Shown here: in pieces, positions 1 through 50,196 of the stretch
Layout: every line of letters begins with the position of its first letter
Position numbering within the stretch: the stretch's first letter is position 1
DNA from: Blastocatellia bacterium
GTDB lineage: Bacteria; Acidobacteriota; Blastocatellia; RBC074
Direction of reading: 5' to 3'
Assembly (NCBI GenBank): GCA_031423535.1
Contig: JANPFS010000932.1
Location: 1 to 50,196 of the forward strand
Length of the DNA stretch: 50,196 nt
Translations under genes and position numbers: made by a program
Notes under the pieces: model-generated
Databases searched by the model: none
What the model saw: only the letters and a program-made list of their open reading frames with translations
What the model was told of the DNA's origin: nothing

Positions 1-127
1 TGGCAGCAGCGGCTCTAACACCGCGAATTGCGGCACGGTTAAATCAGTGGTGTAAGCCATTCTCCAAGTAAAAACGATTTCCCATTAAACTGCAAACAGG
101 TTCTATAGAACGATAGACAGCAAAAAG

Positions 128-240
128 CCGTCTGAGGATGAGTGCCGCGACTGAGCGGATTGAGACAGGGTTGTGGTTCCCATAGCCTATGCTACAACAA
201 CCCGTCTGAGGATGAGTGCCGCGACTGAGCGGATTGAGAC
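128..240. repeat. Pair of perfect 39-nt direct repeats around a 35-nt hairpin spacer (CRISPR-like mini-array, or 1.5 copies of a 74-nt tandem duplication)
   Basis: CCGTCTGAGGATGAGTGCCGCGACTGAGCGGATTGAGAC is identical at 128-166 and 202-240. The repeat 3-prime end GGATTGAGAC resembles the ATTGAAAC-type tag of many CRISPR repeats, and an AT-rich stretch lies upstream. Against CRISPR: only two repeats, the spacer is a near-perfect palindrome (168-203), there is no further in-phase copy, and no cas genes are in the window. Confidence 0.6.
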
Positions 241-266
241 CTAGTAAATTCAAAATAGGAGATGTT

Positions 267-449
267 ATGACAGAAAAAAGGCAACCTGGTATGAATTTGA
301 CTCAACGACAAAATTTGGTGCTTACTCCACAATGGCGAGCGAGAGTAGGTGCCGAGGAAAAGACAGACAAGCCGGGACTGGTAATCCCGCCTAAACGCAA
401 ACCTCGCGGAAAGCGTAAGGCCAAAACAACCGCCGCAAAATTAGGCTGA
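267..449 (+). CDS. Small (60 aa) Lys/Arg-rich hypothetical protein
   Basis: ATG 267 lies 5 nt after AGGAG (257-261). The longer GTG-216 version of the ORF would start inside the direct repeat. No recognisable family. Confidence 0.3.
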   Translation: MTEKRQPGMNLTQRQNLVLTPQWRARVGAEEKTDKPGLVIPPKRKPRGKRKAKTTAAKLG

Positions 450-812
450 GCGACGGAGCGGAGCGGGATGGGAGAATGTGTATGAGCATCTGGGATGCGC
501 TTGTTGCCTTGCCGCAACTCTGCGCGGATGAAAAATCACCGTAGCGCTACGGTAGAGTTCTGCACGTGTGATGGTTGTCGAACAGAGCCTGAGCATATCA
601 TCACGCGCAATCACGCCGGGCGAACGATTACGCCGGTTGCCATCGTAAACCGGAATTTTGCCGAACCCTTGCGGATTACCAATTCCAGCATGGGAGCAGC
701 ATTGGAAGTGCCGCTCCTGTTTTTGCGCGTGTTCGCCCCGTTGGATGAGTAGGTGAGGAATACTGACCGGCCTGTAAATATTGAGCGCCATCACAGTCAG
801 GCCATTTATCAT
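441..812 (-). CDS. Diverged DUF559/Vsr-like endonuclease-domain protein (123 aa), possibly degenerate
   Basis: LLIQRGEHAQKQERHFQ ... IPVYDGNRRN ... RDDMLRLCSTTITR follows the DUF559 layout (LW..LR...FRRQ ... E.DG..H ... RD..L...G..V.R), but several conserved residues are replaced. The start overlaps the upstream ORF stop by ATGA. Confidence 0.4.
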   Translation of the reverse strand: MINGLTVMALNIYRPVSIPHLLIQRGEHAQKQERHFQCCSHAGIGNPQGFGKIPVYDGNRRNRSPGVIARDDMLRLCSTTITRAELYRSATVIFHPRRVAARQQAHPRCSYTFSHPAPLRRSA

Positions 813-1048
813 ACGGAAAATGGTTGGAAGTCGTTTTTAAACAGCCTCTCTTCACAAAAATGTGGGATCAGTTTGCTGGATAAGCGGATACGGTCATCAG
901 TTCCGGCGACCACTTTCGTGCTGGTGGCAAGCTTGCTGTAATCAAGCGGCCAGGGAGTTGCTTTATAGTTTACTTTTGTGCTGGGAGATTGCTGCAAAGT
1001 TTTTGCAGTGTTCATCAACTTAGAGTCAGTCATAATCAAGGAGACCAA
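809..1048 (-). CDS. Hypothetical small protein (up to 79 aa) translationally coupled to the DUF559-like ORF
   Basis: The ORF stop overlaps the downstream start (GTATGATAA at about 809-815). Composition is protein-like (K/T/S rich). No family recognised and the start codon is uncertain. Confidence 0.3.
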   Translation of the reverse strand: MVSLIMTDSKLMNTAKTLQQSPSTKVNYKATPWPLDYSKLATSTKVVAGTDDRIRLSSKLIPHFCEERLFKNDFQPFSV

Positions 1049-1846
1049 ATGCCTTCTGTCGTAGTATCATGGTGGGGAAAATTCTCGCGTTCTCATTCGT
1101 TGGAAGAGTTGATGCAGACGGTAGAAGAGATTGGGAAATTATCGCATAGCTACTTTACTGAACCTCCTGTCGTGAGGCGTTATGACGAGACTATTGTAGG
1201 AAATATCATTCTCTGGTCACAGGTATTTCCGGGTGGAGTCGTGCCAACAGCACCGGGCGTCAAGGTCTTGAACGAGAAGTTTGTGGCCATCTCGAAAGCC
1301 CATCTCTGGGGCGTTGAGTTCAGTCTTTATGACCCGCGGTACCGGAAACCGCGATTGGATGTTATCAGTTTTGTGCTGGTGTCAAGCGATATACCGGAGT
1401 TGGATGGCAGGCTGGTTTCAGTAAGGGACAGGGGAGAATGCGCTGAACACCATGAAGAAATAGTACAGCAGGCTGACTGGTATTTAACCACACCGTATAT
1501 TGATCTTCGTTATTATCTGGAGGGTTGGATGAATCGCTTCCTGGAATGGGGCAAGCATTTTTATTTACCCTCGCTGCAATATTGTGCCTATGAATACAAT
1601 CCGAGTGACGGGGCATTCGCGGGTATTGCCAGGGACGATGCAGAAGCGCGACAGCGAGAACTGGACAAGTTGAAAATCTGGTTCGGGGAGGAAGTTGCCT
1701 CATGGGAAGCCTATGTGATGGATACTCCTGAAATTCTCCATTTCACTCGGGTAAACCTGGGGGAGGAAGAGACTGACGAGGAGGCGGCTGGTAAGATCAC
1801 ATTTTTCGCAGTTCGAAAAAGCAAGGCAGAAGACCAGGAGGAGTGA
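1049..1846 (+). CDS. Hypothetical protein (265 aa), acidic C-terminus
   Basis: Long ORF 989-1846. The internal ATG 1049 is preceded by AAGGAG (1038-1043). No motif recognised. Confidence 0.6.
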   Translation: MPSVVVSWWGKFSRSHSLEELMQTVEEIGKLSHSYFTEPPVVRRYDETIVGNIILWSQVFPGGVVPTAPGVKVLNEKFVAISKAHLWGVEFSLYDPRYRKPRLDVISFVLVSSDIPELDGRLVSVRDRGECAEHHEEIVQQADWYLTTPYIDLRYYLEGWMNRFLEWGKHFYLPSLQYCAYEYNPSDGAFAGIARDDAEARQRELDKLKIWFGEEVASWEAYVMDTPEILHFTRVNLGEEETDEEAAGKITFFAVRKSKAEDQEE

Positions 1847-1856
1847 AGGGGAGAAG

Positions 1857-2222
1857 ATGCCGGCAGAGTTTTCCCCGTTATCTAGTGTCGGAGCTAGCAT
1901 GGAAACTATTCGAGAAGAAGTTGAATGCGCGATCTGTCATCGCCAGGTCATTGTTTATCTCGTGTCCATCGGCTCGGAACACCAATTCATCAAAGCCATC
2001 TTTTGCAAGGGCTGCGAAGATGTGGCGCGAGCAAGAGCGGAAGAAGAGGTCTTGCGGGAGCTGACCAAGCATGCCCTTGCCGAGTACAAGAAGCGGAAAG
2101 CCGAAGTTCTGGAGCAGTACAAGAACGGGGAATACAGCGCCGAAAGCGCCGCCGAGCAGTTGAAAATGCCGCTGGCTGAATTTATGGAACGAGCCGCAGA
2201 GGTTCTTTTGGAGGAGGGGTGA
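1857..2222 (+). CDS. Hypothetical zinc-ribbon-like protein (121 aa)
   Basis: ATG 1857 follows GGGGAGAAG and lies 11 nt after the previous stop, suggesting an operon. CAIC ... CKGC pairs suggest a zinc ribbon. The C-terminal half is helical and rich in E/K/A. Confidence 0.55.
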   Translation: MPAEFSPLSSVGASMETIREEVECAICHRQVIVYLVSIGSEHQFIKAIFCKGCEDVARARAEEEVLRELTKHALAEYKKRKAEVLEQYKNGEYSAESAAEQLKMPLAEFMERAAEVLLEEG

Positions 2223-2683
2223 CAATAGATATGTTGAGCGTGTCTGGTTGCCAAGGACAGGTGGGGCGATTTGATTGGGTGGGAAATTAGGCAGCGATCC
2301 GTTCGGCTTCTCGTTCTCCTTCCGCCAGTTCGCGCCAGGCCTCGTCTAAAATTCGTTCGTCTTCTTCTTCAGTTCGTCAGGAATATCGCCATATTTTCTT
2401 GCGGCGATGCGACACCGAGACTGCGGCGCGCTCGGATTCAAATTCAGCGACCACTTCTGGCGAGGCGTCTCCATAAACTGGCGCAGCGCAACAAACTTTG
2501 GTCAGAGAGCGGCAATGCTGTGCCGTCACTTTGACGTGAGTTGCCGAATTCCCCCGTTTTTAAGCGCGAATTCGGCTTATCGTTTTTTCTAAATAGAGTA
2601 TTAAAGAGAGCCTGTGGAAATGTGGGAAACTTGAGCTAAAGTCGCCAACTCCAACGTATTTTCCCTCCTATTTATCAACGAGC

Positions 2684-3232
2684 TTGCGCGCTACAATGAA
2701 ATTACTTTTACAAGTAATTTCTTTTTTGATGCTCAAACGCATTGCAAATTATCTTCATCGCCAGAGTTACACTTCTCATCATGTTGTTCATCATCGCTGG
2801 TGGGGACCGATTTGGCGAGGTCTCGCTGTCGAAGGAACTGCTAAGCATTATTGGGCGATTGGCAAGGCAGTATGGTTGTATATTTACCTGATTGTGCATG
2901 CCAATCGAAAAGCCAGCACGTTGTTTCGGTTAATCCCTTCCATTTCGAAAGATATGAGCATCCCTCTCATAATGATTCGTGCTTGGTTGTCCAATTTGCG
3001 CAAGCACGGGTATATTATGACGAAGAGTACAGGAAGAGGGCTGGAGATTATGGTTTTGAAATGGAAAGCGCTCCGAATGAAGGGGGACAAGCGTAACCGA
3101 GGAGAATCGCATGTTGTTTTTTGTGGTAGGGGAAGTTGGTGTCGGAAAATCCGCCATAGCCGCGCGAGCAGGTGGGGTGTTGTCTCTACCGGTCTACGAA
3201 GTGGATGTCCTCAAAGCGTCGGTTTATGGTAG
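2684..3232 (+). CDS. Hypothetical protein with a winged-helix-like segment
   Basis: 182-aa ORF. ISKDMSIPLIMIRAWLSNLRKHGYIM looks like a wHTH recognition region. The 3-prime 120 nt overlap the next CDS out of frame, so the true end and start are uncertain. Confidence 0.3.
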   Translation: MRATMKLLLQVISFLMLKRIANYLHRQSYTSHHVVHHRWWGPIWRGLAVEGTAKHYWAIGKAVWLYIYLIVHANRKASTLFRLIPSISKDMSIPLIMIRAWLSNLRKHGYIMTKSTGRGLEIMVLKWKALRMKGDKRNRGESHVVFCGRGSWCRKIRHSRASRWGVVSTGLRSGCPQSVGLW

Positions 3233-3647
3233 CTTTCCGGATTATGTGCGTTACCGAAAGGCCGGGGCGCTGGTGCCGGATGTGTATCGCTTTGAATTGT
3301 ACCGAGAGTTTTTGGCAACGCTTTGCAGTCCCGGTCACACACCGAAGCACGCGCTTGTGGTGGAGAATTTCTACACCAAGCCGCCGCGCCAGGTACTGTA
3401 TGCTGCAGCGACGAGGCTCTTTGCTGGCTACAAAGTGATTTGGGTGACTGCCTCAGTCGCAACGCTTCAGCAGCGCTCGCAAACCCAAAGGGTAGGACAT
3501 GATTTGCCCAATGCTTGGAAGATGAATCGCAAGCTGGCCACATTTTTTCAAGGCGTGCCGGAAGCTGAGTTAGTCCTCCCGAACGAAGCCGAAATAGAGT
3601 CCAGTGCTCAGATTCTGGCCGATTTTGTTCGCCTATATTTGGCCTAG
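3111..3647 (+). CDS. P-loop NTPase / small kinase-like ATP-binding protein (178 aa)
   Basis: Walker A motif GEVGVGKS sits at the extreme N-terminus, as in small nucleotide/shikimate-type kinases and AAA_33-like proteins. Confidence 0.65.
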   Translation: MLFFVVGEVGVGKSAIAARAGGVLSLPVYEVDVLKASVYGSFPDYVRYRKAGALVPDVYRFELYREFLATLCSPGHTPKHALVVENFYTKPPRQVLYAAATRLFAGYKVIWVTASVATLQQRSQTQRVGHDLPNAWKMNRKLATFFQGVPEAELVLPNEAEIESSAQILADFVRLYLA

Positions 3648-3756
3648 ACCGAGAAAGTTCATAATTCCTTTTTACTCTAGGAGGCTATTGATGGGTATGG
3701 GGGAGAGTCGATTATCCTGTTTGTCATACTGAAAACCAATGAGGTGCGAACGTGAC

Positions 3757-4161
3757 TCACAAAGGTGCGGAATCTTCCTTTAGATTGCACGTCTGGCACC
3801 GACAACCGATGAGTTGGATATACGCGTCGAAATACTCCGGCCCGTAATCCAGTGTGATTTCTGCTCCGGCTTTGATCGTCTGCTCTGACCAAATCCACAG
3901 GCGTTTGCCAGTGGTGTAGGCGGCAGCATTGGGTTGGCAGGAATGATTGAGGTAGCGGGCGGTGTTTGTGCGGTCTGTGCCATCTACGGCGTGCGTTGTA
4001 TTGAGATACATAATGTAGCGATTATCGGCTTTCTCCGCTTCTGCCTTTGGGATGCGGGTGCCGGTGTATTCGAGGATGCGTGTCTCCGGCGGAATGTCTT
4101 GTTGAGCGAACATTCCTAAACCGGTAGTAGAACGCTTGATGGCGTATTTCTTTTTCTTCAT
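3757..4161 (-). CDS. SET-domain protein (putative lysine methyltransferase, ~134 aa)
   Basis: Hallmark motifs are NHSCQPN, EITLDYG and a post-SET Cys cluster CRCQTC. The likely start MKKKKYAIKRS is at 4161 within ORF 3757-4188. Confidence 0.8.
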   Translation of the reverse strand: MKKKKYAIKRSTTGLGMFAQQDIPPETRILEYTGTRIPKAEAEKADNRYIMYLNTTHAVDGTDRTNTARYLNHSCQPNAAAYTTGKRLWIWSEQTIKAGAEITLDYGPEYFDAYIQLIGCRCQTCNLKEDSAPL

Positions 4162-4599
4162 GCATTCAATTGGGAGATTGACTAACAATGGTAGATGATC
4201 TCATACAATGCGGCAGAATACCTTTACGGGCGGAAAACTGATGCGGCTGAACGCGCGTGGGAGGAAATCAATTCCTGATCCTGAACACCAGGCCCGCTCG
4301 GCCCGCCAGTTCGTTTGAATCTCAAAGTGAGAATCAAAACAGCATGTCTCTTTACCTTGCCGGCAAGCTTCTAAAATTGGGCCGGAAGGGAGAAGAGCTG
4401 TGGCAATCACAAAATCAACCGGCGTGTGGCAAATGCTCGGCAGTGTTTTGGCGCAGTCACAAGCGATCAGGTATGATGCCCGCAGTAACCTGTAAGCAAG
4501 GCAGTACCGCTAACAAAGGCAGAGAAAACACACACAGACAAGCGCGCCCACACGACGTGAAGAGTTCGCGTTGGGCCGACAATTCCGGGAGGAACGTAA

Positions 4600-6300
4600 A
4601 TGAAAACACGACCACAACCAAGCCTGGCATTGCGCAAGATCATTGCTCGTCTCACCTGGCTGCTGCTCTTTGCCGTCTCCGCGCTGGCGGCAACGCGGTT
4701 TGAGATTTCATATCCGGCAGAACTTGATGCCGGGCCGATCACTGGACGCGTGTTCGTGATGATCTCGAAGAGCAATCGCGTCGAGCCACGTTTGCAGGCC
4801 GGTTCGTACAACGCTTCCGTGCCATTCTACGGATTGGAGGTGAAGGCGTTGAAGCCGGGCGAGAGTGCGGTGCTTGACGCGGGCGTGTTGGGCTATCCCG
4901 TCGAGAGTTTGAGTCAGCTTCCAGCGGGCGAATATTACGTGCAGGCATTGCTGAACGTTTACACGCAGGTGCAGCGCAAGGACGGGCACGTGATCTGGGT
5001 TCACCTGGATCAATGGGAAGGTCAGCAGTGGAATCGTTCGCCGGGCAATCTGGTCAGCGAGGTACAGCAAATCCGGCTCGACCCGGCTGCCGGATTCAAC
5101 GTCAAGCTCAATTTGACGAAGAAGCTGCCGCCCGTCGCCATCCCGCCTGATACTGAATGGGTCAAGCGCGTGAAGATTCAGAGCAAACTGCTGACAGAAT
5201 TCTGGGGGCATCCGATGTATCTCGGCGCAACGGTCTTGTTGCCAAAGGGCTATGAGCAGGACACGAAGCAGAAGTATCCGGCGATCTACATTCAGGGGCA
5301 TTTTGGACTCGGCGCACCCTTCGGGTTTACGACGCAAGCACCCGCGATGCCGGAGAGTGAGGAGCAACGCAAAGCTCGGCTCAATCGGGGCGCACGAGAG
5401 ACGAGTTATGAATTTTCACAAGCGTGGATGGCGAACGATTTTCCGCGTATGGTGGCCGTGACGTTTCAGCATCCGACGCCGTATTACGATGATTCGTATG
5501 CAGTGAACTCCGCTAACAACGGGCCGTATGGCGATGCGTTGTTGACGGAGTTGATTCCGTATCTGGAAGAGCATTTTCGGCTGCGTGCGGAGCCGCAGGC
5601 GCGTGTATTGACAGGCGGTTCGACGGGCGGCTGGGAATCGTTGGCCTTGCAAATCTTGCATCCGAAGTTTTTCAACGGCACATGGTCAATGTATCCCGAT
5701 CCGGTAGATTTTCGGCGTTATCAAATGTCGAACGTGTACGAAGATGACAATGCGTTTGAAGTGCCGAGTTGCGATTGGGCCAAACTCATTCGCCCGCTGT
5801 CACGCAACGCCGAGGGGCAGGTCACGCTAACAATGCGCGAGATGAGCCGGTTGGAAGCCGTGCTGGGCAGCAACATCCGTTCAGGACAACAAATCGCGGC
5901 GTGGGATGCGGCATACGGGCCGGTGGGCAAGGACGGTTATCCGCGCCCGATCTGGGATCGGCTGACAGGCAAGATTGATCGTGAAGTGGCGTTGTATATG
6001 CGCGACAACGGCTACGATCTGCGTTACAACCTGGAAAAAAACTGGCAGCAGATCGGCCCTGATCTCGTCGGGAAGATTCACGTCTATTGCGGCGATATGG
6101 ACAACTATTATTTGAACCTCGCGGTCTATCACTTGCAAGATTTTCTAAAAGATGCCGCGAATCCCAAAGCCGACGCCGTGTTTGAATACGGGCGACCGAT
6201 GAAACCGCACGGCTGGCAACCGTTCACGAATGCTGAACTGGTGCGAATGATGGCCGCGCGCATCAACAAAACTATGCAAGCGAAGACCGCAGCAAAATAG
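4600..6300 (+). CDS. Secreted alpha/beta-hydrolase, putative esterase (enterochelin-esterase-like), 566 aa
   Basis: N-terminal signal-like hydrophobic segment. The nucleophile-elbow-like GGSTGGWESLAL lies in the C-terminal half. It is the only long ORF in this region; the antisense ORFs are low complexity. Confidence 0.7.
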   Translation: MKTRPQPSLALRKIIARLTWLLLFAVSALAATRFEISYPAELDAGPITGRVFVMISKSNRVEPRLQAGSYNASVPFYGLEVKALKPGESAVLDAGVLGYPVESLSQLPAGEYYVQALLNVYTQVQRKDGHVIWVHLDQWEGQQWNRSPGNLVSEVQQIRLDPAAGFNVKLNLTKKLPPVAIPPDTEWVKRVKIQSKLLTEFWGHPMYLGATVLLPKGYEQDTKQKYPAIYIQGHFGLGAPFGFTTQAPAMPESEEQRKARLNRGARETSYEFSQAWMANDFPRMVAVTFQHPTPYYDDSYAVNSANNGPYGDALLTELIPYLEEHFRLRAEPQARVLTGGSTGGWESLALQILHPKFFNGTWSMYPDPVDFRRYQMSNVYEDDNAFEVPSCDWAKLIRPLSRNAEGQVTLTMREMSRLEAVLGSNIRSGQQIAAWDAAYGPVGKDGYPRPIWDRLTGKIDREVALYMRDNGYDLRYNLEKNWQQIGPDLVGKIHVYCGDMDNYYLNLAVYHLQDFLKDAANPKADAVFEYGRPMKPHGWQPFTNAELVRMMAARINKTMQAKTAAK

Positions 6301-6498
6301 CAGAGGGCGTACTGTCGCAGTGCAACCGCGCCGAAGAACGCGAGTTTTATTTACGGCGCGAGGACACCGAGTTATCCATGCCTCTTTTTCTTTTGTCTCG
6401 TTGTTTTGGCCGTTTGTGTTACTGCCTTTCAGAAAATTGGTTTACCAGATGCGTCCAAGCCCTTCGTTGTAAAGATTGCTATCGTCAGCCACACACGC

Positions 6499-7014
6499 TT
6501 ATGAGCGAGGATTCTGTTCATTGACGAATGCGAGGCAGCGTTTGGCGAGCTTTGCTAACGGTTCGTTTTTTTGGCGCGATAAAGTCAGGAGTCGTTGTCT
6601 TAGCAAAGCCAGATTTTTGCACCCCATGCCACTTCCATCAGCAGCAGCGGTCAGCAAAATCAGTTTGTCCTGCTGTGCTTGTGGCCGCGTCGCTACGGCT
6701 TGTAAAAAAGTCTTCGGCTGAGTACATAACAAGTCGCTGAAGAAATCTCCCAAGGCTTCTGATATAGCCCCGTCACTATGCGGCGCAACATCCATAAGCT
6801 TGGGAAGCACGCTTTTATCACCTTGCTGGTAGAGGCGAGCTACCTTGTAAACGGACGTTTCGTCGCAGTCATACGGCGGCCCCGGATGCACACATTTGTG
6901 AAGCTCGGCGAGTAGTTGCGCCCGTTTTGTGGGATGAGTTGACCGCTGTTGTGCCCACGTCGGAGCGGCCAGCAACAGCGACATTCCAAGCAGGAGCAAG
7001 CCTTGGCATTTCAT
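6499..7014 (-). CDS. Secreted hypothetical protein (171 aa)
   Basis: Signal peptide MKCQGLLLLGMSLLLAAPTWA. No family recognised. Confidence 0.55.
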   Translation of the reverse strand: MKCQGLLLLGMSLLLAAPTWAQQRSTHPTKRAQLLAELHKCVHPGPPYDCDETSVYKVARLYQQGDKSVLPKLMDVAPHSDGAISEALGDFFSDLLCTQPKTFLQAVATRPQAQQDKLILLTAAADGSGMGCKNLALLRQRLLTLSRQKNEPLAKLAKRCLAFVNEQNPRS

Positions 7015-7029
7015 CAGAAACCTTTCTCA

Positions 7030-7608
7030 TTATTCCTTCAGATGCGATTCAATGCGGCGGTCGGGAATGAACCAGAGCGCCGCCACTGCGAAATAAATCC
7101 CCATCGAAAGCCACGCGTGAACGAAAGCTGGCATGGCGACCAGATAGGCTACGAGCGAGAGGTTGCCCTTGAAATCGCCACCGATGGCTTTGTGCAAGAC
7201 CGAGTCCTTCCCATGATGGCGCAACAGAATGCGCGTGAGGATCGAGTAAGCAACGCCAGCCATGAGCAGCACTAAGCCATAACAAATCACGGGAATCCGA
7301 TGAAAATGATTCTCCCCCATCCAGCCCGTGACAAAAGGAATCAAGGAGAGCCAGAACAACAAATGCAGGTTGGCCCACATGGTTGGCCCGTTCACTTGGC
7401 GCACAGCGTGCAGCAAATGGTGATGATTGTTCCAGTAGATGCCGACGTATACGAAACTAAGCACATAGCTAAGGAAGACCGGCAGCAAGGGGCGCAACGC
7501 GGCGAGGTCATCCCTGTGCGGAACCTTCAACTCTAAAACCATAATGGTGATGATGATGGCAATCACGCCATCGCTGAACGCTTCCAGGCGGCTTTTCCCC
7601 ACGGACAT
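7030..7608 (-). CDS. TMEM175/DUF1211-family potassium channel (192 aa)
   Basis: Signature RLEAFSDGVIAIIITIMVLEL at the N-terminus plus about 6 hydrophobic helices. Confidence 0.85.
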   Translation of the reverse strand: MSVGKSRLEAFSDGVIAIIITIMVLELKVPHRDDLAALRPLLPVFLSYVLSFVYVGIYWNNHHHLLHAVRQVNGPTMWANLHLLFWLSLIPFVTGWMGENHFHRIPVICYGLVLLMAGVAYSILTRILLRHHGKDSVLHKAIGGDFKGNLSLVAYLVAMPAFVHAWLSMGIYFAVAALWFIPDRRIESHLKE

Positions 7609-7946
7609 TCTCCTCTTCGTGCAAACTTTTCACGGCAGTATTTAGGCACTGCTATGACAACCGCATCTGCTTGGTTGGCGGCGGCATTGTGGGGGAACAA
7701 GAGGAGATCACCAAAGGTGACGGGGCATTGCTGGTCGCAGCGGAACTAAACTTTTTTCAGCCCCGCGCAGGCTTACGAAAAAATTGACGCTTATCTTTTC
7801 AGGAAAATCATTCGTAGGGCTAGAGAATGGCTGAAAACCGCGACCGCAACTAATAAGACCAGGCAACTTGGCACGCAGTATCGGCGCACAATAAAAAAAT
7901 CCCGATGATCATTCCAGGCACACGACGGAACTCGCCGAACGGTTGC

Positions 7947-8262
7947 GCCTAAACTTAGCCAAGACTTGGCTAAGTTTATTTCTGGTGTCCTGACGTGGTC
8001 TGCTCAGTAGGCAGAAACAGGCAGCGAAATTGGTATGGGCAATGGTTTCACTCAAGCATTTTCTCCCGCAATAGTGTCTGAGAGCGAGCATGGCAAGATG
8101 AACCTGCCAGATTACCAGACACGCCCAATCTTTCCTGCCTGTTGAAGGCTTAGCGACAAGCCCTTCTCGGAATCAGAGATGCGATAGATGTGGTGGATGA
8201 GTTCTTGTCACCAAACAATTCGCGCCTGGCAGTTAACCCGCGAAGCCTTTTATGCTCGTCAC
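7947..8262. repeat. Copy 1 (full, ~315 nt) of a dispersed conserved intergenic element; candidate structured ncRNA or non-autonomous mobile element
   Basis: Collinear with 9811-10122. Identical blocks are GTTTATTTCTGGTG (7974), GAAACAGGCAG (8014), TTCTCCCGC, GTCTGAGA (8076), CCTGCCTGTTGAAG (8134), GCGACAAGC (8153), GTTCTTGTCACC (8201), CAATTCGCGCCTGGC (8216) and GTTAACCC (8232). Terminal palindrome at 7951-7977. Internal complementarity: AAACAGGCAG with CTGCCTGTT, and GACAAG with CTTGTC. Confidence 0.7.
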
Positions 8263-8331
8263 TGTCAGTAGAACATTTGTGTGATGGTGTCCGGTGTGGG
8301 CATGCATAAGCTTTCCGCTCACCTCGACACG

Positions 8332-8661
8332 CTAACCGAGTGCGCCCTTATACTGGGCATACTGTTCCTTAGATAAAATGAGTTGTAGGTTGGAAACGGT
8401 CTTTTCCGGCTTCTCTCCGCCTAGCATATCTTTATCGGCGTTCACGCAGATCGGTCTGATGAGGTGTAGTATCCAGTAAGTTTCTGGCATGTCGCCCTTC
8501 TTCACATTCGCGTAGTTCGGTGGCCCAGCGAAAGTTTTCCGAGTGATTCTCCCCTTCAAAGTTACTGTTGCGGGTTCATAGGAAAGACAAACATGCGGCC
8601 TCATAGCATTCGATGAAAAACCAACGCTGAATAGCAGTATGAGCGAAATGAGCCATTTCAT
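8332..8661 (-). CDS. Small secreted hypothetical protein (109 aa)
   Basis: ATG 8661 is preceded by GGAAGGAGA. Signal peptide MKWLISLILLFSVGFSSNA. The longer ORF to 8745 lacks an RBS. Confidence 0.6.
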   Translation of the reverse strand: MKWLISLILLFSVGFSSNAMRPHVCLSYEPATVTLKGRITRKTFAGPPNYANVKKGDMPETYWILHLIRPICVNADKDMLGGEKPEKTVSNLQLILSKEQYAQYKGALG

Positions 8662-8757
8662 TTCCGTCTCCTTCCTTCTCAGAATTTTAATTTGGTCGTC
8701 AGTCGGTAAGTTGCCAAGCAAGTCTATTTTATGGTGGTGTGGCAATTGTGTTTCTCG

Positions 8758-9672
8758 TTACCCCCTTACCACAACCACGCGAAAGCCGATGTGATCATAA
8801 CGTCGTTCTGGTTCAAACCGCAGTCGAAATGCCGAACGCAATGGCCAGCCTTCATCGGCCCAGCAGCCACCCCGACGCGAACGTGAAATATCGCCGTGTT
8901 CGCTCCTGGTCGCCGTCGCCTTAGCGTCGTGCAAGTCAGGGTCAGTGCCACCGGGCAAGCGGTTGTGATACCAATCACGGCACCACTCATAGATATTGCC
9001 GTGCATATCGTATAAGCCCCAGGCGTTCGGCGGATAGCTGCCCACCTTGGCAGCCATCTTGAGCGAAGGCCCGGGTTCGGCTCCGTTATAGGGTTTGCCT
9101 CTAAAATTCGCCTGCTTGCTGCTCAGTTGATTGCCAAACGAAGTCGCCGTTGTCGTCCCCGCGCGGCAGGCATATTCCCATTGCGCTTCGGTAGGCAAAC
9201 GGAATTCCCAATCAGGCGGAAGCGCATTGGATTGGCGGGCGAGTACAGTGAGTTTCTGACAGAACGCTTCCGCCTCGGCGAAATTGACATTGCCGACGGG
9301 ATAATCATCGCCAGCAGGCAGTTCCGCTGTGAGTGGCCCCGGCAACGCGCCCATCACACGCCGCCAGTCACCCTGCGTAGCCTCAAATTTGGCCATCCAA
9401 AATCCTTTGGTCAACGTCACTTCAACTTGATTTTCGCCCGGACGCCGTTCGGGTTCATGGGGCGGGCTGCCCATCATGAACTTGCCCGGCGGACACCAGC
9501 GCAGTTTGATGCCGCCAATCTCGCGTTCATCTCCGGCTTGCAAGCCGTTGAACTCCGAGCGGGTAGGCGCATTGGTAGGGTTTTGTATTTGTCGCACTGA
9601 CTCGACGAGTTGTGTGCCGAGTGCGCCGAATGACAACAAGATCAGTGAGAAAATGCCTTTTTTGTATAGCAT
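8758..9672 (-). CDS. Secreted FGE-sulfatase (SUMF1/formylglycine-generating enzyme) domain protein, 304 aa
   Basis: Motifs seen: WCPPGKFMMGSP, FWMAKFEATQGDW, WEYACRAG, YDMHGNIYEWCRDWY, RGGCW and FRVV. N-terminal signal peptide. Confidence 0.85.
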   Translation of the reverse strand: MLYKKGIFSLILLSFGALGTQLVESVRQIQNPTNAPTRSEFNGLQAGDEREIGGIKLRWCPPGKFMMGSPPHEPERRPGENQVEVTLTKGFWMAKFEATQGDWRRVMGALPGPLTAELPAGDDYPVGNVNFAEAEAFCQKLTVLARQSNALPPDWEFRLPTEAQWEYACRAGTTTATSFGNQLSSKQANFRGKPYNGAEPGPSLKMAAKVGSYPPNAWGLYDMHGNIYEWCRDWYHNRLPGGTDPDLHDAKATATRSEHGDISRSRRGGCWADEGWPLRSAFRLRFEPERRYDHIGFRVVVVRG

Positions 9673-9810
9673 GACGTTATGTGGTTACTTCCTCTTTTTG
9701 CAGCATTAGCATCGCTTGGCGATGAATCGGTTGCTGCCCCATTAAGCGCTGTGTCCTGGCAAGGAGATTCACTTTTCTCTTTCACAGGCTTGCGGCATCT
9801 TTGTGACTAA

Positions 9811-10122
9811 ACGCATGTAAGACTTACCTGAGTTTATTTCTGGTGCCGTGATGCAGGTTGCGCAGCGGGCCGAAACAGGCAGGGAAGATTGTCGGGGCTA
9901 TGGTTTCCGCAAGCAGTTTCTCCCGCGAGGTTGTCTGAGAATGAAAGCAGCAAGGTGAACCTACGAGGTCAACGAACCAGTCCATTCTCCCCTGCCTGTT
10001 GAAGACTCCGCGACAAGCAGTTTCAGAATACAGAGATCGTGATAAAGGCGGTGGAGTGGTTCTTGTCACCCATCAATTCGCGCCTGGCTGTTAACCCATG
10101 AAGAGCAAGACAAGGTCGTCAC
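9811..10122. repeat. Copy 2 (full, ~312 nt) of the dispersed intergenic element
   Basis: Same block order and orientation as copy 1: 9832 GTTTATTTCTGGTG, 9872 GAAACAGGCAG, 9933 GTCTGAGA, 9991 CCTGCCTGTTGAAG, 10010 GCGACAAGC, 10059 GTTCTTGTCACC, 10074 CAATTCGCGCCTGGC, 10090 GTTAACCC. The terminal hairpin is kept by compensatory changes (GTAAG-A-CTTAC versus CCAAG-A-CTTGG). Confidence 0.7.
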
Positions 10123-10158
10123 AATATCCTGAAATTTTGCCAAGAGCGCACGGCATTA

Positions 10159-11127
10159 TCAGTAAAGATTGGCTATTTCCCACAGCTTAATTGTCCCCTC
10201 ACTACCGCAACTTGCCAATAAAGCTCCATCGGGTGAAAAAGCAATTCGGGAAACAAGCTTCTCATCGCCCACAAAGGTTGCCCTTAATTTCTCCGTTTGT
10301 GCGTCCCATATCCTTATTTTGCCATCTCGACCTGCTCCGGCAATCAATTTTCCATTTGCCGAAACTGCGACGGCCCACACAACGCCTGTTGATCGGAGTA
10401 GCGTGCTCAATGATGGCTGAGACAAATCCCAAACATTGATCTCCCCACCGATTTGATTGCCACTGTCCATGATGGCGCTCCCAATCACAATTTTTTTATG
10501 GTCAGGAAAAAAGGCTAATGCTTTCACCCAATTTTTCAATTGGGTTTTTTGCATCGGCTGCCAACTTTTCGTATCCCACAAAATTGTGCCACCGCTCATA
10601 TCACCGCTGACCATCAAATTCTCACCCGTTGCCATAGCAATACAATAAATAGGGTCTGTGTGAGCAGCGGGAAGCTTCTCGCGTTTCCAAGTTTTCATAT
10701 TCCAGCGAGAGAGTGAGGAGCCTTCTGCCCCGATGAGGTACGCATCATCTGGTGAGAAAGAGAGTGAGCTGACTTTCAGTTTGAGTTGTTGCTTTTGTTC
10801 TCCCGTTCGCGCGTCCCAAACAAAAACGTCGCTGGTATCATAGCAACCACTTGCAACCGTAGTGGCATCCTGCGAGAGAGCCAGGAACCAGACCCAGCCT
10901 TTATGTCTCTTGAAATGTTGTTTGATTTGCCCTGTTTGTACGTCCCAGACGATTACCATTTTATCTTGAGAACCGGTTATCAGTGTTTTCCCATCGGATG
11001 AAAATGCCAGCGACATAACATCGCTGGTATGGCCTTGCAGTATCAATTGGGGAGCGCGTACTTGAGCACAAATCAGGCCCGACAAATGAATCAACAAACA
11101 GGTTAAGAAAAAAGTCTTTTTCATCAT
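10159..11127 (-). CDS. Secreted WD40-repeat beta-propeller protein (322 aa)
   Basis: Repeated GH..V..LAFS.DGK.L.SGS.D..V.VWD units and an N-terminal signal peptide. Confidence 0.85.
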   Translation of the reverse strand: MMKKTFFLTCLLIHLSGLICAQVRAPQLILQGHTSDVMSLAFSSDGKTLITGSQDKMVIVWDVQTGQIKQHFKRHKGWVWFLALSQDATTVASGCYDTSDVFVWDARTGEQKQQLKLKVSSLSFSPDDAYLIGAEGSSLSRWNMKTWKREKLPAAHTDPIYCIAMATGENLMVSGDMSGGTILWDTKSWQPMQKTQLKNWVKALAFFPDHKKIVIGSAIMDSGNQIGGEINVWDLSQPSLSTLLRSTGVVWAVAVSANGKLIAGAGRDGKIRIWDAQTEKLRATFVGDEKLVSRIAFSPDGALLASCGSEGTIKLWEIANLY

Positions 11128-11428
11128 TTGGCTCTTTTACAGCGTTGCGCAAAATCTGTCGAACAATTCGTTCACCGGGCGCGTGTGTGAACATCAAAGA
11201 AACCAGATGCCACGACGCGTGCGCTCACGTGGAATAAATTATAGGTGTTCCTGCGAGAGAATTCGCTCCTGCGCTTCACTCCCTTTGTGATTCTGTTGTA
11301 GCGTGGGGCCGGACTCTGGCACAGGCTCGTGGGAGGAACGAATCTGGAATGAGTGGCGCTCGTAACGCCTGCTAACATACTTTCGCCCTCCCACGCTCCG
11401 GCTGTTCCTTGCAACGAATACTCAGATG

Positions 11429-12780
11429 ACGTTGACAGTAACAACTCTACTATAATTCCTTCGCCCTGGTACAGCCTGCCTGCTTCCGACCCGCTGGTTC
11501 TTTCCCTTTTTTAGGAGGGTTTATGGCAGACTTTGCAGCCTTTCTCGGCATTGATTGGGCCAATGACAAACACGATCTTTGCTTACTCGACGCTACGACC
11601 AACACCAAAGAATTCTTTACACTCGCACACAAGCCGGAAATCCTGGAGCAGTTTCTCGCCCAACTCCGCGCGCGCTATCCGCACCAACCTATCGCTGTCG
11701 GCTTGGCACAAGCGCGTGGTCCCTTACTCTTTGCTTTGCTCAAGTATGACTTCCTCACTCTGTACCCGATTCACCCCACCACGCTGGCACGTTATCGCGA
11801 AGCCTTCTCGCCCAGTCGTGCCAAGGATGATCCCACCGATGCTGAATATGCCGCCGAATTATTGCACCATCATCGGGATCGCCTCACCGCTTGGACGCCG
11901 GATGATGCGACGACGCGCACTTTGCAATTCCTGGTCGAGCAACGCCGTCGTCTGGTCAATGATCGCACGCGTTTTTCTAATCGCCTCACCGCCGCGCTGA
12001 AAGCCTATTTCCCGCAATCTCTCACCTGGCTGCCCGATCTGTGCACGCAAGTGGCTTGTGACTTCCTCACGCGCTGGCTCACGTTGGCCGCCGTACAGCG
12101 CGCTCGCCCAGCCACAATGGAAGCCTTCTTCCGCGCGCATCATTCCCATGCTTCGCTCCTTGCCCGTCGTCTGGCGGAGATCAAAGCCGCCATCCCGCTC
12201 GTCACGGATGAAGCCGTTGTCACCGCTTGCACACTGCTCGTCAGTGCTTTGGTGGCCCAACTGCAAGCCACGAGGCAGGCCATTGGTGAGCACGAGAGAT
12301 CTGTGCCACGCATCCCGACTTCCCACTCTTTGACGCGCTGCCTGGTGCGGGTCGTGTCTTTGCCCCACGCTTGCTGGCTGCTTTGGGAACCCAGCGCACG
12401 CGCTTCGTTGATGCCCAGGCCCTGGCTTGTTTCACGGGCATTGCGCCCGTCATTGAACGCAGCGGGCATTCCTGTTGGACACGTTGGCGCTACTTCTGTC
12501 CCAAGTTCTTGCGCCAGACTTTTCACGAGTATGCGGGCGAATCCATCAAATTCTGTGGCTGGGCCAAGGCCTTCTATCATCTCCAACGTAGCAAGGGCAA
12601 AGGCCACGCGGCAGCCTTACGCGCCCTGGCCTTCAAATGGCTTCGCATCATCTGGAAGTGCTGGCAAACCCGCACGCCTTACGATGAAGCCCGTTATTTG
12701 GCGCAATTGAAGAAAACAGGATCACCGTTAATTCCTTTATTGGAGGCGACTCTGAGCTGATTCTTTCTTGACAACTCCAC
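11429..12780 (+). mobile_element. IS110-family insertion sequence (minimal candidate boundaries)
   Basis: Contains the IS110-type transposase gene. An 8-bp direct repeat CTCAGATG sits at 11421-11428 and 12781-12788. Subterminal TTGACA..ACAACTC occurs at both ends (11432 and 12768). The 1352-bp size fits the family. The left boundary could instead lie further upstream, near 11.2 kb. Confidence 0.5.
11523..12760 (+). pseudogene. IS110-family transposase (DEDD N-terminal domain + Transposase_20 C-terminal domain) interrupted by one frameshift
   Basis: The N-terminal part runs in frame from ATG 11523 (FLGIDWANDKHDLCLLD ..., RBS TAGGAGGG). The C-terminal part (THPDFPLFDALPGAGRVFAPRLLAALGTQRTRF ... 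IAPVIERSG) is in another frame. The switch maps to the GAGAGA run at 12294-12299. Confidence 0.8.
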
Positions 12781-12807
12781 CTCAGATGGATGTTAGGAGT
12801 TGTTCCT

Positions 12808-13482
12808 TCATGGCCGAGGCATCTTGCTTTGCAGAGTCTTCACGAACTCCGGGTCAATCTCTGAGTCACCTGGTGTAGCCTCAGCCAACTTAACTTTCTT
12901 CCACGCCTCAGCGTAGTTGCCCGCGTAGTAAAGTGCAATTGCCCAGTTCTGTATGTTCAGCTTGTGCTGCGGAGCCTTTTTGTAGACACGCGCGAACCGA
13001 GCAAAGGCATCGTTCATAAGCTTTTCGTTCTTGGTTTGTGTCCCCGCCATGGCAAGTGTCTTGGCATAGTCAGTAGTAAAATTATGATCGTTACTAACAT
13101 GTGCTTCAGCTTCAGCAAAGAGCTTCAAAGACTCATCGAATTTTTCCTCGCTAGCCTGAATTGCGGCCATTCCCCATAAGGCGGTACTGTTTGCATTATC
13201 AAGAAGCCAGGCTTGGTTAAAGCGCCTCATTGCGTCCGGCAAGTTCCCCTGCCTGAGAGACTGCCAACCGCGAGCGGAGAATTCTTTGGCTGCCTTCTTT
13301 CGGTTTCCCTTGTAAATGTCGTCAATGCTGGCGAGGAATTTCGCGTCCACTTCCTTCTGCACTTCAGTCTTTGGCTGCAAGCCGTATTTAGGCAAGAGGT
13401 TTATATCTTGCGCAAACGCGTTCGATAATAAGGTAACCAAGGCCAGTGCAAGAACTATGAAATTAACCTGATATTTGTGCAT
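12808..13482 (-). CDS. Secreted TPR-repeat protein (~224 aa)
   Basis: ATG 13482 follows TAGGAG. Signal peptide, then TPR-like helical repeats (AMRRFNQAWLLD, ALWGMAAIQA, AEAWKKVKLAE). Confidence 0.7.
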   Translation of the reverse strand: MHKYQVNFIVLALALVTLLSNAFAQDINLLPKYGLQPKTEVQKEVDAKFLASIDDIYKGNRKKAAKEFSARGWQSLRQGNLPDAMRRFNQAWLLDNANSTALWGMAAIQASEEKFDESLKLFAEAEAHVSNDHNFTTDYAKTLAMAGTQTKNEKLMNDAFARFARVYKKAPQHKLNIQNWAIALYYAGNYAEAWKKVKLAEATPGDSEIDPEFVKTLQSKMPRP

Positions 13483-13686
13483 AAAGACTCCTAACAACCC
13501 GTTCACCGGGCGTGGCCGTGTGACCGTGATTGACGCACTGCCTGATGGCCACCTCGACGTTCCCAGTATTCATCTTTTTCTGCACGCAGAAAACTAAAAT
13601 ATGGCCCTGTTAATTTGTAGACGAAGTCTATCATATCAACGAAGGCCTAATGCCATATTAGATGACGTCTCTGCCCGAAGCCGATA

Positions 13687-14292
13687 TTACTTTTGGTGGT
13701 TGTATGTTGTGACGAAAACACTAGCTTCCGTCTCGTTATCAAACAGATATAAGCCAAGATCATCAAAGCGCGCGACAGAACCATTCTGGGGAACATCCTT
13801 TCGTTCTGCCTGATTCAGAAAGTAGCTGATTACACCCGTTCCATCGGCCACTTGAAATATGCCCCAGGCGGTTACCCATTCACCTTCCTCTTTGGCGGAG
13901 CAGAGCATTTGTTGTCCTTGCAAATAGGAGAGAATCTTGCCGCCTCTTGGATTTGTACCTTCCATCATATAGCCGTAGAGATAAGGCAAGCCGGTAATCG
14001 TCCCATCCATATTGATCCGCTCGCTGGCGACGCGACCAATCAACAGCGCATACTTCCCCTGTGCGCCTTCGGGCAAGATCACATCTTGTCGAAAGTAGCC
14101 TTTGTTTCTGATCCTGAAATGCGAGTTTCTATCAGGTGTTTGCTCGACAAAAGCATCACCGACTACTTGCCAGTGATTAGCAATCTCATCGGCAGCCGCA
14201 TTCTTCAAAAGGTTATTTGATTGTGCGTTGGCAAAGTTTGTTATCAACGATAACCAAAGCAGTGGCGTAGCGTATTTAATGAATCTTTTCAT
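13687..14292 (-). CDS. Secreted hypothetical protein (201 aa), possible beta-sandwich/carbohydrate-binding-like
   Basis: Signal peptide ending ANA-QS. No catalytic motif recognised. Confidence 0.6.
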   Translation of the reverse strand: MKRFIKYATPLLWLSLITNFANAQSNNLLKNAAADEIANHWQVVGDAFVEQTPDRNSHFRIRNKGYFRQDVILPEGAQGKYALLIGRVASERINMDGTITGLPYLYGYMMEGTNPRGGKILSYLQGQQMLCSAKEEGEWVTAWGIFQVADGTGVISYFLNQAERKDVPQNGSVARFDDLGLYLFDNETEASVFVTTYNHQK

Positions 14293-14349
14293 TGTTATAA
14301 ATACTCCTCTTTAGCTCATTATCATCGAACGCCATGTTGGGCGGATTTT

Positions 14350-14874
14350 TCAATCAACTTTTTTAATATCAGTGATCAGCATATAGACATAGCCGTCTGT
14401 CATCGGCCCTCGGTATGCGCCTTTCGCTTTTAGCAGGTAGCCCGCCGCAGCCGTCAAGGCAAAACCATAATCCTCATCGCATTCAAATTTTGCTGTCGTT
14501 AGTTGGCGATATTTATGCTTGATTCCATACGCCTTTACTTGCGTAACCCCTTGTTTTAGATGATCACTTACGGAATCATTTGCCCAAGCCCATCTCCACG
14601 TATGTGAGTAGGTTGAATAGGAGCCAGCTATTTGCACGGTAGCAATTACTTTGGGGACACCATTTTCTGAAAAAGTCAGCATCCCCTTTACTTGGTCTAA
14701 ATCCCACCGATACGCGCCGAGATTATATTCCTCACCAAGTCGAGTCGCAGCAGGGCCAAAGCGAGCCATCGCCTCATCCAGAAATTTATTTTGATAATCC
14801 ATATTTTTTCTGGCTTGCCCAAATCCAGAGCTAAGGAATAGGAAAATACAAAAGATAAGTTTAGTTTTATACAT
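14350..14874 (-). CDS. Secreted hypothetical protein (174 aa)
   Basis: Signal peptide MYKTKLIFCIFLFLSSGFG and a Trp-rich TWRWAWAND segment. No family assigned. Confidence 0.6.
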   Translation of the reverse strand: MYKTKLIFCIFLFLSSGFGQARKNMDYQNKFLDEAMARFGPAATRLGEEYNLGAYRWDLDQVKGMLTFSENGVPKVIATVQIAGSYSTYSHTWRWAWANDSVSDHLKQGVTQVKAYGIKHKYRQLTTAKFECDEDYGFALTAAAGYLLKAKGAYRGPMTDGYVYMLITDIKKVD

Positions 14875-14985
14875 TTGTTTTTACCGAAGTCTTTGATCGA
14901 TTTTGATTCCAATCGTACCTGTTTCCCTCAAGGCAATCTTTACCGACCCAACGCGAGTAGATTTCAGTAGAGCAAGGCCATAAGT

Positions 14986-15852
14986 TCATTCAATAATCAG
15001 CAGTTTTTTAGCCAAATCAAAGGTCACACAATAATTTCTGAAAAATCCGCCCCCTAAAATCCCACCATATTTATTCATCCCATGATCTAAGCCGGTTCCT
15101 TTGGCATAGAAGGCTGTCTCGATGGAATTTAGTTTGACTCCCGCAAGTTGGATCATCTCTATCGTACCGATACGCAGCGGCGTTTTTTCAGGACTTGTTG
15201 GTAAACCAATTTGTTTGATGGCCTGGGGCGTTAACGAGAGCGGAAGATTCTGCCAGGTATCAAGCATGACTTTCAGCTTCACCCCATTGATGAGTACGTC
15301 ATTGATGACAGGTCTTGGATCATCGGGATTGATGTCAATGGGCATTATGGCTAAAGGGGGATTGGTAGGGGGCGTACTTTGATTTTTCGCATTGGTATTT
15401 TTCGGAAGGAAGGTGAGGAGTTTGTTGCGATAATCAATCCGTATCACCCGCCCTCGTAAAAAGTCATATCCCAAAACTCCGTGTAAGGGGACGCCAAACT
15501 CTTGACTGAAGGAATCCATCTCCATCAGTCGCATGGACAGCGTATCAATTTTCAGTTTGCCGATTTGCATATCGGAAGCGTGAACATACATTATCTGTTT
15601 CTGGGTCAGCGGTTCAATCGTCCATAAGAGCGGATACTCGATAGCGTCTCTCGCTGCCCACGCGATACTTGACCGTGGTGCCCCCGTGGCGATTGCCATA
15701 TTGAACGGGCCTTTTCCTTTCAGTGTCACCTGGATGAGAACGGCTCCTTTTTGCAGAGTGAAGGGGATTTCGACTGCGTCAGGAGTGCTTGAGCCACAAA
15801 CACCTACGGGCAGACAAATGAAGAGAAGCAAAAGGGAAAAATAATGAACCAT
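14986..15852 (-). CDS. Secreted retropepsin-like (clan AA) two-lobed protein with degenerate catalytic motifs (~288 aa)
   Basis: Likely start MVHYFSLLLLFICLPVGVCG at 15852. The positions expected for D[TS]G read IATGAP and LDTWQ, so it may be a pseudo-protease. The fold call is tentative. Confidence 0.45.
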   Translation of the reverse strand: MVHYFSLLLLFICLPVGVCGSSTPDAVEIPFTLQKGAVLIQVTLKGKGPFNMAIATGAPRSSIAWAARDAIEYPLLWTIEPLTQKQIMYVHASDMQIGKLKIDTLSMRLMEMDSFSQEFGVPLHGVLGYDFLRGRVIRIDYRNKLLTFLPKNTNAKNQSTPPTNPPLAIMPIDINPDDPRPVINDVLINGVKLKVMLDTWQNLPLSLTPQAIKQIGLPTSPEKTPLRIGTIEMIQLAGVKLNSIETAFYAKGTGLDHGMNKYGGILGGGFFRNYCVTFDLAKKLLIIE

Positions 15853-16096
15853 ACTTGATTGATACCTCGTTTTTATTAACAATACCTTCGCCAAATTTGA
15901 AGGAATTGGAAAACCACAATCGTTGAAAACAAAGCGGCTTTGAAAATTGCGAGAAACGTGCAAATAATTAAAACGGATGCTGAAAAACGCAGAACGCATT
16001 TTAATTGTATCTGCTGTATTTGCCTATACTTAGAAAGCCAATAAAAACAGCCTCGAAAAACAAGTTTTCAACCATCATTTTGGCGAAGGTATTGTA

Positions 16097-16795
16097 TTAA
16101 GCAACTTCATTCTCTGGACAGAGACTCAACAAAGGCAGGCTGCGGCGCTCAACGAAGCCCATCTTTTCGTATACTCTTTTTGCACTTTCATTTTCCTGTC
16201 CGACATGAAGAAAAGGGTCAGTTCCTCGCTTCAGCATCTCCTTCACCACTCTCTGCACTAATCGCTGGGCATATCCACGGCCTCTGAAATCAGGATGCGT
16301 ACACACCGCACTTACTTCCTGATAGCCCGATACGGACATGCGCTCACCGGCCATCGCGACCAACAAGCCACCTACACGGACTCCAAAATAAGCTCCTAAT
16401 TCATGTGTTCGTGGACGAAAGTAGCCCGGAAAAGCCAAAGCCGTTAACGCCAGCATGTCTGACACGTCCGCTTCGGACAAAAGCTTGACGTCTTGTTTTT
16501 CCTCATTGAGATTCACCGCATGAGACCAAACCATCTGAGTGATACTTCCATGCTCTTTTACCTTCAATCCAGGCAGCAGGAAGGGGGAGCTACCTACCAA
16601 GTAAACAACTTCGCCTGTTGTAATCAGCGAGGTTAGAGCGGTGATGCTCATTGGCGTTGGATGATGAAACGCAGCAAAGGGAGCGACGTCAGAACGGTAT
16701 CGTTTTGCGAGTTTCGCGCCCCAAGAAAATTTGGAGTGGTGCGAGCATAGAGCGTGCCAGATAGGATTATCTAAAACGTGTTCGTTCATTTTCAT
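16097..16795 (-). CDS. GNAT-family N-acetyltransferase (FR47-like), 232 aa
   Basis: Acetyl-CoA binding motif in THPDFRGRGYAQRLV ... KRVYEKMGF. Confidence 0.85.
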   Translation of the reverse strand: MKMNEHVLDNPIWHALCSHHSKFSWGAKLAKRYRSDVAPFAAFHHPTPMSITALTSLITTGEVVYLVGSSPFLLPGLKVKEHGSITQMVWSHAVNLNEEKQDVKLLSEADVSDMLALTALAFPGYFRPRTHELGAYFGVRVGGLLVAMAGERMSVSGYQEVSAVCTHPDFRGRGYAQRLVQRVVKEMLKRGTDPFLHVGQENESAKRVYEKMGFVERRSLPLLSLCPENEVA

Positions 16796-16812
16796 CCGTA
16801 GGCAGTTTAGGG

Positions 16813-17328
16813 TTAAGAAAAAATTTGGATCATGGTTGGAGCTAATTTTCTCTGTACCAATTCTTCAAATCGTTGTTCTTCCTCTTTTCCTGCGAATACG
16901 CGTTTGGGAATAATCGTAAATAAATCGCGCCCATAAAAAAGCAGATAATGGCGCGGTACGATCCACAACTTGTCGTACAAGGCCCACTCCAGTTTTGATT
17001 CCGCGTAGCTCGTTTTGAAATAAATGCCCTGCTCGGAAAACGAGAGGTAATATTCTTCCCGGTATTTTGGGTCGTGCCGAAACCGATGGCGCGGCATCAG
17101 AAAGTAACCGATGAAATTCCCCACCAGCAATAAAAAGCCTACGATAAAAAGTGATTCCCAAATCCAGCTTGCCCCCTTCAAATAAGCCATGACCAGACTG
17201 AACCCCATCGCCGCAAGACTCACGATCACATCTGATTTTTTCAGGATTGCGCGGGTCGCATAGAATTGCCAGGCTTCGACAAATTCGTCTTCGGTGTAGG
17301 TAAATCGTAGTGTGATCAATTCACTCAT
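16813..17328 (-). CDS. YcxB-like membrane protein (171 aa)
   Basis: Two central TM helices followed by WALYDKLWIVPRHYLLFYGRDLFTIIPKRVF, typical of the YcxB family layout. Confidence 0.6.
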   Translation of the reverse strand: MSELITLRFTYTEDEFVEAWQFYATRAILKKSDVIVSLAAMGFSLVMAYLKGASWIWESLFIVGFLLLVGNFIGYFLMPRHRFRHDPKYREEYYLSFSEQGIYFKTSYAESKLEWALYDKLWIVPRHYLLFYGRDLFTIIPKRVFAGKEEEQRFEELVQRKLAPTMIQIFS

Positions 17329-17391
17329 TTAATTTGTTTCTGCCAAACTATGAAGGCAACCAGTGGTCGGGCATCGTTACTCGCGCAATAC

Positions 17392-19575
17392 TTACGGGTT
17401 GGTACTACGTGCTGGTGCATCTTTCCTTTGACTGCTGCGACGACCCAGGCCTGCGGCACGTGCCCGTTGCGGTAGCGTTGGCTCAAGCAAGGTAAGAGGC
17501 AAGAGCACTACTTCTTCGGGGGTAGAAAAGGCAAGCTGATCATCGTTCCAAAGAAAGGCATTGTTGATGTCCCCGATCAGTCGCTCAATCTTGACTACAC
17601 CGGTTTGCTGAAATGTCGTCAGGTCGTGCGCGGAGACCGTGATCCCTCGATCATCTGACGCGAGAAGATAGACACGATTCCGTAAGACATCCGGCACCAC
17701 ACCGCCCGTGTAGCCTGAACCCAATAAACGCACGGGCACGGGTAACGTAAACCTGCCCTTGATGGTGCGCGCTTCGGGATCAAGCATCAGACCCGTTTCG
17801 GTAAAGCAATAACCATTCTCACAGCGTAAGACTCTGGCACTCACACGGAGATTGAGATTCTTATCCACTATCGAAATTCCATCCTGACCCAGAGCCATTT
17901 TGTAGAGCGGGGTATCGTAATCGTTGTAGGCTAAATCGTACCCCACGCCATAGACCGCTGTCCTTGTACTGTCGAATTGCATGCTGGTGATAATACTGGA
18001 AGGGCCGAAAATACTTGAGGCTTGGGATTGCAAAGGCCGCGCGATGCCATTGTCATAGACCGCGACATTGTAGGGGCCGGCTCCTAGCGCTCCCCCGGGC
18101 GTTGCGGCTCTGGCCACAATAACCGCTTCCGGTTGACCGGGGACGGGAAGCAAATCAGCAGCGCGAATCGTTGACTGTCCTGATCCAAACGGGCTCAGGA
18201 TCGGAAAGCGCATCGGAAAACGCAACTCCGGGGTTAAATCCGGTAAGCGCAGTCGCTGAATAGACCAACTATTGTAGAGCGCCACATACAAATACTCTTC
18301 CTGCTCCGAGAGTGTCATCTGCCACGGATCACTCCCGACCCAAATGGGCGTTCCCACTACTCCGGTGAAGGGATCAAGGGGGACAATGCTATTGCCATAA
18401 TCGCCGCCCCACCCTGGCGTGCTGGCATAAATCATCCGATGTTTGAGCGAATAGACAATGGAATTGTTGTCTAGTGGGATGCGACGCATTTGCGCGGAGA
18501 GGGGCTGCGGGATGGGCGATTCATAAACCACTGGACGTAAGAGCGAAAAGGGAAGAAATACAATGCTCAGATTGTGATGATTGGAAGCGGCCAGACCCCA
18601 GTTGCCACATTTGATCAATCGTGTCGGTGTATCGGCCAGCACCGCAAAATCTCGATAATATCCTTTGAGGCGATAGGTTTTAATATCAAATTCCAGCAGG
18701 GCAAAATCGGATCCGCCGCGATAGGGAAAATAGATGCTGCCGCCTTTGACATCTAATGCTATGGAAGAAGAGAAAATTACCTCTGTGGTATAAAACCGCC
18801 CGTTGATGATTTTGTTCGCGACATCAATCGCGCGCCCATTCGAGGTATAGAGCAACCCGTTGGCAAATTCAACCCAGGTATTGAACGCGTAAGTCAGACC
18901 CACGCCGAGGTTTTCAGCAACCGTAATGCCTTGCTCAGTAATCTTGAATTTGTAAAGCTCGAAGGAGTCTGCGTCCGTGTTGTAACCATACAAAACATCG
19001 GGCGGATCACCAAAGGCGAATCGTTTCACTCCATTGTAACTACCGAGTCCCGGCACCACAAACTGCGGGCGCAGCTTGCCATAGTCATAAAGTGCGATTC
19101 CAGCTTGCTGACCATATAGGGTGCAGTAGGTCGTGACGGCGACCGTTTCTGGATGCCCTGGCATGACGCGCAGATAGGAAATCCCTTTGGCACAATCCTC
19201 TCGCCCAATCGTAACGGGAAAGGTCAGATCAACTTGTTCGGTGCGTAAGTTGATCCGTTTCACTTGCGGGCCTTCAAGGCTCACATACAACGACCCGCCA
19301 TCATCCGAGATCGCCAAGTAGCGCGCGCCTGCGCCGACTTCAATCGAGGAGAGAATTTGTCCGTTACTTGGGTTGATAACCTTGACGGTGGTTCCGCTCA
19401 ACTGTCCGCCATCAATAGATTCAGTCGCATAGAGGCGATCCGACGCTTCGGAATACGCCATATCGAAGGCGCTCAAAGGAGTGGAGTAACGCTGTGCTTG
19501 TGCGGTTGGCGCGGCAACAAGTACCAGCCAAAAAAGCATGAAAGATTGCAGCAAATGAGGTAAAGATATTCGCAT
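17392..19575 (-). CDS. Secreted beta-propeller-like repeat protein (727 aa)
   Basis: Signal peptide LFWLVLVAAPTAQA. Long beta-rich repetitive body and a basic low-complexity tail. No catalytic motif seen. Confidence 0.65.
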   Translation of the reverse strand: MRISLPHLLQSFMLFWLVLVAAPTAQAQRYSTPLSAFDMAYSEASDRLYATESIDGGQLSGTTVKVINPSNGQILSSIEVGAGARYLAISDDGGSLYVSLEGPQVKRINLRTEQVDLTFPVTIGREDCAKGISYLRVMPGHPETVAVTTYCTLYGQQAGIALYDYGKLRPQFVVPGLGSYNGVKRFAFGDPPDVLYGYNTDADSFELYKFKITEQGITVAENLGVGLTYAFNTWVEFANGLLYTSNGRAIDVANKIINGRFYTTEVIFSSSIALDVKGGSIYFPYRGGSDFALLEFDIKTYRLKGYYRDFAVLADTPTRLIKCGNWGLAASNHHNLSIVFLPFSLLRPVVYESPIPQPLSAQMRRIPLDNNSIVYSLKHRMIYASTPGWGGDYGNSIVPLDPFTGVVGTPIWVGSDPWQMTLSEQEEYLYVALYNSWSIQRLRLPDLTPELRFPMRFPILSPFGSGQSTIRAADLLPVPGQPEAVIVARAATPGGALGAGPYNVAVYDNGIARPLQSQASSIFGPSSIITSMQFDSTRTAVYGVGYDLAYNDYDTPLYKMALGQDGISIVDKNLNLRVSARVLRCENGYCFTETGLMLDPEARTIKGRFTLPVPVRLLGSGYTGGVVPDVLRNRVYLLASDDRGITVSAHDLTTFQQTGVVKIERLIGDINNAFLWNDDQLAFSTPEEVVLLPLTLLEPTLPQRARAAGLGRRSSQRKDAPARSTNP

Positions 19576-19770
19576 CGTCAGAGTGTCGTTTTAAGGGTTT
19601 CAGAATTGTAAATTGCTCTGTGGTAGCTTTCTGGTCATTCCATTGCACAGAGGCCAAGAGAAAAATAGCCACTGTAGATTCAGGTTTCATTCGATTGCTT
19701 CTCAGTGATAAATGTCAGCCAGATCACTGATGAGACTTGGTAGATATTTTCTAAAAGTTTAATGACTTCC

Positions 19771-20544
19771 CTATTTGCCATGATACTGAATGGTGCGAAT
19801 GGAGAGGGAGACATCGCGGGACTGACCCGTAGCGTCCGAGGTTTCTTTGCGCTCTACCCAATCCCCATGCGCATTGAGTTTGTAGTCCGAGTAGACCGTT
19901 TTGGAAGACAGTTTTCCCTCGCGCCCAAAGCTATGCCATTCAACAGGATTCCGTTGAGTGCCTTCGTAGCGATAAACTCCGCGACTGTACATGGCACCAC
20001 CAGCATCATAGGCTTGCTGCTCTTTCATACGGTGCTGATCGTCCCACTCCCACACAATCCGGTAGAGCAAGTCTCCATTGGAATTGATGATGGACTTTTC
20101 ACGCTTGCGCCCTTGTTCGTCATATTGGAAAACAGCTTTCGGCGGCCCCGTCGCGCGTGGCTTGGCTCCCGGTGGTGGCATGGGTGGTGGCGGTGGCGGC
20201 GGACTCTTGGGATCATGAAACGATTCGGAGCGAATCGTATAGTTCCCCTCAGCATCGTAAGTATACGTGTCGCGATTTTCATCCGTACCGCAGGAATTGG
20301 AGAAGTGCGAGGATTGCAGTTGTCGCCGCTGTTCATCATAGACGGCAGCATGGGTGCGACAGCGCGTGCCGGGCGGAATGTAGTGGCGGGCTTTTTCGAG
20401 CGGCGACCACTCTTTCAGGACGTGCTTCACCGGGCCGACGTAGCCATCAAGCTCCCGATCCGATTTGCGCTTCACACTAGTGATCTGCCCGAAGGCAAGC
20501 GCGCACAAAATTACACTCAGAATCATTTTCATAAGACCTTCCAA
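19771..20544 (-). CDS. Secreted protein with YD-like repeat motifs and a poly-proline tract (257 aa)
   Basis: Signal peptide, the motifs YTYDAEGN, FQYDEQGR and YRYEG, and PPPPPPPMPPPG. The 335-aa plus-strand ORF over the same DNA is low complexity and spans two genes. Confidence 0.65.
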   Translation of the reverse strand: MEGLMKMILSVILCALAFGQITSVKRKSDRELDGYVGPVKHVLKEWSPLEKARHYIPPGTRCRTHAAVYDEQRRQLQSSHFSNSCGTDENRDTYTYDAEGNYTIRSESFHDPKSPPPPPPPMPPPGAKPRATGPPKAVFQYDEQGRKREKSIINSNGDLLYRIVWEWDDQHRMKEQQAYDAGGAMYSRGVYRYEGTQRNPVEWHSFGREGKLSSKTVYSDYKLNAHGDWVERKETSDATGQSRDVSLSIRTIQYHGK

Positions 20545-20559
20545 CTTGAATCATGTTCT

Positions 20560-22494
20560 TCAGCGCACACTGAGGCGCACGGAATTGCTGGTCTTGCCAG
20601 CGGTGATGAGAACCAAGTCGATTTCTCCGCGTCCCTGCAACGAGCGCGGGACGCGAACATTGATCTGATCAAGACCTGCGAAGGTTTGTTGCGAGCCGGC
20701 GTAAAGCACCTCAACCTCGGTACCGCCGATCCACGCTCGCACTTTGTCGAGGCCGGGATGGAGCCGTAGCCCCGTGCCATAAAGTTCGAGAAAGACCTGA
20801 TCGCTTTCCGGCCCCAGTTCAATTGGCTGTGCCACATATTGATTTTGCCCGGCATCCCATTGCCAAGTCGTCCCATTACTCCGCGTGCCATCACTGCGAA
20901 CACGAATGACATTGGCGGCGCCCACACCTTGCCCATTCTGATTGGCGGTGAAGAGACTGGGTCGCAGTGCTACCACTTGAATGGTTCCTGTCTGTTGCCC
21001 CCCTCCACTGTTGCTGATGGTAACGATGGCGGCTCCCGTCGCAGTTCCGGCAGGAATCTGATAGTTCACTTGCAGCGGCGAGACATAGAAGAGTGGCGCA
21101 CGTCGCTCCACACCCGCACTGTCTTTTACTCGGACTGTTGTGCCGCCTAGTTCAGTCGGTAAGGGCAAGGTAGGTGCGGGCTGTGTCGTAGTGGCCAGAT
21201 TGGTTCCGAAAACAGAGACGATGGATTCGGCTGCCACACGTCCGCGCAGATAGGATGCAGCCGAGACCGTGACCGGTTCGTTGCGGTCGGCACAAGTACC
21301 ACGCAAGACCGAGCCGCCGAACCCCGTATTATCAATGGTGACGATGTCGGCTCTGCCGTCCTGATTGAAATCACCGATGACCAATTCAGCCGGATTGCTG
21401 CGGGCTAGGTAATGCGTGGCTTCAGCAAACCGGCCCTTGCCATCCCCTAACAAAATGGAGACTGCCTTGCTGTCATTGTTCGTCAAGGCTAGATCAAGTT
21501 TGCCATCATTGTTGAAATCTGCTGCGGCAATCGCCAATGGTCGGGCGTGACCTTTATACCGTGTCGCCGCGCCGAAATTTCCCAATCCGTCTCCGAGCCG
21601 AACCTCTACATAATCCAACAGGCTATTGCTGCTGAAGCCACCGTTATTGATGGCCGCCAGATCAAGCGTTCCATCGCCATTGAAATCCGCCAATGCGATG
21701 CTACTGACACGCCGCTTTGACAGGATGGTTTTGGGTGTACTCAGTTTTCCTGTCCCATCACTCAGCAGTAAAGAGATTGCGCCCTGATTGGCAACGACGA
21801 CATCCAGCTTGCCATCGCGGTTGATGTCACTCATCACGATGAAGGTTGGTTCGGTGCCAGCCGGATAACTGACCACTGTTCCAAACTGTCCCTTCCCATC
21901 GCCCAAAATGACAGAAACGGTGTTGCCACTGAAATTCGTCCCCAGCAGATCCGGGTTGCCATCGCCATTCAAATCTCCGACTACCAGAAAGCGGCAATCC
22001 GTTCCCAGCGAGAAGCTGCCAGCAAAAGCGAAATTCCCCTGCCCATTCCCCAGAAAGAGATTGGCGGCGGTCGTTAAGACGACGATGTCCGGTTTACCAT
22101 CCCGATTAAAATCCCCCGCCCGCACCTTGCGGGGAAAGGGCAGGTCATATATTAACCGTGTCGAGCCAAATCCCCCCTGTCCATTGCCGGGAATAAACGT
22201 AATGGAGTTTTCCATGATATTGGTCGTCGCCAAATCCAGCTTGCCATCGCCATCAAAATCGGCTGAATCTAACGAGAAGGGAAAAGGATTGGCCGTGCGA
22301 ATCAGGCTGGAATTGTACCCCCCCATTGAGAACGGGAGCATTGGTGCTATCAAACAGCATCGTGCTGATCGTGCCCCCAGCATTGGAACCATTCTGTGTA
22401 ACGACTGCCAAATCATCGCGCCCATTCTCGTCAAAATCCTCGCACACGACCGAAACCGGCGTGAGTCCCACGACGAGATAATTGGGCGCACCAA
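20560..22494 (-). CDS. C-terminal fragment of an FG-GAP/VCBS-repeat protein with a TIGR03437-like (Solibacter C-terminal) domain
   Basis: DFNGDG.LDL repeats, then VNYQIPAGTATGAAIVTISN ... LYGTGLR ... YAGSQQTFAGLDQINVRVP. The first ~57 codons overlap the upstream ORF, and real homology starts at MGGYNSS (ATG 22326). See the frameshift finding. Confidence 0.75.
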   Translation of the reverse strand: MVRPIISSWDSRRFRSCARILTRMGAMIWQSLHRMVPMLGARSARCCLIAPMLPFSMGGYNSSLIRTANPFPFSLDSADFDGDGKLDLATTNIMENSITFIPGNGQGGFGSTRLIYDLPFPRKVRAGDFNRDGKPDIVVLTTAANLFLGNGQGNFAFAGSFSLGTDCRFLVVGDLNGDGNPDLLGTNFSGNTVSVILGDGKGQFGTVVSYPAGTEPTFIVMSDINRDGKLDVVVANQGAISLLLSDGTGKLSTPKTILSKRRVSSIALADFNGDGTLDLAAINNGGFSSNSLLDYVEVRLGDGLGNFGAATRYKGHARPLAIAAADFNNDGKLDLALTNNDSKAVSILLGDGKGRFAEATHYLARSNPAELVIGDFNQDGRADIVTIDNTGFGGSVLRGTCADRNEPVTVSAASYLRGRVAAESIVSVFGTNLATTTQPAPTLPLPTELGGTTVRVKDSAGVERRAPLFYVSPLQVNYQIPAGTATGAAIVTISNSGGGQQTGTIQVVALRPSLFTANQNGQGVGAANVIRVRSDGTRSNGTTWQWDAGQNQYVAQPIELGPESDQVFLELYGTGLRLHPGLDKVRAWIGGTEVEVLYAGSQQTFAGLDQINVRVPRSLQGRGEIDLVLITAGKTSNSVRLSVR

Positions 22495-23632
22495 AAATGC
22501 CTGTGCCGTCTCCTGTCAGAATCGTGACATAGCCCGTCATGACAGATGGCACTGCCAGATCAGGTTTACCGTCCGCATTGAAATCGCCTACGGCCAAGTG
22601 AGTGGGGTTTTCTTTGACAGCATAATTGACGGTCGGCTGAAATTGTCCGCCGCCGTCATTCAATAAAACGGAGACATCGTGCGAGTCGTAGTTACTGGTC
22701 GCCAGGTCGGGCGCACCATCGCGATTGAAGTCTCCGGTAATTACCACTTTGGGGTTGCTTCCCACTGACAAGGTCGCTGAAGCCGCAAAGCTCCCATCCC
22801 CCATGTTTCGCAATATGGTAAGACTGTTTAGCCCTGCCTGTGCGACTGTTACATCCAGCCGCCCATCTCGATTGAAGTCTGCCACCACCAGCGCGGTCGG
22901 TCGCCCTTCGACCACGAAACTTTTCCCTTCGGTAAAATTCCCCTGTCCGTCGCCGCTGAAAAAGTAGAGCGTGAAAACGCTGCGGTTAATGTTGGTGGTT
23001 AGCATTGCCAGGTCGAGTTTCTGATCGCCATTAAAATCTCCGGCTACCAGCGTCTCCGGCATGCCGGTGATCCGAAACTTTTTCAGCGCCCCGAAATTCC
23101 CCTGCCCATTCCCCGGTAGAAAAAAGAGATCGTCATCATAGAACGCATCTATGCCCACCACATCCAGCAGCAGGTCGCTATTAAAATCTCCGACCACAAT
23201 CCGTTTGGTACCATTCTCTTTGGCGAAAGTCGTCCCCACCTGAAACGTGCCGTCGCCTGTCCCTCGCAACACCGTCACGCCACCCCCGTCACCGACAACC
23301 AAATCCGTCCGATAGTCGCCATTGAAATCACCAGCGAGGAGGGTAGCCGAGGCAATGCCGATGGGAGCCATGCTCACTGCTTGAAATCCGCTCCTCGTGC
23401 AAGTCGGTGCCGTGGGCGCTTGCCCCCATGTCACACCAACCAGAAGTAGCATCACAAGCAATTGGTGTATCCCTTGCCCCCAAGCACGGGAAGCGCGTTG
23501 AGTGGTAATTCCCTGAACAGAGCGATCTCCTTCGTTTTCCTCGCACGCACACCGACCAGACAAGGAAGCAGGAAACCAAGCGAATGGACGTGATCGTCTG
23601 AGATGAAGAATCGGTTTGAGCATTGTCACCAT
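22253..23632 (-). CDS. N-terminal fragment of the same FG-GAP/VCBS-repeat protein
   Basis: A signal-like LLVMLLLVGVTWG, then FG-GAP repeats (GDFNGDYRTDLVV, GDFNSDLLLDVV and others). The last ~23 codons after the G7 tract are out-of-frame-looking. The true start is probably near 23452-23500. Confidence 0.75.
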   Translation of the reverse strand: MVTMLKPILHLRRSRPFAWFPASLSGRCACEENEGDRSVQGITTQRASRAWGQGIHQLLVMLLLVGVTWGQAPTAPTCTRSGFQAVSMAPIGIASATLLAGDFNGDYRTDLVVGDGGGVTVLRGTGDGTFQVGTTFAKENGTKRIVVGDFNSDLLLDVVGIDAFYDDDLFFLPGNGQGNFGALKKFRITGMPETLVAGDFNGDQKLDLAMLTTNINRSVFTLYFFSGDGQGNFTEGKSFVVEGRPTALVVADFNRDGRLDVTVAQAGLNSLTILRNMGDGSFAASATLSVGSNPKVVITGDFNRDGAPDLATSNYDSHDVSVLLNDGGGQFQPTVNYAVKENPTHLAVGDFNADGKPDLAVPSVMTGYVTILTGDGTGIFGAPNYLVVGLTPVSVVCEDFDENGRDDLAVVTQNGSNAGGTISTMLFDSTNAPVLNGGVQFQPDSHGQSFSLLVRFSRF

Positions 23633-24145
23633 TTCTTTCGAGGTTGAGGAACGAAGGGATCAGTGCGTCGCTAACGGGAAACTCTTTCTTAAGTGGCGAC
23701 CGGCTGGCAAGCAGTTTGAGGACTTTGCCCATCGCACCAGAAACCCAACGCTGCGTGACGGGTCGCATTATCTCGCGAGTAATCGAATTCGAGCAACAGA
23801 AAATTGCTTCGCCTGTGACCGACCACTCGCAATGCCTCGTACCCATTCTGGAGAGATTAGTCAGCAGGATGTGCCGTGATCGCCAGCCGACGAATTGAGT
23901 TTCCCTGCCTGTTGATGCAGGCACGGGTGATCCGTTCACGGCAACAGGTGATGTCCAAATGGAATTTCTTGCCACAGTTAAAACAGGCAGAGAACATTGA
24001 TGGGGTCTGCAACGATCCAACTACATTCTCATCTGGCGCAGGGAATTGCCGTAGTTCTTTGGGAACAAAACCATCCATCCAGCGATTGAAACAGCGGCTG
24101 ACCAAATGAATAACGCTGAACCTCACAACTCTTAGCGATTCTTCT

Positions 24146-24781
24146 ATGCAAAAATTCTTACGTGGATTTGGTTGTTTGGGCTTATTCCTGAGCGTCTTTG
24201 TGACCTTTGCAGTGACGGAATTATTCTTGATGGCACGCGTTCACAAGCAAGCCCGGAAGGAAGTTCATGGAACCCTACCGAATTCTTTTCCGGTTTTAGT
24301 CCTCGCCGACGAGCGGCCCCGGATTGTTTGGGGCGATAAATTGGAAGAATTCAAAGCGGCTCATCTCGATTATTCGTTCCTGGTGCCGCCTGAAAAGGAA
24401 GCGGAATACCGCCAACAAATCGAAGCTAACGTGCGCGCCCGACAATCACCGCCAAGCTTTGAGTGGGATTCCGAGTTGCCGTGGAGCGCATCGTTCAAGA
24501 TCGAAGGCCACGCGAACGGACGGCAGCAACTGATGGTGGATGCCACTTTTGACGATGACCGCATGAATATCGGATGGTATGAAGCGACGGAAAAAGAAAT
24601 TCTGCCGCGCTATCACACGTTGTATTTCGGCCCCGGTCATGTGCTGGGGACATTTCCGGTGGCGGTTCTGATCACCGCAGCGATTTGGATCGTCGTCAGA
24701 ATCGTCTGGCGAGCGAAATTCGGCGGAAACAATTCGCTGACAAAATTGTCCATAGTTCCGTGTCACAAAGCCGACATGTGA
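24146..24781 (+). CDS. Membrane-anchored hypothetical protein (211 aa)
   Basis: N-terminal and C-terminal hydrophobic helices. No family recognised. Confidence 0.55.
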   Translation: MQKFLRGFGCLGLFLSVFVTFAVTELFLMARVHKQARKEVHGTLPNSFPVLVLADERPRIVWGDKLEEFKAAHLDYSFLVPPEKEAEYRQQIEANVRARQSPPSFEWDSELPWSASFKIEGHANGRQQLMVDATFDDDRMNIGWYEATEKEILPRYHTLYFGPGHVLGTFPVAVLITAAIWIVVRIVWRAKFGGNNSLTKLSIVPCHKADM

Positions 24782-24832
24782 TTACACGTTTGAGACCAAA
24801 GGGAAAACCGCTTCGAGAAAGGCGAATGTTAG

Positions 24833-25345
24833 ATGGAAAGAATTTTCTTCCTCACAATTTTTATCCTACTTGGCGCGTGGGTACAATATGCGGCACCTGT
24901 CACAGACACGCCGAGATGGAAAAATTTCGCTTCCCAATACAAGAATTTCGTGGAGATCAGACCGGTTCTTGTGAACGGTGGGAAAGAAGCCATTTTCCTC
25001 AGCCGCATCTGGCCGCGCGGCTCGGCCCAACTCCAACGCTGGCATGAAAAAACAGGCAAATGGGAAATTGGCGCTTGGGGGATCGGCTGTGGCACAGTTA
25101 GTAACCCAACCTTACCAAGAGAAATTAAACCGGGAATAGAACAAGAAATATCCGTTTACTGGCAACTTTCAATAGATGATTGGGAGCACCCAAAATATTT
25201 TGTAGTGCAAGATACCGATGAAAAACGCCCACTCAAAGGCACGTATAGATTTTTTCTGCGTTACGCAAAGCTGCCTTGGACTGCGATTCATCGCCCCGGA
25301 AAAATTTATCTCGTTGAATCACCAAAATTTGAGGTGACATCGTAA
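24833..25345 (+). CDS. Secreted hypothetical protein (170 aa)
   Basis: Signal peptide MERIFFLTIFILLGAWVQYA. No family recognised. Confidence 0.55.
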   Translation: MERIFFLTIFILLGAWVQYAAPVTDTPRWKNFASQYKNFVEIRPVLVNGGKEAIFLSRIWPRGSAQLQRWHEKTGKWEIGAWGIGCGTVSNPTLPREIKPGIEQEISVYWQLSIDDWEHPKYFVVQDTDEKRPLKGTYRFFLRYAKLPWTAIHRPGKIYLVESPKFEVTS

Positions 25346-25614
25346 ATGGCGCTGGAGCTACAAACGAGGGAGTGTCTATCGCCCTTTTTGTACAAAAGAA
25401 GCAGCAAGTGGCGTTTCGTTGCGCGTGATTTCGGCTTTGGAGCGCATCTCATTGCTCTACGATTTCGCCGCACAAATCAGAGCTTGGCGACCATCCAGCG
25501 TATCCCAAAGGTCATTTTGGAGAATAAGTCTATGGACGCGACAGCCCAATCCAGTCTGGCTACTGGTAAATTGAACTGGCTCGCTTGGCCTACCACACAG
25601 AAAGGGATATTTCT

Positions 25615-26988
25615 ATGACTCCAAAGCACTGGTTTCTTCTCCTAGCGGTTTTCTTTCTGCTGCCTGGCTCGGGGTTCGCCTGTAGCTGCGCAACGGGTGA
25701 TCCACCGTTTGAATACAACCGCGCCAAAGCTATTTTCATTGGCAAGATGCTCGGCGGCACAGAAATCCTGACGCGCAAAAATCAAGACGGCACACCCGTT
25801 TCTATCGAGGCGGGCCGAGTGCGCTTTCGCGTAGATGAAAATTTCAAAGGTAGTTTGGTCGGTGAAGTCACCATCCACGTGGCCAGCATGAAGGGAACGA
25901 GTTGTGGCGATTATGGCCTCAAGCGTGGTGTCCAATATATTGTGTATGGCTATGGCGATGATGAGCAGTCGCTCAACACGGGTGTTTGTACGCGGACAGT
26001 GGAAGTGGCAAGCCAGTACGCGAAAGAAGATTTGGAGTTTCTGCGCCACTTGCCTGCCCCCGGAACAGGTGGGAATTTGCGCGGCAGAATCTGGGCGGAT
26101 TTACGCGCGGGTGGCGCGACACCGCTGCCCAATGTGAAAGTCCATATTCGCAGTGCCGATGGCCAGGATCAGCTTGTGACAACAGATCAAGACGGGACCT
26201 TTGAAGTGAAGAAACTCAAGCCCGGTAAATATAGTGTCGAACCCGAATGGCCGGAATATTTCACGACAGATCGCCCGGTCGCTGAAATCATGATCGAAGA
26301 TCGTGGGACGGCGGGGGTTGGTTTTGAGGCATACCGCAATGGGCGAGTGGAAGGGAAAGTCCAAGACGTAGATGGGCAAGGTTACAATTCTATCTTTCTC
26401 CATTTGGTAGAAAAAGGCGTGGCAAAGGGGCGGTCAACCTACGGTCACTCGGTGGGCGAGGATGGTATGTTTTCTTTCTTCGGCGTGCCACCCGGTGAAT
26501 ATGTGATGTATCTGGAAATGCGTGGGGCGGATTACAAGAAGGATAAAAAATACTTCTATCCCGGCACCTTTCAGCCAACGGAAGCAACGCCGATCAAAGT
26601 CGGGTTGGGCGGTAAGGTTGAAGACCTTCTCTTCACCTTGCCCAAAGCATACAAATTGCGGACGCTCGCAGGACAAGTGCTTTGGGGCGATGGGAAACCG
26701 GCTGCCGAAGTAGAAGTCATGTTGCTCTGTCCCCAGAGTAGTAAACCCGATGGATACGCCATTGAATTCAGCCCAACGACCACGCGGACGGATGAGGATG
26801 GGCGGTTTCAACTGGAAGGCTTCACGGGCGAGGTCTATTGGCTCGAAGCGCGTGCCACCAAAAAGCAGAACGGAAAAGCTGTTGAAGTCCATTCGCCAAC
26901 AATGAAAATTGCCCCCACTGTAAATATGATAAATCTGAAGGTGATCCTCTCGGAGCAGGGATTCTCCAAAGGCTGTGGTAGCAAGTAG
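25615..26988 (+). CDS. Secreted protein with a TIMP/NTR-like N-terminal domain followed by carboxypeptidase-regulatory-like (CarboxypepD_reg) beta-sandwich repeats
   Basis: The signal peptide ends GSGFA and the mature N-terminus reads CSCATGDPPFEYNRAKAIFIGK. Later Cys residues lie in SCGDYG and GVCTRT. Repeats of the form G.V.D..G.P...V.V ... T.DG.F.....PG.Y follow. The TTG-25585 ORF start is less likely than ATG 25615. Confidence 0.7.
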   Translation: MTPKHWFLLLAVFFLLPGSGFACSCATGDPPFEYNRAKAIFIGKMLGGTEILTRKNQDGTPVSIEAGRVRFRVDENFKGSLVGEVTIHVASMKGTSCGDYGLKRGVQYIVYGYGDDEQSLNTGVCTRTVEVASQYAKEDLEFLRHLPAPGTGGNLRGRIWADLRAGGATPLPNVKVHIRSADGQDQLVTTDQDGTFEVKKLKPGKYSVEPEWPEYFTTDRPVAEIMIEDRGTAGVGFEAYRNGRVEGKVQDVDGQGYNSIFLHLVEKGVAKGRSTYGHSVGEDGMFSFFGVPPGEYVMYLEMRGADYKKDKKYFYPGTFQPTEATPIKVGLGGKVEDLLFTLPKAYKLRTLAGQVLWGDGKPAAEVEVMLLCPQSSKPDGYAIEFSPTTTRTDEDGRFQLEGFTGEVYWLEARATKKQNGKAVEVHSPTMKIAPTVNMINLKVILSEQGFSKGCGSK

Positions 26989-27116
26989 CGGTTGGGCGAT
27001 GTCTTATGGATAAAGTGTATCTGGAGTGCGAACCAAATTGGCAAGCAAACACCAGAGATCAGATTCCGGTGATTATTTTACCCTGTCACTTGCTGTGTGC
27101 GAGTTGTTTCGCACGT

Positions 27117-27255
27117 GCCTAAACTTAGCCGGGACTTGGCTAAGTTTATAGGTGATGGCTGGACGCGATTTGTAGCAACGGAATGAACAGGCAGCAAAAT
27201 TTATAGGGTTGTGGTTGCTTCCAGCGATTTGTCCCGCAGCCGTCTCGAGCAATAC
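27117..27255. repeat. Copy 3 (truncated, left ~140 nt only) of the dispersed intergenic element
   Basis: Shares GCCTAAACTTAGCC...GGCTAAGTTTAT (hairpin 27121-27147), GAACAGGCAGC, GGTT, TTGTCCCGC and GTCTCGAG with copies 1 and 2. Similarity is lost before the stop of the 27322 gene. Confidence 0.6.
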
Positions 27256-27321
27256 GAAGGGCAGCCACAAGTTCCGCTTCCGGTCACGCCGACTCTGCTC
27301 ATCTCCCAACCTCAGCATTTC

Positions 27322-27543
27322 TCACGGCGTGTTGCGTTGTCGGTAGGCAGTTACAGCCTCAATCGCTCCCTCATGTATTTGTTCCGGGCGAACATAGCGC
27401 CAGTGCTTTTCAAACTCCTCTTCCGTCATTGCCGTTTGTACGGCGCGTTCTTTCGCTTTGAGCCACTTTTCCGCCCAGGCACGGATTTCGTCATTATGGT
27501 TAAGCGCCATGCGCGCTGCATGCATTGTGATGGGTTCATTCAT
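27322..27543 (-). CDS. Small helical hypothetical protein (73 aa)
   Basis: Clean ORF with charged helical composition. No family recognised. Confidence 0.45.
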   Translation of the reverse strand: MNEPITMHAARMALNHNDEIRAWAEKWLKAKERAVQTAMTEEEFEKHWRYVRPEQIHEGAIEAVTAYRQRNTP

Positions 27544-27656
27544 ATGAGGATTAGCCTACCATAAAAGTGCGCCAATCCGGGCGAACGTGGGGTGATGCAA
27601 ACTTCACTCCATCGCTAACTTTGGGTGAGAATTCACCCGCAGAGCAATTTTCTTTC

Positions 27657-28121
27657 CTATGCTTTCAAGCGCGGATCAAAGCGGAATTTCGCTGGCGCTG
27701 AGATGTGCAGCTTCCCGAAATCTTTGTGTTGCGGATTAAGCAGGAAATTGAACTCACTCGGAATAATGGCGGACGGTACTTTGAGCAACAGCGACGAACC
27801 GCGTTGCAGCCACGCGCTGCCGAGCGCCTGCGTCGTGACGGGTGGGTCTTCGTCCCACCAATCGGGTGCTAATGAGGCTGGGTCAATCGTCTCCACCTTG
27901 ATGCCCTTCGGAACCGTGACCGTGAGGCAGACATAGTCATCAGGCAGTGTTTGATGCGAGAAATGCACCAGACATTCGAGCGCCGCCAGCGCCAGCGAGC
28001 CGCCCAGATACACCACCGACTCACCATGATGATTCCAACGCCCACCGGCTAAACTGGCGCCCAACCCACTAAAGGCCGTCGCCTGATAGCGGCTACTGCA
28101 CAAGCGAAACAACACCATCAA
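27657..28121 (-). CDS. RES-domain toxin (type II TA; ParT/MbcT-like NAD-targeting family)
   Basis: LCSSRYQATAFSGLGASLAGGRWNHHGESVVYLGGSLALAALECLVH is the typical RES-domain N-terminus. There is a 4-nt overlap with the upstream antitoxin gene. Confidence 0.85.
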   Translation of the reverse strand: MMVLFRLCSSRYQATAFSGLGASLAGGRWNHHGESVVYLGGSLALAALECLVHFSHQTLPDDYVCLTVTVPKGIKVETIDPASLAPDWWDEDPPVTTQALGSAWLQRGSSLLLKVPSAIIPSEFNFLLNPQHKDFGKLHISAPAKFRFDPRLKA

Positions 28122-28579
28122 CTGAAGACTCCATGTTCGATGCGAATCAGCACATCCTCGACGCGCCGTGTCCCTTCGTCGGTGTCCAACAACGACAGCG
28201 GTGTTTGCATGTGCAGTGCGCGATTGGGTTCTTTGAGCCAGAGCCGCGCTTTGTCGCGTGAGCCAAACACTTCTTCGGTGCGCGCAATGATGCGCGCCAG
28301 CCGGTAAAGCCGATCCGATTCGACGGGGCTGAGCCGATTTTCCGCTTTGCGCCGCGCCCAGGTACGCGTGGAAACCGCGATGATCTTCTGCGCCAGATCG
28401 TCCGACAGTTCATAGAGTCCTTTGAGGAACAGCAGCGTGTCAAAGCGCAAGCCTCGTTGAATGGCGGGAATCAAACTCTGTTGTTTATTGGATTCTTTGC
28501 CGACGTATTTGGTGCCGCCGAGGATTTCGATGATTTTGTCGGTTTCGGTCATAGGCTTCTCCTTCTTGCCAAGTGGCAA
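28118..28579 (-). CDS. Xre-like antitoxin with DUF2384 (MbcA/ParS toxin-binding) domain
   Basis: C-terminal motif W...PN.AL....PL.LL.T..G...V...L.RI..G (ARLWLKEPNRALHMQTPLSLLDTDEGTRRVEDVLIRIEHGVFS). Located upstream of the RES gene and overlapping it. Confidence 0.85.
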   Translation of the reverse strand: MPLGKKEKPMTETDKIIEILGGTKYVGKESNKQQSLIPAIQRGLRFDTLLFLKGLYELSDDLAQKIIAVSTRTWARRKAENRLSPVESDRLYRLARIIARTEEVFGSRDKARLWLKEPNRALHMQTPLSLLDTDEGTRRVEDVLIRIEHGVFS

Positions 28580-28773
28580 CTACTCTATGACAGATTGGCA
28601 CAAGAGGCAATCGGAATTGAGGCGTGACAAAATAAGCTGCTGGTTGAGTGCTGCGCAATTGACATGTACCCTGTCCCTCCTCAGCTTAATGATCATTGGC
28701 TTGCCGTGGTGCCTTTGATTCGCGGCGTAAACAGTGAGGCGGAAGAACATTGTTAGAGGAGGTGGCTTGCGCT

Positions 28774-29463
28774 TCACTCTAACTGCTGCACCAAGTCGCG
28801 CGTAGCTTTCCACTCCTGCGTCGCCCGGGCTTCCAACTCCTCGAAGGCCGCCCCATACTCGGCTAACAAGGCGGCGGCTGGCGGGATGTTTTCAGGCTTC
28901 ATTAAACCGCCTATCCCCAGCGTATCCTGGACATCCTGCAAGGCTTTTTCCAGGCAATCCAACATGCGTTCGGCACTGTTGGCGACCGCGAAATCTTCGA
29001 AGGCTAGCTTGTCGAGTTTTTCGCCCAGTTCCAGTTCTTTCTCCGGGGATTGCAGCCCTAAAAAACGGAATATCTTGGCAAAAAAAGTCGCGCCAGCCGC
29101 CCCGCTGATTTTCACACTGTGTTCTCGTATCTTGCTGCAATGTGACCGGAGATCATCAATGTGATTGCGTAGGTTCTGTGCGTCCGTTTTGGACTGGATG
29201 AAATATTCATTAAACCGCGCGAGTTCTGTTCCTCTGGTGTCATAGGTGGTGGCGAAGCGAAAATTCGTGAGCACCGCAGACGCGCCTTTGATGACAAACA
29301 AACTTTTTCCTAACTCGGCTACCATCTCGCGCAGATCGTGCTGCGCCTCTGGGTGTTTGACCTTCAGGTAGTCTTTGCCATTTTTCACCGCCTCAGCAAT
29401 GGCTTGAACACTTTCGATCCCATCTTTGACGAGCGTTAATCCTTCGACGACATCTTTGATCAT
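28774..29463 (-). CDS. All-helical hypothetical protein (229 aa)
   Basis: Long ORF, no signal peptide, heptad-like charged helices. No family recognised. Confidence 0.6.
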   Translation of the reverse strand: MIKDVVEGLTLVKDGIESVQAIAEAVKNGKDYLKVKHPEAQHDLREMVAELGKSLFVIKGASAVLTNFRFATTYDTRGTELARFNEYFIQSKTDAQNLRNHIDDLRSHCSKIREHSVKISGAAGATFFAKIFRFLGLQSPEKELELGEKLDKLAFEDFAVANSAERMLDCLEKALQDVQDTLGIGGLMKPENIPPAAALLAEYGAAFEELEARATQEWKATRDLVQQLE

Positions 29464-29505
29464 AAATGAAATCCCTTCTATACAATTGGGGTTGTGGCTC
29501 CGTTC

Positions 29506-30468
29506 TTATGACAGCTTGGGCTGAAACGATTTCATCATTTCAATAAATTTCTCCGGTGTGGCAAAGCCCGCTTCTTGCTGCCAAGCCAGCACTCGTTGGT
29601 GGAGATTGTCTGCTGTGTAGGGCGTGCTTTCTTGAAAAGCACGCGAAGCCGGAATAATAGTGATGAGGACTTGCGCGTTTTCGATGGAAAGCTGGAAGGT
29701 TTCGGCTTTGTTCTTCGGCGGAACCGTAACGCCAAGCAGTTTCATATTCAAGTACACGGATCCTTCGCCGAGATTATCTTTAGGGCCGACATCGCCAATG
29801 ATTGCCGCACTGAACCGCTGTGTTGTCGGATGGTAGGCTACCAACAAATCGCCGACTTTGGCTCCGAAATTGCGCACGACATTTTGTCCGCCGACCAAAA
29901 CCAGCGCCGGCACTGCCAGCGGGTTTACCTGGTCATTAATTGCGCACTCCCCCTTATCGCCAGTGATTCGATTCTTGAGCGCGGTCAGCGAGCCGAAATA
30001 GCCCGCAAACTCCCCCGTTTTGAAGACGCAGGGGACATCTTTCCCATTTTCCTTACTCGTGGCCAGAACATTGGCCCAAGTGATGCGATAACCCGGTGGC
30101 ATCGTCTGATAGTCGGCGTCCCGGAATCGCTCAAAAACGCCGATGGCCTCGCTAAAGCTGGTGAAGCAAAGATTCTTCGTAGCAGCGCCTTTCCGCACCA
30201 CGATGGCGTTACAAATGTTATTGAGGGCTTTGTCTTTCCCACGCGGGTCTTGCGGGTGATACGACAAAGGTGATCCATCAGTATTTACCCGCAGCTTCGT
30301 CTGAAACAAAATGATTTGTTTTTGCGAAGTCGCTTCTTTGAGCAGCAGAACCTTCTTATTCTGCGGCGCAAAAAGACCTGTTTGCGAAACCGTGAAATGC
30401 TGCGCCCTGACAACTGAAGTGGCCGCCAACAAAACCGCCGCAATGGTTCCCCAAGAATGCCTGTTCAT
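29506..30468 (-). CDS. Secreted hypothetical protein (320 aa), weak resemblance to GH75 chitosanase-like proteins
   Basis: Signal peptide AAVLLAATSVVRA. The segment AAIIGDVGPKDNLGEGSVYLNMKL resembles the GD.GP...GE.S motif of GH75-like folds. The product call is tentative. Confidence 0.6.
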   Translation of the reverse strand: MNRHSWGTIAAVLLAATSVVRAQHFTVSQTGLFAPQNKKVLLLKEATSQKQIILFQTKLRVNTDGSPLSYHPQDPRGKDKALNNICNAIVVRKGAATKNLCFTSFSEAIGVFERFRDADYQTMPPGYRITWANVLATSKENGKDVPCVFKTGEFAGYFGSLTALKNRITGDKGECAINDQVNPLAVPALVLVGGQNVVRNFGAKVGDLLVAYHPTTQRFSAAIIGDVGPKDNLGEGSVYLNMKLLGVTVPPKNKAETFQLSIENAQVLITIIPASRAFQESTPYTADNLHQRVLAWQQEAGFATPEKFIEMMKSFQPKLS

Positions 30469-31439
30469 GATTCCTCCTGTCGCTCATTGGGAGGAGCGAA
30501 GAGATTCCGGCTTCTGGACAAAACTCCGGATCAAGGGGTAAGCCATAAGCACATAACGCTACCGCGAAACTTTGCCGCCAGCCCTGTCAATCCATGCCGG
30601 ATGGCACTTCTTCTGCTGACGATCCTGGACGTGAAACCTGTTTAGCCTAGTGGCTGAAAATAACTTCCCTGAGAAACAAAAAATAGCTATTGGACAAATG
30701 CAGTCTACGCTCGATGTTAAGGCAGGGCAATGACTTTTTGACCGCCGTGACAGCAGCTTGGCGCTGGCAAGCCCTCCAAAAGCAAGGACTGATTTTCCAC
30801 TCGGTTTGTTGCCCAGTCATTTGAATTCCCAAAGTGATAATCAAACCGAGTCATTTCTCTTCTTGGCCGGCATTTTGTTGCGGCGGGCCGGAAAGGAGGA
30901 AAGAGATGGAGTGTGCAGGCAGGGTCGCAATGAAATCCCCGTGGAACGCTATGCTTGGCAGTGCAATTCACCTCACCGCAAATAAACCTTCCCGACCATC
31001 CTATCCTCTGAAGAAAAAGAAAGGCCAGCCTTACGACCGGCTGATTTCTACAGCAGGTCTCTGCCAGGCGGAAACGGCTGCCAAAGGCGGGAAACGTAAA
31101 CTATTCCCGTTGGGATTTGATTGCAACTAAATAACGAGAGCTTATGCGCAGCAGCAATCTGTGTCTCCATGAAAGCCGCTTATACCAGGCTTGATCCCCC
31201 TCACCAAAAGCGCCAATGATGGAGAATAAGGAGACTCTTTTGCGCCAGAAACAGAAGCTCTTCGCTGTATTGCTGGCGGTCGCCATCCTCTTCGGTGGAT
31301 TGCTCGCCCTCGCATCCGTCCAGTTCATGGTCGGGCTTGCGTTTTACGGAGGAGGCTTGACTGAAGGCCAGCCACGACGCAGTAAGCCCAGCACAATTTT
31401 CATCTGGGTCTCCTTCTTTGCTTCGTTCCTACGTTGCGT

Positions 31440-34400
31440 TTAAGGCGCAAGATTGAGTTGCACCGGGTTCGTTGTTTTGCCCGCAATCGTTACGGTGACA
31501 TTGACCAGCCCTTTGCCGCGCAAAGCGGGCGGCAACAAAATGTTGATTTGATCCAAGCCAACAAATTGTCCTTGTGGCCCGGCATACTGAACCGGCAAGG
31601 TTACATCCCCGATTTGGGCGGAGAGGGTCGCGTTCGGATCGCGCTTTCTCAGCCCTGTGGCATATAACACGAGATAGGTTTGTTCACCTTCTTCACCAAT
31701 CTTAATCGGGCGGGCGACGAATAGAGGTTTGCCTTGCTCGTCGGTTCTGACTTCCGCGATGGGTTCGTAAACATCGGGCTGTCCGGCTCGCACCCGTTGA
31801 ATGTTGGCGGCAGCGACTCCTTTGCCCGTAGAATCCGCCGAAAAAACATTCGGCGCAATGTTCTCCACTTGAATCTCGCCAATGGCGTAGAGCGGGGAAT
31901 TGGAAAAGCCATTGTTGGTAGCATAATTGAGAATGTGAATTTGTAGCGTACCGGCGGGCGTGTCTTCCGGGAGATAAAAATTAATTTGCGTGGGCGAGGC
32001 GTATAACAACGATGCGGTGATTAATCCTCGCACCGGAAAATTGATTTGCACGCCAATATCGGCCAGGTACTGCGGAAGAGGCAAGGAGGGGGCAGCTTGG
32101 CTGCGATTGGTCAAGTCCGCATAAAACGCTGTGGCCAGGGAGCCAGGGGCAACCGTTCGTTGGTAATCTGCTGCTGTGGTCACGCTCACTTCATTGCCTC
32201 CCTGCAACACTTCAAATCTTTGTCCGGCAATTGTCACCGCACCTTTGCGAAATCCGCCGGGATTGGCGGTAGTGGTAAGAACGACTTGCGGAGAAGCAGA
32301 GGCGACAGCAAGCCAGCTTGTCTCACTCGTAATACTGACGGGACAATTCGTCCCGGTAGCCACCTGAAATCTGTATTCGCCGCCTTGCGGGCCAGTATGA
32401 ATTTTGTCTGGATAGCCGGTGTTGACTTTGGCATAGGAACAAGGCGCATCTTGAATGAGCGTGAAACTTCGTCCAGCAATCGTCACCGTCGCTTGTCGTT
32501 TAGCGCCTGTATTTTGCGCGAACGCCAGTGTGATCGCCTGATTTCCTTTGCCGGATGCGCCGCTGGGAACCGTGATCCAATTGGCGGTACTCTGCACCGT
32601 CCAATCACAGTCGCTACGATTACAAGTGAGATTTGTTGTAAAACTCGTAGTCGCAGCAGGCAGGAACGTTTCGCCTTGTTTGTCGAGATTGTAAGTGCAA
32701 CCCGCGGGGCCAACGCTGAGCAATTTTAGTTGATAGCTGCCCGGTTTGCCGTGCACACGCAGGGTATATGTGCCAGTGGTCGGGAACTCCGCGTAGCCTG
32801 TTTGCGGGTAGCGCGCGGTACCTTTTCGCTCGTAATCATAAATTGACCAATGCCAGCCTGCATCGCCCGCCAGTTCGGCTGTGATTTCTGTGCTGAGCGC
32901 GGCGCTTAACTCAATCGCAACTTGTTCTCCGGCAACCGCATTGAATTGATAAAAATCCACCTGTTCGCCTGCGATGGCCCAGGCACAGTCATTGGCGCTC
33001 AGCGTGCCGTCAATGGTTTGCCCCATCTGAATAGATTGCCGATTACAGTCACTCCCAATCGGCGCTTGCGTGATGTTTTGGATAACCTGATCTTCCATTT
33101 TCAGGGCATATTTTCGCTCTGTGAATTCGGTATTCGCAGGAACCGTATACGAAATGGTTCTGTCCCCTGTCCCATAGCCAGTATTCTCATAAAAATCATT
33201 GCGGATAATCTGAATGAGAGAAGTGCTGCTCAACGTGCCGTCTGAATACACCCGATACGGAGAAAGGCCCCAGCTACAGGTAAGCCCACCTGTCTGCTTC
33301 ACCATGACCTGCTGTTGGCCGCCAGCGGGCGGCACATTGACCTGACTGGGGGAGAAAATGAGATTGCTGATGCCTGTACATTTGGCGTATTGCTTTACGA
33401 TGAAGGGCTGCTGATGATAGCGCACTACGGTATAGCGTTGTTTCGTATTCGCAATATTGTTGTAATAACCACTGAAGTGAAGTTCATTGAGAATTTGATT
33501 ATGCGTCCCCGAAAGCCAGTTATCTACGTCCCATTCGTCACCTGCGCCGTAAAGTCGAGAACAACTATTCCCGATGGCAGTCACTTTCGCGGGGAAAACC
33601 CCCTTCTCTCGATTCAACGGCAGTCCCCAGGCATCCAGTTCAAACCGTGTGGGAGCGAATTCGTAGCGGCAGCCCGGCGTGAGGGTAAAGTTGAAAAGCC
33701 CCGATTGCGGGAATTCCGTAGGCAATTTGGCATATTCAATAACATAGTTCCCCGTATCGGGAACGATGATCTGCGTAGTGTCTTCGATCCGCAGGATTTT
33801 CCCATTGGGATAGATCAAATTGAAAATCCCGACATAGACTCGACCGTGTGTGTTGATAGTAATAAGCCGTCCTGCCTCTGCATCAAAGGAATAACGCAGT
33901 GCCGGAAGAGATGAATCAAATGCAGAGGTGCAGGTTGACATATTCAGATTGCCTGAAACTTGCTGGTTGAATTCTATCTTTATCGGCGCACAAGGCGGCT
34001 CAGGCGATTTGCCGTCCTGATAAATTATGGCATTGCGCCCGATCTGCGGCATTGAAATAATCGCCAAGCGGGGCTGATCGCTTGTGTTGGGCGCGACTTG
34101 AAATGACACATCACCTAAGCCGGTGCCGCTGGTTGCTGACGTGAGCGACACCCAACTGAAATCAGTCTGTGCTTGCCAGGGGCAGGCATCTCCGCCGATC
34201 TTGGGCACGATAGTAAATGCTCCCTGTCCGCCTTTGTTGCTATAGGAAAATTTCCTTTCTGTCAGTGCATAGCGGCAAATTTCGCCATTCGTCAGATAAT
34301 AGCCAAACGCGCCGAACATGCGCGAAAAACGCGGATACCAATCCACGCCAGCCTGATTTTCGCAACTGGATTCTCCGCCCGACAAGAAGCCAATCAATTG

Positions 34401-35660
34401 GGTCTGGCTACCGGTTCCGATGAACAGTCCTGAGCCGGAAGACCCGGGCTCGGTGATGCCCTGATCCCAGCGGACTTTAAGGTAATAATCACAAAATCCC
34501 GGCGGCACTTCCGCCGGGCAAGCGGCGTCTACAATTTTCCCGAACGCGGCGCGTTTGTAATCGGCTTGCGGATGGTGAATGCCTGTGACAGCGGTGCCGA
34601 CGGGACGTGAAGTTGTGCTCCAACCTGAGTAAACAACGCCACCCGGCGGCTTAGCGCTGAGTTGCAATAACGCATAATCATCCACTTCATCCGTGACGAT
34701 CAACTGCGCGCCGCGCGTGGGCGTCGAAGTGGGTTCTGGCCCCGAATCATAGCGCCAATAGACTTCTGCCGAGCCAGCTTCAGTAGCATTCCCAATGCAA
34801 TGATTCGCCGTCAAAAAATACGGCGTGCCCGTCCGCTTGATGTCTGAAAGTAGCGTTCCACTGCAAGCATACTCGCCGTCCGTTTTCACGAAGGTGATCA
34901 AGGCCGTCGCACGTGCTGCTTCATTGAACTCTGCCGGAACTTCCGCGTTGCAATTGGCGGCTGCTTCCAGCCGACGCTTGTCCTCCGCTTTACTTTGAAG
35001 TGTACGCGGGTGGCGAAAAATATGACTGACGGCATCTATTTGAAACGGGATAACACTGCTTTCCAGCTTGGCATTGGTGGGCACAAAACATTCGAGCAGG
35101 ATTGCTTCGCCCGGCAGTGAGGGCGTCCAAAGCTCCCCCGCAGTCTTGGTATAGGGCGGGGAAAAAAGCTGGGGATTTTGCCGGGAAGAAACAAACAGCC
35201 TGGCTCCTTCAGGCAAATTCAAGGTTTTGATGTGTAATCGCAGCGCAGTGGCTTGTGGGCTGATAATACGCAGCAAATACAACGTTCCCTCCGGCGTGGA
35301 TAATTTCGTCAATTCACTCAGGCCCGCGATGCTTTGTGGCAAGGGGCGCACCAGACCGATGCGGAACTTCTTTTTGTCTGGCGGCGGTTGCTGTTCTGTC
35401 GTACTAATTTCCTTGAGCCGCAGGACGCGCACAGTAGCCCAATCCACCTCCGGCCTGACCAGCAGACTTAATGGCGCTTGTCCTAGCTTCGCCTGAGCTT
35501 CAAGAGAGGCGGGAGTGGGTTTTTCTTTTTCCTCTTCGGCGCGGTAGCTAGACGCAGAAAATTGCCCCTTTACCGCCTGAGAAAAAACGAGCAGAAAAAG
35601 GAAATTGAACGGGAGCAGCGAGCGGAAAATATAGTTTAATGAGGAGATAAATCTTTGCAT
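31440..35660 (-). CDS. 1406-aa secreted multidomain S1 (trypsin-like, lysyl/glutamyl-endopeptidase-like) serine protease with PPC-like, BACON-like and TIGR03437-like C-terminal domains
   Basis: Catalytic triad context LTANHCIG, DDYALLQL and GSSGSGLF. Two pre-peptidase-C-terminal-like segments (D.Y.F.A.AG..V.I). Repeated W...WI/WL....SG.G domains. C-terminal INFYLPEDTPAGT ... LYATGLR ... YAGPQGQFVGLDQINILLP. Confidence 0.85.
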   Translation of the reverse strand: MQRFISSLNYIFRSLLPFNFLFLLVFSQAVKGQFSASSYRAEEEKEKPTPASLEAQAKLGQAPLSLLVRPEVDWATVRVLRLKEISTTEQQPPPDKKKFRIGLVRPLPQSIAGLSELTKLSTPEGTLYLLRIISPQATALRLHIKTLNLPEGARLFVSSRQNPQLFSPPYTKTAGELWTPSLPGEAILLECFVPTNAKLESSVIPFQIDAVSHIFRHPRTLQSKAEDKRRLEAAANCNAEVPAEFNEAARATALITFVKTDGEYACSGTLLSDIKRTGTPYFLTANHCIGNATEAGSAEVYWRYDSGPEPTSTPTRGAQLIVTDEVDDYALLQLSAKPPGGVVYSGWSTTSRPVGTAVTGIHHPQADYKRAAFGKIVDAACPAEVPPGFCDYYLKVRWDQGITEPGSSGSGLFIGTGSQTQLIGFLSGGESSCENQAGVDWYPRFSRMFGAFGYYLTNGEICRYALTERKFSYSNKGGQGAFTIVPKIGGDACPWQAQTDFSWVSLTSATSGTGLGDVSFQVAPNTSDQPRLAIISMPQIGRNAIIYQDGKSPEPPCAPIKIEFNQQVSGNLNMSTCTSAFDSSLPALRYSFDAEAGRLITINTHGRVYVGIFNLIYPNGKILRIEDTTQIIVPDTGNYVIEYAKLPTEFPQSGLFNFTLTPGCRYEFAPTRFELDAWGLPLNREKGVFPAKVTAIGNSCSRLYGAGDEWDVDNWLSGTHNQILNELHFSGYYNNIANTKQRYTVVRYHQQPFIVKQYAKCTGISNLIFSPSQVNVPPAGGQQQVMVKQTGGLTCSWGLSPYRVYSDGTLSSTSLIQIIRNDFYENTGYGTGDRTISYTVPANTEFTERKYALKMEDQVIQNITQAPIGSDCNRQSIQMGQTIDGTLSANDCAWAIAGEQVDFYQFNAVAGEQVAIELSAALSTEITAELAGDAGWHWSIYDYERKGTARYPQTGYAEFPTTGTYTLRVHGKPGSYQLKLLSVGPAGCTYNLDKQGETFLPAATTSFTTNLTCNRSDCDWTVQSTANWITVPSGASGKGNQAITLAFAQNTGAKRQATVTIAGRSFTLIQDAPCSYAKVNTGYPDKIHTGPQGGEYRFQVATGTNCPVSITSETSWLAVASASPQVVLTTTANPGGFRKGAVTIAGQRFEVLQGGNEVSVTTAADYQRTVAPGSLATAFYADLTNRSQAAPSLPLPQYLADIGVQINFPVRGLITASLLYASPTQINFYLPEDTPAGTLQIHILNYATNNGFSNSPLYAIGEIQVENIAPNVFSADSTGKGVAAANIQRVRAGQPDVYEPIAEVRTDEQGKPLFVARPIKIGEEGEQTYLVLYATGLRKRDPNATLSAQIGDVTLPVQYAGPQGQFVGLDQINILLPPALRGKGLVNVTVTIAGKTTNPVQLNLAP

Positions 35661-36088
35661 GCGGTGTTCCGGGTTAGAAGGCTTGCGCGGCCCTGGAAAT
35701 TAATGGTGGTCACACAATCACGGCTTTGAGAGTAAATGAGATTGCAGTGATTTAGAGAGGGCGGAGAAATACTATGGATGCAATCTCTGTCCGTCAAGAA
35801 ATTTGTTTCGCGCGCAAGAAAGCGGCCCCCGACACTCTCAATGCCCCAACCGGAGCGAAACTGCGCGCAGCGGCAGCAAGGGTCACTCCAACTCCTGCTC
35901 ACGACCCCAAGCCAAAATTTCCATGGTTCCTTTTCGCCCCGGCAGCAGGAGGCTCTCCTTCGCCCGCCAGGAAATAAGGGCAAAACGTGAGAATCAAACC
36001 GCACAGATGCAGGGTGGCCTGCGACGGACAGTATATAGGGCAGAGGAAAGTTTACCGCGCCCCTGACGCGATTCGTAGGAGCGCCGGA

Positions 36089-36937
36089 TCATCCGTTTGA
36101 TTCGCGCCGCGCAAAATGGGACGCATTCGTTTGGAATTCCTGATTGACGGCACGCACAGTAAAGGCACTGGGCTGAAAATCTCGTCCTGCCAACTCGCGC
36201 CATTCTCGATAATCCCGATGGCGCCGATTCCTGAGTATGTGCATCATCTCAATGTAGCCCCACGGTCCGCCACAATCTTCGGGTGGGCAAGCCCGCTGCC
36301 CAGCCACACAGCGCTGATAAAACGTGCGCTTCGTTGCCAGCACGATTTTCTCGACCGTAATGCAGTGTCGCCAATCATCGCCGAAATCATATTGATAGGT
36401 GAACGAATCGCCTTCGTGCAAAACATCACCAACAAGGGCTGTCTCGCTTATGTCCTCACCATCATACGGATCGCGCAAATAAAACTTATGTAAATGGAAG
36501 CCTTCCCAGCCCATCGCTATTTGAATCATGGTGCTGAGTTGGAGCAGCGTGTGATCGTCATAAAGCTGTACACGTCGCCAGACGACAGGCCGCACACCTT
36601 CAAGCGTGATCTTGAGTTGAAAGACGAGCGCAGGCGGCGTTGATTTCGTTTTGGGCGTAGTGCGCTTGCGTGTTTTGGGTTGGCTGGGCGGATAAAGTTC
36701 GAGATCGTCGTCGAGGATGGCCTCAATGCTGACGCCACCGGCACGGGCGTAAGCTAGCAGCAGCAACAAGTCGGGTTCGCGCTGCCCAGTCTCGAATTGC
36801 GACACGTAATGCCGTGCCCGCATTCCATCCAGTTGGAGGCGAGTCATGAGTTCACTCTGCGACAATTGCAGGTGTTGGCGGATCGCACGCAGTTTCTCGC
36901 CCAACCGGAAGGGGCGAAGGCGGGCCGCTTTTCCCAT
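36089..36937 (-). CDS. XRE-family HTH fused to a pRiA4b ORF-3-like (PF07929-type) domain, 282 aa
   Basis: The N-terminus LGEKLRAIRQHLQLSQSELMTRL is an HTH_XRE. The C-terminal FQLKITLEGVRPVVWRRVQLYDDHTLLQLSTMIQIAMGWEGFHLHKF ... YQYDFGDDWRH ... CPPEDCGGPWGY is the PRiA4_ORF3 signature. RBS AAAGGAGA. Confidence 0.8.
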   Translation of the reverse strand: MGKAARLRPFRLGEKLRAIRQHLQLSQSELMTRLQLDGMRARHYVSQFETGQREPDLLLLLAYARAGGVSIEAILDDDLELYPPSQPKTRKRTTPKTKSTPPALVFQLKITLEGVRPVVWRRVQLYDDHTLLQLSTMIQIAMGWEGFHLHKFYLRDPYDGEDISETALVGDVLHEGDSFTYQYDFGDDWRHCITVEKIVLATKRTFYQRCVAGQRACPPEDCGGPWGYIEMMHILRNRRHRDYREWRELAGRDFQPSAFTVRAVNQEFQTNASHFARRESNG

Positions 36938-37448
36938 TGGAATAGTCTCCTTTCGTTGCCGATTTCGGTTTGCCCCTGCCTTATATCATAAATATGACTA
37001 GCGGATGTACGCTAAGCAAGCCGAGGACGGGGCAGACGGGAAAACGCCACGCTCTCTGTTTGATTCCCACATCAGAAATCAAATGGCGGAAGTCGAACAG
37101 TTGTGGCAACGGAGGCCGAAATCTCTGGGAAGCATCAGCCTGTCCTTCCTTTCCGGCTAAAGAATGAAAAACAGATGGCGTCGAAACAACCTCAGCCATT
37201 GAGATGCGATGGGCTATGCGTAGCGAAATCCTTTGGTCACTCCAATGCACTACGTTTTTAAGGGAGGGCCGGAAAGGAACCCGATGGCGTTGCGCTAGTC
37301 CTAACAGGCGATTCGGCTGCGACAAAGGGGAGGAATGTGGTGGCAAACCTGCTCTAGCCGTGGGCTTCGCGGTTTGCGACAACCCTTGCTCGGTAGCCCC
37401 ACGCCGTCGTCTCAGGCGGAATGAGAATCGCAGTGTCTTCTCCGCGAA

Positions 37449-37916
37449 TCATTTCTTTGAGGGGCGTCGGTTTGCCAACAGTGCATCCAGATACTGTCCG
37501 CGCGAGCGACTGCTGCGTAGCTCGTCCAACCGCGCCAGCGTCTGGGGAGCCACAAAGGTCGAGAGGGGAACACGTAGTTCTTCGCCGAGCGGTTTGCGAC
37601 CGGCCACGGCACGGACTCCACCACGAGTCGTACGAGGACTTGCTTCTTGATACCTCCGATGGCGGCCACAGCAGGCTGGGAGCAGTGCTGTCAATAATTC
37701 CTTGCGGTTGAGGGAGGCAAAGTCTTGCAACGTGCGACTGCCCAACGCGCCGACAAAATGCCCGTCCACCCACACGTCCCAGCCCTGACATTGACGGGGG
37801 CCGGTGTCTACCAACGCGTGATTGCGGCGCAGCAGAATCTTCCCAGCAGCCGTCTCGACTTCCCAAGCAGGAAAGGCGGGATTGCCAAACGACCAATTGA
37901 CCCGACGCTTCTTCAT
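37449..37916 (-). CDS. Hypothetical protein (~155 aa) with a ribbon-helix-helix-like C-terminus
   Basis: Start MKKRRVNWSF at 37916 within ORF 37449-38060. The C-terminal LRVPLSTFVAPQTLARLDELRSSRSRGQYLDALL has a beta-helix-helix pattern. No clear RBS, and it overlaps alternative-frame ORFs. Confidence 0.35.
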   Translation of the reverse strand: MKKRRVNWSFGNPAFPAWEVETAAGKILLRRNHALVDTGPRQCQGWDVWVDGHFVGALGSRTLQDFASLNRKELLTALLPACCGRHRRYQEASPRTTRGGVRAVAGRKPLGEELRVPLSTFVAPQTLARLDELRSSRSRGQYLDALLANRRPSKK

Positions 37917-38744
37917 TACCACAAGAAATCCCCATTTGATTATCACTGAGCGATTCAAATGGTGCGCTGCACACGCAGCCTTGGTCAATCCGACTACTGA
38001 ATGTGAGTACAGACCTGATCCAACTCGCCATTCAGATCGTTGCTGTAGAAGGGGGGACACCTAGCTGGGCGGCCTAGTGCAAAGTGTTAATTTCCGAAAG
38101 ACTATTCAGATGGCGCAAGTCTCCGCATTAAACCCGTCAAAACCTTACGGCAACCGGCCTTACGCTAAGGAGAGCGGAAAATATTGCTTGCCTCGCCCGA
38201 TCAAGTTGCATAAGCTTACTTGCTTCTTAAATCGGTTTTATCAGTTGGCGCTTTTTTGAATTACTGATGTGGTAATCAAAAGGTACTTCCACGCTAACCC
38301 TTATGATGCAATGCTCGAGTAGAGTTGTTGCGGTGAAAAAAGCCCATAAATCAGTACTGGCAGCTAAAGCGGGCAAGAATGAAAATCGAGCAAAAATCAC
38401 AGATTCCGCCCAAACTCATCAATTTTGCTGCGCGTCACGAGTCTGCTGAAAAAGGCTAAATTGTTGATTCTAAACATCGCAACAAGACTAGCATCTTGCT
38501 GCGGGGCTGAGTGGAACCAGAAGGTGACACTTTTGTCTAAGACTGTCATGACATTTCCCAACCTTATGTATCAAATTCGAGTGATACCATTTTGATGGAT
38601 CAACAGCATAGATGGTAGGCGTGTATGCAGCGTCTTTCGGAGCTACGAGATTGTTTTTCTAAAGGTGCTCGACTCCATTTTTAAGGAGGTCATTTTGCTT
38701 ATCGCCGGGCATTCTTATATCTGGCGAACGGACAATGAAAGCTT

Positions 38745-39161
38745 ATGTCTATTCTTACAGCAAGAACGGAATTGATTCTGAACAATTGGGAGCATCTGCG
38801 CTCCGTAATGGGCGGACAATGGGACAGCTTTTGCCGCGAATTTTTACAGGCGACCACGACATTACAGGCCAATAGTGATCAATCTTCATTGAGCGATGTC
38901 TTATACGCGCTCTCCAAACTTTACAACGAATTCTCGGAGACAAGCGACTTGGCGAGGCAAGCAAAAGCTCAAGATGAAATAATGCTTGTCAAAAGCCCGA
39001 AAGACCCTCTACCAGAAGAGTTGCCGAACTTGCCTTTGATCTGCAATCGCATTCTGGAAAAAAGAGAACAACTGCAAGTTGGAAAAAACGAGCAGGCAAC
39101 TAACACTGAAAGTGGTCAACCTGCGCCTGCACCTTTAGATGTTACTGAGCCTAAAGTATGA
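38745..39161 (+). CDS. Small (138 aa) protein, first gene of the TPR-CHAT cassette (CATASP-like position)
   Basis: The stop overlaps the next start (ATGA at 39158-39161). Helical N-terminal half and a disordered P/E/Q-rich tail. Homology not verifiable here. Confidence 0.55.
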   Translation: MSILTARTELILNNWEHLRSVMGGQWDSFCREFLQATTTLQANSDQSSLSDVLYALSKLYNEFSETSDLARQAKAQDEIMLVKSPKDPLPEELPNLPLICNRILEKREQLQVGKNEQATNTESGQPAPAPLDVTEPKV

Positions 39162-40363
39162 CCACACTATTTGATCTAACGGTGACGCGCTTTGATTTGT
39201 TTTTGCGTTCAGAAGGACGCGAGCCAAAAGCGAGCGAAGAACGCTGTTGGCAGTCATTCTATCCCACGTTGCAAAGGGCCGCCGTGTGGGGGAAATGCGA
39301 TCCGCCTGCTAACTCGCTGCCCCAAGGCGCACAAATTTTTCAACATGATTTTGATGCCTCCAATCGTCGCATTACAGCGGAATCCTGGTTGGACGTGTAT
39401 TGTTTGGAAACGGCTGTTTTGCAAACGGGCGCAAGTCCCTTGATACAAATTCCCAAGCTGGACTGTGCTCCAGAGCAGAAGCTGGATTTTGCTCCAGACC
39501 AGAACTCGCACTACCTTGGTTCCGCGCTTTGTTATTGGGCGGAATATGATGCGCCGTTGAGTCTTGATGAAGCCCGAAAATTGATTACCCCCAGCGCCAA
39601 CCAAAGAACTGTCGCTCTGGATTTTGGCTTTTTGGCGTTTTCCCTGGAGACTGCACAAACACAAAAATTTGTGATGTTCGTTGAACGCAACCAAGACGCA
39701 GGTATGCGCGATGCCAACATTTTTTTGCGATATTGTTTGCCTCGTTTGCTGGCGACCAGATACAAGGGGCAGCGTGTATTTGGGGAATATCAGACCTCTG
39801 CGCCGGAACAACAAAAACACGAAGCCGCATTAGTCGCACAAGCAAATCAAATTGCCGAACAATCAAAAACGCTTGGCGATTTAGAAAAGGACGCTTATCA
39901 AATATCCGGCGCGTTATTGCCGTTGGCGAAAATAATTGGCGCAGGTGAAGAGTACAAAAACACGCTCAGCATCAATGCGCGCAATGCCGAAACGATAGTT
40001 CGACTTCCGCTGTTTGATCGCGCGCGCGCTGAATTGCAAGCGGATTGGGTGGAACCACTTCAGCTTCAGGCCGATCAAATCGGGACGGACTTAACGTACT
40101 TGCAACACACTGTCAAATATATCCAAGAACAACTGACGCTGTACGATAAACAGGCCATCATTATTTCTTCGCAATGGCAACGCCGCCTGACGATTTTGTT
40201 TGGGTTGTTCGTGTTGTTGAGTGTGCCGCAATTATTCCCGGAAATCACCAACTCACAATGGTCTCCCTATTTCGCGTGGCGTTGGCGGTTGCTTTACCTC
40301 GTAATCAGCGGAGTGCTGATGTGGGGCGTCATCTGGTGGCTGGGGAAAAACAAGCAACCATAG
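39158..40363 (+). CDS. 401-aa protein with two C-terminal TM helices, second gene of the TPR-CHAT cassette (CATRA-like position)
   Basis: Translationally coupled to the upstream ORF. Long helical middle region. Hydrophobic helices LTILFGLFVLLSVPQLF and LLYLVISGVLMWGVIWWLG at the C-terminus. Confidence 0.65.
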   Translation: MTTLFDLTVTRFDLFLRSEGREPKASEERCWQSFYPTLQRAAVWGKCDPPANSLPQGAQIFQHDFDASNRRITAESWLDVYCLETAVLQTGASPLIQIPKLDCAPEQKLDFAPDQNSHYLGSALCYWAEYDAPLSLDEARKLITPSANQRTVALDFGFLAFSLETAQTQKFVMFVERNQDAGMRDANIFLRYCLPRLLATRYKGQRVFGEYQTSAPEQQKHEAALVAQANQIAEQSKTLGDLEKDAYQISGALLPLAKIIGAGEEYKNTLSINARNAETIVRLPLFDRARAELQADWVEPLQLQADQIGTDLTYLQHTVKYIQEQLTLYDKQAIIISSQWQRRLTILFGLFVLLSVPQLFPEITNSQWSPYFAWRWRLLYLVISGVLMWGVIWWLGKNKQP

Positions 40364-40448
40364 AATTCAAGCTAGGTCTTTTCTGAGCAGAACCTGTGGT
40401 AGCAGGTGTCAAAATAAAGACCAGCGCTCGCGCACTGAGTGAAGTGAA

Positions 40449-43400
40449 GTGCCAGCGCAACGCAATTCTGGGCTATCTTCTGTTCGCCTGCATTTACGGA
40501 CTGCAAATAACTATATGGCTTCTTTTCATCAATCTATTTTTCTTCGTGTTCGTACCTTCGTAAAAAACACTCTGCATGCATACGTGATAAAGCGAATAAA
40601 CCAGAGTATGCAAAGTGAAAACGCGATGTACTCACCCGCTCAAGTCAACAGATTGCTCAACGCTTCTCCAGCGCAAGAAATCCATAATCTCATTCAAGAG
40701 GGGTTTTCTGACTCGTTGCCTTTGTCAAAATGGGCAGAACTGACACGACAATACTTGGTATTACAAAAACAGGAATACTTAATTGCAGCAATTCAAGCGG
40801 CATCAGGAGAACATCCAACGGGTCTATGGTCAGACCTAAAACGGCGGTCGGCCTCAAAATCGCCCGGTATTGTCAACGTACTCAGATCTCTACTATTTGG
40901 AAGCTTACCGGGGGCAATGGAAACAGCGCCACAACTCATCAAAACGCTGATACAAGCAGGGCGTAAGCAGGATGCCGCAACTTTGATATTGGCCGGGGAT
41001 TTTCACAAAGTCGCGCTGACCGAAAGGTTCAAGAAATTTCCGCTGGAGCGACAAATGGAAATGGCACAATTGGGAATTCAGGCAGCACAACAATCCGCAC
41101 AACTTGCCGCTGCGCTGGGTTATGTGAGTTACACTGCGCATTGTCATCTATGTATGGGGAATGCGTTACAGGAGCAGCATCGCTTTGAGGAAGCAACGCA
41201 CAGCTATGAAGAAGCGTTACAAATTCGACAGCAGTTGGCGCAGCAGCAACCGGATAATTATCTGCCGGATGTGGCGATGACGCTGAACAATTTGGGACTT
41301 GTGTTACGCGAACAGCGGCGGTTTGAGGAAGCAACACGCAGTCTTGAAGAAGCGTTGCAGAGCTATCGGCAATTAGCGCAGCAGCAACCGGATATTTATC
41401 TGCCGGATGTGGCGATGACGTTGGGCAATTTGGGGCTTGTGTTACGGTCGCAGTGGCGGTGGGAGGAAGCAACACGCAGTCTTGAAGAAGCGTTGCAGAT
41501 TCGACGGCAATTAGCGCAGCAGCAACCGGATATTTATATGCCGGGTGTGGCCGCGACGCTGGTTAATTTGGGGACTTCGTTAGGCGAACTGCGGCGGTGG
41601 GAGGAAGCGACACGCAGTCTTGAAGAGGCGTTGCAGATTCGACGGCAATTAGCGCAGCAGCAACCGGATAATTATCTGCCGGATGTAGCGACAACATTGG
41701 GCAATTTGGGGAATTCGTTATTGGTGCAGCAAGGGTTAAAGAAAGTGACGCACAGCTATGAAGAAGCATTGCAGATACAACGGAAATGGGCGCAGCAGCG
41801 GTCTGATATTTATCTGCCGGATGTGGCGATGACGCTGGTTAATTTGGGGAATTCGTTACGCGAACAGCGGCGGTGGGAGGAGGCAACACGCAGTCTTGAA
41901 GAAGCGTTACAGAGCTATCGGCAATTGGCACAGCAGCAACCGGATAATTATCTGCCGGGTGTGGCCGCGACGCTGTACAATTTGGGACTTGTGTTAGTCG
42001 AACAGCGGCGGTTGGGGGAAGCAACACGCAGCTATGAAGAGGCTTTGGAAATAGGGAAACGATTTCCTGCTGGAGAACTCCACTTAAAGCTTTTAAGTTC
42101 ACTCGGAGCGCGGCATTTCGAAGCGAGTAGGATAGAACCGGCGATAGGATATTTAGCGCAGGCTCATGAGTTGATAGAAACATTCAGCTCTGCCGCCGTG
42201 ACACCTGTAAGGCGGCGGCAAATTCGAGATCAGCATTATGAGGCGACGAACCTGTTAGCTCTGTGCCAAACACAACAGTGTGAATACACGCAGGCATTGA
42301 CGATTATCGAGGCTGGCAAAGGGCGCGTGTTGAATGAAATGATGGCAGAAGGATTGTCTTTCGCCGACACCGTGCCAGTAGCGTTACGGGAGCGGTTCTG
42401 GCAGGCACGGCAACATGTATTTGAGTTTCCCGCTTTGCCTGAACGACAGGACGAAGATAACGATCAATGGGGCAAAGTGGTTAATGATTATCGAGTTCGT
42501 CGTTCGGCGGCTGACACGGCATTATTGCAGGTAAGAGACGAACTCCGGCCCTTGGACTCTACATTCAAGGCACTGAGTGAGCCGTTAGATGCGGCGGAAA
42601 TGCAGAACCTTGCCAAACAAACCCATACAATTCTGGCGCAATTCAGCGTTACCAAATATGGCAGCCTGATTTATGTCATCTTCCCTGATGGCTCGCTCGA
42701 AGCCATTCAATTGCCCGATTTCACTTTAGGAAAACTCGAGGCGTTGCTGATTACAATTGAAAATGAAAAAGAGGTTGGCGGATGGTTAGTTGATTATGAT
42801 TCAGCCTTACGATCAAAACAGCTACAAAACTGGTTTCTTACGATGACGATCACGTTGGAGGAAGCACAGGCTGGGTTAATGCAACCATTGCACGACCTGT
42901 TGCAAAAACGCCATATTGCCACCGGATCACATCTCGTATTTGTGCCGACACGCGGTTTGTCATTGTTGCCGTTACATGCTTGTTGGTGGGAAGAAGCAGG
43001 GCGGCGGAAATATTGGTTGGATGAATACGTAATTAGCTACGCGCCCAGCCTGAGTATCCTACAACGTTGTCAGGCGCGGAGAGCCGAACGCCAAAGCGAT
43101 GACCGATTATTTGGCGCAGCGAATCCGAGGCGAGATTTGTTGTATACCGAACTGGAGTGCGCGGAAATCGAACAATTATTTGGTCACGAGAATGCCTTGC
43201 TCTGGCATGAAGCTGCCACAAAAGAGGCCGTGTTGCAGGGAATAAAACAGGCGTCCACTTTGCATTTTTCGTGCCATGGCAATTTTCAGTTAAATGATCC
43301 TCTGGCTTCGGCGCTGCAAATGTCGGATGGCGAATTAACAATGCGCGACATAATGCAACAAGGGCGATTGAGCCATAACGATCTGACGGTATTATCCGCC

Positions 43401-43799
43401 TGTGAGACCGCGCAAAGCGATTACCGTGAACTTGCCGACAACCATTTTACACTCGCCAGCGCGTTTCTGTGTATTGGCGCTCCTACGGTGTGGGCGACAT
43501 TGTGGGCGGTCAATGATTTGTCCAGTTCACTTTTGCTGATTGAGGCGATGCAACGAATGCGCCAAAACAACCTAAGCAAAGCTGAAGCCTTGCGCGGGGC
43601 GCAATTATGGTTACGCGATGCAACGAACTCAGAGTTATCAAAAATAGTCGAAGAGAAGCTCAACGCGCTTGGATTGAGCGCAGATAAGAATTTGAGAAGA
43701 GCGTTGCAAGAATTAAGCGGTCGCCTTAATCCCAAATCAGACGAGCGCCCATTTTTACATCCCTATTATTGGGCCGGTTTTCAATCGGTCGGAGCGTAA
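40449..43799 (+). CDS. TPR-repeat CHAT-domain (caspase-fold) protease, up to 1116 aa
   Basis: About 6.5 copies of a 46-aa TPR-like repeat (EEATRSLEEALQIRRQLAQQQPDIYLPDVAMTLGNLG). The C-terminal CHAT domain carries His in LHFSCHGNF, Cys in LTVLSACETAQ, and a terminal HPYYWAGFQSVGA. The start codon is uncertain (GTG 40449, ATG 40515, 40608 or 40626). Confidence 0.9.
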   Translation: MPAQRNSGLSSVRLHLRTANNYMASFHQSIFLRVRTFVKNTLHAYVIKRINQSMQSENAMYSPAQVNRLLNASPAQEIHNLIQEGFSDSLPLSKWAELTRQYLVLQKQEYLIAAIQAASGEHPTGLWSDLKRRSASKSPGIVNVLRSLLFGSLPGAMETAPQLIKTLIQAGRKQDAATLILAGDFHKVALTERFKKFPLERQMEMAQLGIQAAQQSAQLAAALGYVSYTAHCHLCMGNALQEQHRFEEATHSYEEALQIRQQLAQQQPDNYLPDVAMTLNNLGLVLREQRRFEEATRSLEEALQSYRQLAQQQPDIYLPDVAMTLGNLGLVLRSQWRWEEATRSLEEALQIRRQLAQQQPDIYMPGVAATLVNLGTSLGELRRWEEATRSLEEALQIRRQLAQQQPDNYLPDVATTLGNLGNSLLVQQGLKKVTHSYEEALQIQRKWAQQRSDIYLPDVAMTLVNLGNSLREQRRWEEATRSLEEALQSYRQLAQQQPDNYLPGVAATLYNLGLVLVEQRRLGEATRSYEEALEIGKRFPAGELHLKLLSSLGARHFEASRIEPAIGYLAQAHELIETFSSAAVTPVRRRQIRDQHYEATNLLALCQTQQCEYTQALTIIEAGKGRVLNEMMAEGLSFADTVPVALRERFWQARQHVFEFPALPERQDEDNDQWGKVVNDYRVRRSAADTALLQVRDELRPLDSTFKALSEPLDAAEMQNLAKQTHTILAQFSVTKYGSLIYVIFPDGSLEAIQLPDFTLGKLEALLITIENEKEVGGWLVDYDSALRSKQLQNWFLTMTITLEEAQAGLMQPLHDLLQKRHIATGSHLVFVPTRGLSLLPLHACWWEEAGRRKYWLDEYVISYAPSLSILQRCQARRAERQSDDRLFGAANPRRDLLYTELECAEIEQLFGHENALLWHEAATKEAVLQGIKQASTLHFSCHGNFQLNDPLASALQMSDGELTMRDIMQQGRLSHNDLTVLSACETAQSDYRELADNHFTLASAFLCIGAPTVWATLWAVNDLSSSLLLIEAMQRMRQNNLSKAEALRGAQLWLRDATNSELSKIVEEKLNALGLSADKNLRRALQELSGRLNPKSDERPFLHPYYWAGFQSVGA
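41176..42060 (+). repeat. Intragenic tandem repeat, 138-nt period, ~6.4 units (TPR units of the CHAT protein)
   Basis: The TTTGAGG/GTGGGAGG phase marker recurs at 41184, 41322, 41460, 41598, 41736, 41874 and 42012. Units are highly similar at the nucleotide level. Confidence 0.9.
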
Positions 43800-43916
43800 A
43801 GCGAGTTGAGTTTCTTTCACAAGATGCAATGGTTGCGCTCAACCGAGGTTCCTCTTGTCACACATAAAATCAGTTGTGCAACGCAATCAGAGCAGCCTCC
43901 TGAGCATGGGTCAGGC

Positions 43917-46892
43917 TTATCTTAGGCTTATCCGCACTGGGTTCGACGCCTTGCCCTCTACGCTAATTTCGACATTAACCGCACCACGACCAGCCAGGCT
44001 CTTCGGCACACGCACATTGATTTGATCCAATCCAACATACTGGCCTTGCTTGTCAGCATACTCGACTACTGCATCCACGCCGCCGATCTTGACGATGACG
44101 TTGTTGAGATTACTGCGATAACGAAGCCCCGTTCCATACAACACTAACACTACAGTATCCGTACTCACATCAATCGGCACTGGTACAATTTGATTTTGCG
44201 CTGCATCAAAGCGAGCTACGCGCTCAATCACTTGTGCGCCATTGTTTTTGACATAGACGACGTCTCCAGCCGCCCAGCCCTGCCCCGAAGAATCGGCGGA
44301 AAATATACCTGGCGCGATTTTGCTTACATTGAGCAAGCCTGGCGTGGCTTCGCCAGAACTGTTCACGATTGTGACGGTCGCAATGCCTTCTGCGGTCTCC
44401 GCTGGAATTTGGTAGTTGACCTGATTCGGCGAAACGAAAAACAGCGCGGCCAACCGTTCGACGCCCTGACTGTCTTTGACCTTGACTGTGGTGCCGCCGA
44501 GTGTCGTAGGCAACGGATTGCTTGCCGCGCCAACTGTTAACGTCGACAGCCGGGTTCCAAAGGCTGAGGATATCGAATCTGCCGCCAATTCTGTATTTAC
44601 ATAGTTTGCCGCCGATACAGAGGCTGCTGCCCTGCCGCTAACTGTAATCGCACTGTTGGTGTAGCTAACCGATTCAATGGGGGTAGCAAACGCATCTACA
44701 ACTTCACGCGCCAGCAATTGATCGGTAAAGGTGATATTGGTGACTACATCGCCCTCGTTCCCTCCAGGGATAAATCGAACCGTTAATAGTGTGCGCGTTC
44801 CCGCCGCCAATTGCTGTCCCCCAGGCAATGCGAGGGCAATGCCGATCTTGCCGGTGGTTGCTTGTGAACGATTCACTTGCAAGGCAGCGCCAGTAGCACC
44901 GTTGCCAACATTGGCATCCACAAAGCTCATTTGTTTGGGATCGAAGTTAAGGCTAAACGCGGTCGCATTTTCGTTGCCCTGTGCATCCAGTTCAATTTGT
45001 AATGTCCCGATTTGACCACGCATGAATTGGGAATTGACCGCACGGAGAATTCTTCCCGCTTCTGGTTGGACGTTAGCACCTATACCCGTTAGTGCCAAAG
45101 GTGAAACGGGGGCGCTTGGCCCTCCTGCTGGCAGAACCGGATCAAGCCCTGCCGCAAATCGCCCCGCTTGTACCCAATCCGCGAGAGTGATTTTCCCATC
45201 TCCCAAGGTGGCCTTCGGCGCGCAATCTGCACGCTGAAATTCACTGCCGACGTTTAGGGAATCAAGCAGTGCAACAAATCGCCCCATCTGTGTCCAATCT
45301 GCGATTGTTACCGTGCCATTGTTGTTCCCATTGGGGCGAGGCGAGACATCCGCTTCGTAGCCTGTGGCCAGCGGATTGATAGTAAAAGTCTGCGCGGTAG
45401 TTGTGCCGCCACTTGGCGGGGCATTGTAAACAGTAACGAAGGCTGTCCCCGCGTTCGCCAAATCGGTGCCAGGAATCGCGGCTTGCAGTTGTGTCGAGGA
45501 AATAAATGTCGTGGGCCTATCCGCTCCGTTCCATCGGACAACGGAGCTTCTGAGAAAATTCGCTCCGTTCAATGTTAGTGTAAAAGCAGCATCGCCCTGC
45601 GTTTTTACCGTGGGGGAGATTGAAACCAGCGAAGGTACGAGTCCTGTCACTGTAAAGGTTAGTTCGTTGGATGTTCCTCCTGGCGGAGTGGGATTGACGA
45701 CCTTAATCTTGGCAACTCCCTCGGTGGAAAGATCAGAGGTGAGAATGTTTGCGGTCAGTTGTGTACTGCTAACAAAGGTTGTGGTTCGATTTTGTCCATT
45801 CCATTGCACTGTCGCGCCATTCACAAAGCCAGTGCCATTGACAGTCAGCGCGATCCCTGTGCTACCAGCATTAATTGTATTCGGGCTAAGCGAAGTGAGG
45901 GTTGGCGCTACCACATCTCCGTTCAGGGTCAAGGTGGATTCGGCGTAAGTCGCATTCAGTGAATTGGCATAAACATCAGCAACACCACTGACTGTTGGTT
46001 GATCACCGAAAAATAAGCGGGTAGTAGTCGTGACCCCGGACGAGATTTGAAACCGTACAAGAGCGATTGTCGCTGTACCAGCAGCAAAAGCCTTGCCGGG
46101 GCTGAGCGCCAGAACAATGCCGACTTTACCATTTGTCACCTGACTGGTGTTCACAAGCAGTTGTGCATCGGCAAGGCCGGTGCTGGCACTGACGAACATG
46201 AACAAGGTAGGATCAAAGTTGAGACTGAAGGCGATGGCATTCTCATCGCCCTGTGCATCGAATTCGAGATTGAGTGGATTGCTTTGACCGCGTTGTAAAG
46301 ATGGACTTGTAATTCGGACGGTGCGAGAGCCAGTGGCCTGCAAAATATTTCGCGTGTTAAAAAATGAAGAGGGCGACGGCATGAGCGCAGAGAGCAACCC
46401 GGATGTCACTGGTGCAGCAGCCGGGACGAGATCATCCAAACCCGCAAAAAATCGCCCTGCCTGTACCCAATCAAAAACGTCTATCTTTCCATTGCCGAAG
46501 GTAGTCAAGGGCGCACTGTCGGCGCGCTGTAATTCGCTTGTGTTGGTTATGGCATCAATCCCTGCGGCAAACCGTCCTACCTGATCCCAGTCCTGGCGTG
46601 CGATGATTCCCGTTTTCTTTCCCGCCGGGCGCGGCGTTACATCGGCCTTGAACTCTACGTTTTTGACCGTAACGGAAGTGCGATTTCCTGCCGCATCATA
46701 ACCGTAGGTAATGATTGCGCCGTTGGAATAAGTAGCTGTTTCAAGGCGATTAAGCTTATCGTAGGTATAAACAACGGTAGGATTTTGCCCGCAAGCATTA
46801 TCTCGCTGCCCTCCACAAATAATGAGAGCAGAAACTACGACGGTATAGAGTAATATTTTCATTTTGCTCTTTTGCCCCATGATGTAACACAA
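43917..46892 (-). CDS. 991-aa secreted/lipoprotein adhesin-like protein: N-terminal YD repeats, two (dockerin-like + cohesin-like) modules, two IPT/TIG domains, TIGR03437-like C-terminus
   Basis: N-terminus LYTVVVSALIICGG, then YTYDKLNRLETATYSNGAIITYGYDAAGNRTSV. Duplicated GDGKI.L.DWVQAGRF.AGLD plus F.L.FD...... modules. SLSPNTINAGSTGIALTVNGTGF and ISPTVKTQGDAAFTLTLNGANF are IPT-like. C-terminal VNYQIPAETAEGIATVTIVN ... LYGTGLRY ... YADKQGQYVGLDQINVRVP. Confidence 0.85.
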   Translation of the reverse strand: MCYIMGQKSKMKILLYTVVVSALIICGGQRDNACGQNPTVVYTYDKLNRLETATYSNGAIITYGYDAAGNRTSVTVKNVEFKADVTPRPAGKKTGIIARQDWDQVGRFAAGIDAITNTSELQRADSAPLTTFGNGKIDVFDWVQAGRFFAGLDDLVPAAAPVTSGLLSALMPSPSSFFNTRNILQATGSRTVRITSPSLQRGQSNPLNLEFDAQGDENAIAFSLNFDPTLFMFVSASTGLADAQLLVNTSQVTNGKVGIVLALSPGKAFAAGTATIALVRFQISSGVTTTTRLFFGDQPTVSGVADVYANSLNATYAESTLTLNGDVVAPTLTSLSPNTINAGSTGIALTVNGTGFVNGATVQWNGQNRTTTFVSSTQLTANILTSDLSTEGVAKIKVVNPTPPGGTSNELTFTVTGLVPSLVSISPTVKTQGDAAFTLTLNGANFLRSSVVRWNGADRPTTFISSTQLQAAIPGTDLANAGTAFVTVYNAPPSGGTTTAQTFTINPLATGYEADVSPRPNGNNNGTVTIADWTQMGRFVALLDSLNVGSEFQRADCAPKATLGDGKITLADWVQAGRFAAGLDPVLPAGGPSAPVSPLALTGIGANVQPEAGRILRAVNSQFMRGQIGTLQIELDAQGNENATAFSLNFDPKQMSFVDANVGNGATGAALQVNRSQATTGKIGIALALPGGQQLAAGTRTLLTVRFIPGGNEGDVVTNITFTDQLLAREVVDAFATPIESVSYTNSAITVSGRAAASVSAANYVNTELAADSISSAFGTRLSTLTVGAASNPLPTTLGGTTVKVKDSQGVERLAALFFVSPNQVNYQIPAETAEGIATVTIVNSSGEATPGLLNVSKIAPGIFSADSSGQGWAAGDVVYVKNNGAQVIERVARFDAAQNQIVPVPIDVSTDTVVLVLYGTGLRYRSNLNNVIVKIGGVDAVVEYADKQGQYVGLDQINVRVPKSLAGRGAVNVEISVEGKASNPVRISLR

Positions 46893-46951
46893 TCCAATTC
46901 AGTAAATAAACCCAGACATTTTGTGCAACACTAAACTTGTAGAATATGGCC

Positions 46952-49900
46952 TTACTTCCACCTTCCACCCCCGCCTCCAAAACTACCTCCACCTGAGAAA
47001 CCGCCAGAGAAGCCACTCAAAGGCGATGTTCTTTTTTTACTGGAATTATCTATACCTTCTGTCATGAGATATTTAAGTGTGTTAGAAAAAGGTAATCCAC
47101 TTAAATCTATTAAGGCACCAGAGCCGGCCTTGCTCGCTTCAGATATAGTAAGCTCTCCGCGAATTATCTTAGGAACCAAAGGGGCGTAGTCGGTCAATGC
47201 GTCCTTAATGGCACCAACTCCTTTAGTAAAAATTCCGGTCCATGGTGCCAACAGACTCACTGCATCTTTTGTAAAAGCAATCTCTCCCTTACTGTAACCT
47301 GCCGCGAGGCAAGCACTGTCGTATTCATAAAGAGATATGTTGCAGACGAAGTGGTTTGAGCTATCTACAAAAGACTGTCCGGTTGGGGTATCAACAAAGT
47401 TTGTGGCACGATATAAGGCACCATCATATTTAAGAGGATCGCTTAAAAAATCCGCTGTCGCATTGTATGCGCCAGAAACTGCATTAGCAGTCACATCGTA
47501 TGCCTTGGAAACGCCATTGACCGTTGCGTTATATGCGCCAGAGATCATGCTTGAGAAAGAGAGGCCAAGCGGGTCAATATTACCTGTGGGGTTGTTACCG
47601 ACATACGCAAAGAGGTTCAGGCTTTGCGTGTTCGATGGCGCGCCAGGAACTAAGTCTTTATTGAGGAACCGTCCCATTTCAGGTAAATAATAACGTGCCC
47701 GCATGAATTGCAGTCCATTGTTTTCCTGCATAACCCCATGTTGCCCAATATACTGGAATGGTTGTGGGACGCTCTCATTAGAGCTAACCACTCTACCAAA
47801 TAAATCGTAAGAGTAACGATTCGCCATTATTTGTGCATCATCAGTCATGGCTACAGTGGAACCAAGCGGATCAAAGTGGTAGTAATAATGCTTCCCATCT
47901 ACCCCGACTTTGCTTGTTAACCCAAGACCAGGAATATAGTACCCTATAATTCCTCCATTGCTATCCGTCTCGCAGGGTAGCTGTGAAAGTTGCCGATTGG
48001 TATCTACGACATATCGCGTCATCTTCGCCCCCTCCTGCTTACCAAGTCGCACGCCAGCACCGTTATAAAAATATTGCGTAGTCCCTCCCACTGCGCTCAG
48101 GCGATCATCGAAATCGTACGTAAACGCCGTTGTCACGGCCCCCGTAATCTTTTTCGTCAGATTCCCATTGGCATCAAACGTGAATGTTGATGCACCAGCT
48201 TGTTTGATTTGGTTTGCGGCATCATAAGCCGCCACTTGCGGTGGAGTGGTGACCTGTAAGGGAAGCGGCTCTTGAATGCTTGCGCTCAGCCGATTCCCAT
48301 TTTTGTCCAACATATAAGCGTATGAACTAATAATTGTTCCGTCAGACTTCGCATTCATCAGCTTCGTCAAACGCCCCGCATTATCATAAGTATAGGTTGC
48401 GGTGGTTCCATTTCCGTTTGTCACTTTAGTTACCAGGCTTCGCTGATCATATTCATAGTTGGTTTTCTTGCCCAGCCAATCCGTCACAGATACCATTCGA
48501 TTACCTTTGTCGTATTCGTAATTTACCTGCTTACTATCCGGGTAGGTCAAAACCTTAACATTGTCATTCTCATCGTATTGATAGCCAATCGTTTTGCCGT
48601 AGGCGTCGGTGTAACTGGTTACTCGATTCAGGTCGTCATACAGGTATTTCGTTGTCCCGATTGCATCCACCATCTCTAACACGTTCCCGTTTTCGTCATA
48701 TTTGAAGGTAACAGTCTTTGTATCCGGGTATGTAATGGTGATAGGCCGATTGTTATTGTCGTAGTCGTATTTGGTGGTTTGCTGTTTCGCGTCGGTGCGC
48801 GTTTTGCGATTGCCGACTTCATCGTAGGTGTAGATATATTTGTTCGTCAACGGGTCTTCCATCGTCTCAACCCGGTTGAGTTTGTCGTAGGTCGTTTTGG
48901 AGACACGCTGGTTCGGGTCTTCGACAGAAATACGATTACGGTTTTTGTCGTAACTATATTTGGCTGTCTTCAAGGCTGCATCTGTGACCACCGTTAGGTT
49001 GCCAACGACATCGTACTCAAACTTGGTAGAGTTACCACGTTGGTCGATTTCTTCACTCAGCCGATTCGTAGCGTCATAATTGCGCTGTACCGTATTGCCT
49101 AATGAATCTTTGATCTGCCTCAGATGATTAAGCGCGTCATAGGTAAATTCCGTAGCCTGTCCGCTGGGGTCAATAGTTTTTGTTCGATTCCCATTCGCGT
49201 CATATTCGTACCGCGTGGTATTTCCGTTTGGGTCTTTAACGGAAATCAGCCGATCTTCATTATCGTACTCAAACTGAGCCAGGTTCCCGCGCTTATCCTT
49301 GGTTGAGATGCGGCGGTCAAGCTTATCGTAGGTATGCTCAACGGTTTTGCCGAAGGCGTCAGTGACTCTCACCAACAGATTGTTTTCATTGTAATCATAC
49401 TTTGTCAGTTTCCCTCGCGCATCTCGCATGCTGATGCGATTGTTATTGGCATCGTAGGTGTAGGTGGTAACCTTGCCGGAAGGGTCTGTAACGTTCAGCA
49501 CATTATCATTATTGTCATAGGTGTAGCTGGTTGTTTTCCCTCGCGCGTTTGTCATGCTGATGCGCCGCCCAATCGGATCGTAAGTATAAGAGGTCGTATT
49601 CCCCAGCGCATCTTTGATGCTTTGCAGATTCCCCTTGCTATCATAAGTTCTGGTGGTGGAATTCTTATTCGCATCAACCGTTACTAATGGCTGACCGTAG
49701 GAGTCGTAAGTCGTAGTAACCGTATTGCTGAGCGGATCTGTAATACCCGTCAAATTCCCCTTGCCATCGTAGGTTAATTGCGTTTTGGCATTTCGTTCAT
49801 CTGTGATTAAGGTAGGGTTGTTTTGGCCATCATAGCTGACCTGCCGGATTTTTTGCAGCGGGTCTGTATAGGCGGTGACATTACCACTCGGATCATACAC

Positions 49901-50196
49901 ATAAGTGGAATAGTTGCTTTTCAGGTCAGACACTTGCGAACGATTGTTGCGCTCATCGTAGCGAATATCTGCCTGATTACTCAGCCGATCAGCCGCGCGT
50001 TGCATATTAAAATACGTGTCGTGCGTATATTTGATTGATTTACTGTCCGCATTGGAGGGGTGTGAATTCACCCTGATGTACCGTTTAAGTCGCGCCCAGC
50101 ATGACATTAGCCCAGAAGCCATCCCATTGTTGCGACAGCTTGATGGCGCGTAATTGCAGCAGGGGTGCCCCGGACGCCCGTTTCCAGCGCATCCCA
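46952..50196 (-). CDS. RHS/YD-repeat polymorphic toxin with an unrecognised 202-aa C-terminal domain; 5-prime end probably beyond the window
   Basis: Dozens of YD repeats (YTYD..G/N). The RHS core end is RARYYLPEMGRFLNKD ... GNNPTGNIDPLGL (DPLGL at 47561-47575), followed by a variable tail ending SGFSGGFSGGGSFGGGGGRWK. The reading frame has no stop between the first ATG (50122) and the window end. Confidence 0.85.
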   Translation of the reverse strand, partial: GCAGNGRPGHPCCNYAPSSCRNNGMASGLMSCWARLKRYIRVNSHPSNADSKSIKYTHDTYFNMQRAADRLSNQADIRYDERNNRSQVSDLKSNYSTYVYDPSGNVTAYTDPLQKIRQVSYDGQNNPTLITDERNAKTQLTYDGKGNLTGITDPLSNTVTTTYDSYGQPLVTVDANKNSTTRTYDSKGNLQSIKDALGNTTSYTYDPIGRRISMTNARGKTTSYTYDNNDNVLNVTDPSGKVTTYTYDANNNRISMRDARGKLTKYDYNENNLLVRVTDAFGKTVEHTYDKLDRRISTKDKRGNLAQFEYDNEDRLISVKDPNGNTTRYEYDANGNRTKTIDPSGQATEFTYDALNHLRQIKDSLGNTVQRNYDATNRLSEEIDQRGNSTKFEYDVVGNLTVVTDAALKTAKYSYDKNRNRISVEDPNQRVSKTTYDKLNRVETMEDPLTNKYIYTYDEVGNRKTRTDAKQQTTKYDYDNNNRPITITYPDTKTVTFKYDENGNVLEMVDAIGTTKYLYDDLNRVTSYTDAYGKTIGYQYDENDNVKVLTYPDSKQVNYEYDKGNRMVSVTDWLGKKTNYEYDQRSLVTKVTNGNGTTATYTYDNAGRLTKLMNAKSDGTIISSYAYMLDKNGNRLSASIQEPLPLQVTTPPQVAAYDAANQIKQAGASTFTFDANGNLTKKITGAVTTAFTYDFDDRLSAVGGTTQYFYNGAGVRLGKQEGAKMTRYVVDTNRQLSQLPCETDSNGGIIGYYIPGLGLTSKVGVDGKHYYYHFDPLGSTVAMTDDAQIMANRYSYDLFGRVVSSNESVPQPFQYIGQHGVMQENNGLQFMRARYYLPEMGRFLNKDLVPGAPSNTQSLNLFAYVGNNPTGNIDPLGLSFSSMISGAYNATVNGVSKAYDVTANAVSGAYNATADFLSDPLKYDGALYRATNFVDTPTGQSFVDSSNHFVCNISLYEYDSACLAAGYSKGEIAFTKDAVSLLAPWTGIFTKGVGAIKDALTDYAPLVPKIIRGELTISEASKAGSGALIDLSGLPFSNTLKYLMTEGIDNSSKKRTSPLSGFSGGFSGGGSFGGGGGRWK

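Follow-up and report, generated by a model that had tools for sequence, protein, structure and literature searches.

Structured intergenic repeats of an Acidobacteriota lineage: probable non-autonomous mobile elements of a new family

Introduction

The window analysed here, a stretch of 50,196 nt, carries two copies of an intergenic sequence of about 300 nt, in the same orientation, on either side of a two-gene block. What are these copies, and did they bring the two genes between them? Repeats of this kind, interspersed and structured, have been well documented in Proteobacteria (REP/REPIN, ERIC, Correia). To our knowledge, almost none have been described in Acidobacteria, a phylum that is dominant in soil and has been little studied. 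The initial annotation had left the choice between a structured RNA and a non-autonomous mobile element. We argue that the two copies, called A and B below, probably represent a new family of small, parasitic mobile elements, rather than a known RNA, this being the most likely of the explanations considered.

Results and Discussion

Extent and anatomy of the repeats

In a pairwise alignment, A (7950-8245) and B (9808-10103) are collinear and about 75% identical. A repeat search resolves them into three direct-repeat segments, 7943-8049/9801-9907 (74%), 8053-8180/9910-10037 (71%) and 8183-8245/10041-10103 (83%). At least nine identical blocks of 8-15 nt had been reported between the two copies, and we indeed count ten such runs in the alignment; furthermore, the window contains two occurrences of a 24-nt block, CAATTCGCGCCTGGCNGTTAACCC, for which 0.00 would be expected. 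The pair is not an assembly artefact, since an independent Logan assembly of SRR20217180 is a 100% match to window positions 7725-13520.

The limits first proposed have to be shifted at both ends. The 3' limits had been placed at 8262 and 10122, but the conserved 3' end is found at 8245 and 10103, and the flank common with a related MAG (GCA_018268995.1, hereafter L011) restarts at 8246. On the 5' side, the inserted segment reaches further than had been supposed, to 7805 in A and about 9692 in B.

Across the family, a poorly conserved leader of 34-145 nt is followed by a strong 5' hairpin and by a core of about 165 nt, the halves of which are paired by a long-range helix of 18-20 bp to give an irregular rod. 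The long forms (A, B and D, see below), to which it is restricted, end with a 3' module of about 105 nt, 79% identical between A and B and 56-57% identical between either of these and D. Overall, the element measures about 300-440 nt. The leader of copy B is weakly common to copy E. Coordinates are collected in Table 1.

Table 1. Position of the repeats, their parts and the transposase gene in the window
Feature	Position	Strand	Remarks
Copy A, whole inserted segment (441 nt)	7805..8245	+	L011 comparison; nhmmer E = 5e-98 for 7905-8244
Copy A, copy-specific leader	7805-7904	+	
Copy A, conserved proximal leader, hairpin, core and 3' module	7905-8245	+	
Copy A, 5' hairpin (helix 1)	7950..7978	+	TAAACTTAGCCAAG-A-CTTGGCTAAGTTTA; 14/14 pairs, 1-nt loop, then TTTCTGG
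Copy A, long-range helix, 5' arm (helix 7)	8016..8033	+	AACAGGCAGCGAAATTGG; partner 8126-8143
Copy A, long-range helix, 3' arm	8126..8143	+	CAATCTTTCCTGCCTGTT; partner 8016-8033
Copy A, 3' module	8134..8245	+	Blocks CTGCCTGTTGAAG, GCGACAAGC, GTTCTTGTCACC, CAATTCGCGCCTGGCAGTTAACCC
Copy B	9692..10103	+	Leader 9692-9807, hairpin 9808-9836, core, 3' module to 10103; nhmmer E = 4.4e-98
Copy B, long-range helix, 5' arm	9874..9891	+	89% complementary to 9983-10000
Copy B, long-range helix, 3' arm	9983..10000	+	Partner 9874-9891
IS110-family transposase gene	11523-12710		IS starts at about 11240; sole transposase in the window
Possible decayed element fragment (uncertain)	23903..24036	+	Blocks CCCTGCCTGTTGATG, AAAACAGGCAGAGAACATTGATGGGG; nhmmer E = 0.006, CM E = 0.037
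Copy C, short form	27086..27297	+	34-nt leader, hairpin 27120-27148, core only; no 3' module

A family of five diverged copies

The search for further copies that the initial annotation had proposed brought their number to three in the window (A, B and C) and two in L011 (D and E). Copy C, which terminates within the 3' arm of the long helix, was found by nhmmer at E = 3e-14 and at 6.5e-47 with a five-copy profile, and scores 121.6 bits with the covariance model (CM); D and E were found at E = 8.5e-48 and 7.5e-38. CM scores across the five copies run from 121 to 215 bits. No copy was found in about 62 kb from more distant relatives (L009, L010, L012, L013 and L015-L018). The distribution is patchy and lineage-specific.

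Wider searches added nothing to the family. The exact pattern CAATTCGCGCCTGGCNGTTAAC gave one chance-level match, in Pseudomonas segetis, among 185,579 species genomes, and a gapped 5' pattern gave five matches in the JGI metagenomes, all attributable to chance by nhmmer; we judged both patterns too strict, as neither would have found copies D and E. A degenerate pattern had 0 matches on viral contigs, and blastn against plasmids and phages returned no match.

The copies are strongly diverged. Identity over the core ranges from 49 to 77% among the five, against 80-92% at the nucleotide level for orthologous genes of the two hosts, and no near-identical pair was seen. Even A and B, 71-79% identical, each have their nearest copy elsewhere, a different one in each case.

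Occupied and empty sites in relatives

None of the five copies lies at a site common to both genomes. At site A, the 441 nt of the window are replaced in L011 by about 10 nt (CTCTCGGACA), with flanks homologous up to 7804 and from 8246 onwards (z = 10.9), as for a clean insertion. Site C can be compared with another relative, L008, the flanks of which (79-90% identical) align up to 27077 and from 27293 onwards; about 207-212 extra nucleotides are found in the window versus about 8 nt in L008. Site B is less simple. The flanks shared with L011 stop at 9691 and restart at 10150, the spacer from 9692 to 10149 is specific to the window, and L011 holds 182 unrelated nucleotides in its place, so that the spacer was replaced and there is no clean insertion. 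By eye, these 182 nt had looked like a decayed ortholog of B, an idea rejected by a shuffle test (z = 2.4). Whether each difference is read as insertion or as deletion rests on one comparison genome per site.

L011 has the order WD40 - FGE-sulfatase - DUF4431 - TMEM175 - esterase, with 88-92% nucleotide identity to the window and without either repeat; these genes were thus already in place, and it is the repeats that were added. That relatives have no element at the orthologous A, B and C sites fits the non-autonomous mobile element that the initial annotation had listed among its options.

In an inverted-repeat search of 7000-11000, no terminal inverted repeats joined ~7805 with ~8245 or ~9692 with ~10103. 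Nor could complementarity be seen by eye between the two ends of A (AAATCATTCG... / ...CCCGCGAAG) or between those of C (TCACTTGC... / ...CACGCCGA). The right end of A has only a weak 6-bp stem (TTCGCG/CGCGAA), degraded in B. Copy C is flanked by an imperfect CCCTG / CTCTG, where L008 has a single CCCTCTG; at site A there is no target duplication, and the 10 nt of L011 are absent from the window. No consistent target-site duplication thus emerges over sites A and C, the junctions of B not being resolvable. Nor do the left flanks, ...TCAGGA (A), ...TACTTC (B) and ...CCCTG (C), have a tetra- or pentanucleotide in common.

On balance, we favour the view that these lineage-restricted, non-coding and highly structured repeats of a Pyrinomonadaceae-like (Acidobacteriota) genus are non-autonomous mobile elements. 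The element, which carries no gene, would be copied into intergenic DNA by an enzyme acting in trans and encoded elsewhere in the genome, and its conserved fold-back would probably be the feature that this enzyme recognizes in a single-stranded intermediate, DNA or RNA. Such a mechanism would be closer to the REPIN/RAYT or IS200/IS605 types than to that of cut-and-paste MITEs with terminal inverted repeats. The inserted copies would presumably have no cellular function of their own; they are likely to be transcribed together with the adjacent genes, with possible incidental effects on termination or mRNA stability.

Several observations count against mobility. Recent transposition would predict near-identical pairs, and the core identities contain none. 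Terminal inverted repeats and a consistent target duplication are missing, no candidate enzyme was found in about 71 kb from the two hosts, the ends of the nearby IS110 element are unrelated (see below), and the spacer at site B was replaced. The case is also weakened by the single comparison genome per site, by the number of copies (n=5) and by the missing 3' arm in C and E.

A compensated fold without a known RNA relative

Two long-range complementarities had been noticed at the outset, AAACAGGCAG (8015, 9873) with CTGCCTGTT (8135, 9992), about 110 nt apart, and GACAAG (8155, 10012) with CTTGTC (8204, 10062), about 45 nt apart. Both are found in A and B, but the second pairing does not extend to copy D. 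Compensation in the terminal hairpin likewise stands, with a corrected count: it is by three compensatory pairs, and not two, that the helix 1 of A differs from that of B, and also from those of D and E, 98% of the cells of this helix being paired. In the long helix, copy D shows GC-to-AT double compensatory changes at two adjacent pairs, with AACAGATAG...CTATCTGTT in place of AACAGGCAG...CTGCCTGTT.

Taken as a whole, the rod-like fold of the + strand comprises 93 pairs, with 83.7% of cells paired versus 32-45% with slid partners. Nineteen pairs are changed on both sides, versus 3-8 when partners are slid, and 0/500 shuffles attain the observed value; the - strand gives 13 such pairs, with 37/500 shuffles. 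Invariant G.U pairs in helices 2, 5 and 6, together with G.U pairs in the hairpin of C, become A.C mismatches on the opposite strand. Choosing the strand from G.U versus A.C counts was dropped, because each predicted structure favours its own strand.

The element matches no known RNA family. It had been suggested that it might be Acido-Lenti-1 or another catalogued motif; this is not supported, as Rfam 15 (including Acido-Lenti-1, HEARO/IscB omega-RNA, the IS605-orfB motifs, group II intron and retron msr) gave 0 matches over the whole window at the gathering threshold. Permissive scans returned only noise, at E > 5 over A and B and with no value under E = 0.89 over D and E. A tRNA or tmRNA origin was discarded as well, since ARAGORN finds none.

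As for an enzyme, the statement that no transposase is adjacent overlooked the IS110-family gene of Table 1, which sits 1.4 kb from B, separated from it by a WD40 gene. The non-coding ends of this IS have no significant similarity to any of the copies (one z = 3.7 in 20 tests, the others below 2), and L011, with D and E, has no DEDD gene within 20 kb. An IS110 bridge RNA or IS1111 seekRNA was rejected, B being neither adjacent to the DEDD gene nor similar to the IS110 left end. A look-up of the IS110 protein returned solely the same 5.8-kb Logan contig. No tnpB, iscB, IS200/IS605 tnpA, reverse transcriptase or cas gene, nor any other candidate mobilizing enzyme, was found in about 71 kb from the two host genomes, and none of the ORFs annotated in the window or in L011 is of the Y1_Tnp (RAYT) type.

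The copies might instead be dispersed genes encoding a structured RNA, about 300 nt long, that acts in trans. It could be a regulatory sRNA, or the guide or scaffold of a nuclease or recombinase that derives from a transposon and is encoded at another locus. Each copy would then be under selection, and the insertion polymorphism would be secondary. We hold this to be unlikely, although the conserved blocks with variable linkers, the multi-helix fold with its 19 compensatory pairs, the better support for the + strand and the invariant G.U pairs are what such an RNA would show, and conservation of the element despite 49-77% identity would be easier to understand under purifying selection on each copy. 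Against this, the G.U counts do not settle which strand is transcribed, two of the five copies are devoid of the 3' arm of the main helix, and no orthologous site carries a copy in both genomes. The Rfam result extends to the HEARO/IscB and IS605-orfB motifs, and about 71 kb from both hosts contain no tnpB, iscB, reverse transcriptase or cas gene. Finally, no conserved promoter was found, promoter and terminator scans remaining at background. Readings of the conserved 3' blocks as sigma-54 or sigma-70 promoters were abandoned on the same scans, and because these readings, made by inspection, do not carry over between A, B and D.

Gene neighbourhood

Exaptation as cis-acting modules has been proposed for ERIC and REP elements, and the copies could similarly be terminators, mRNA-stabilizing 3' UTR structures or outward promoters, selected through the adjacent genes. 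Their positions lend this some appeal. A minus-strand gene has its stop codon 25-87 nt from the end of each of A, B and C, and the hairpins of C and D closely follow the end of a gene on their own strand. The hairpin of A with its T-rich tail has a terminator-like score on the + strand. Copy B precedes the start region of the FGE-sulfatase gene by about 20 nt, so that this gene must be transcribed through B or from within it. However, the orientation of the neighbours is inconsistent over the five copies (A and B have two neighbours on the other strand and D two on its own; the genes around C converge and those around E diverge), which argues against a dedicated cis-regulatory role. Moreover, some 300 nt with many conserved helices far exceed what a terminator needs, and the orthologous genes of relatives manage without the element. 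We therefore regard such a role as improbable.

Other explanations

A slimmer chance is given to a mobile structured RNA, which would be either a stand-alone guide or scaffold family serving an unlinked transposon-derived enzyme, or a SINE-like retro-element moving via RNA. The retro-element would explain the variable copy-specific sequence on one side, as a transduced flank, the truncation of C and E at nearly one internal point on the other side, and the 5-nt microhomology (CTCTG) at the truncated junction of C. The evidence consists of five copies and one junction, and this reading is therefore only a possibility. We know of no retro-mobile RNA described in bacteria other than introns and retrons.

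That the copies are not mobile at all, their similarity being incidental to decayed coding remnants or to hypervariable spacers exchanged by recombination, is very improbable. The replaced spacer at site B and the high divergence of the copies are in its favour, but collinear blocks and compensated helices recur in five copies, at loci unrelated to one another, and sites A and C have clean junctions and conserved flanks. No conserved frame, codon periodicity or protein homologue is seen either. Indeed, as the initial annotation had maintained, this is not decaying coding sequence: substitutions between A and B number 30/29/25 over the codon positions, and every frame contains stops. A protein search with the 81-codon ORF crossing B, intended to pick up other copies through spurious ORF calls, yielded no homologues and just two low-complexity matches.

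The composite transposon or cassette proposed at first, in which A and B would be the ends of a unit moving the 109/137-aa DUF4431-like and FGE-sulfatase genes, accounts for two same-orientation copies enclosing exactly two genes, but is contradicted by the presence of the block at the same syntenic place in L011 with neither repeat and by the 71-79% identity of A and B, each nearest to another copy, and scarcely merits any credence.

Comparison with known systems

This family of interspersed repeats is unusually large (300-440 nt), with a compensated multi-helix fold and without the hallmarks of DDE-type MITEs. These properties are the reason why its enzyme could reveal a hairpin-recognizing or RNA-based mobility system in Acidobacteria; if the family is merely a selfish repeat, it is a useful annotation and no surprise. 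In practice, such repeats fragment MAG assemblies and may pass for riboswitches or sRNA genes.

REPINs, which are doublets of REP sequences forming hairpins and mobilized by RAYT tyrosine HUH transposases (PMC3116915, PMC3337134), are alike in several respects. They too are non-coding, intergenic, multi-copy and lineage-restricted, have no DDE-type terminal inverted repeats, and consist of two inverted arms of about 20 nt in a long hairpin kept by compensatory change, with presumed mobilization in trans through the single-stranded hairpin. However, REPINs measure about 100 nt, whereas our element has 300-440 nt with an extra 5' hairpin and a 3' module, and its arms are separated by a structured, conserved spacer of about 90 nt. 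By inspection, no GTAG/CGTC tag accompanies its palindromes; the available sequence has no RAYT gene, and the copies are far more diverged than a typical REPIN population.

Like classical MITEs (PMC11602168), the element is short and intergenic, has neither coding capacity nor autonomy, folds as RNA and is polymorphic from strain to strain. It differs from them in that its inserted segment is not bounded by terminal inverted repeats, shows no consistent duplication of the target site and has no related autonomous IS with matching ends in the window.

The PATEs of IS200/IS605 and the omega-RNAs of TnpB/IscB have hairpin ends and neither inverted repeats nor target duplication. Further resemblances are a non-coding, structured body of about 150-300 nt and copies that may stand alone. 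Nevertheless, the left junctions of the element (AGGA, CTTC, CCTG) show no conserved tetranucleotide, and its strong hairpin lies 34-146 nt from the left end instead of being subterminal at both ends. HEARO and IS605-orfB matches in Rfam, and tnpA, tnpB or iscB genes in the available sequence, are likewise missing.

ERIC sequences, about 127 bp long and confined to Enterobacteria and Vibrio, and YPAL are thought to be under selection for their hairpin at the RNA level. Like them, the element is a long imperfect fold-back in transcribed intergenic DNA, present or absent between close relatives and found in long and short forms; it is unrelated to them in sequence, and adds to the fold-back a strong 5' hairpin and a 3' module.

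Results

A diverged, non-coding repeat pair

The two same-strand, collinear segments described in the initial annotation (copies A and B) were recovered by a repeat search as three blocks of 71-83% identity at a constant offset of 1857-1858 nt. Their pairwise alignment contains 10 identical runs of 8-15 nt each, separated by diverged linkers, and the longest block common to both occurs twice, against 0.00 occurrences expected by chance. Window positions 7725-13520 recur at 100% identity in an independent Logan assembly of SRR20217180, so the A/B arrangement is no assembly artefact. The self-complementary motifs first noticed by eye of the model are present at the spacings it gave, and the GACAAG/CTTGTC pairing among them is missing from copy D. 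The 5′ hairpin of copy A has a perfect 14-bp stem; its compensation between A and B holds, with three compensatory pairs where two had been counted.

The repeat is non-coding and belongs to no known RNA family. A and B differ by 84 substitutions, which split 30/29/25 across the three codon positions, and stop codons occur in all frames of both copies, in agreement with the earlier view that this is not decaying coding sequence. The 81-codon ORF crossing B, compared by HMMER with the full set of 1.84 billion representative proteins, returned two low-complexity matches only. Rfam 15 gave zero matches over the whole window at the gathering threshold, which removes Acido-Lenti-1, an identity suggested initially; permissive Rfam scans over A, B and over D, E gave noise only, and ARAGORN found no tRNA or tmRNA.

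Further copies and anatomy of the element

A profile of A and B detected a third copy, C, on the same strand (E = 3e-14), and two more, D and E, were found in the related MAG GCA_018268995.1. They lie in its syntenic locus, L011, where the gene order WD40, FGE-sulfatase, DUF4431, TMEM175, esterase is found at 82-92% nucleotide identity to the window. All five copies are recovered by a five-copy profile at E = 6.5e-47 or better and score 121-215 bits with a covariance model of the core; the sole other signal with either is a weak possible remnant. Zero copies were found in the ~62 kb examined of more distant relatives, and the large DNA scans used exact patterns, too strict for so diverse a family. 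Five copies per ~71 kb would correspond to a few hundred per genome, though the sample behind this extrapolation is very small.

Positions of the repeat copies, neighbouring genes and other features
Feature	Coordinates	Strand	Remarks
Copy A	7950-8245	+	
Copy B	9808-10103	+	
Copy C	27086-27297	+	A + B profile match ~27115-27244
Copy D	L011 16014-16360		between DNA polymerase B and esterase genes
Copy E	L011 ~6019-6350		upstream of response-regulator operon
Possible remnant	23903-24036		
Small hairpin + T7 run	7901-7918	-	inside copy A leader
Esterase	4600-6300	+	
TMEM175-like	7030-7608	-	
DUF4431-like, small	8332-8745	-	adjoins copy A
DUF4431-like in relative	L011 10904-11671		
FGE-sulfatase	8758-9672	-	
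WD40 protein	10159-11127	-	
IS110-family insertion sequence	~11240-12807		non-coding left end 283 nt
IS110-family DEDD transposase	11523-12710	+	
39-nt direct repeats	126-164, 200-238		
73-codon gene	27322-27543	-	abuts copy C
RES toxin / Xre-MbcA-ParS antitoxin	27657-28579	-	just past copy C
PRiA4_ORF3-like gene	36089-36937		
TPR-CHAT gene	40449-43799		
Tandem 138-nt repeats	41155-42144		within TPR-CHAT gene
Two RHS-repeat proteins	43917-50122	-	contig end

Read 5′ to 3′ on the plus strand, the element begins with a weakly conserved leader whose outer part differs copy by copy; its proximal ~45 nt are common to A and D, and ~110 nt are weakly similar between B and E. Next comes a 29-nt hairpin that exists in two versions related by compensatory changes: A and C carry CTTAGCCAAG/CTTGGCTAAG, and B, D and E carry CGCATGTAAG/CTTACCTGAG. 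The core behind it is ~165 nt long, and only A, B and D continue into a 3′ module of ~105 nt. C and E both break off at almost the same point inside the long-range helix, in its 3′ arm. Identity among copies is 49-77% in the core and, in the 3′ module, 79% for A vs B and 56-57% for A/B vs D. The small hairpin with its T7 run (CCTGGAATGATCATCGGG ATTTTTTTAT), ~30 nt past the big hairpin of copy A, would terminate a minus-strand transcript crossing that copy; B and D do not conserve it.

Filled and empty sites

At site C, alignment of the window with the orthologous locus of a relative (L008, 83% identical) runs to 27077 and restarts at 27293; ~8 nt of L008 fall in the gap, so that the window has ~207-212 extra nt. 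At the borders of this segment the window reads CCCTG and CTCTG, an imperfect pair corresponding to a single CCCTCTG in L008. The 73-codon gene abutting copy C is kept in L008 at 89.5% nucleotide identity. At site A, window 7676-7804 has its homologue in a 137-nt L011 spacer (z = 10.9 vs shuffles) and the common flank restarts at 8246; this leaves 7805-8245 as specific to the window, 441 nt against 10 nt in L011. At site B the common flanks stop at 9691 and restart at 10150, and 458 window nt (B, leader and 46 nt) face 182 unrelated nt in L011 (z = 2.4, not significant in the shuffle test). None of the five copies occupies a site common to both genomes. The proposal that A, two genes and B form a composite unit is refuted, since L011 has the gene block at the same position without the repeats.

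The window takes up a whole contig of 50,196 bp, from a Pyrinomonadaceae-like Acidobacteriota MAG. Its IS110 transposase gene had been overlooked when no adjacent transposase was reported. As L011 homology ends at 11239 and the element is missing at the syntenic position, it is a recent insertion specific to the window's genome. The non-coding left end of IS110-type elements encodes the bridge RNA; the non-coding ends here have no significant similarity to the repeat. Gene annotation of the window bears out the reported lack of reverse transcriptase, TnpB/IscB and cas genes, and HUH/Y1 genes are likewise not found within it. The DUF4431-like gene has 109-137 codons in the window and is called as 255 codons, overlapping the TMEM175 gene, in L011, reflecting either a different stop codon or a gene-calling artefact in L011.

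Predicted fold and compensatory change

An RNAalifold consensus was built on the three long forms and then counted on all five copies. The predicted plus-strand structure (93 pairs) comprises the 5′ hairpin, a long nested rod, centred on an 18-20 bp helix (AACAGGCAG.../...CTGCCTGTT), and a 3′ domain. Standard pairs form in 83.7% of its cells (32-45% with slid partners), against 83.1% for the 73-pair minus-strand structure, and 19 pairs are changed on both sides (3-8 when slid), against 13. That number of pairs was reached by 0/500 shuffles for the plus and 37/500 for the minus strand, and the covariation score by 0/500 and 23/500; on four of five measures no shuffle reached the plus-strand value. 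Copy D gives the most telling single example: AACAGATAGGAAAGAATGG is there perfectly paired with CCATTCTTTCCTATCTGTTT, two neighbouring pairs having changed from GC to AT on both sides compared with A and B. These counts do not settle the strand, or RNA versus single-stranded DNA, because three of the five copies used for scoring had also served to derive the structure, the bulk of covariation lies in two helices that are Watson-Crick on either strand, and G.U vs A.C counts simply come out in favour of the strand that is folded. There is a weak hint in favour of the plus strand from the G.U pairs in the hairpin of C and from those that are invariant in helices 2, 5 and 6.

Discussion

We lean, with slightly better than even confidence, towards the repeat being a non-autonomous mobile element. 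It is multi-copy, non-coding, lineage-restricted and placed at different sites in sister genomes; the filled-versus-empty junctions are clean at two sites, the fold-back is conserved, and orientation to neighbouring genes is inconsistent. Its folded single strand would be the substrate of an enzyme acting in trans. The initial suggestion of a non-autonomous mobile element or structured nucleic acid thus survives in part, shorn of its composite-unit, Acido-Lenti-1 and no-transposase points.

The main weakness of this reading is divergence, with 49-77% identity and no near-identical pair among the five copies. Divergence of this order points either to an old family in which several diverged lineages are active or to selection acting on every copy individually. 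The latter keeps alive the idea, which we regard as unlikely, that the copies are a family of trans-acting RNA genes. An exapted cis-regulatory role is more doubtful still; it is conceivable for individual copies and leaves the family as a whole unexplained. A classical MITE is a poor fit: the repeat lacks terminal inverted repeats and shows no duplication that is consistent from site to site, and the window yielded no IS that matches it.

The putative mobile element resembles the REPIN/ERIC fold-back repeats in its probable mode of working, but is 3-4 times larger, with extra conserved domains. As a family it is new, of a general kind already known, and its moderate interest lies chiefly in that such elements are, to our knowledge, undescribed in Acidobacteria and that this one shows none of the features typical of the usual ways of mobilisation.

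Among the other features of the window, the two identical 39-nt direct repeats (CCGTCTGAGGATGAGTGCCGCGACTGAGCGGATTGAGAC) at the contig start enclose a unique 35-nt spacer, and their reverse complement (GTCTCAATCC...CAGACGG) resembles a CRISPR repeat. They may be a minimal or orphan CRISPR array; the adjoining ORFs showed no recognisable cas domain. The six tandem 138-nt repeats, 64-81% identical, encode TPR repeats of the 1116-aa TPR-CHAT protein, and a non-coding array was rejected. The two large RHS-repeat proteins, the PRiA4_ORF3-like gene, the toxin-antitoxin pair and the IS suggest a variable, accessory-rich region.

Follow-up and report, generated by a model that had tools for sequence, protein, structure and literature searches.

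A conserved three-gene cassette of a TPR-CHAT caspase-like protease, a small helical protein, and a predicted CorA-like membrane protein

We describe a conserved three-gene set consisting of a caspase-like TPR-CHAT protease (ORF3), a small helical protein (ORF1), and a predicted CorA-like membrane protein (ORF2), carried on a 50,196-nucleotide stretch of Blastocatellia bacterium DNA (contig JANPFS010000932.1; hereafter, the window). The new element is the assignment of ORF2 to a CorA-like fold, predicted from a structural model; CHAT-TPR proteases were already known, the CATRA system has been described computationally, and a CorA-family immune effector is established in type III CRISPR (PMC10600005). 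We give even odds (probability of about 0.5) to a reading of the cassette as a conflict module of three components that moves horizontally and acts in abortive infection or programmed death, with a CorA-fold effector gated by the protease and with ORF1 as regulator or substrate.

Results

Organization of the cassette

The three ORFs are co-directional, all on the + strand, and occupy positions 38745 to 43799 of the window. The features are as follows (coordinates, strand, description, and basis).

38061..38744, +, upstream leader, 684 nt, with only ORFs of ≤60 aa (ORF listing)
38745..39161, +, ORF1, 138 aa, small helical partner protein (ORF call, structure prediction, family HMM)
39158..40363, +, ORF2, 401 aa, predicted CorA-fold two-TM membrane protein (ORF call, HMMER, AF2, Foldseek)
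39158..39685, +, ORF2 N-terminal alpha/beta cytosolic domain, residues 1-176 (AF2, family alignment, Foldseek)
39695..40183, +, ORF2 stalk of three long helices, 180-234, 239-281, and 290-359 (AF2, family alignment)
40184..40345, +, ORF2 membrane hairpin: TM1 343-357, Q-x-F-P-E 358-362, variable loop, TM2 374-396 (AF2, alignment)
40449..43799, +, ORF3, 1116 aa, TPR-CHAT caspase-like protease, GTG start, alternative ATG at 40515 (ORF calls, Pfam/NCBIfam)
40716..41120, +, ORF3 N-terminal region, residues 90-224, candidate docking domain (partner-protease comparison)
41155..42047, +, tandem array of 6.5 units of 138 nt (46 aa) inside the TPR region, residues 229-560 (repeat analysis)
42201..42878, +, ORF3 middle helical region, residues 585-810, between the TPR array and CHAT, conserved in partner proteases (partner comparison)
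42867..43793, +, CHAT domain, residues 807-1115 (Pfam PF12770 and alignment to 8d9f)

ORF1 and ORF2 overlap by an ATGA that can be read directly in the sequence at 39158-61, and ORF2 appears to be translationally coupled to ORF1 through this overlap. ORF3, with its GTG start, follows ORF2 after 85 nt. Its true start and the ORF2-ORF3 gap are uncertain because a second gene caller uses the ATG at 40515 and alignments to homologs start near residue 90. A first-pass annotation, made from the sequence without database searches, had described the co-directional ORFs, the ATGA overlap, and the 85-nt gap correctly in every detail, and the ORF-poor stretch of ~690 nt that it placed upstream corresponds to the 684-nt leader. 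The leader carries a strong Shine-Dalgarno-like AAGGAGG (38683-38689), 3′ of which lies a 26-codon upstream ORF with a TTG start (38695-38775) that is out of frame and overlaps the start of ORF1. Neither a sigma-70-like promoter above background nor an Rfam match was found in the leader. Neighboring genes in the window encode RHS-repeat, trypsin-like, and PRiA4_ORF3 proteins, and no phage or integrase hallmarks were seen next to the cassette. As the same gene order recurs in many unrelated contigs, the arrangement is more than chance.

ORF3 is a TPR-CHAT protease

The Pfam CHAT model PF12770 matches residues 807 to 1115 of ORF3 with 167.4 bits (cut-off, 24; E = 6e-49). The motifs FSCHGNF, containing the catalytic His943 (codon 43275-43277), and LSACETA, containing Cys985 (codon 43401-43403), correspond to ILCHGEA and LGACETD in the solved Craspase TPR-CHAT protein 8d9f (E = 5e-12). 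In this alignment, the His/Cys dyad is intact and falls correctly on the active site of a solved CHAT structure, as had been proposed from the motif contexts. TPR models match N-terminally to CHAT (Pfam TPR_10, 152 bits, E = 1e-45; TPR_12, 135 bits, E = 7e-40), and the tandem array (period, 138 nt; 6.5 copies; 78% matches) has its variable residues concentrated at positions 3 to 11 and 45 of the 46-aa unit. Repeat analysis and Pfam thus agree with the earlier description of ~6.5 TPR-like units followed by a C-terminal CHAT domain.

Residues 90 to 224 of ORF3 are conserved specifically among the CHAT partners found at ORF2-family loci, with E values between 1e-4 and 3e-13 against the partners at L002, L004, L005, L006, L007, L009, and L011 and no counterpart in the L008 partner. 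Against PADLOC-DB v2, ORF3 gave only weak BovA and TPR matches. We rejected the cassette as a type III-E Craspase, given that the NCBIfam Csx29 model NF041237 scores 86.4 bits on ORF3, below its cut-off of 300, and that the window contains no CRISPR-like array and no gRAMP gene; the other large ORFs scanned there (991, 1056, and 1406 aa) encode RHS-repeat or trypsin-like proteins.

ORF2 is predicted to have a CorA-like fold

The AF2 model of ORF2 is of high confidence (pLDDT 90.9, pTM 0.84). In a Foldseek search against the PDB, the top 50 matches are all CorA, MRS2, or CmaX, with E values down to 8.5e-5, probabilities of ~1.0, and 320 to 420 aligned columns; TM-scores are low (0.2 to 0.47), and the rmsd is 11 to 18 Å. 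Matches extend to CorA chains comprising the cytosolic domain only (5n77, 8zah, and 8slb), and in a viral structure library the top named match is a phage "Mg2+ transporter." On the basis of the model, ORF2 is predicted to share the CorA/MIT-superfamily architecture of an N-terminal alpha/beta domain, stalk helices, and two C-terminal TM helices. The long helical middle and the two C-terminal hydrophobic helices that had been noticed in the sequence reappear in the model as helices spanning residues 180 to 359 and the TM1/TM2 hairpin; the CorA fold itself had not been foreseen.

The resemblance to CorA is at the fold level only. Pfam CorA does not match ORF2, a search of PDB sequences with the ORF2 profile did not find CorA, and hhalign of the profile against E. 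coli CorA and ZntB gave nothing significant (probability, 2.6%). The GMN signature at the outer end of TM1 is absent from the ORF2 family, and a conserved Q358-x-F360-P-E362 occupies the position of the CorA GMN loop; W374..R377, at TM2, follows the variable loop. Two acidic residues are invariant in the family, D79 in the N-terminal domain and E243 in the stalk. D6, C125, and E129 are highly conserved in the former, and K203, T269, N276, Q307, Y314, and W340-x-R342 are among the conserved residues of the latter. The loop formed by residues 100 to 118 is modeled with low confidence and contains an 8-aa tandem duplication.

ORF1 has an N-terminal four-helix bundle (residues 3 to 77) and a C-terminal helix (96 to 121), with disorder in the linker between them (78 to 95) and in the tail after the C-terminal helix. 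All members of its family have W26 and F29, and at least 90% have R102. One linker column is also Arg in at least 90% of members; ORF1 itself has Met at this nearly invariant position. No fold match and no recognizable output domain were found for ORF1.

The ORF1-ORF2 pair is conserved and frequently linked to CHAT

Word-indexed searches with ORF1 or ORF2 retrieved only the query itself. In an exhaustive HMMER search of 1.84 billion cluster representatives, 80 belonged to the ORF2 family at E ≤ 1e-3 (37 at E ≤ 1e-10); the family is thus rare and patchy in distribution. Its members in RefSeq and GenBank are labeled only "hypothetical protein," and neither ORF1 nor ORF2 matches any Pfam, NCBIfam, or PADLOC model. 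Both were accordingly dismissed as known antiphage components of PADLOC-DB v2 (no significant match), and ORF2 as a gasdermin, given its predicted CorA-like fold and the lack of a gasdermin match in Pfam or PADLOC.

We surveyed 24 nonredundant loci with an ORF2-like gene. An ORF1 homolog lies directly upstream, often overlapping, in every locus that has upstream sequence, and the small-protein HMM finds it there in 9/9 loci that were independent of HMM building. In L002/L003 (one nonredundant locus), the two are naturally fused into one 541-aa protein. Among the 17 loci with enough flanking sequence to be informative, a CHAT protease or its truncated N-terminal/TPR part adjoins the pair in 13 (the window and 12 further loci), and no CHAT gene adjoins it in 4. 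The pair is therefore conserved and frequently linked to CHAT, and the co-occurrence in other genomes by which the first-pass annotation had proposed to check its reading is borne out. Other partners of the pair are weakly Avs2/STAND-like (L024), kinase-TPR (L015), and TPR-CsgG-like (L014). Such pairing with varied TPR partners is the behavior expected of a portable effector cassette.

Signs of mobility come from relatives elsewhere. An integrase and a TraC-like gene adjoin ORF2-family members, one family copy is disrupted by a transposase, and a single 90%-identity cluster contains proteins from Blastocatellales MAGs together with one Nitrosomonas RefSeq entry.

Relationship to CATRA

The first-pass annotation had seen in the gene order a fit to a CATRA/CATASP system. 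CATRA was described computationally by the Aravind group. In the literature, it is a "ternary" system that depends on a caspase and includes a CATRA-associated small protein (PMC8195603; bioRxiv 10.1101/2025.11.14.688446), and we took the definition of its neighborhood from these brief mentions. The cassette shares this three-part logic of a caspase-superfamily/TPR protease with a mid-sized and a small partner, and the three-gene order holds in the window and 12 further loci. That it is a divergent CATRA system, with ORF2 as CATRA, ORF1 as CATASP, ORF3 as the caspase-TPR component, and the fold assignment as the sole novelty, seems to us nearly an even bet, falling somewhat short of one.

CATRA-C (PF20270) is the sole Pfam family matched by more than one ORF2 relative. 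It is hit, in the stalk region (39695..40183), by 5 of 65 relatives (4 of 44 in a smaller set), with a best E of 0.0014 and every score below the 24.6-bit cut-off. The match of relative P0132 (17.7 bits) covers profile positions 35 to 137 of 137, reaching the profile end, and stops exactly at the start of TM1. These weak, recurrent, and correctly positioned matches suggest remote homology, short of membership. The model matches that the CATRA name predicts were not obtained: CATRA-C is missed by ORF2 (no match at E ≤ 0.1), by the consensus of its family, and by at least 60 of the 65 members, and CATRA-N is unmatched by ORF2, the consensus, or any of the 65 relatives. CATASP is unmatched by all eight small proteins scanned (ORF1 and four homologs at E ≤ 1 and three more homologs at E ≤ 0.01), and no NCBIfam CATRA-type model matches the cassette proteins. 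Because only 5 of 65 ORF2 relatives reach CATRA-C, all below threshold, the cassette can be no more than a remote relative of the computationally described system, one that the models do not capture. Whether it is called CATRA is a matter of classification and is compatible with the gating mechanism proposed below.

The source that had been given for CATRA, Kaur et al. 2020, was imprecise; PMC8195603 does credit that paper, jointly with Burroughs & Aravind 2020, and the word CATRA is absent from the main text and one supplement of Kaur et al. In the accessible literature, we found neither a CorA-like fold nor a two-TM hairpin described for CATRA.

Discussion

The CorA-like prediction for ORF2 adds weight to the idea that a protease is paired with a membrane effector. 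In the mechanism that we propose, ORF2 would be the effector, probably assembling in a CorA-like manner into an oligomeric channel in which the GMN filter, selective for Mg2+, has been lost and the Q-x-F-P-E motif stands at that position. Translational coupling would keep ORF1 in a fixed ratio to ORF2, whose cytosolic domain ORF1 would bind, acting as a latch or an adaptor. ORF3 would both sense and act: its N-terminal docking region and its TPR array, which looks hypervariable, may recognize the trigger or hold the ORF1-ORF2 complex, upon which the CHAT protease would cut a flexible segment, the best candidates being the disordered ORF1 linker (78 to 95) and the ORF2 loop (100 to 118). Cleavage would release the latch and open the channel, and the resulting ion leak would depolarize the membrane and lead to cell arrest or death. 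We infer the channel activity as an oligomer, the cleavage partners, the trigger, and the defense or death outcome. An extension of this reading, which we hold more tentatively than the proposed mechanism, is that ORF1-ORF2 is an unrecognized portable death-effector cassette, a CorA channel without Mg2+ selectivity that is latched by ORF1, opened mostly by TPR-CHAT proteases, and wired elsewhere to STAND-TPR or kinase-TPR proteins.

The direction of signaling could be different, with ORF2 as a sensor instead of an effector. The cytosolic domain of canonical CorA is a divalent-cation sensor, and the invariant acidic residues D79 and E243 would fit such a role. ORF2 would then sense ion or envelope perturbation (e.g., phage entry or lysis) and recruit or activate the TPR-CHAT protease at the membrane, where the dedicated N-terminal region of the proteases could dock to the ORF1-ORF2 pair. 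As output, the protease would cut ORF1, whose disordered linker is suited to cleavage, or other cellular targets, to regulatory or toxic effect, as Craspase cuts Csx30. We consider both this arrangement and this output unlikely. ORF1 lacks a recognizable output domain, and the pattern of repeat diversification typical of sensors sits in the TPR array and not in ORF2. Since the pair also occurs with nonprotease partners, a shared effector fits better than a protease-dedicated sensor. It is very improbable that the cassette is no conflict system at all and combines a housekeeping divalent-cation transporter and its accessory protein with an unrelated or merely regulatory TPR-CHAT gene. Canonical CorA, Mrs2, and ZntB are housekeeping ion transporters, and ORF2 is predicted to share their fold; against this stand the missing GMN motif and CorA sequence similarity, the rarity of the family, its mobile contexts, its spread across phyla, the transposase-disrupted copy, and the CHAT linkage in most loci. 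Chance adjacency, with ORF1 or ORF2 not being real genes, might be suggested by their lack of an annotated family and by the self-only word-indexed searches, but it is effectively refuted by the homolog families with conserved residues and gene order and by the high-confidence ORF2 model.

The proposed gating of ORF2 by ORF3 can be compared with several known systems. In bacterial gasdermin systems, a caspase-like protease unleashes a membrane-permeabilizing effector encoded next door, which is the logic proposed here; gasdermin, however, is a soluble pore-former freed by removal of an inhibitory peptide, whereas ORF2 is a predicted integral two-TM protein. The Craspase protease is held inactive until triggered and then cleaves a dedicated partner encoded alongside, Csx30. 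The cassette has in common with that type III-E system (Cas7-11/gRAMP, Csx29, Csx30/Csx31/RpoE) the TPR-CHAT protease with an aligned dyad and differs in its partners, neither of them related to Csx30 or Csx31 and one of them a membrane protein. With CorA, Mrs2, and ZntB (CmaX), ORF2 shares the predicted domain order and a basic C-terminal tail, whereas its profile shows no similarity to theirs and its genes are sporadically distributed in conflict-type neighborhoods. The CorA effector of type III-B CRISPR is activated by SAM-AMP, a nucleotide second messenger that Cas10 produces, and is modeled as a pentamer presumed to disrupt membranes; its CorA similarity is detectable by sequence in the C-terminal 172 residues (Chi et al. 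2023, PMC10600005). Our proposal likewise makes a CorA-superfamily membrane protein an immune effector, but the cassette has no CRISPR/Cas10 context, its partners are a protease and a small protein, and its similarity is confined to the fold. Linked proteases and latent death effectors are widespread in defense contexts, and one report describes activation by site-specific proteolysis for the Pepco/Trypco, EACC1, MBL, and alpha/beta-hydrolase modules (bioRxiv 10.1101/2025.11.14.688446). The ORF2 family lies outside these four modules, as does CATASP, which that report lists.

Protease-triggered effectors are an emerging major theme of bacterial immunity, as seen with gasdermins, Craspase, and trypsin- or caspase-linked modules. 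With the predicted fold, what was a hypothetical protein becomes the subject of a specific hypothesis, that of an ion channel gated by proteolysis, which predicts membrane depolarization, dependence on His943/Cys985, and a cleavage site in the disordered linker. If true, this would be a second route by which the CorA fold is recruited for immunity, distinct from the SAM-AMP-gated CRISPR CorA, and a "caspase-CorA" counterpart to caspase-gasdermin; if CATRA proper is homologous as well, the CATRA class as a whole would gain the mechanism that it has lacked. That one two-gene cassette is paired with varying TPR sensors suggests a modular effector. Current Pfam, NCBIfam, and PADLOC models do not detect the ORF1/ORF2 family, which defense-system surveys therefore miss.

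Architecture of the cassette and its protease

The cassette consists of three plus-strand genes:

38745-39161, + strand: ORF1, 138 aa, small helical partner
39158-40363, + strand: ORF2, 401 aa, membrane protein with two transmembrane (TM) helices
40449-43799, + strand: ORF3, 1,116 aa, GTG start, TPR-CHAT caspase-like protease

ORF1 and ORF2 overlap by the sequence ATGA (39158-39161) and 85 nt separate ORF2 from ORF3, exactly as the first-pass annotation had it. The start position of ORF3 is uncertain because one gene caller picks an ATG at 40515 and homologs resemble the protein only from about residue 90 onward. Everything in the first-pass description of the cassette held up, including the TPR units and the dyad of ORF3. 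Tandem Repeats Finder reports a 138-nt unit in 6.5 copies (78% matches; 41155-42047), equivalent to 46-aa TPR units, and Pfam gives strong TPR_10 and TPR_12 matches as well as a CHAT domain at residues 807 to 1115 (E = 6e-49). The motifs FSCHGNF (His943) and LSACETA (Cys985) align with ILCHGEA and LGACETD in the Craspase TPR-CHAT protein of known structure (8d9f; E = 5e-12).

Across the six core 46-aa units (41155-42128), we counted 202 nonsynonymous and 105 synonymous codon differences, and the amino acid variation clusters at unit positions 3 to 11 and 45. Judging from the sequence, this variation is reminiscent of sensor proteins in which conserved repeats carry hypervariable positions.

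The small protein and the membrane protein form the invariant core

We carried out a neighborhood census by local HMM searches over retrieved contigs, which comprised those of ORF3 and ORF2 homologs, two Blastocatellia MAG loci, and nine metagenome loci (individual loci are numbered with the prefix L). Wherever upstream sequence exists, the ORF directly 5′ of the ORF2-like gene encodes a small protein of 116 to 145 aa and in most cases overlaps that gene, and the small-protein HMM matched the upstream ORF in all nine loci outside its training set (E = 1e-16 to 6e-33). In L002 (4201-5826) and L003 (JGI 3300059601), a single 541-aa ORF joins the small and ORF2-like proteins and lacks about 25 residues from the middle of the small protein; the closely related contig L004 has two overlapping genes instead (132 and 411 aa). 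[quoted passage not shown]

A CHAT protease, or its truncated N-terminal/TPR part, adjoins the pair in the window and in L002, L004, L005, L006, L007, L008, L009, L011, L021, L022, L023, and L026; it is divergent in L007 and split into two ORFs in L022. Homologs of ORF1 and ORF2 thus co-occur with CHAT genes at other loci, as the first-pass reading would predict. The partner proteases share residues 90 to 224 and 585 to 810 of ORF3 in addition to the TPR and CHAT regions, which marks them as a dedicated subfamily.

Four cases depart from this arrangement. The most distant branches show no CHAT gene: in L014 (996-7120), the pair has TPR-CsgG-like, OMP-like, and beta-propeller proteins as neighbors, and in L015/L016 (4222-8239; Bacteroidota MAG), a Ser/Thr kinase-TPR gene lies upstream and the contig ends just downstream, with a GNAT-like protein also flanking the pair in L015. 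In L024, the gene downstream of the pair encodes a 1,161-aa TPR protein without CHAT (3206-6688); its residues 385 to 506 have a weak Avs2-like (AVAST, STAND) match (E = 1.7e-3), and it may be a STAND-NTPase sensor in the place of the protease. In L027 (3689-5568), a Mutator-family (IS256-like) transposase (E = 7e-111 to 6xg8) interrupts the ORF2-like gene and leaves about 216 aa of it, a disruption that fits the inactivation of a costly effector. Given the constancy of the pair against these exceptions, the invariant core of the system is the ORF1-ORF2 pair, and the third component is a TPR-containing partner, usually CHAT.

In L002 (9522-12843) and L004 (10152-14101), the TPR-CHAT gene is followed by genes for a YbjN-like protein of 206 aa and a ClpB-like AAA+ protein (896 or 897 aa). 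Both contigs come from the same metagenome, and these genes may reflect shared synteny of related organisms or an accessory module.

ORF2 has a predicted CorA-like fold

Searches of Pfam, NCBIfam, and PADLOC returned nothing beyond noise for ORF1 or ORF2 (E ≤ 0.1), and in a word-indexed search of 5.8 billion proteins each retrieved just itself. When phmmer was run exhaustively against 1.84 billion cluster representatives, it yielded 80 relatives of ORF2 at an E value of ≤1e-3, 37 of them at ≤1e-10. The top-ranked relative shares 38% identity with ORF2, and almost all have lengths of 400 to 470 aa. In GenBank and RefSeq, family members are named only "hypothetical protein." Neither ORF2 nor the family consensus matched any of 72,556 plasmids by tblastn. 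In the family alignment, D79 and E243 are invariant and D6, L78, K203, T269, N276, Q307, Y314, and R342 nearly so, and the first TM helix (TM1) is preceded by a W-x-R motif and followed by Q-x-F-P-E.

The AlphaFold2 model of ORF2, built from a 65-sequence alignment, is of high confidence (mean pLDDT, 90.9; pTM, 0.84). It has an N-terminal alpha/beta domain (residues 1 to 176) and long helices at 180 to 234, 239 to 281, and 290 to 359, the third of which continues into TM1; the second TM helix spans residues 370 to 397. The top 50 PDB matches found by Foldseek were all CorA, MRS2, or CmaX channels (E values down to 8.5e-5; probability, ~1.0; 320 to 420 aligned columns for full-length chains). 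CorA chains consisting of the cytosolic domain only were matched too (5n77 [E = 7e-4], 8zah, and 8slb), so the similarity is not due to the TM hairpin alone. In a viral structure library, the top named match was a phage "Mg2+ transporter."

We describe ORF2 as a predicted CorA-fold protein outside the CorA family, for three reasons. TM-scores to the PDB channels are low (0.2 to 0.47; root mean square deviation, 11 to 18 Å). Sequence-level tests were negative: the ORF2 family profile did not find CorA among PDB sequences, hhalign of the family against an E. coli CorA plus ZntB mini-profile gave a probability of 2.6% over TM1 only, and neither ORF2 nor the majority-consensus sequence of its family reached Pfam CorA. 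Finally, Q-x-F-P-E stands in place of the GMN signature.

ORF2 also carries a 24-nt tandem duplication (39455-39504; 2.1 copies; residues 100 to 116) encoding KLDCAPEQ/KLDFAPDQ, which falls within the one loop of the N-terminal domain that was modeled with low confidence (pLDDT, 63 to 76). This exposed, recently duplicated loop could serve as a protease or ligand site.

The small helical partner

ORF1 was modeled with moderate confidence (pLDDT, 72.8) as a four-helix bundle (residues 3 to 77), a disordered linker (78 to 95), and a C-terminal helix (96 to 121); a fold search with this model gave no match (best E value, 0.77). ORF1 matches its closest counterpart at an E value of 2e-6. Across the small-protein family, W26 and F29 are invariant and R102 is nearly invariant (ORF1 numbering), and a linker position occupied by Arg in 90% or more of the homologs is Met in ORF1. 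A homotypic adaptor role for ORF1 was rejected because hhalign detected no similarity to the ORF3 N terminus (probability, 0.2%).

In L011, the small-protein gene (5083-5514) has an in-frame stop after codon 63, and the conserved C-terminal part resumes beyond it without a change of frame; L012, which is related to L011 and comes from a second sequencing run, has the same 63-aa gene call. The stop could indicate a pseudogene, read-through or recoding, or a shared assembly artifact.

Relation to CATRA-type systems

The cassette had initially been likened to CATRA, a computationally described caspase-dependent ternary conflict system, with CATASP as its small protein. As ORF1 and ORF2 lack any match in the family databases at an E value of ≤0.1, the hmmscan for CATRA-N, CATRA-C, and CATASP is negative at this locus. 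CATRA-C is the only Pfam family matched by more than one ORF2 relative (4/44 and 5/65; best E value, 0.0014), every match falling below its cutoff of 24.6 bits. In one such relative, P0132, residues 238 to 339 match CATRA-C positions 35 to 137 of 137, ending where TM1 starts. When 30 ORF2-family members were scanned individually, only one of the weak CATRA-C matches was located. No member of the family matched CATRA-N, and the majority-consensus sequence matched neither model in Pfam. No small protein scanned matched CATASP, and no match to CATRA-type models was found in NCBIfam.

The members of this family thus lie outside the existing CATRA and CATASP models, and the label applies at best as remote homology. 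Kaur et al. (2020), to which the label had been attributed, does not use the word CATRA in the main text or in one supplement. A 2025 preprint survey of protease-associated effector domains includes CATASP, the CATRA-associated small protein, which is absent from its four characterized modules. Our reading from these sequence comparisons is that the cassette is probably related to CATRA-type systems, remotely and in a way that present models do not capture.

A possible mechanism

We view the cassette as a putative caspase-dependent ternary conflict system with a previously unrecognized CorA-fold partner. The best-supported model, to which we assign a probability of about one-half, is a CorA-like channel released by TPR-CHAT cleavage, with ORF1 as latch or adaptor. 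ORF2 would assemble into an oligomeric, CorA-like channel no longer selective for Mg2+. ORF1, produced in coupled stoichiometry with ORF2, would bind the cytosolic domain of ORF2 in this latch or adaptor role. The TPR array and N-terminal region of ORF3 would either sense the presumed trigger or grip the ORF1-ORF2 complex, and the intact dyad would then cut a flexible segment, the candidate substrates being the ORF1 linker and ORF2 loop 100 to 118. The channel would open and conduct, and the presumed outcome is depolarization of the membrane. A CorA-family immune effector has a precedent in the SAM-AMP-gated CorA of type III CRISPR (PMC10600005). Our literature text searches found no paper joining CorA with CHAT proteases or caspase-like defense systems.

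The main rival on mechanism, which we consider possible and clearly less probable, is that ORF2 serves as a sensor or anchor and that the output of the protease is exerted on ORF1 or on other proteins. A housekeeping transporter role is unlikely, and so is chance adjacency of the genes. The initial proposal of a protease-activated membrane effector is partly supported, and the channel model sharpens it through the predicted CorA-like fold; the CATRA/CATASP name attached to it was not verified. Based on predicted structure and gene context, the model offers a concrete, testable mechanism for an uncharacterized and unannotated class of systems.

Distribution and genomic surroundings

The window probably derives from an Acidobacteriota genome: one of its proteins has a counterpart of at least 90% identity in an Acidobacteriota MAG, and the nearest ORF2 relatives are found in Blastocatellia MAGs. 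The closest relatives of the cassette directly adjoin a gene for a tyrosine integrase and one for a TraC-like conjugation protein in L005, L009 (JAXLQP010000001.1), and L010 (JBFWUF010000031.1). The same 90%-identity clusters contain proteins from Blastocatellales MAGs and the Nitrosomonas nitrosa RefSeq entries WP_281722700.1 and WP_281722701.1, consecutive accessions for the small and large proteins, which implies lateral mobility. Either an integrative conjugative element that crosses between phyla or a mistake in binning would fit these records. In the window itself, the GC content of the cassette (0.486) is only mildly below that of the left flank (0.537) and equal to that of the right flank and therefore gives no evidence of recent transfer. 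Short inverted repeats flanking the cassette look like chance matches.

The neighboring genes in the window are as follows:

31440-35660, - strand: trypsin-like peptidase with BACON domains, 1,406 aa, upstream of the cassette
36089-36937, - strand: PRiA4_ORF3-family protein, 282 aa, upstream of the cassette
43917-46892 and 46952-50122, - strand: RHS-repeat proteins, two large convergent genes immediately downstream

The RHS-repeat genes are polymorphic-toxin-like conflict genes adjoining the cassette, and one of the two proteins additionally contains cohesin-like segments and repeated Ig-like segments. Between 36937 and 38060, there are only doubtful ORFs and the GC content is higher (0.57). 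The window contains no tRNA, Rfam match, or CRISPR array, and a scan for promoters and terminators found none above the shuffled background.

The 684 nt 5′ of ORF1 contain no ORF longer than 60 aa. A strong Shine-Dalgarno-like sequence, AAGGAGG, lies at 38683-38689, and a TTG 5 nt further on opens a 26-codon ORF (to 38775) in a different frame from ORF1, whose ATG it covers; the ORF1 start itself has no obvious Shine-Dalgarno sequence. The TTG ORF may encode a leader peptide or act in translational coupling, or it may have arisen by chance.
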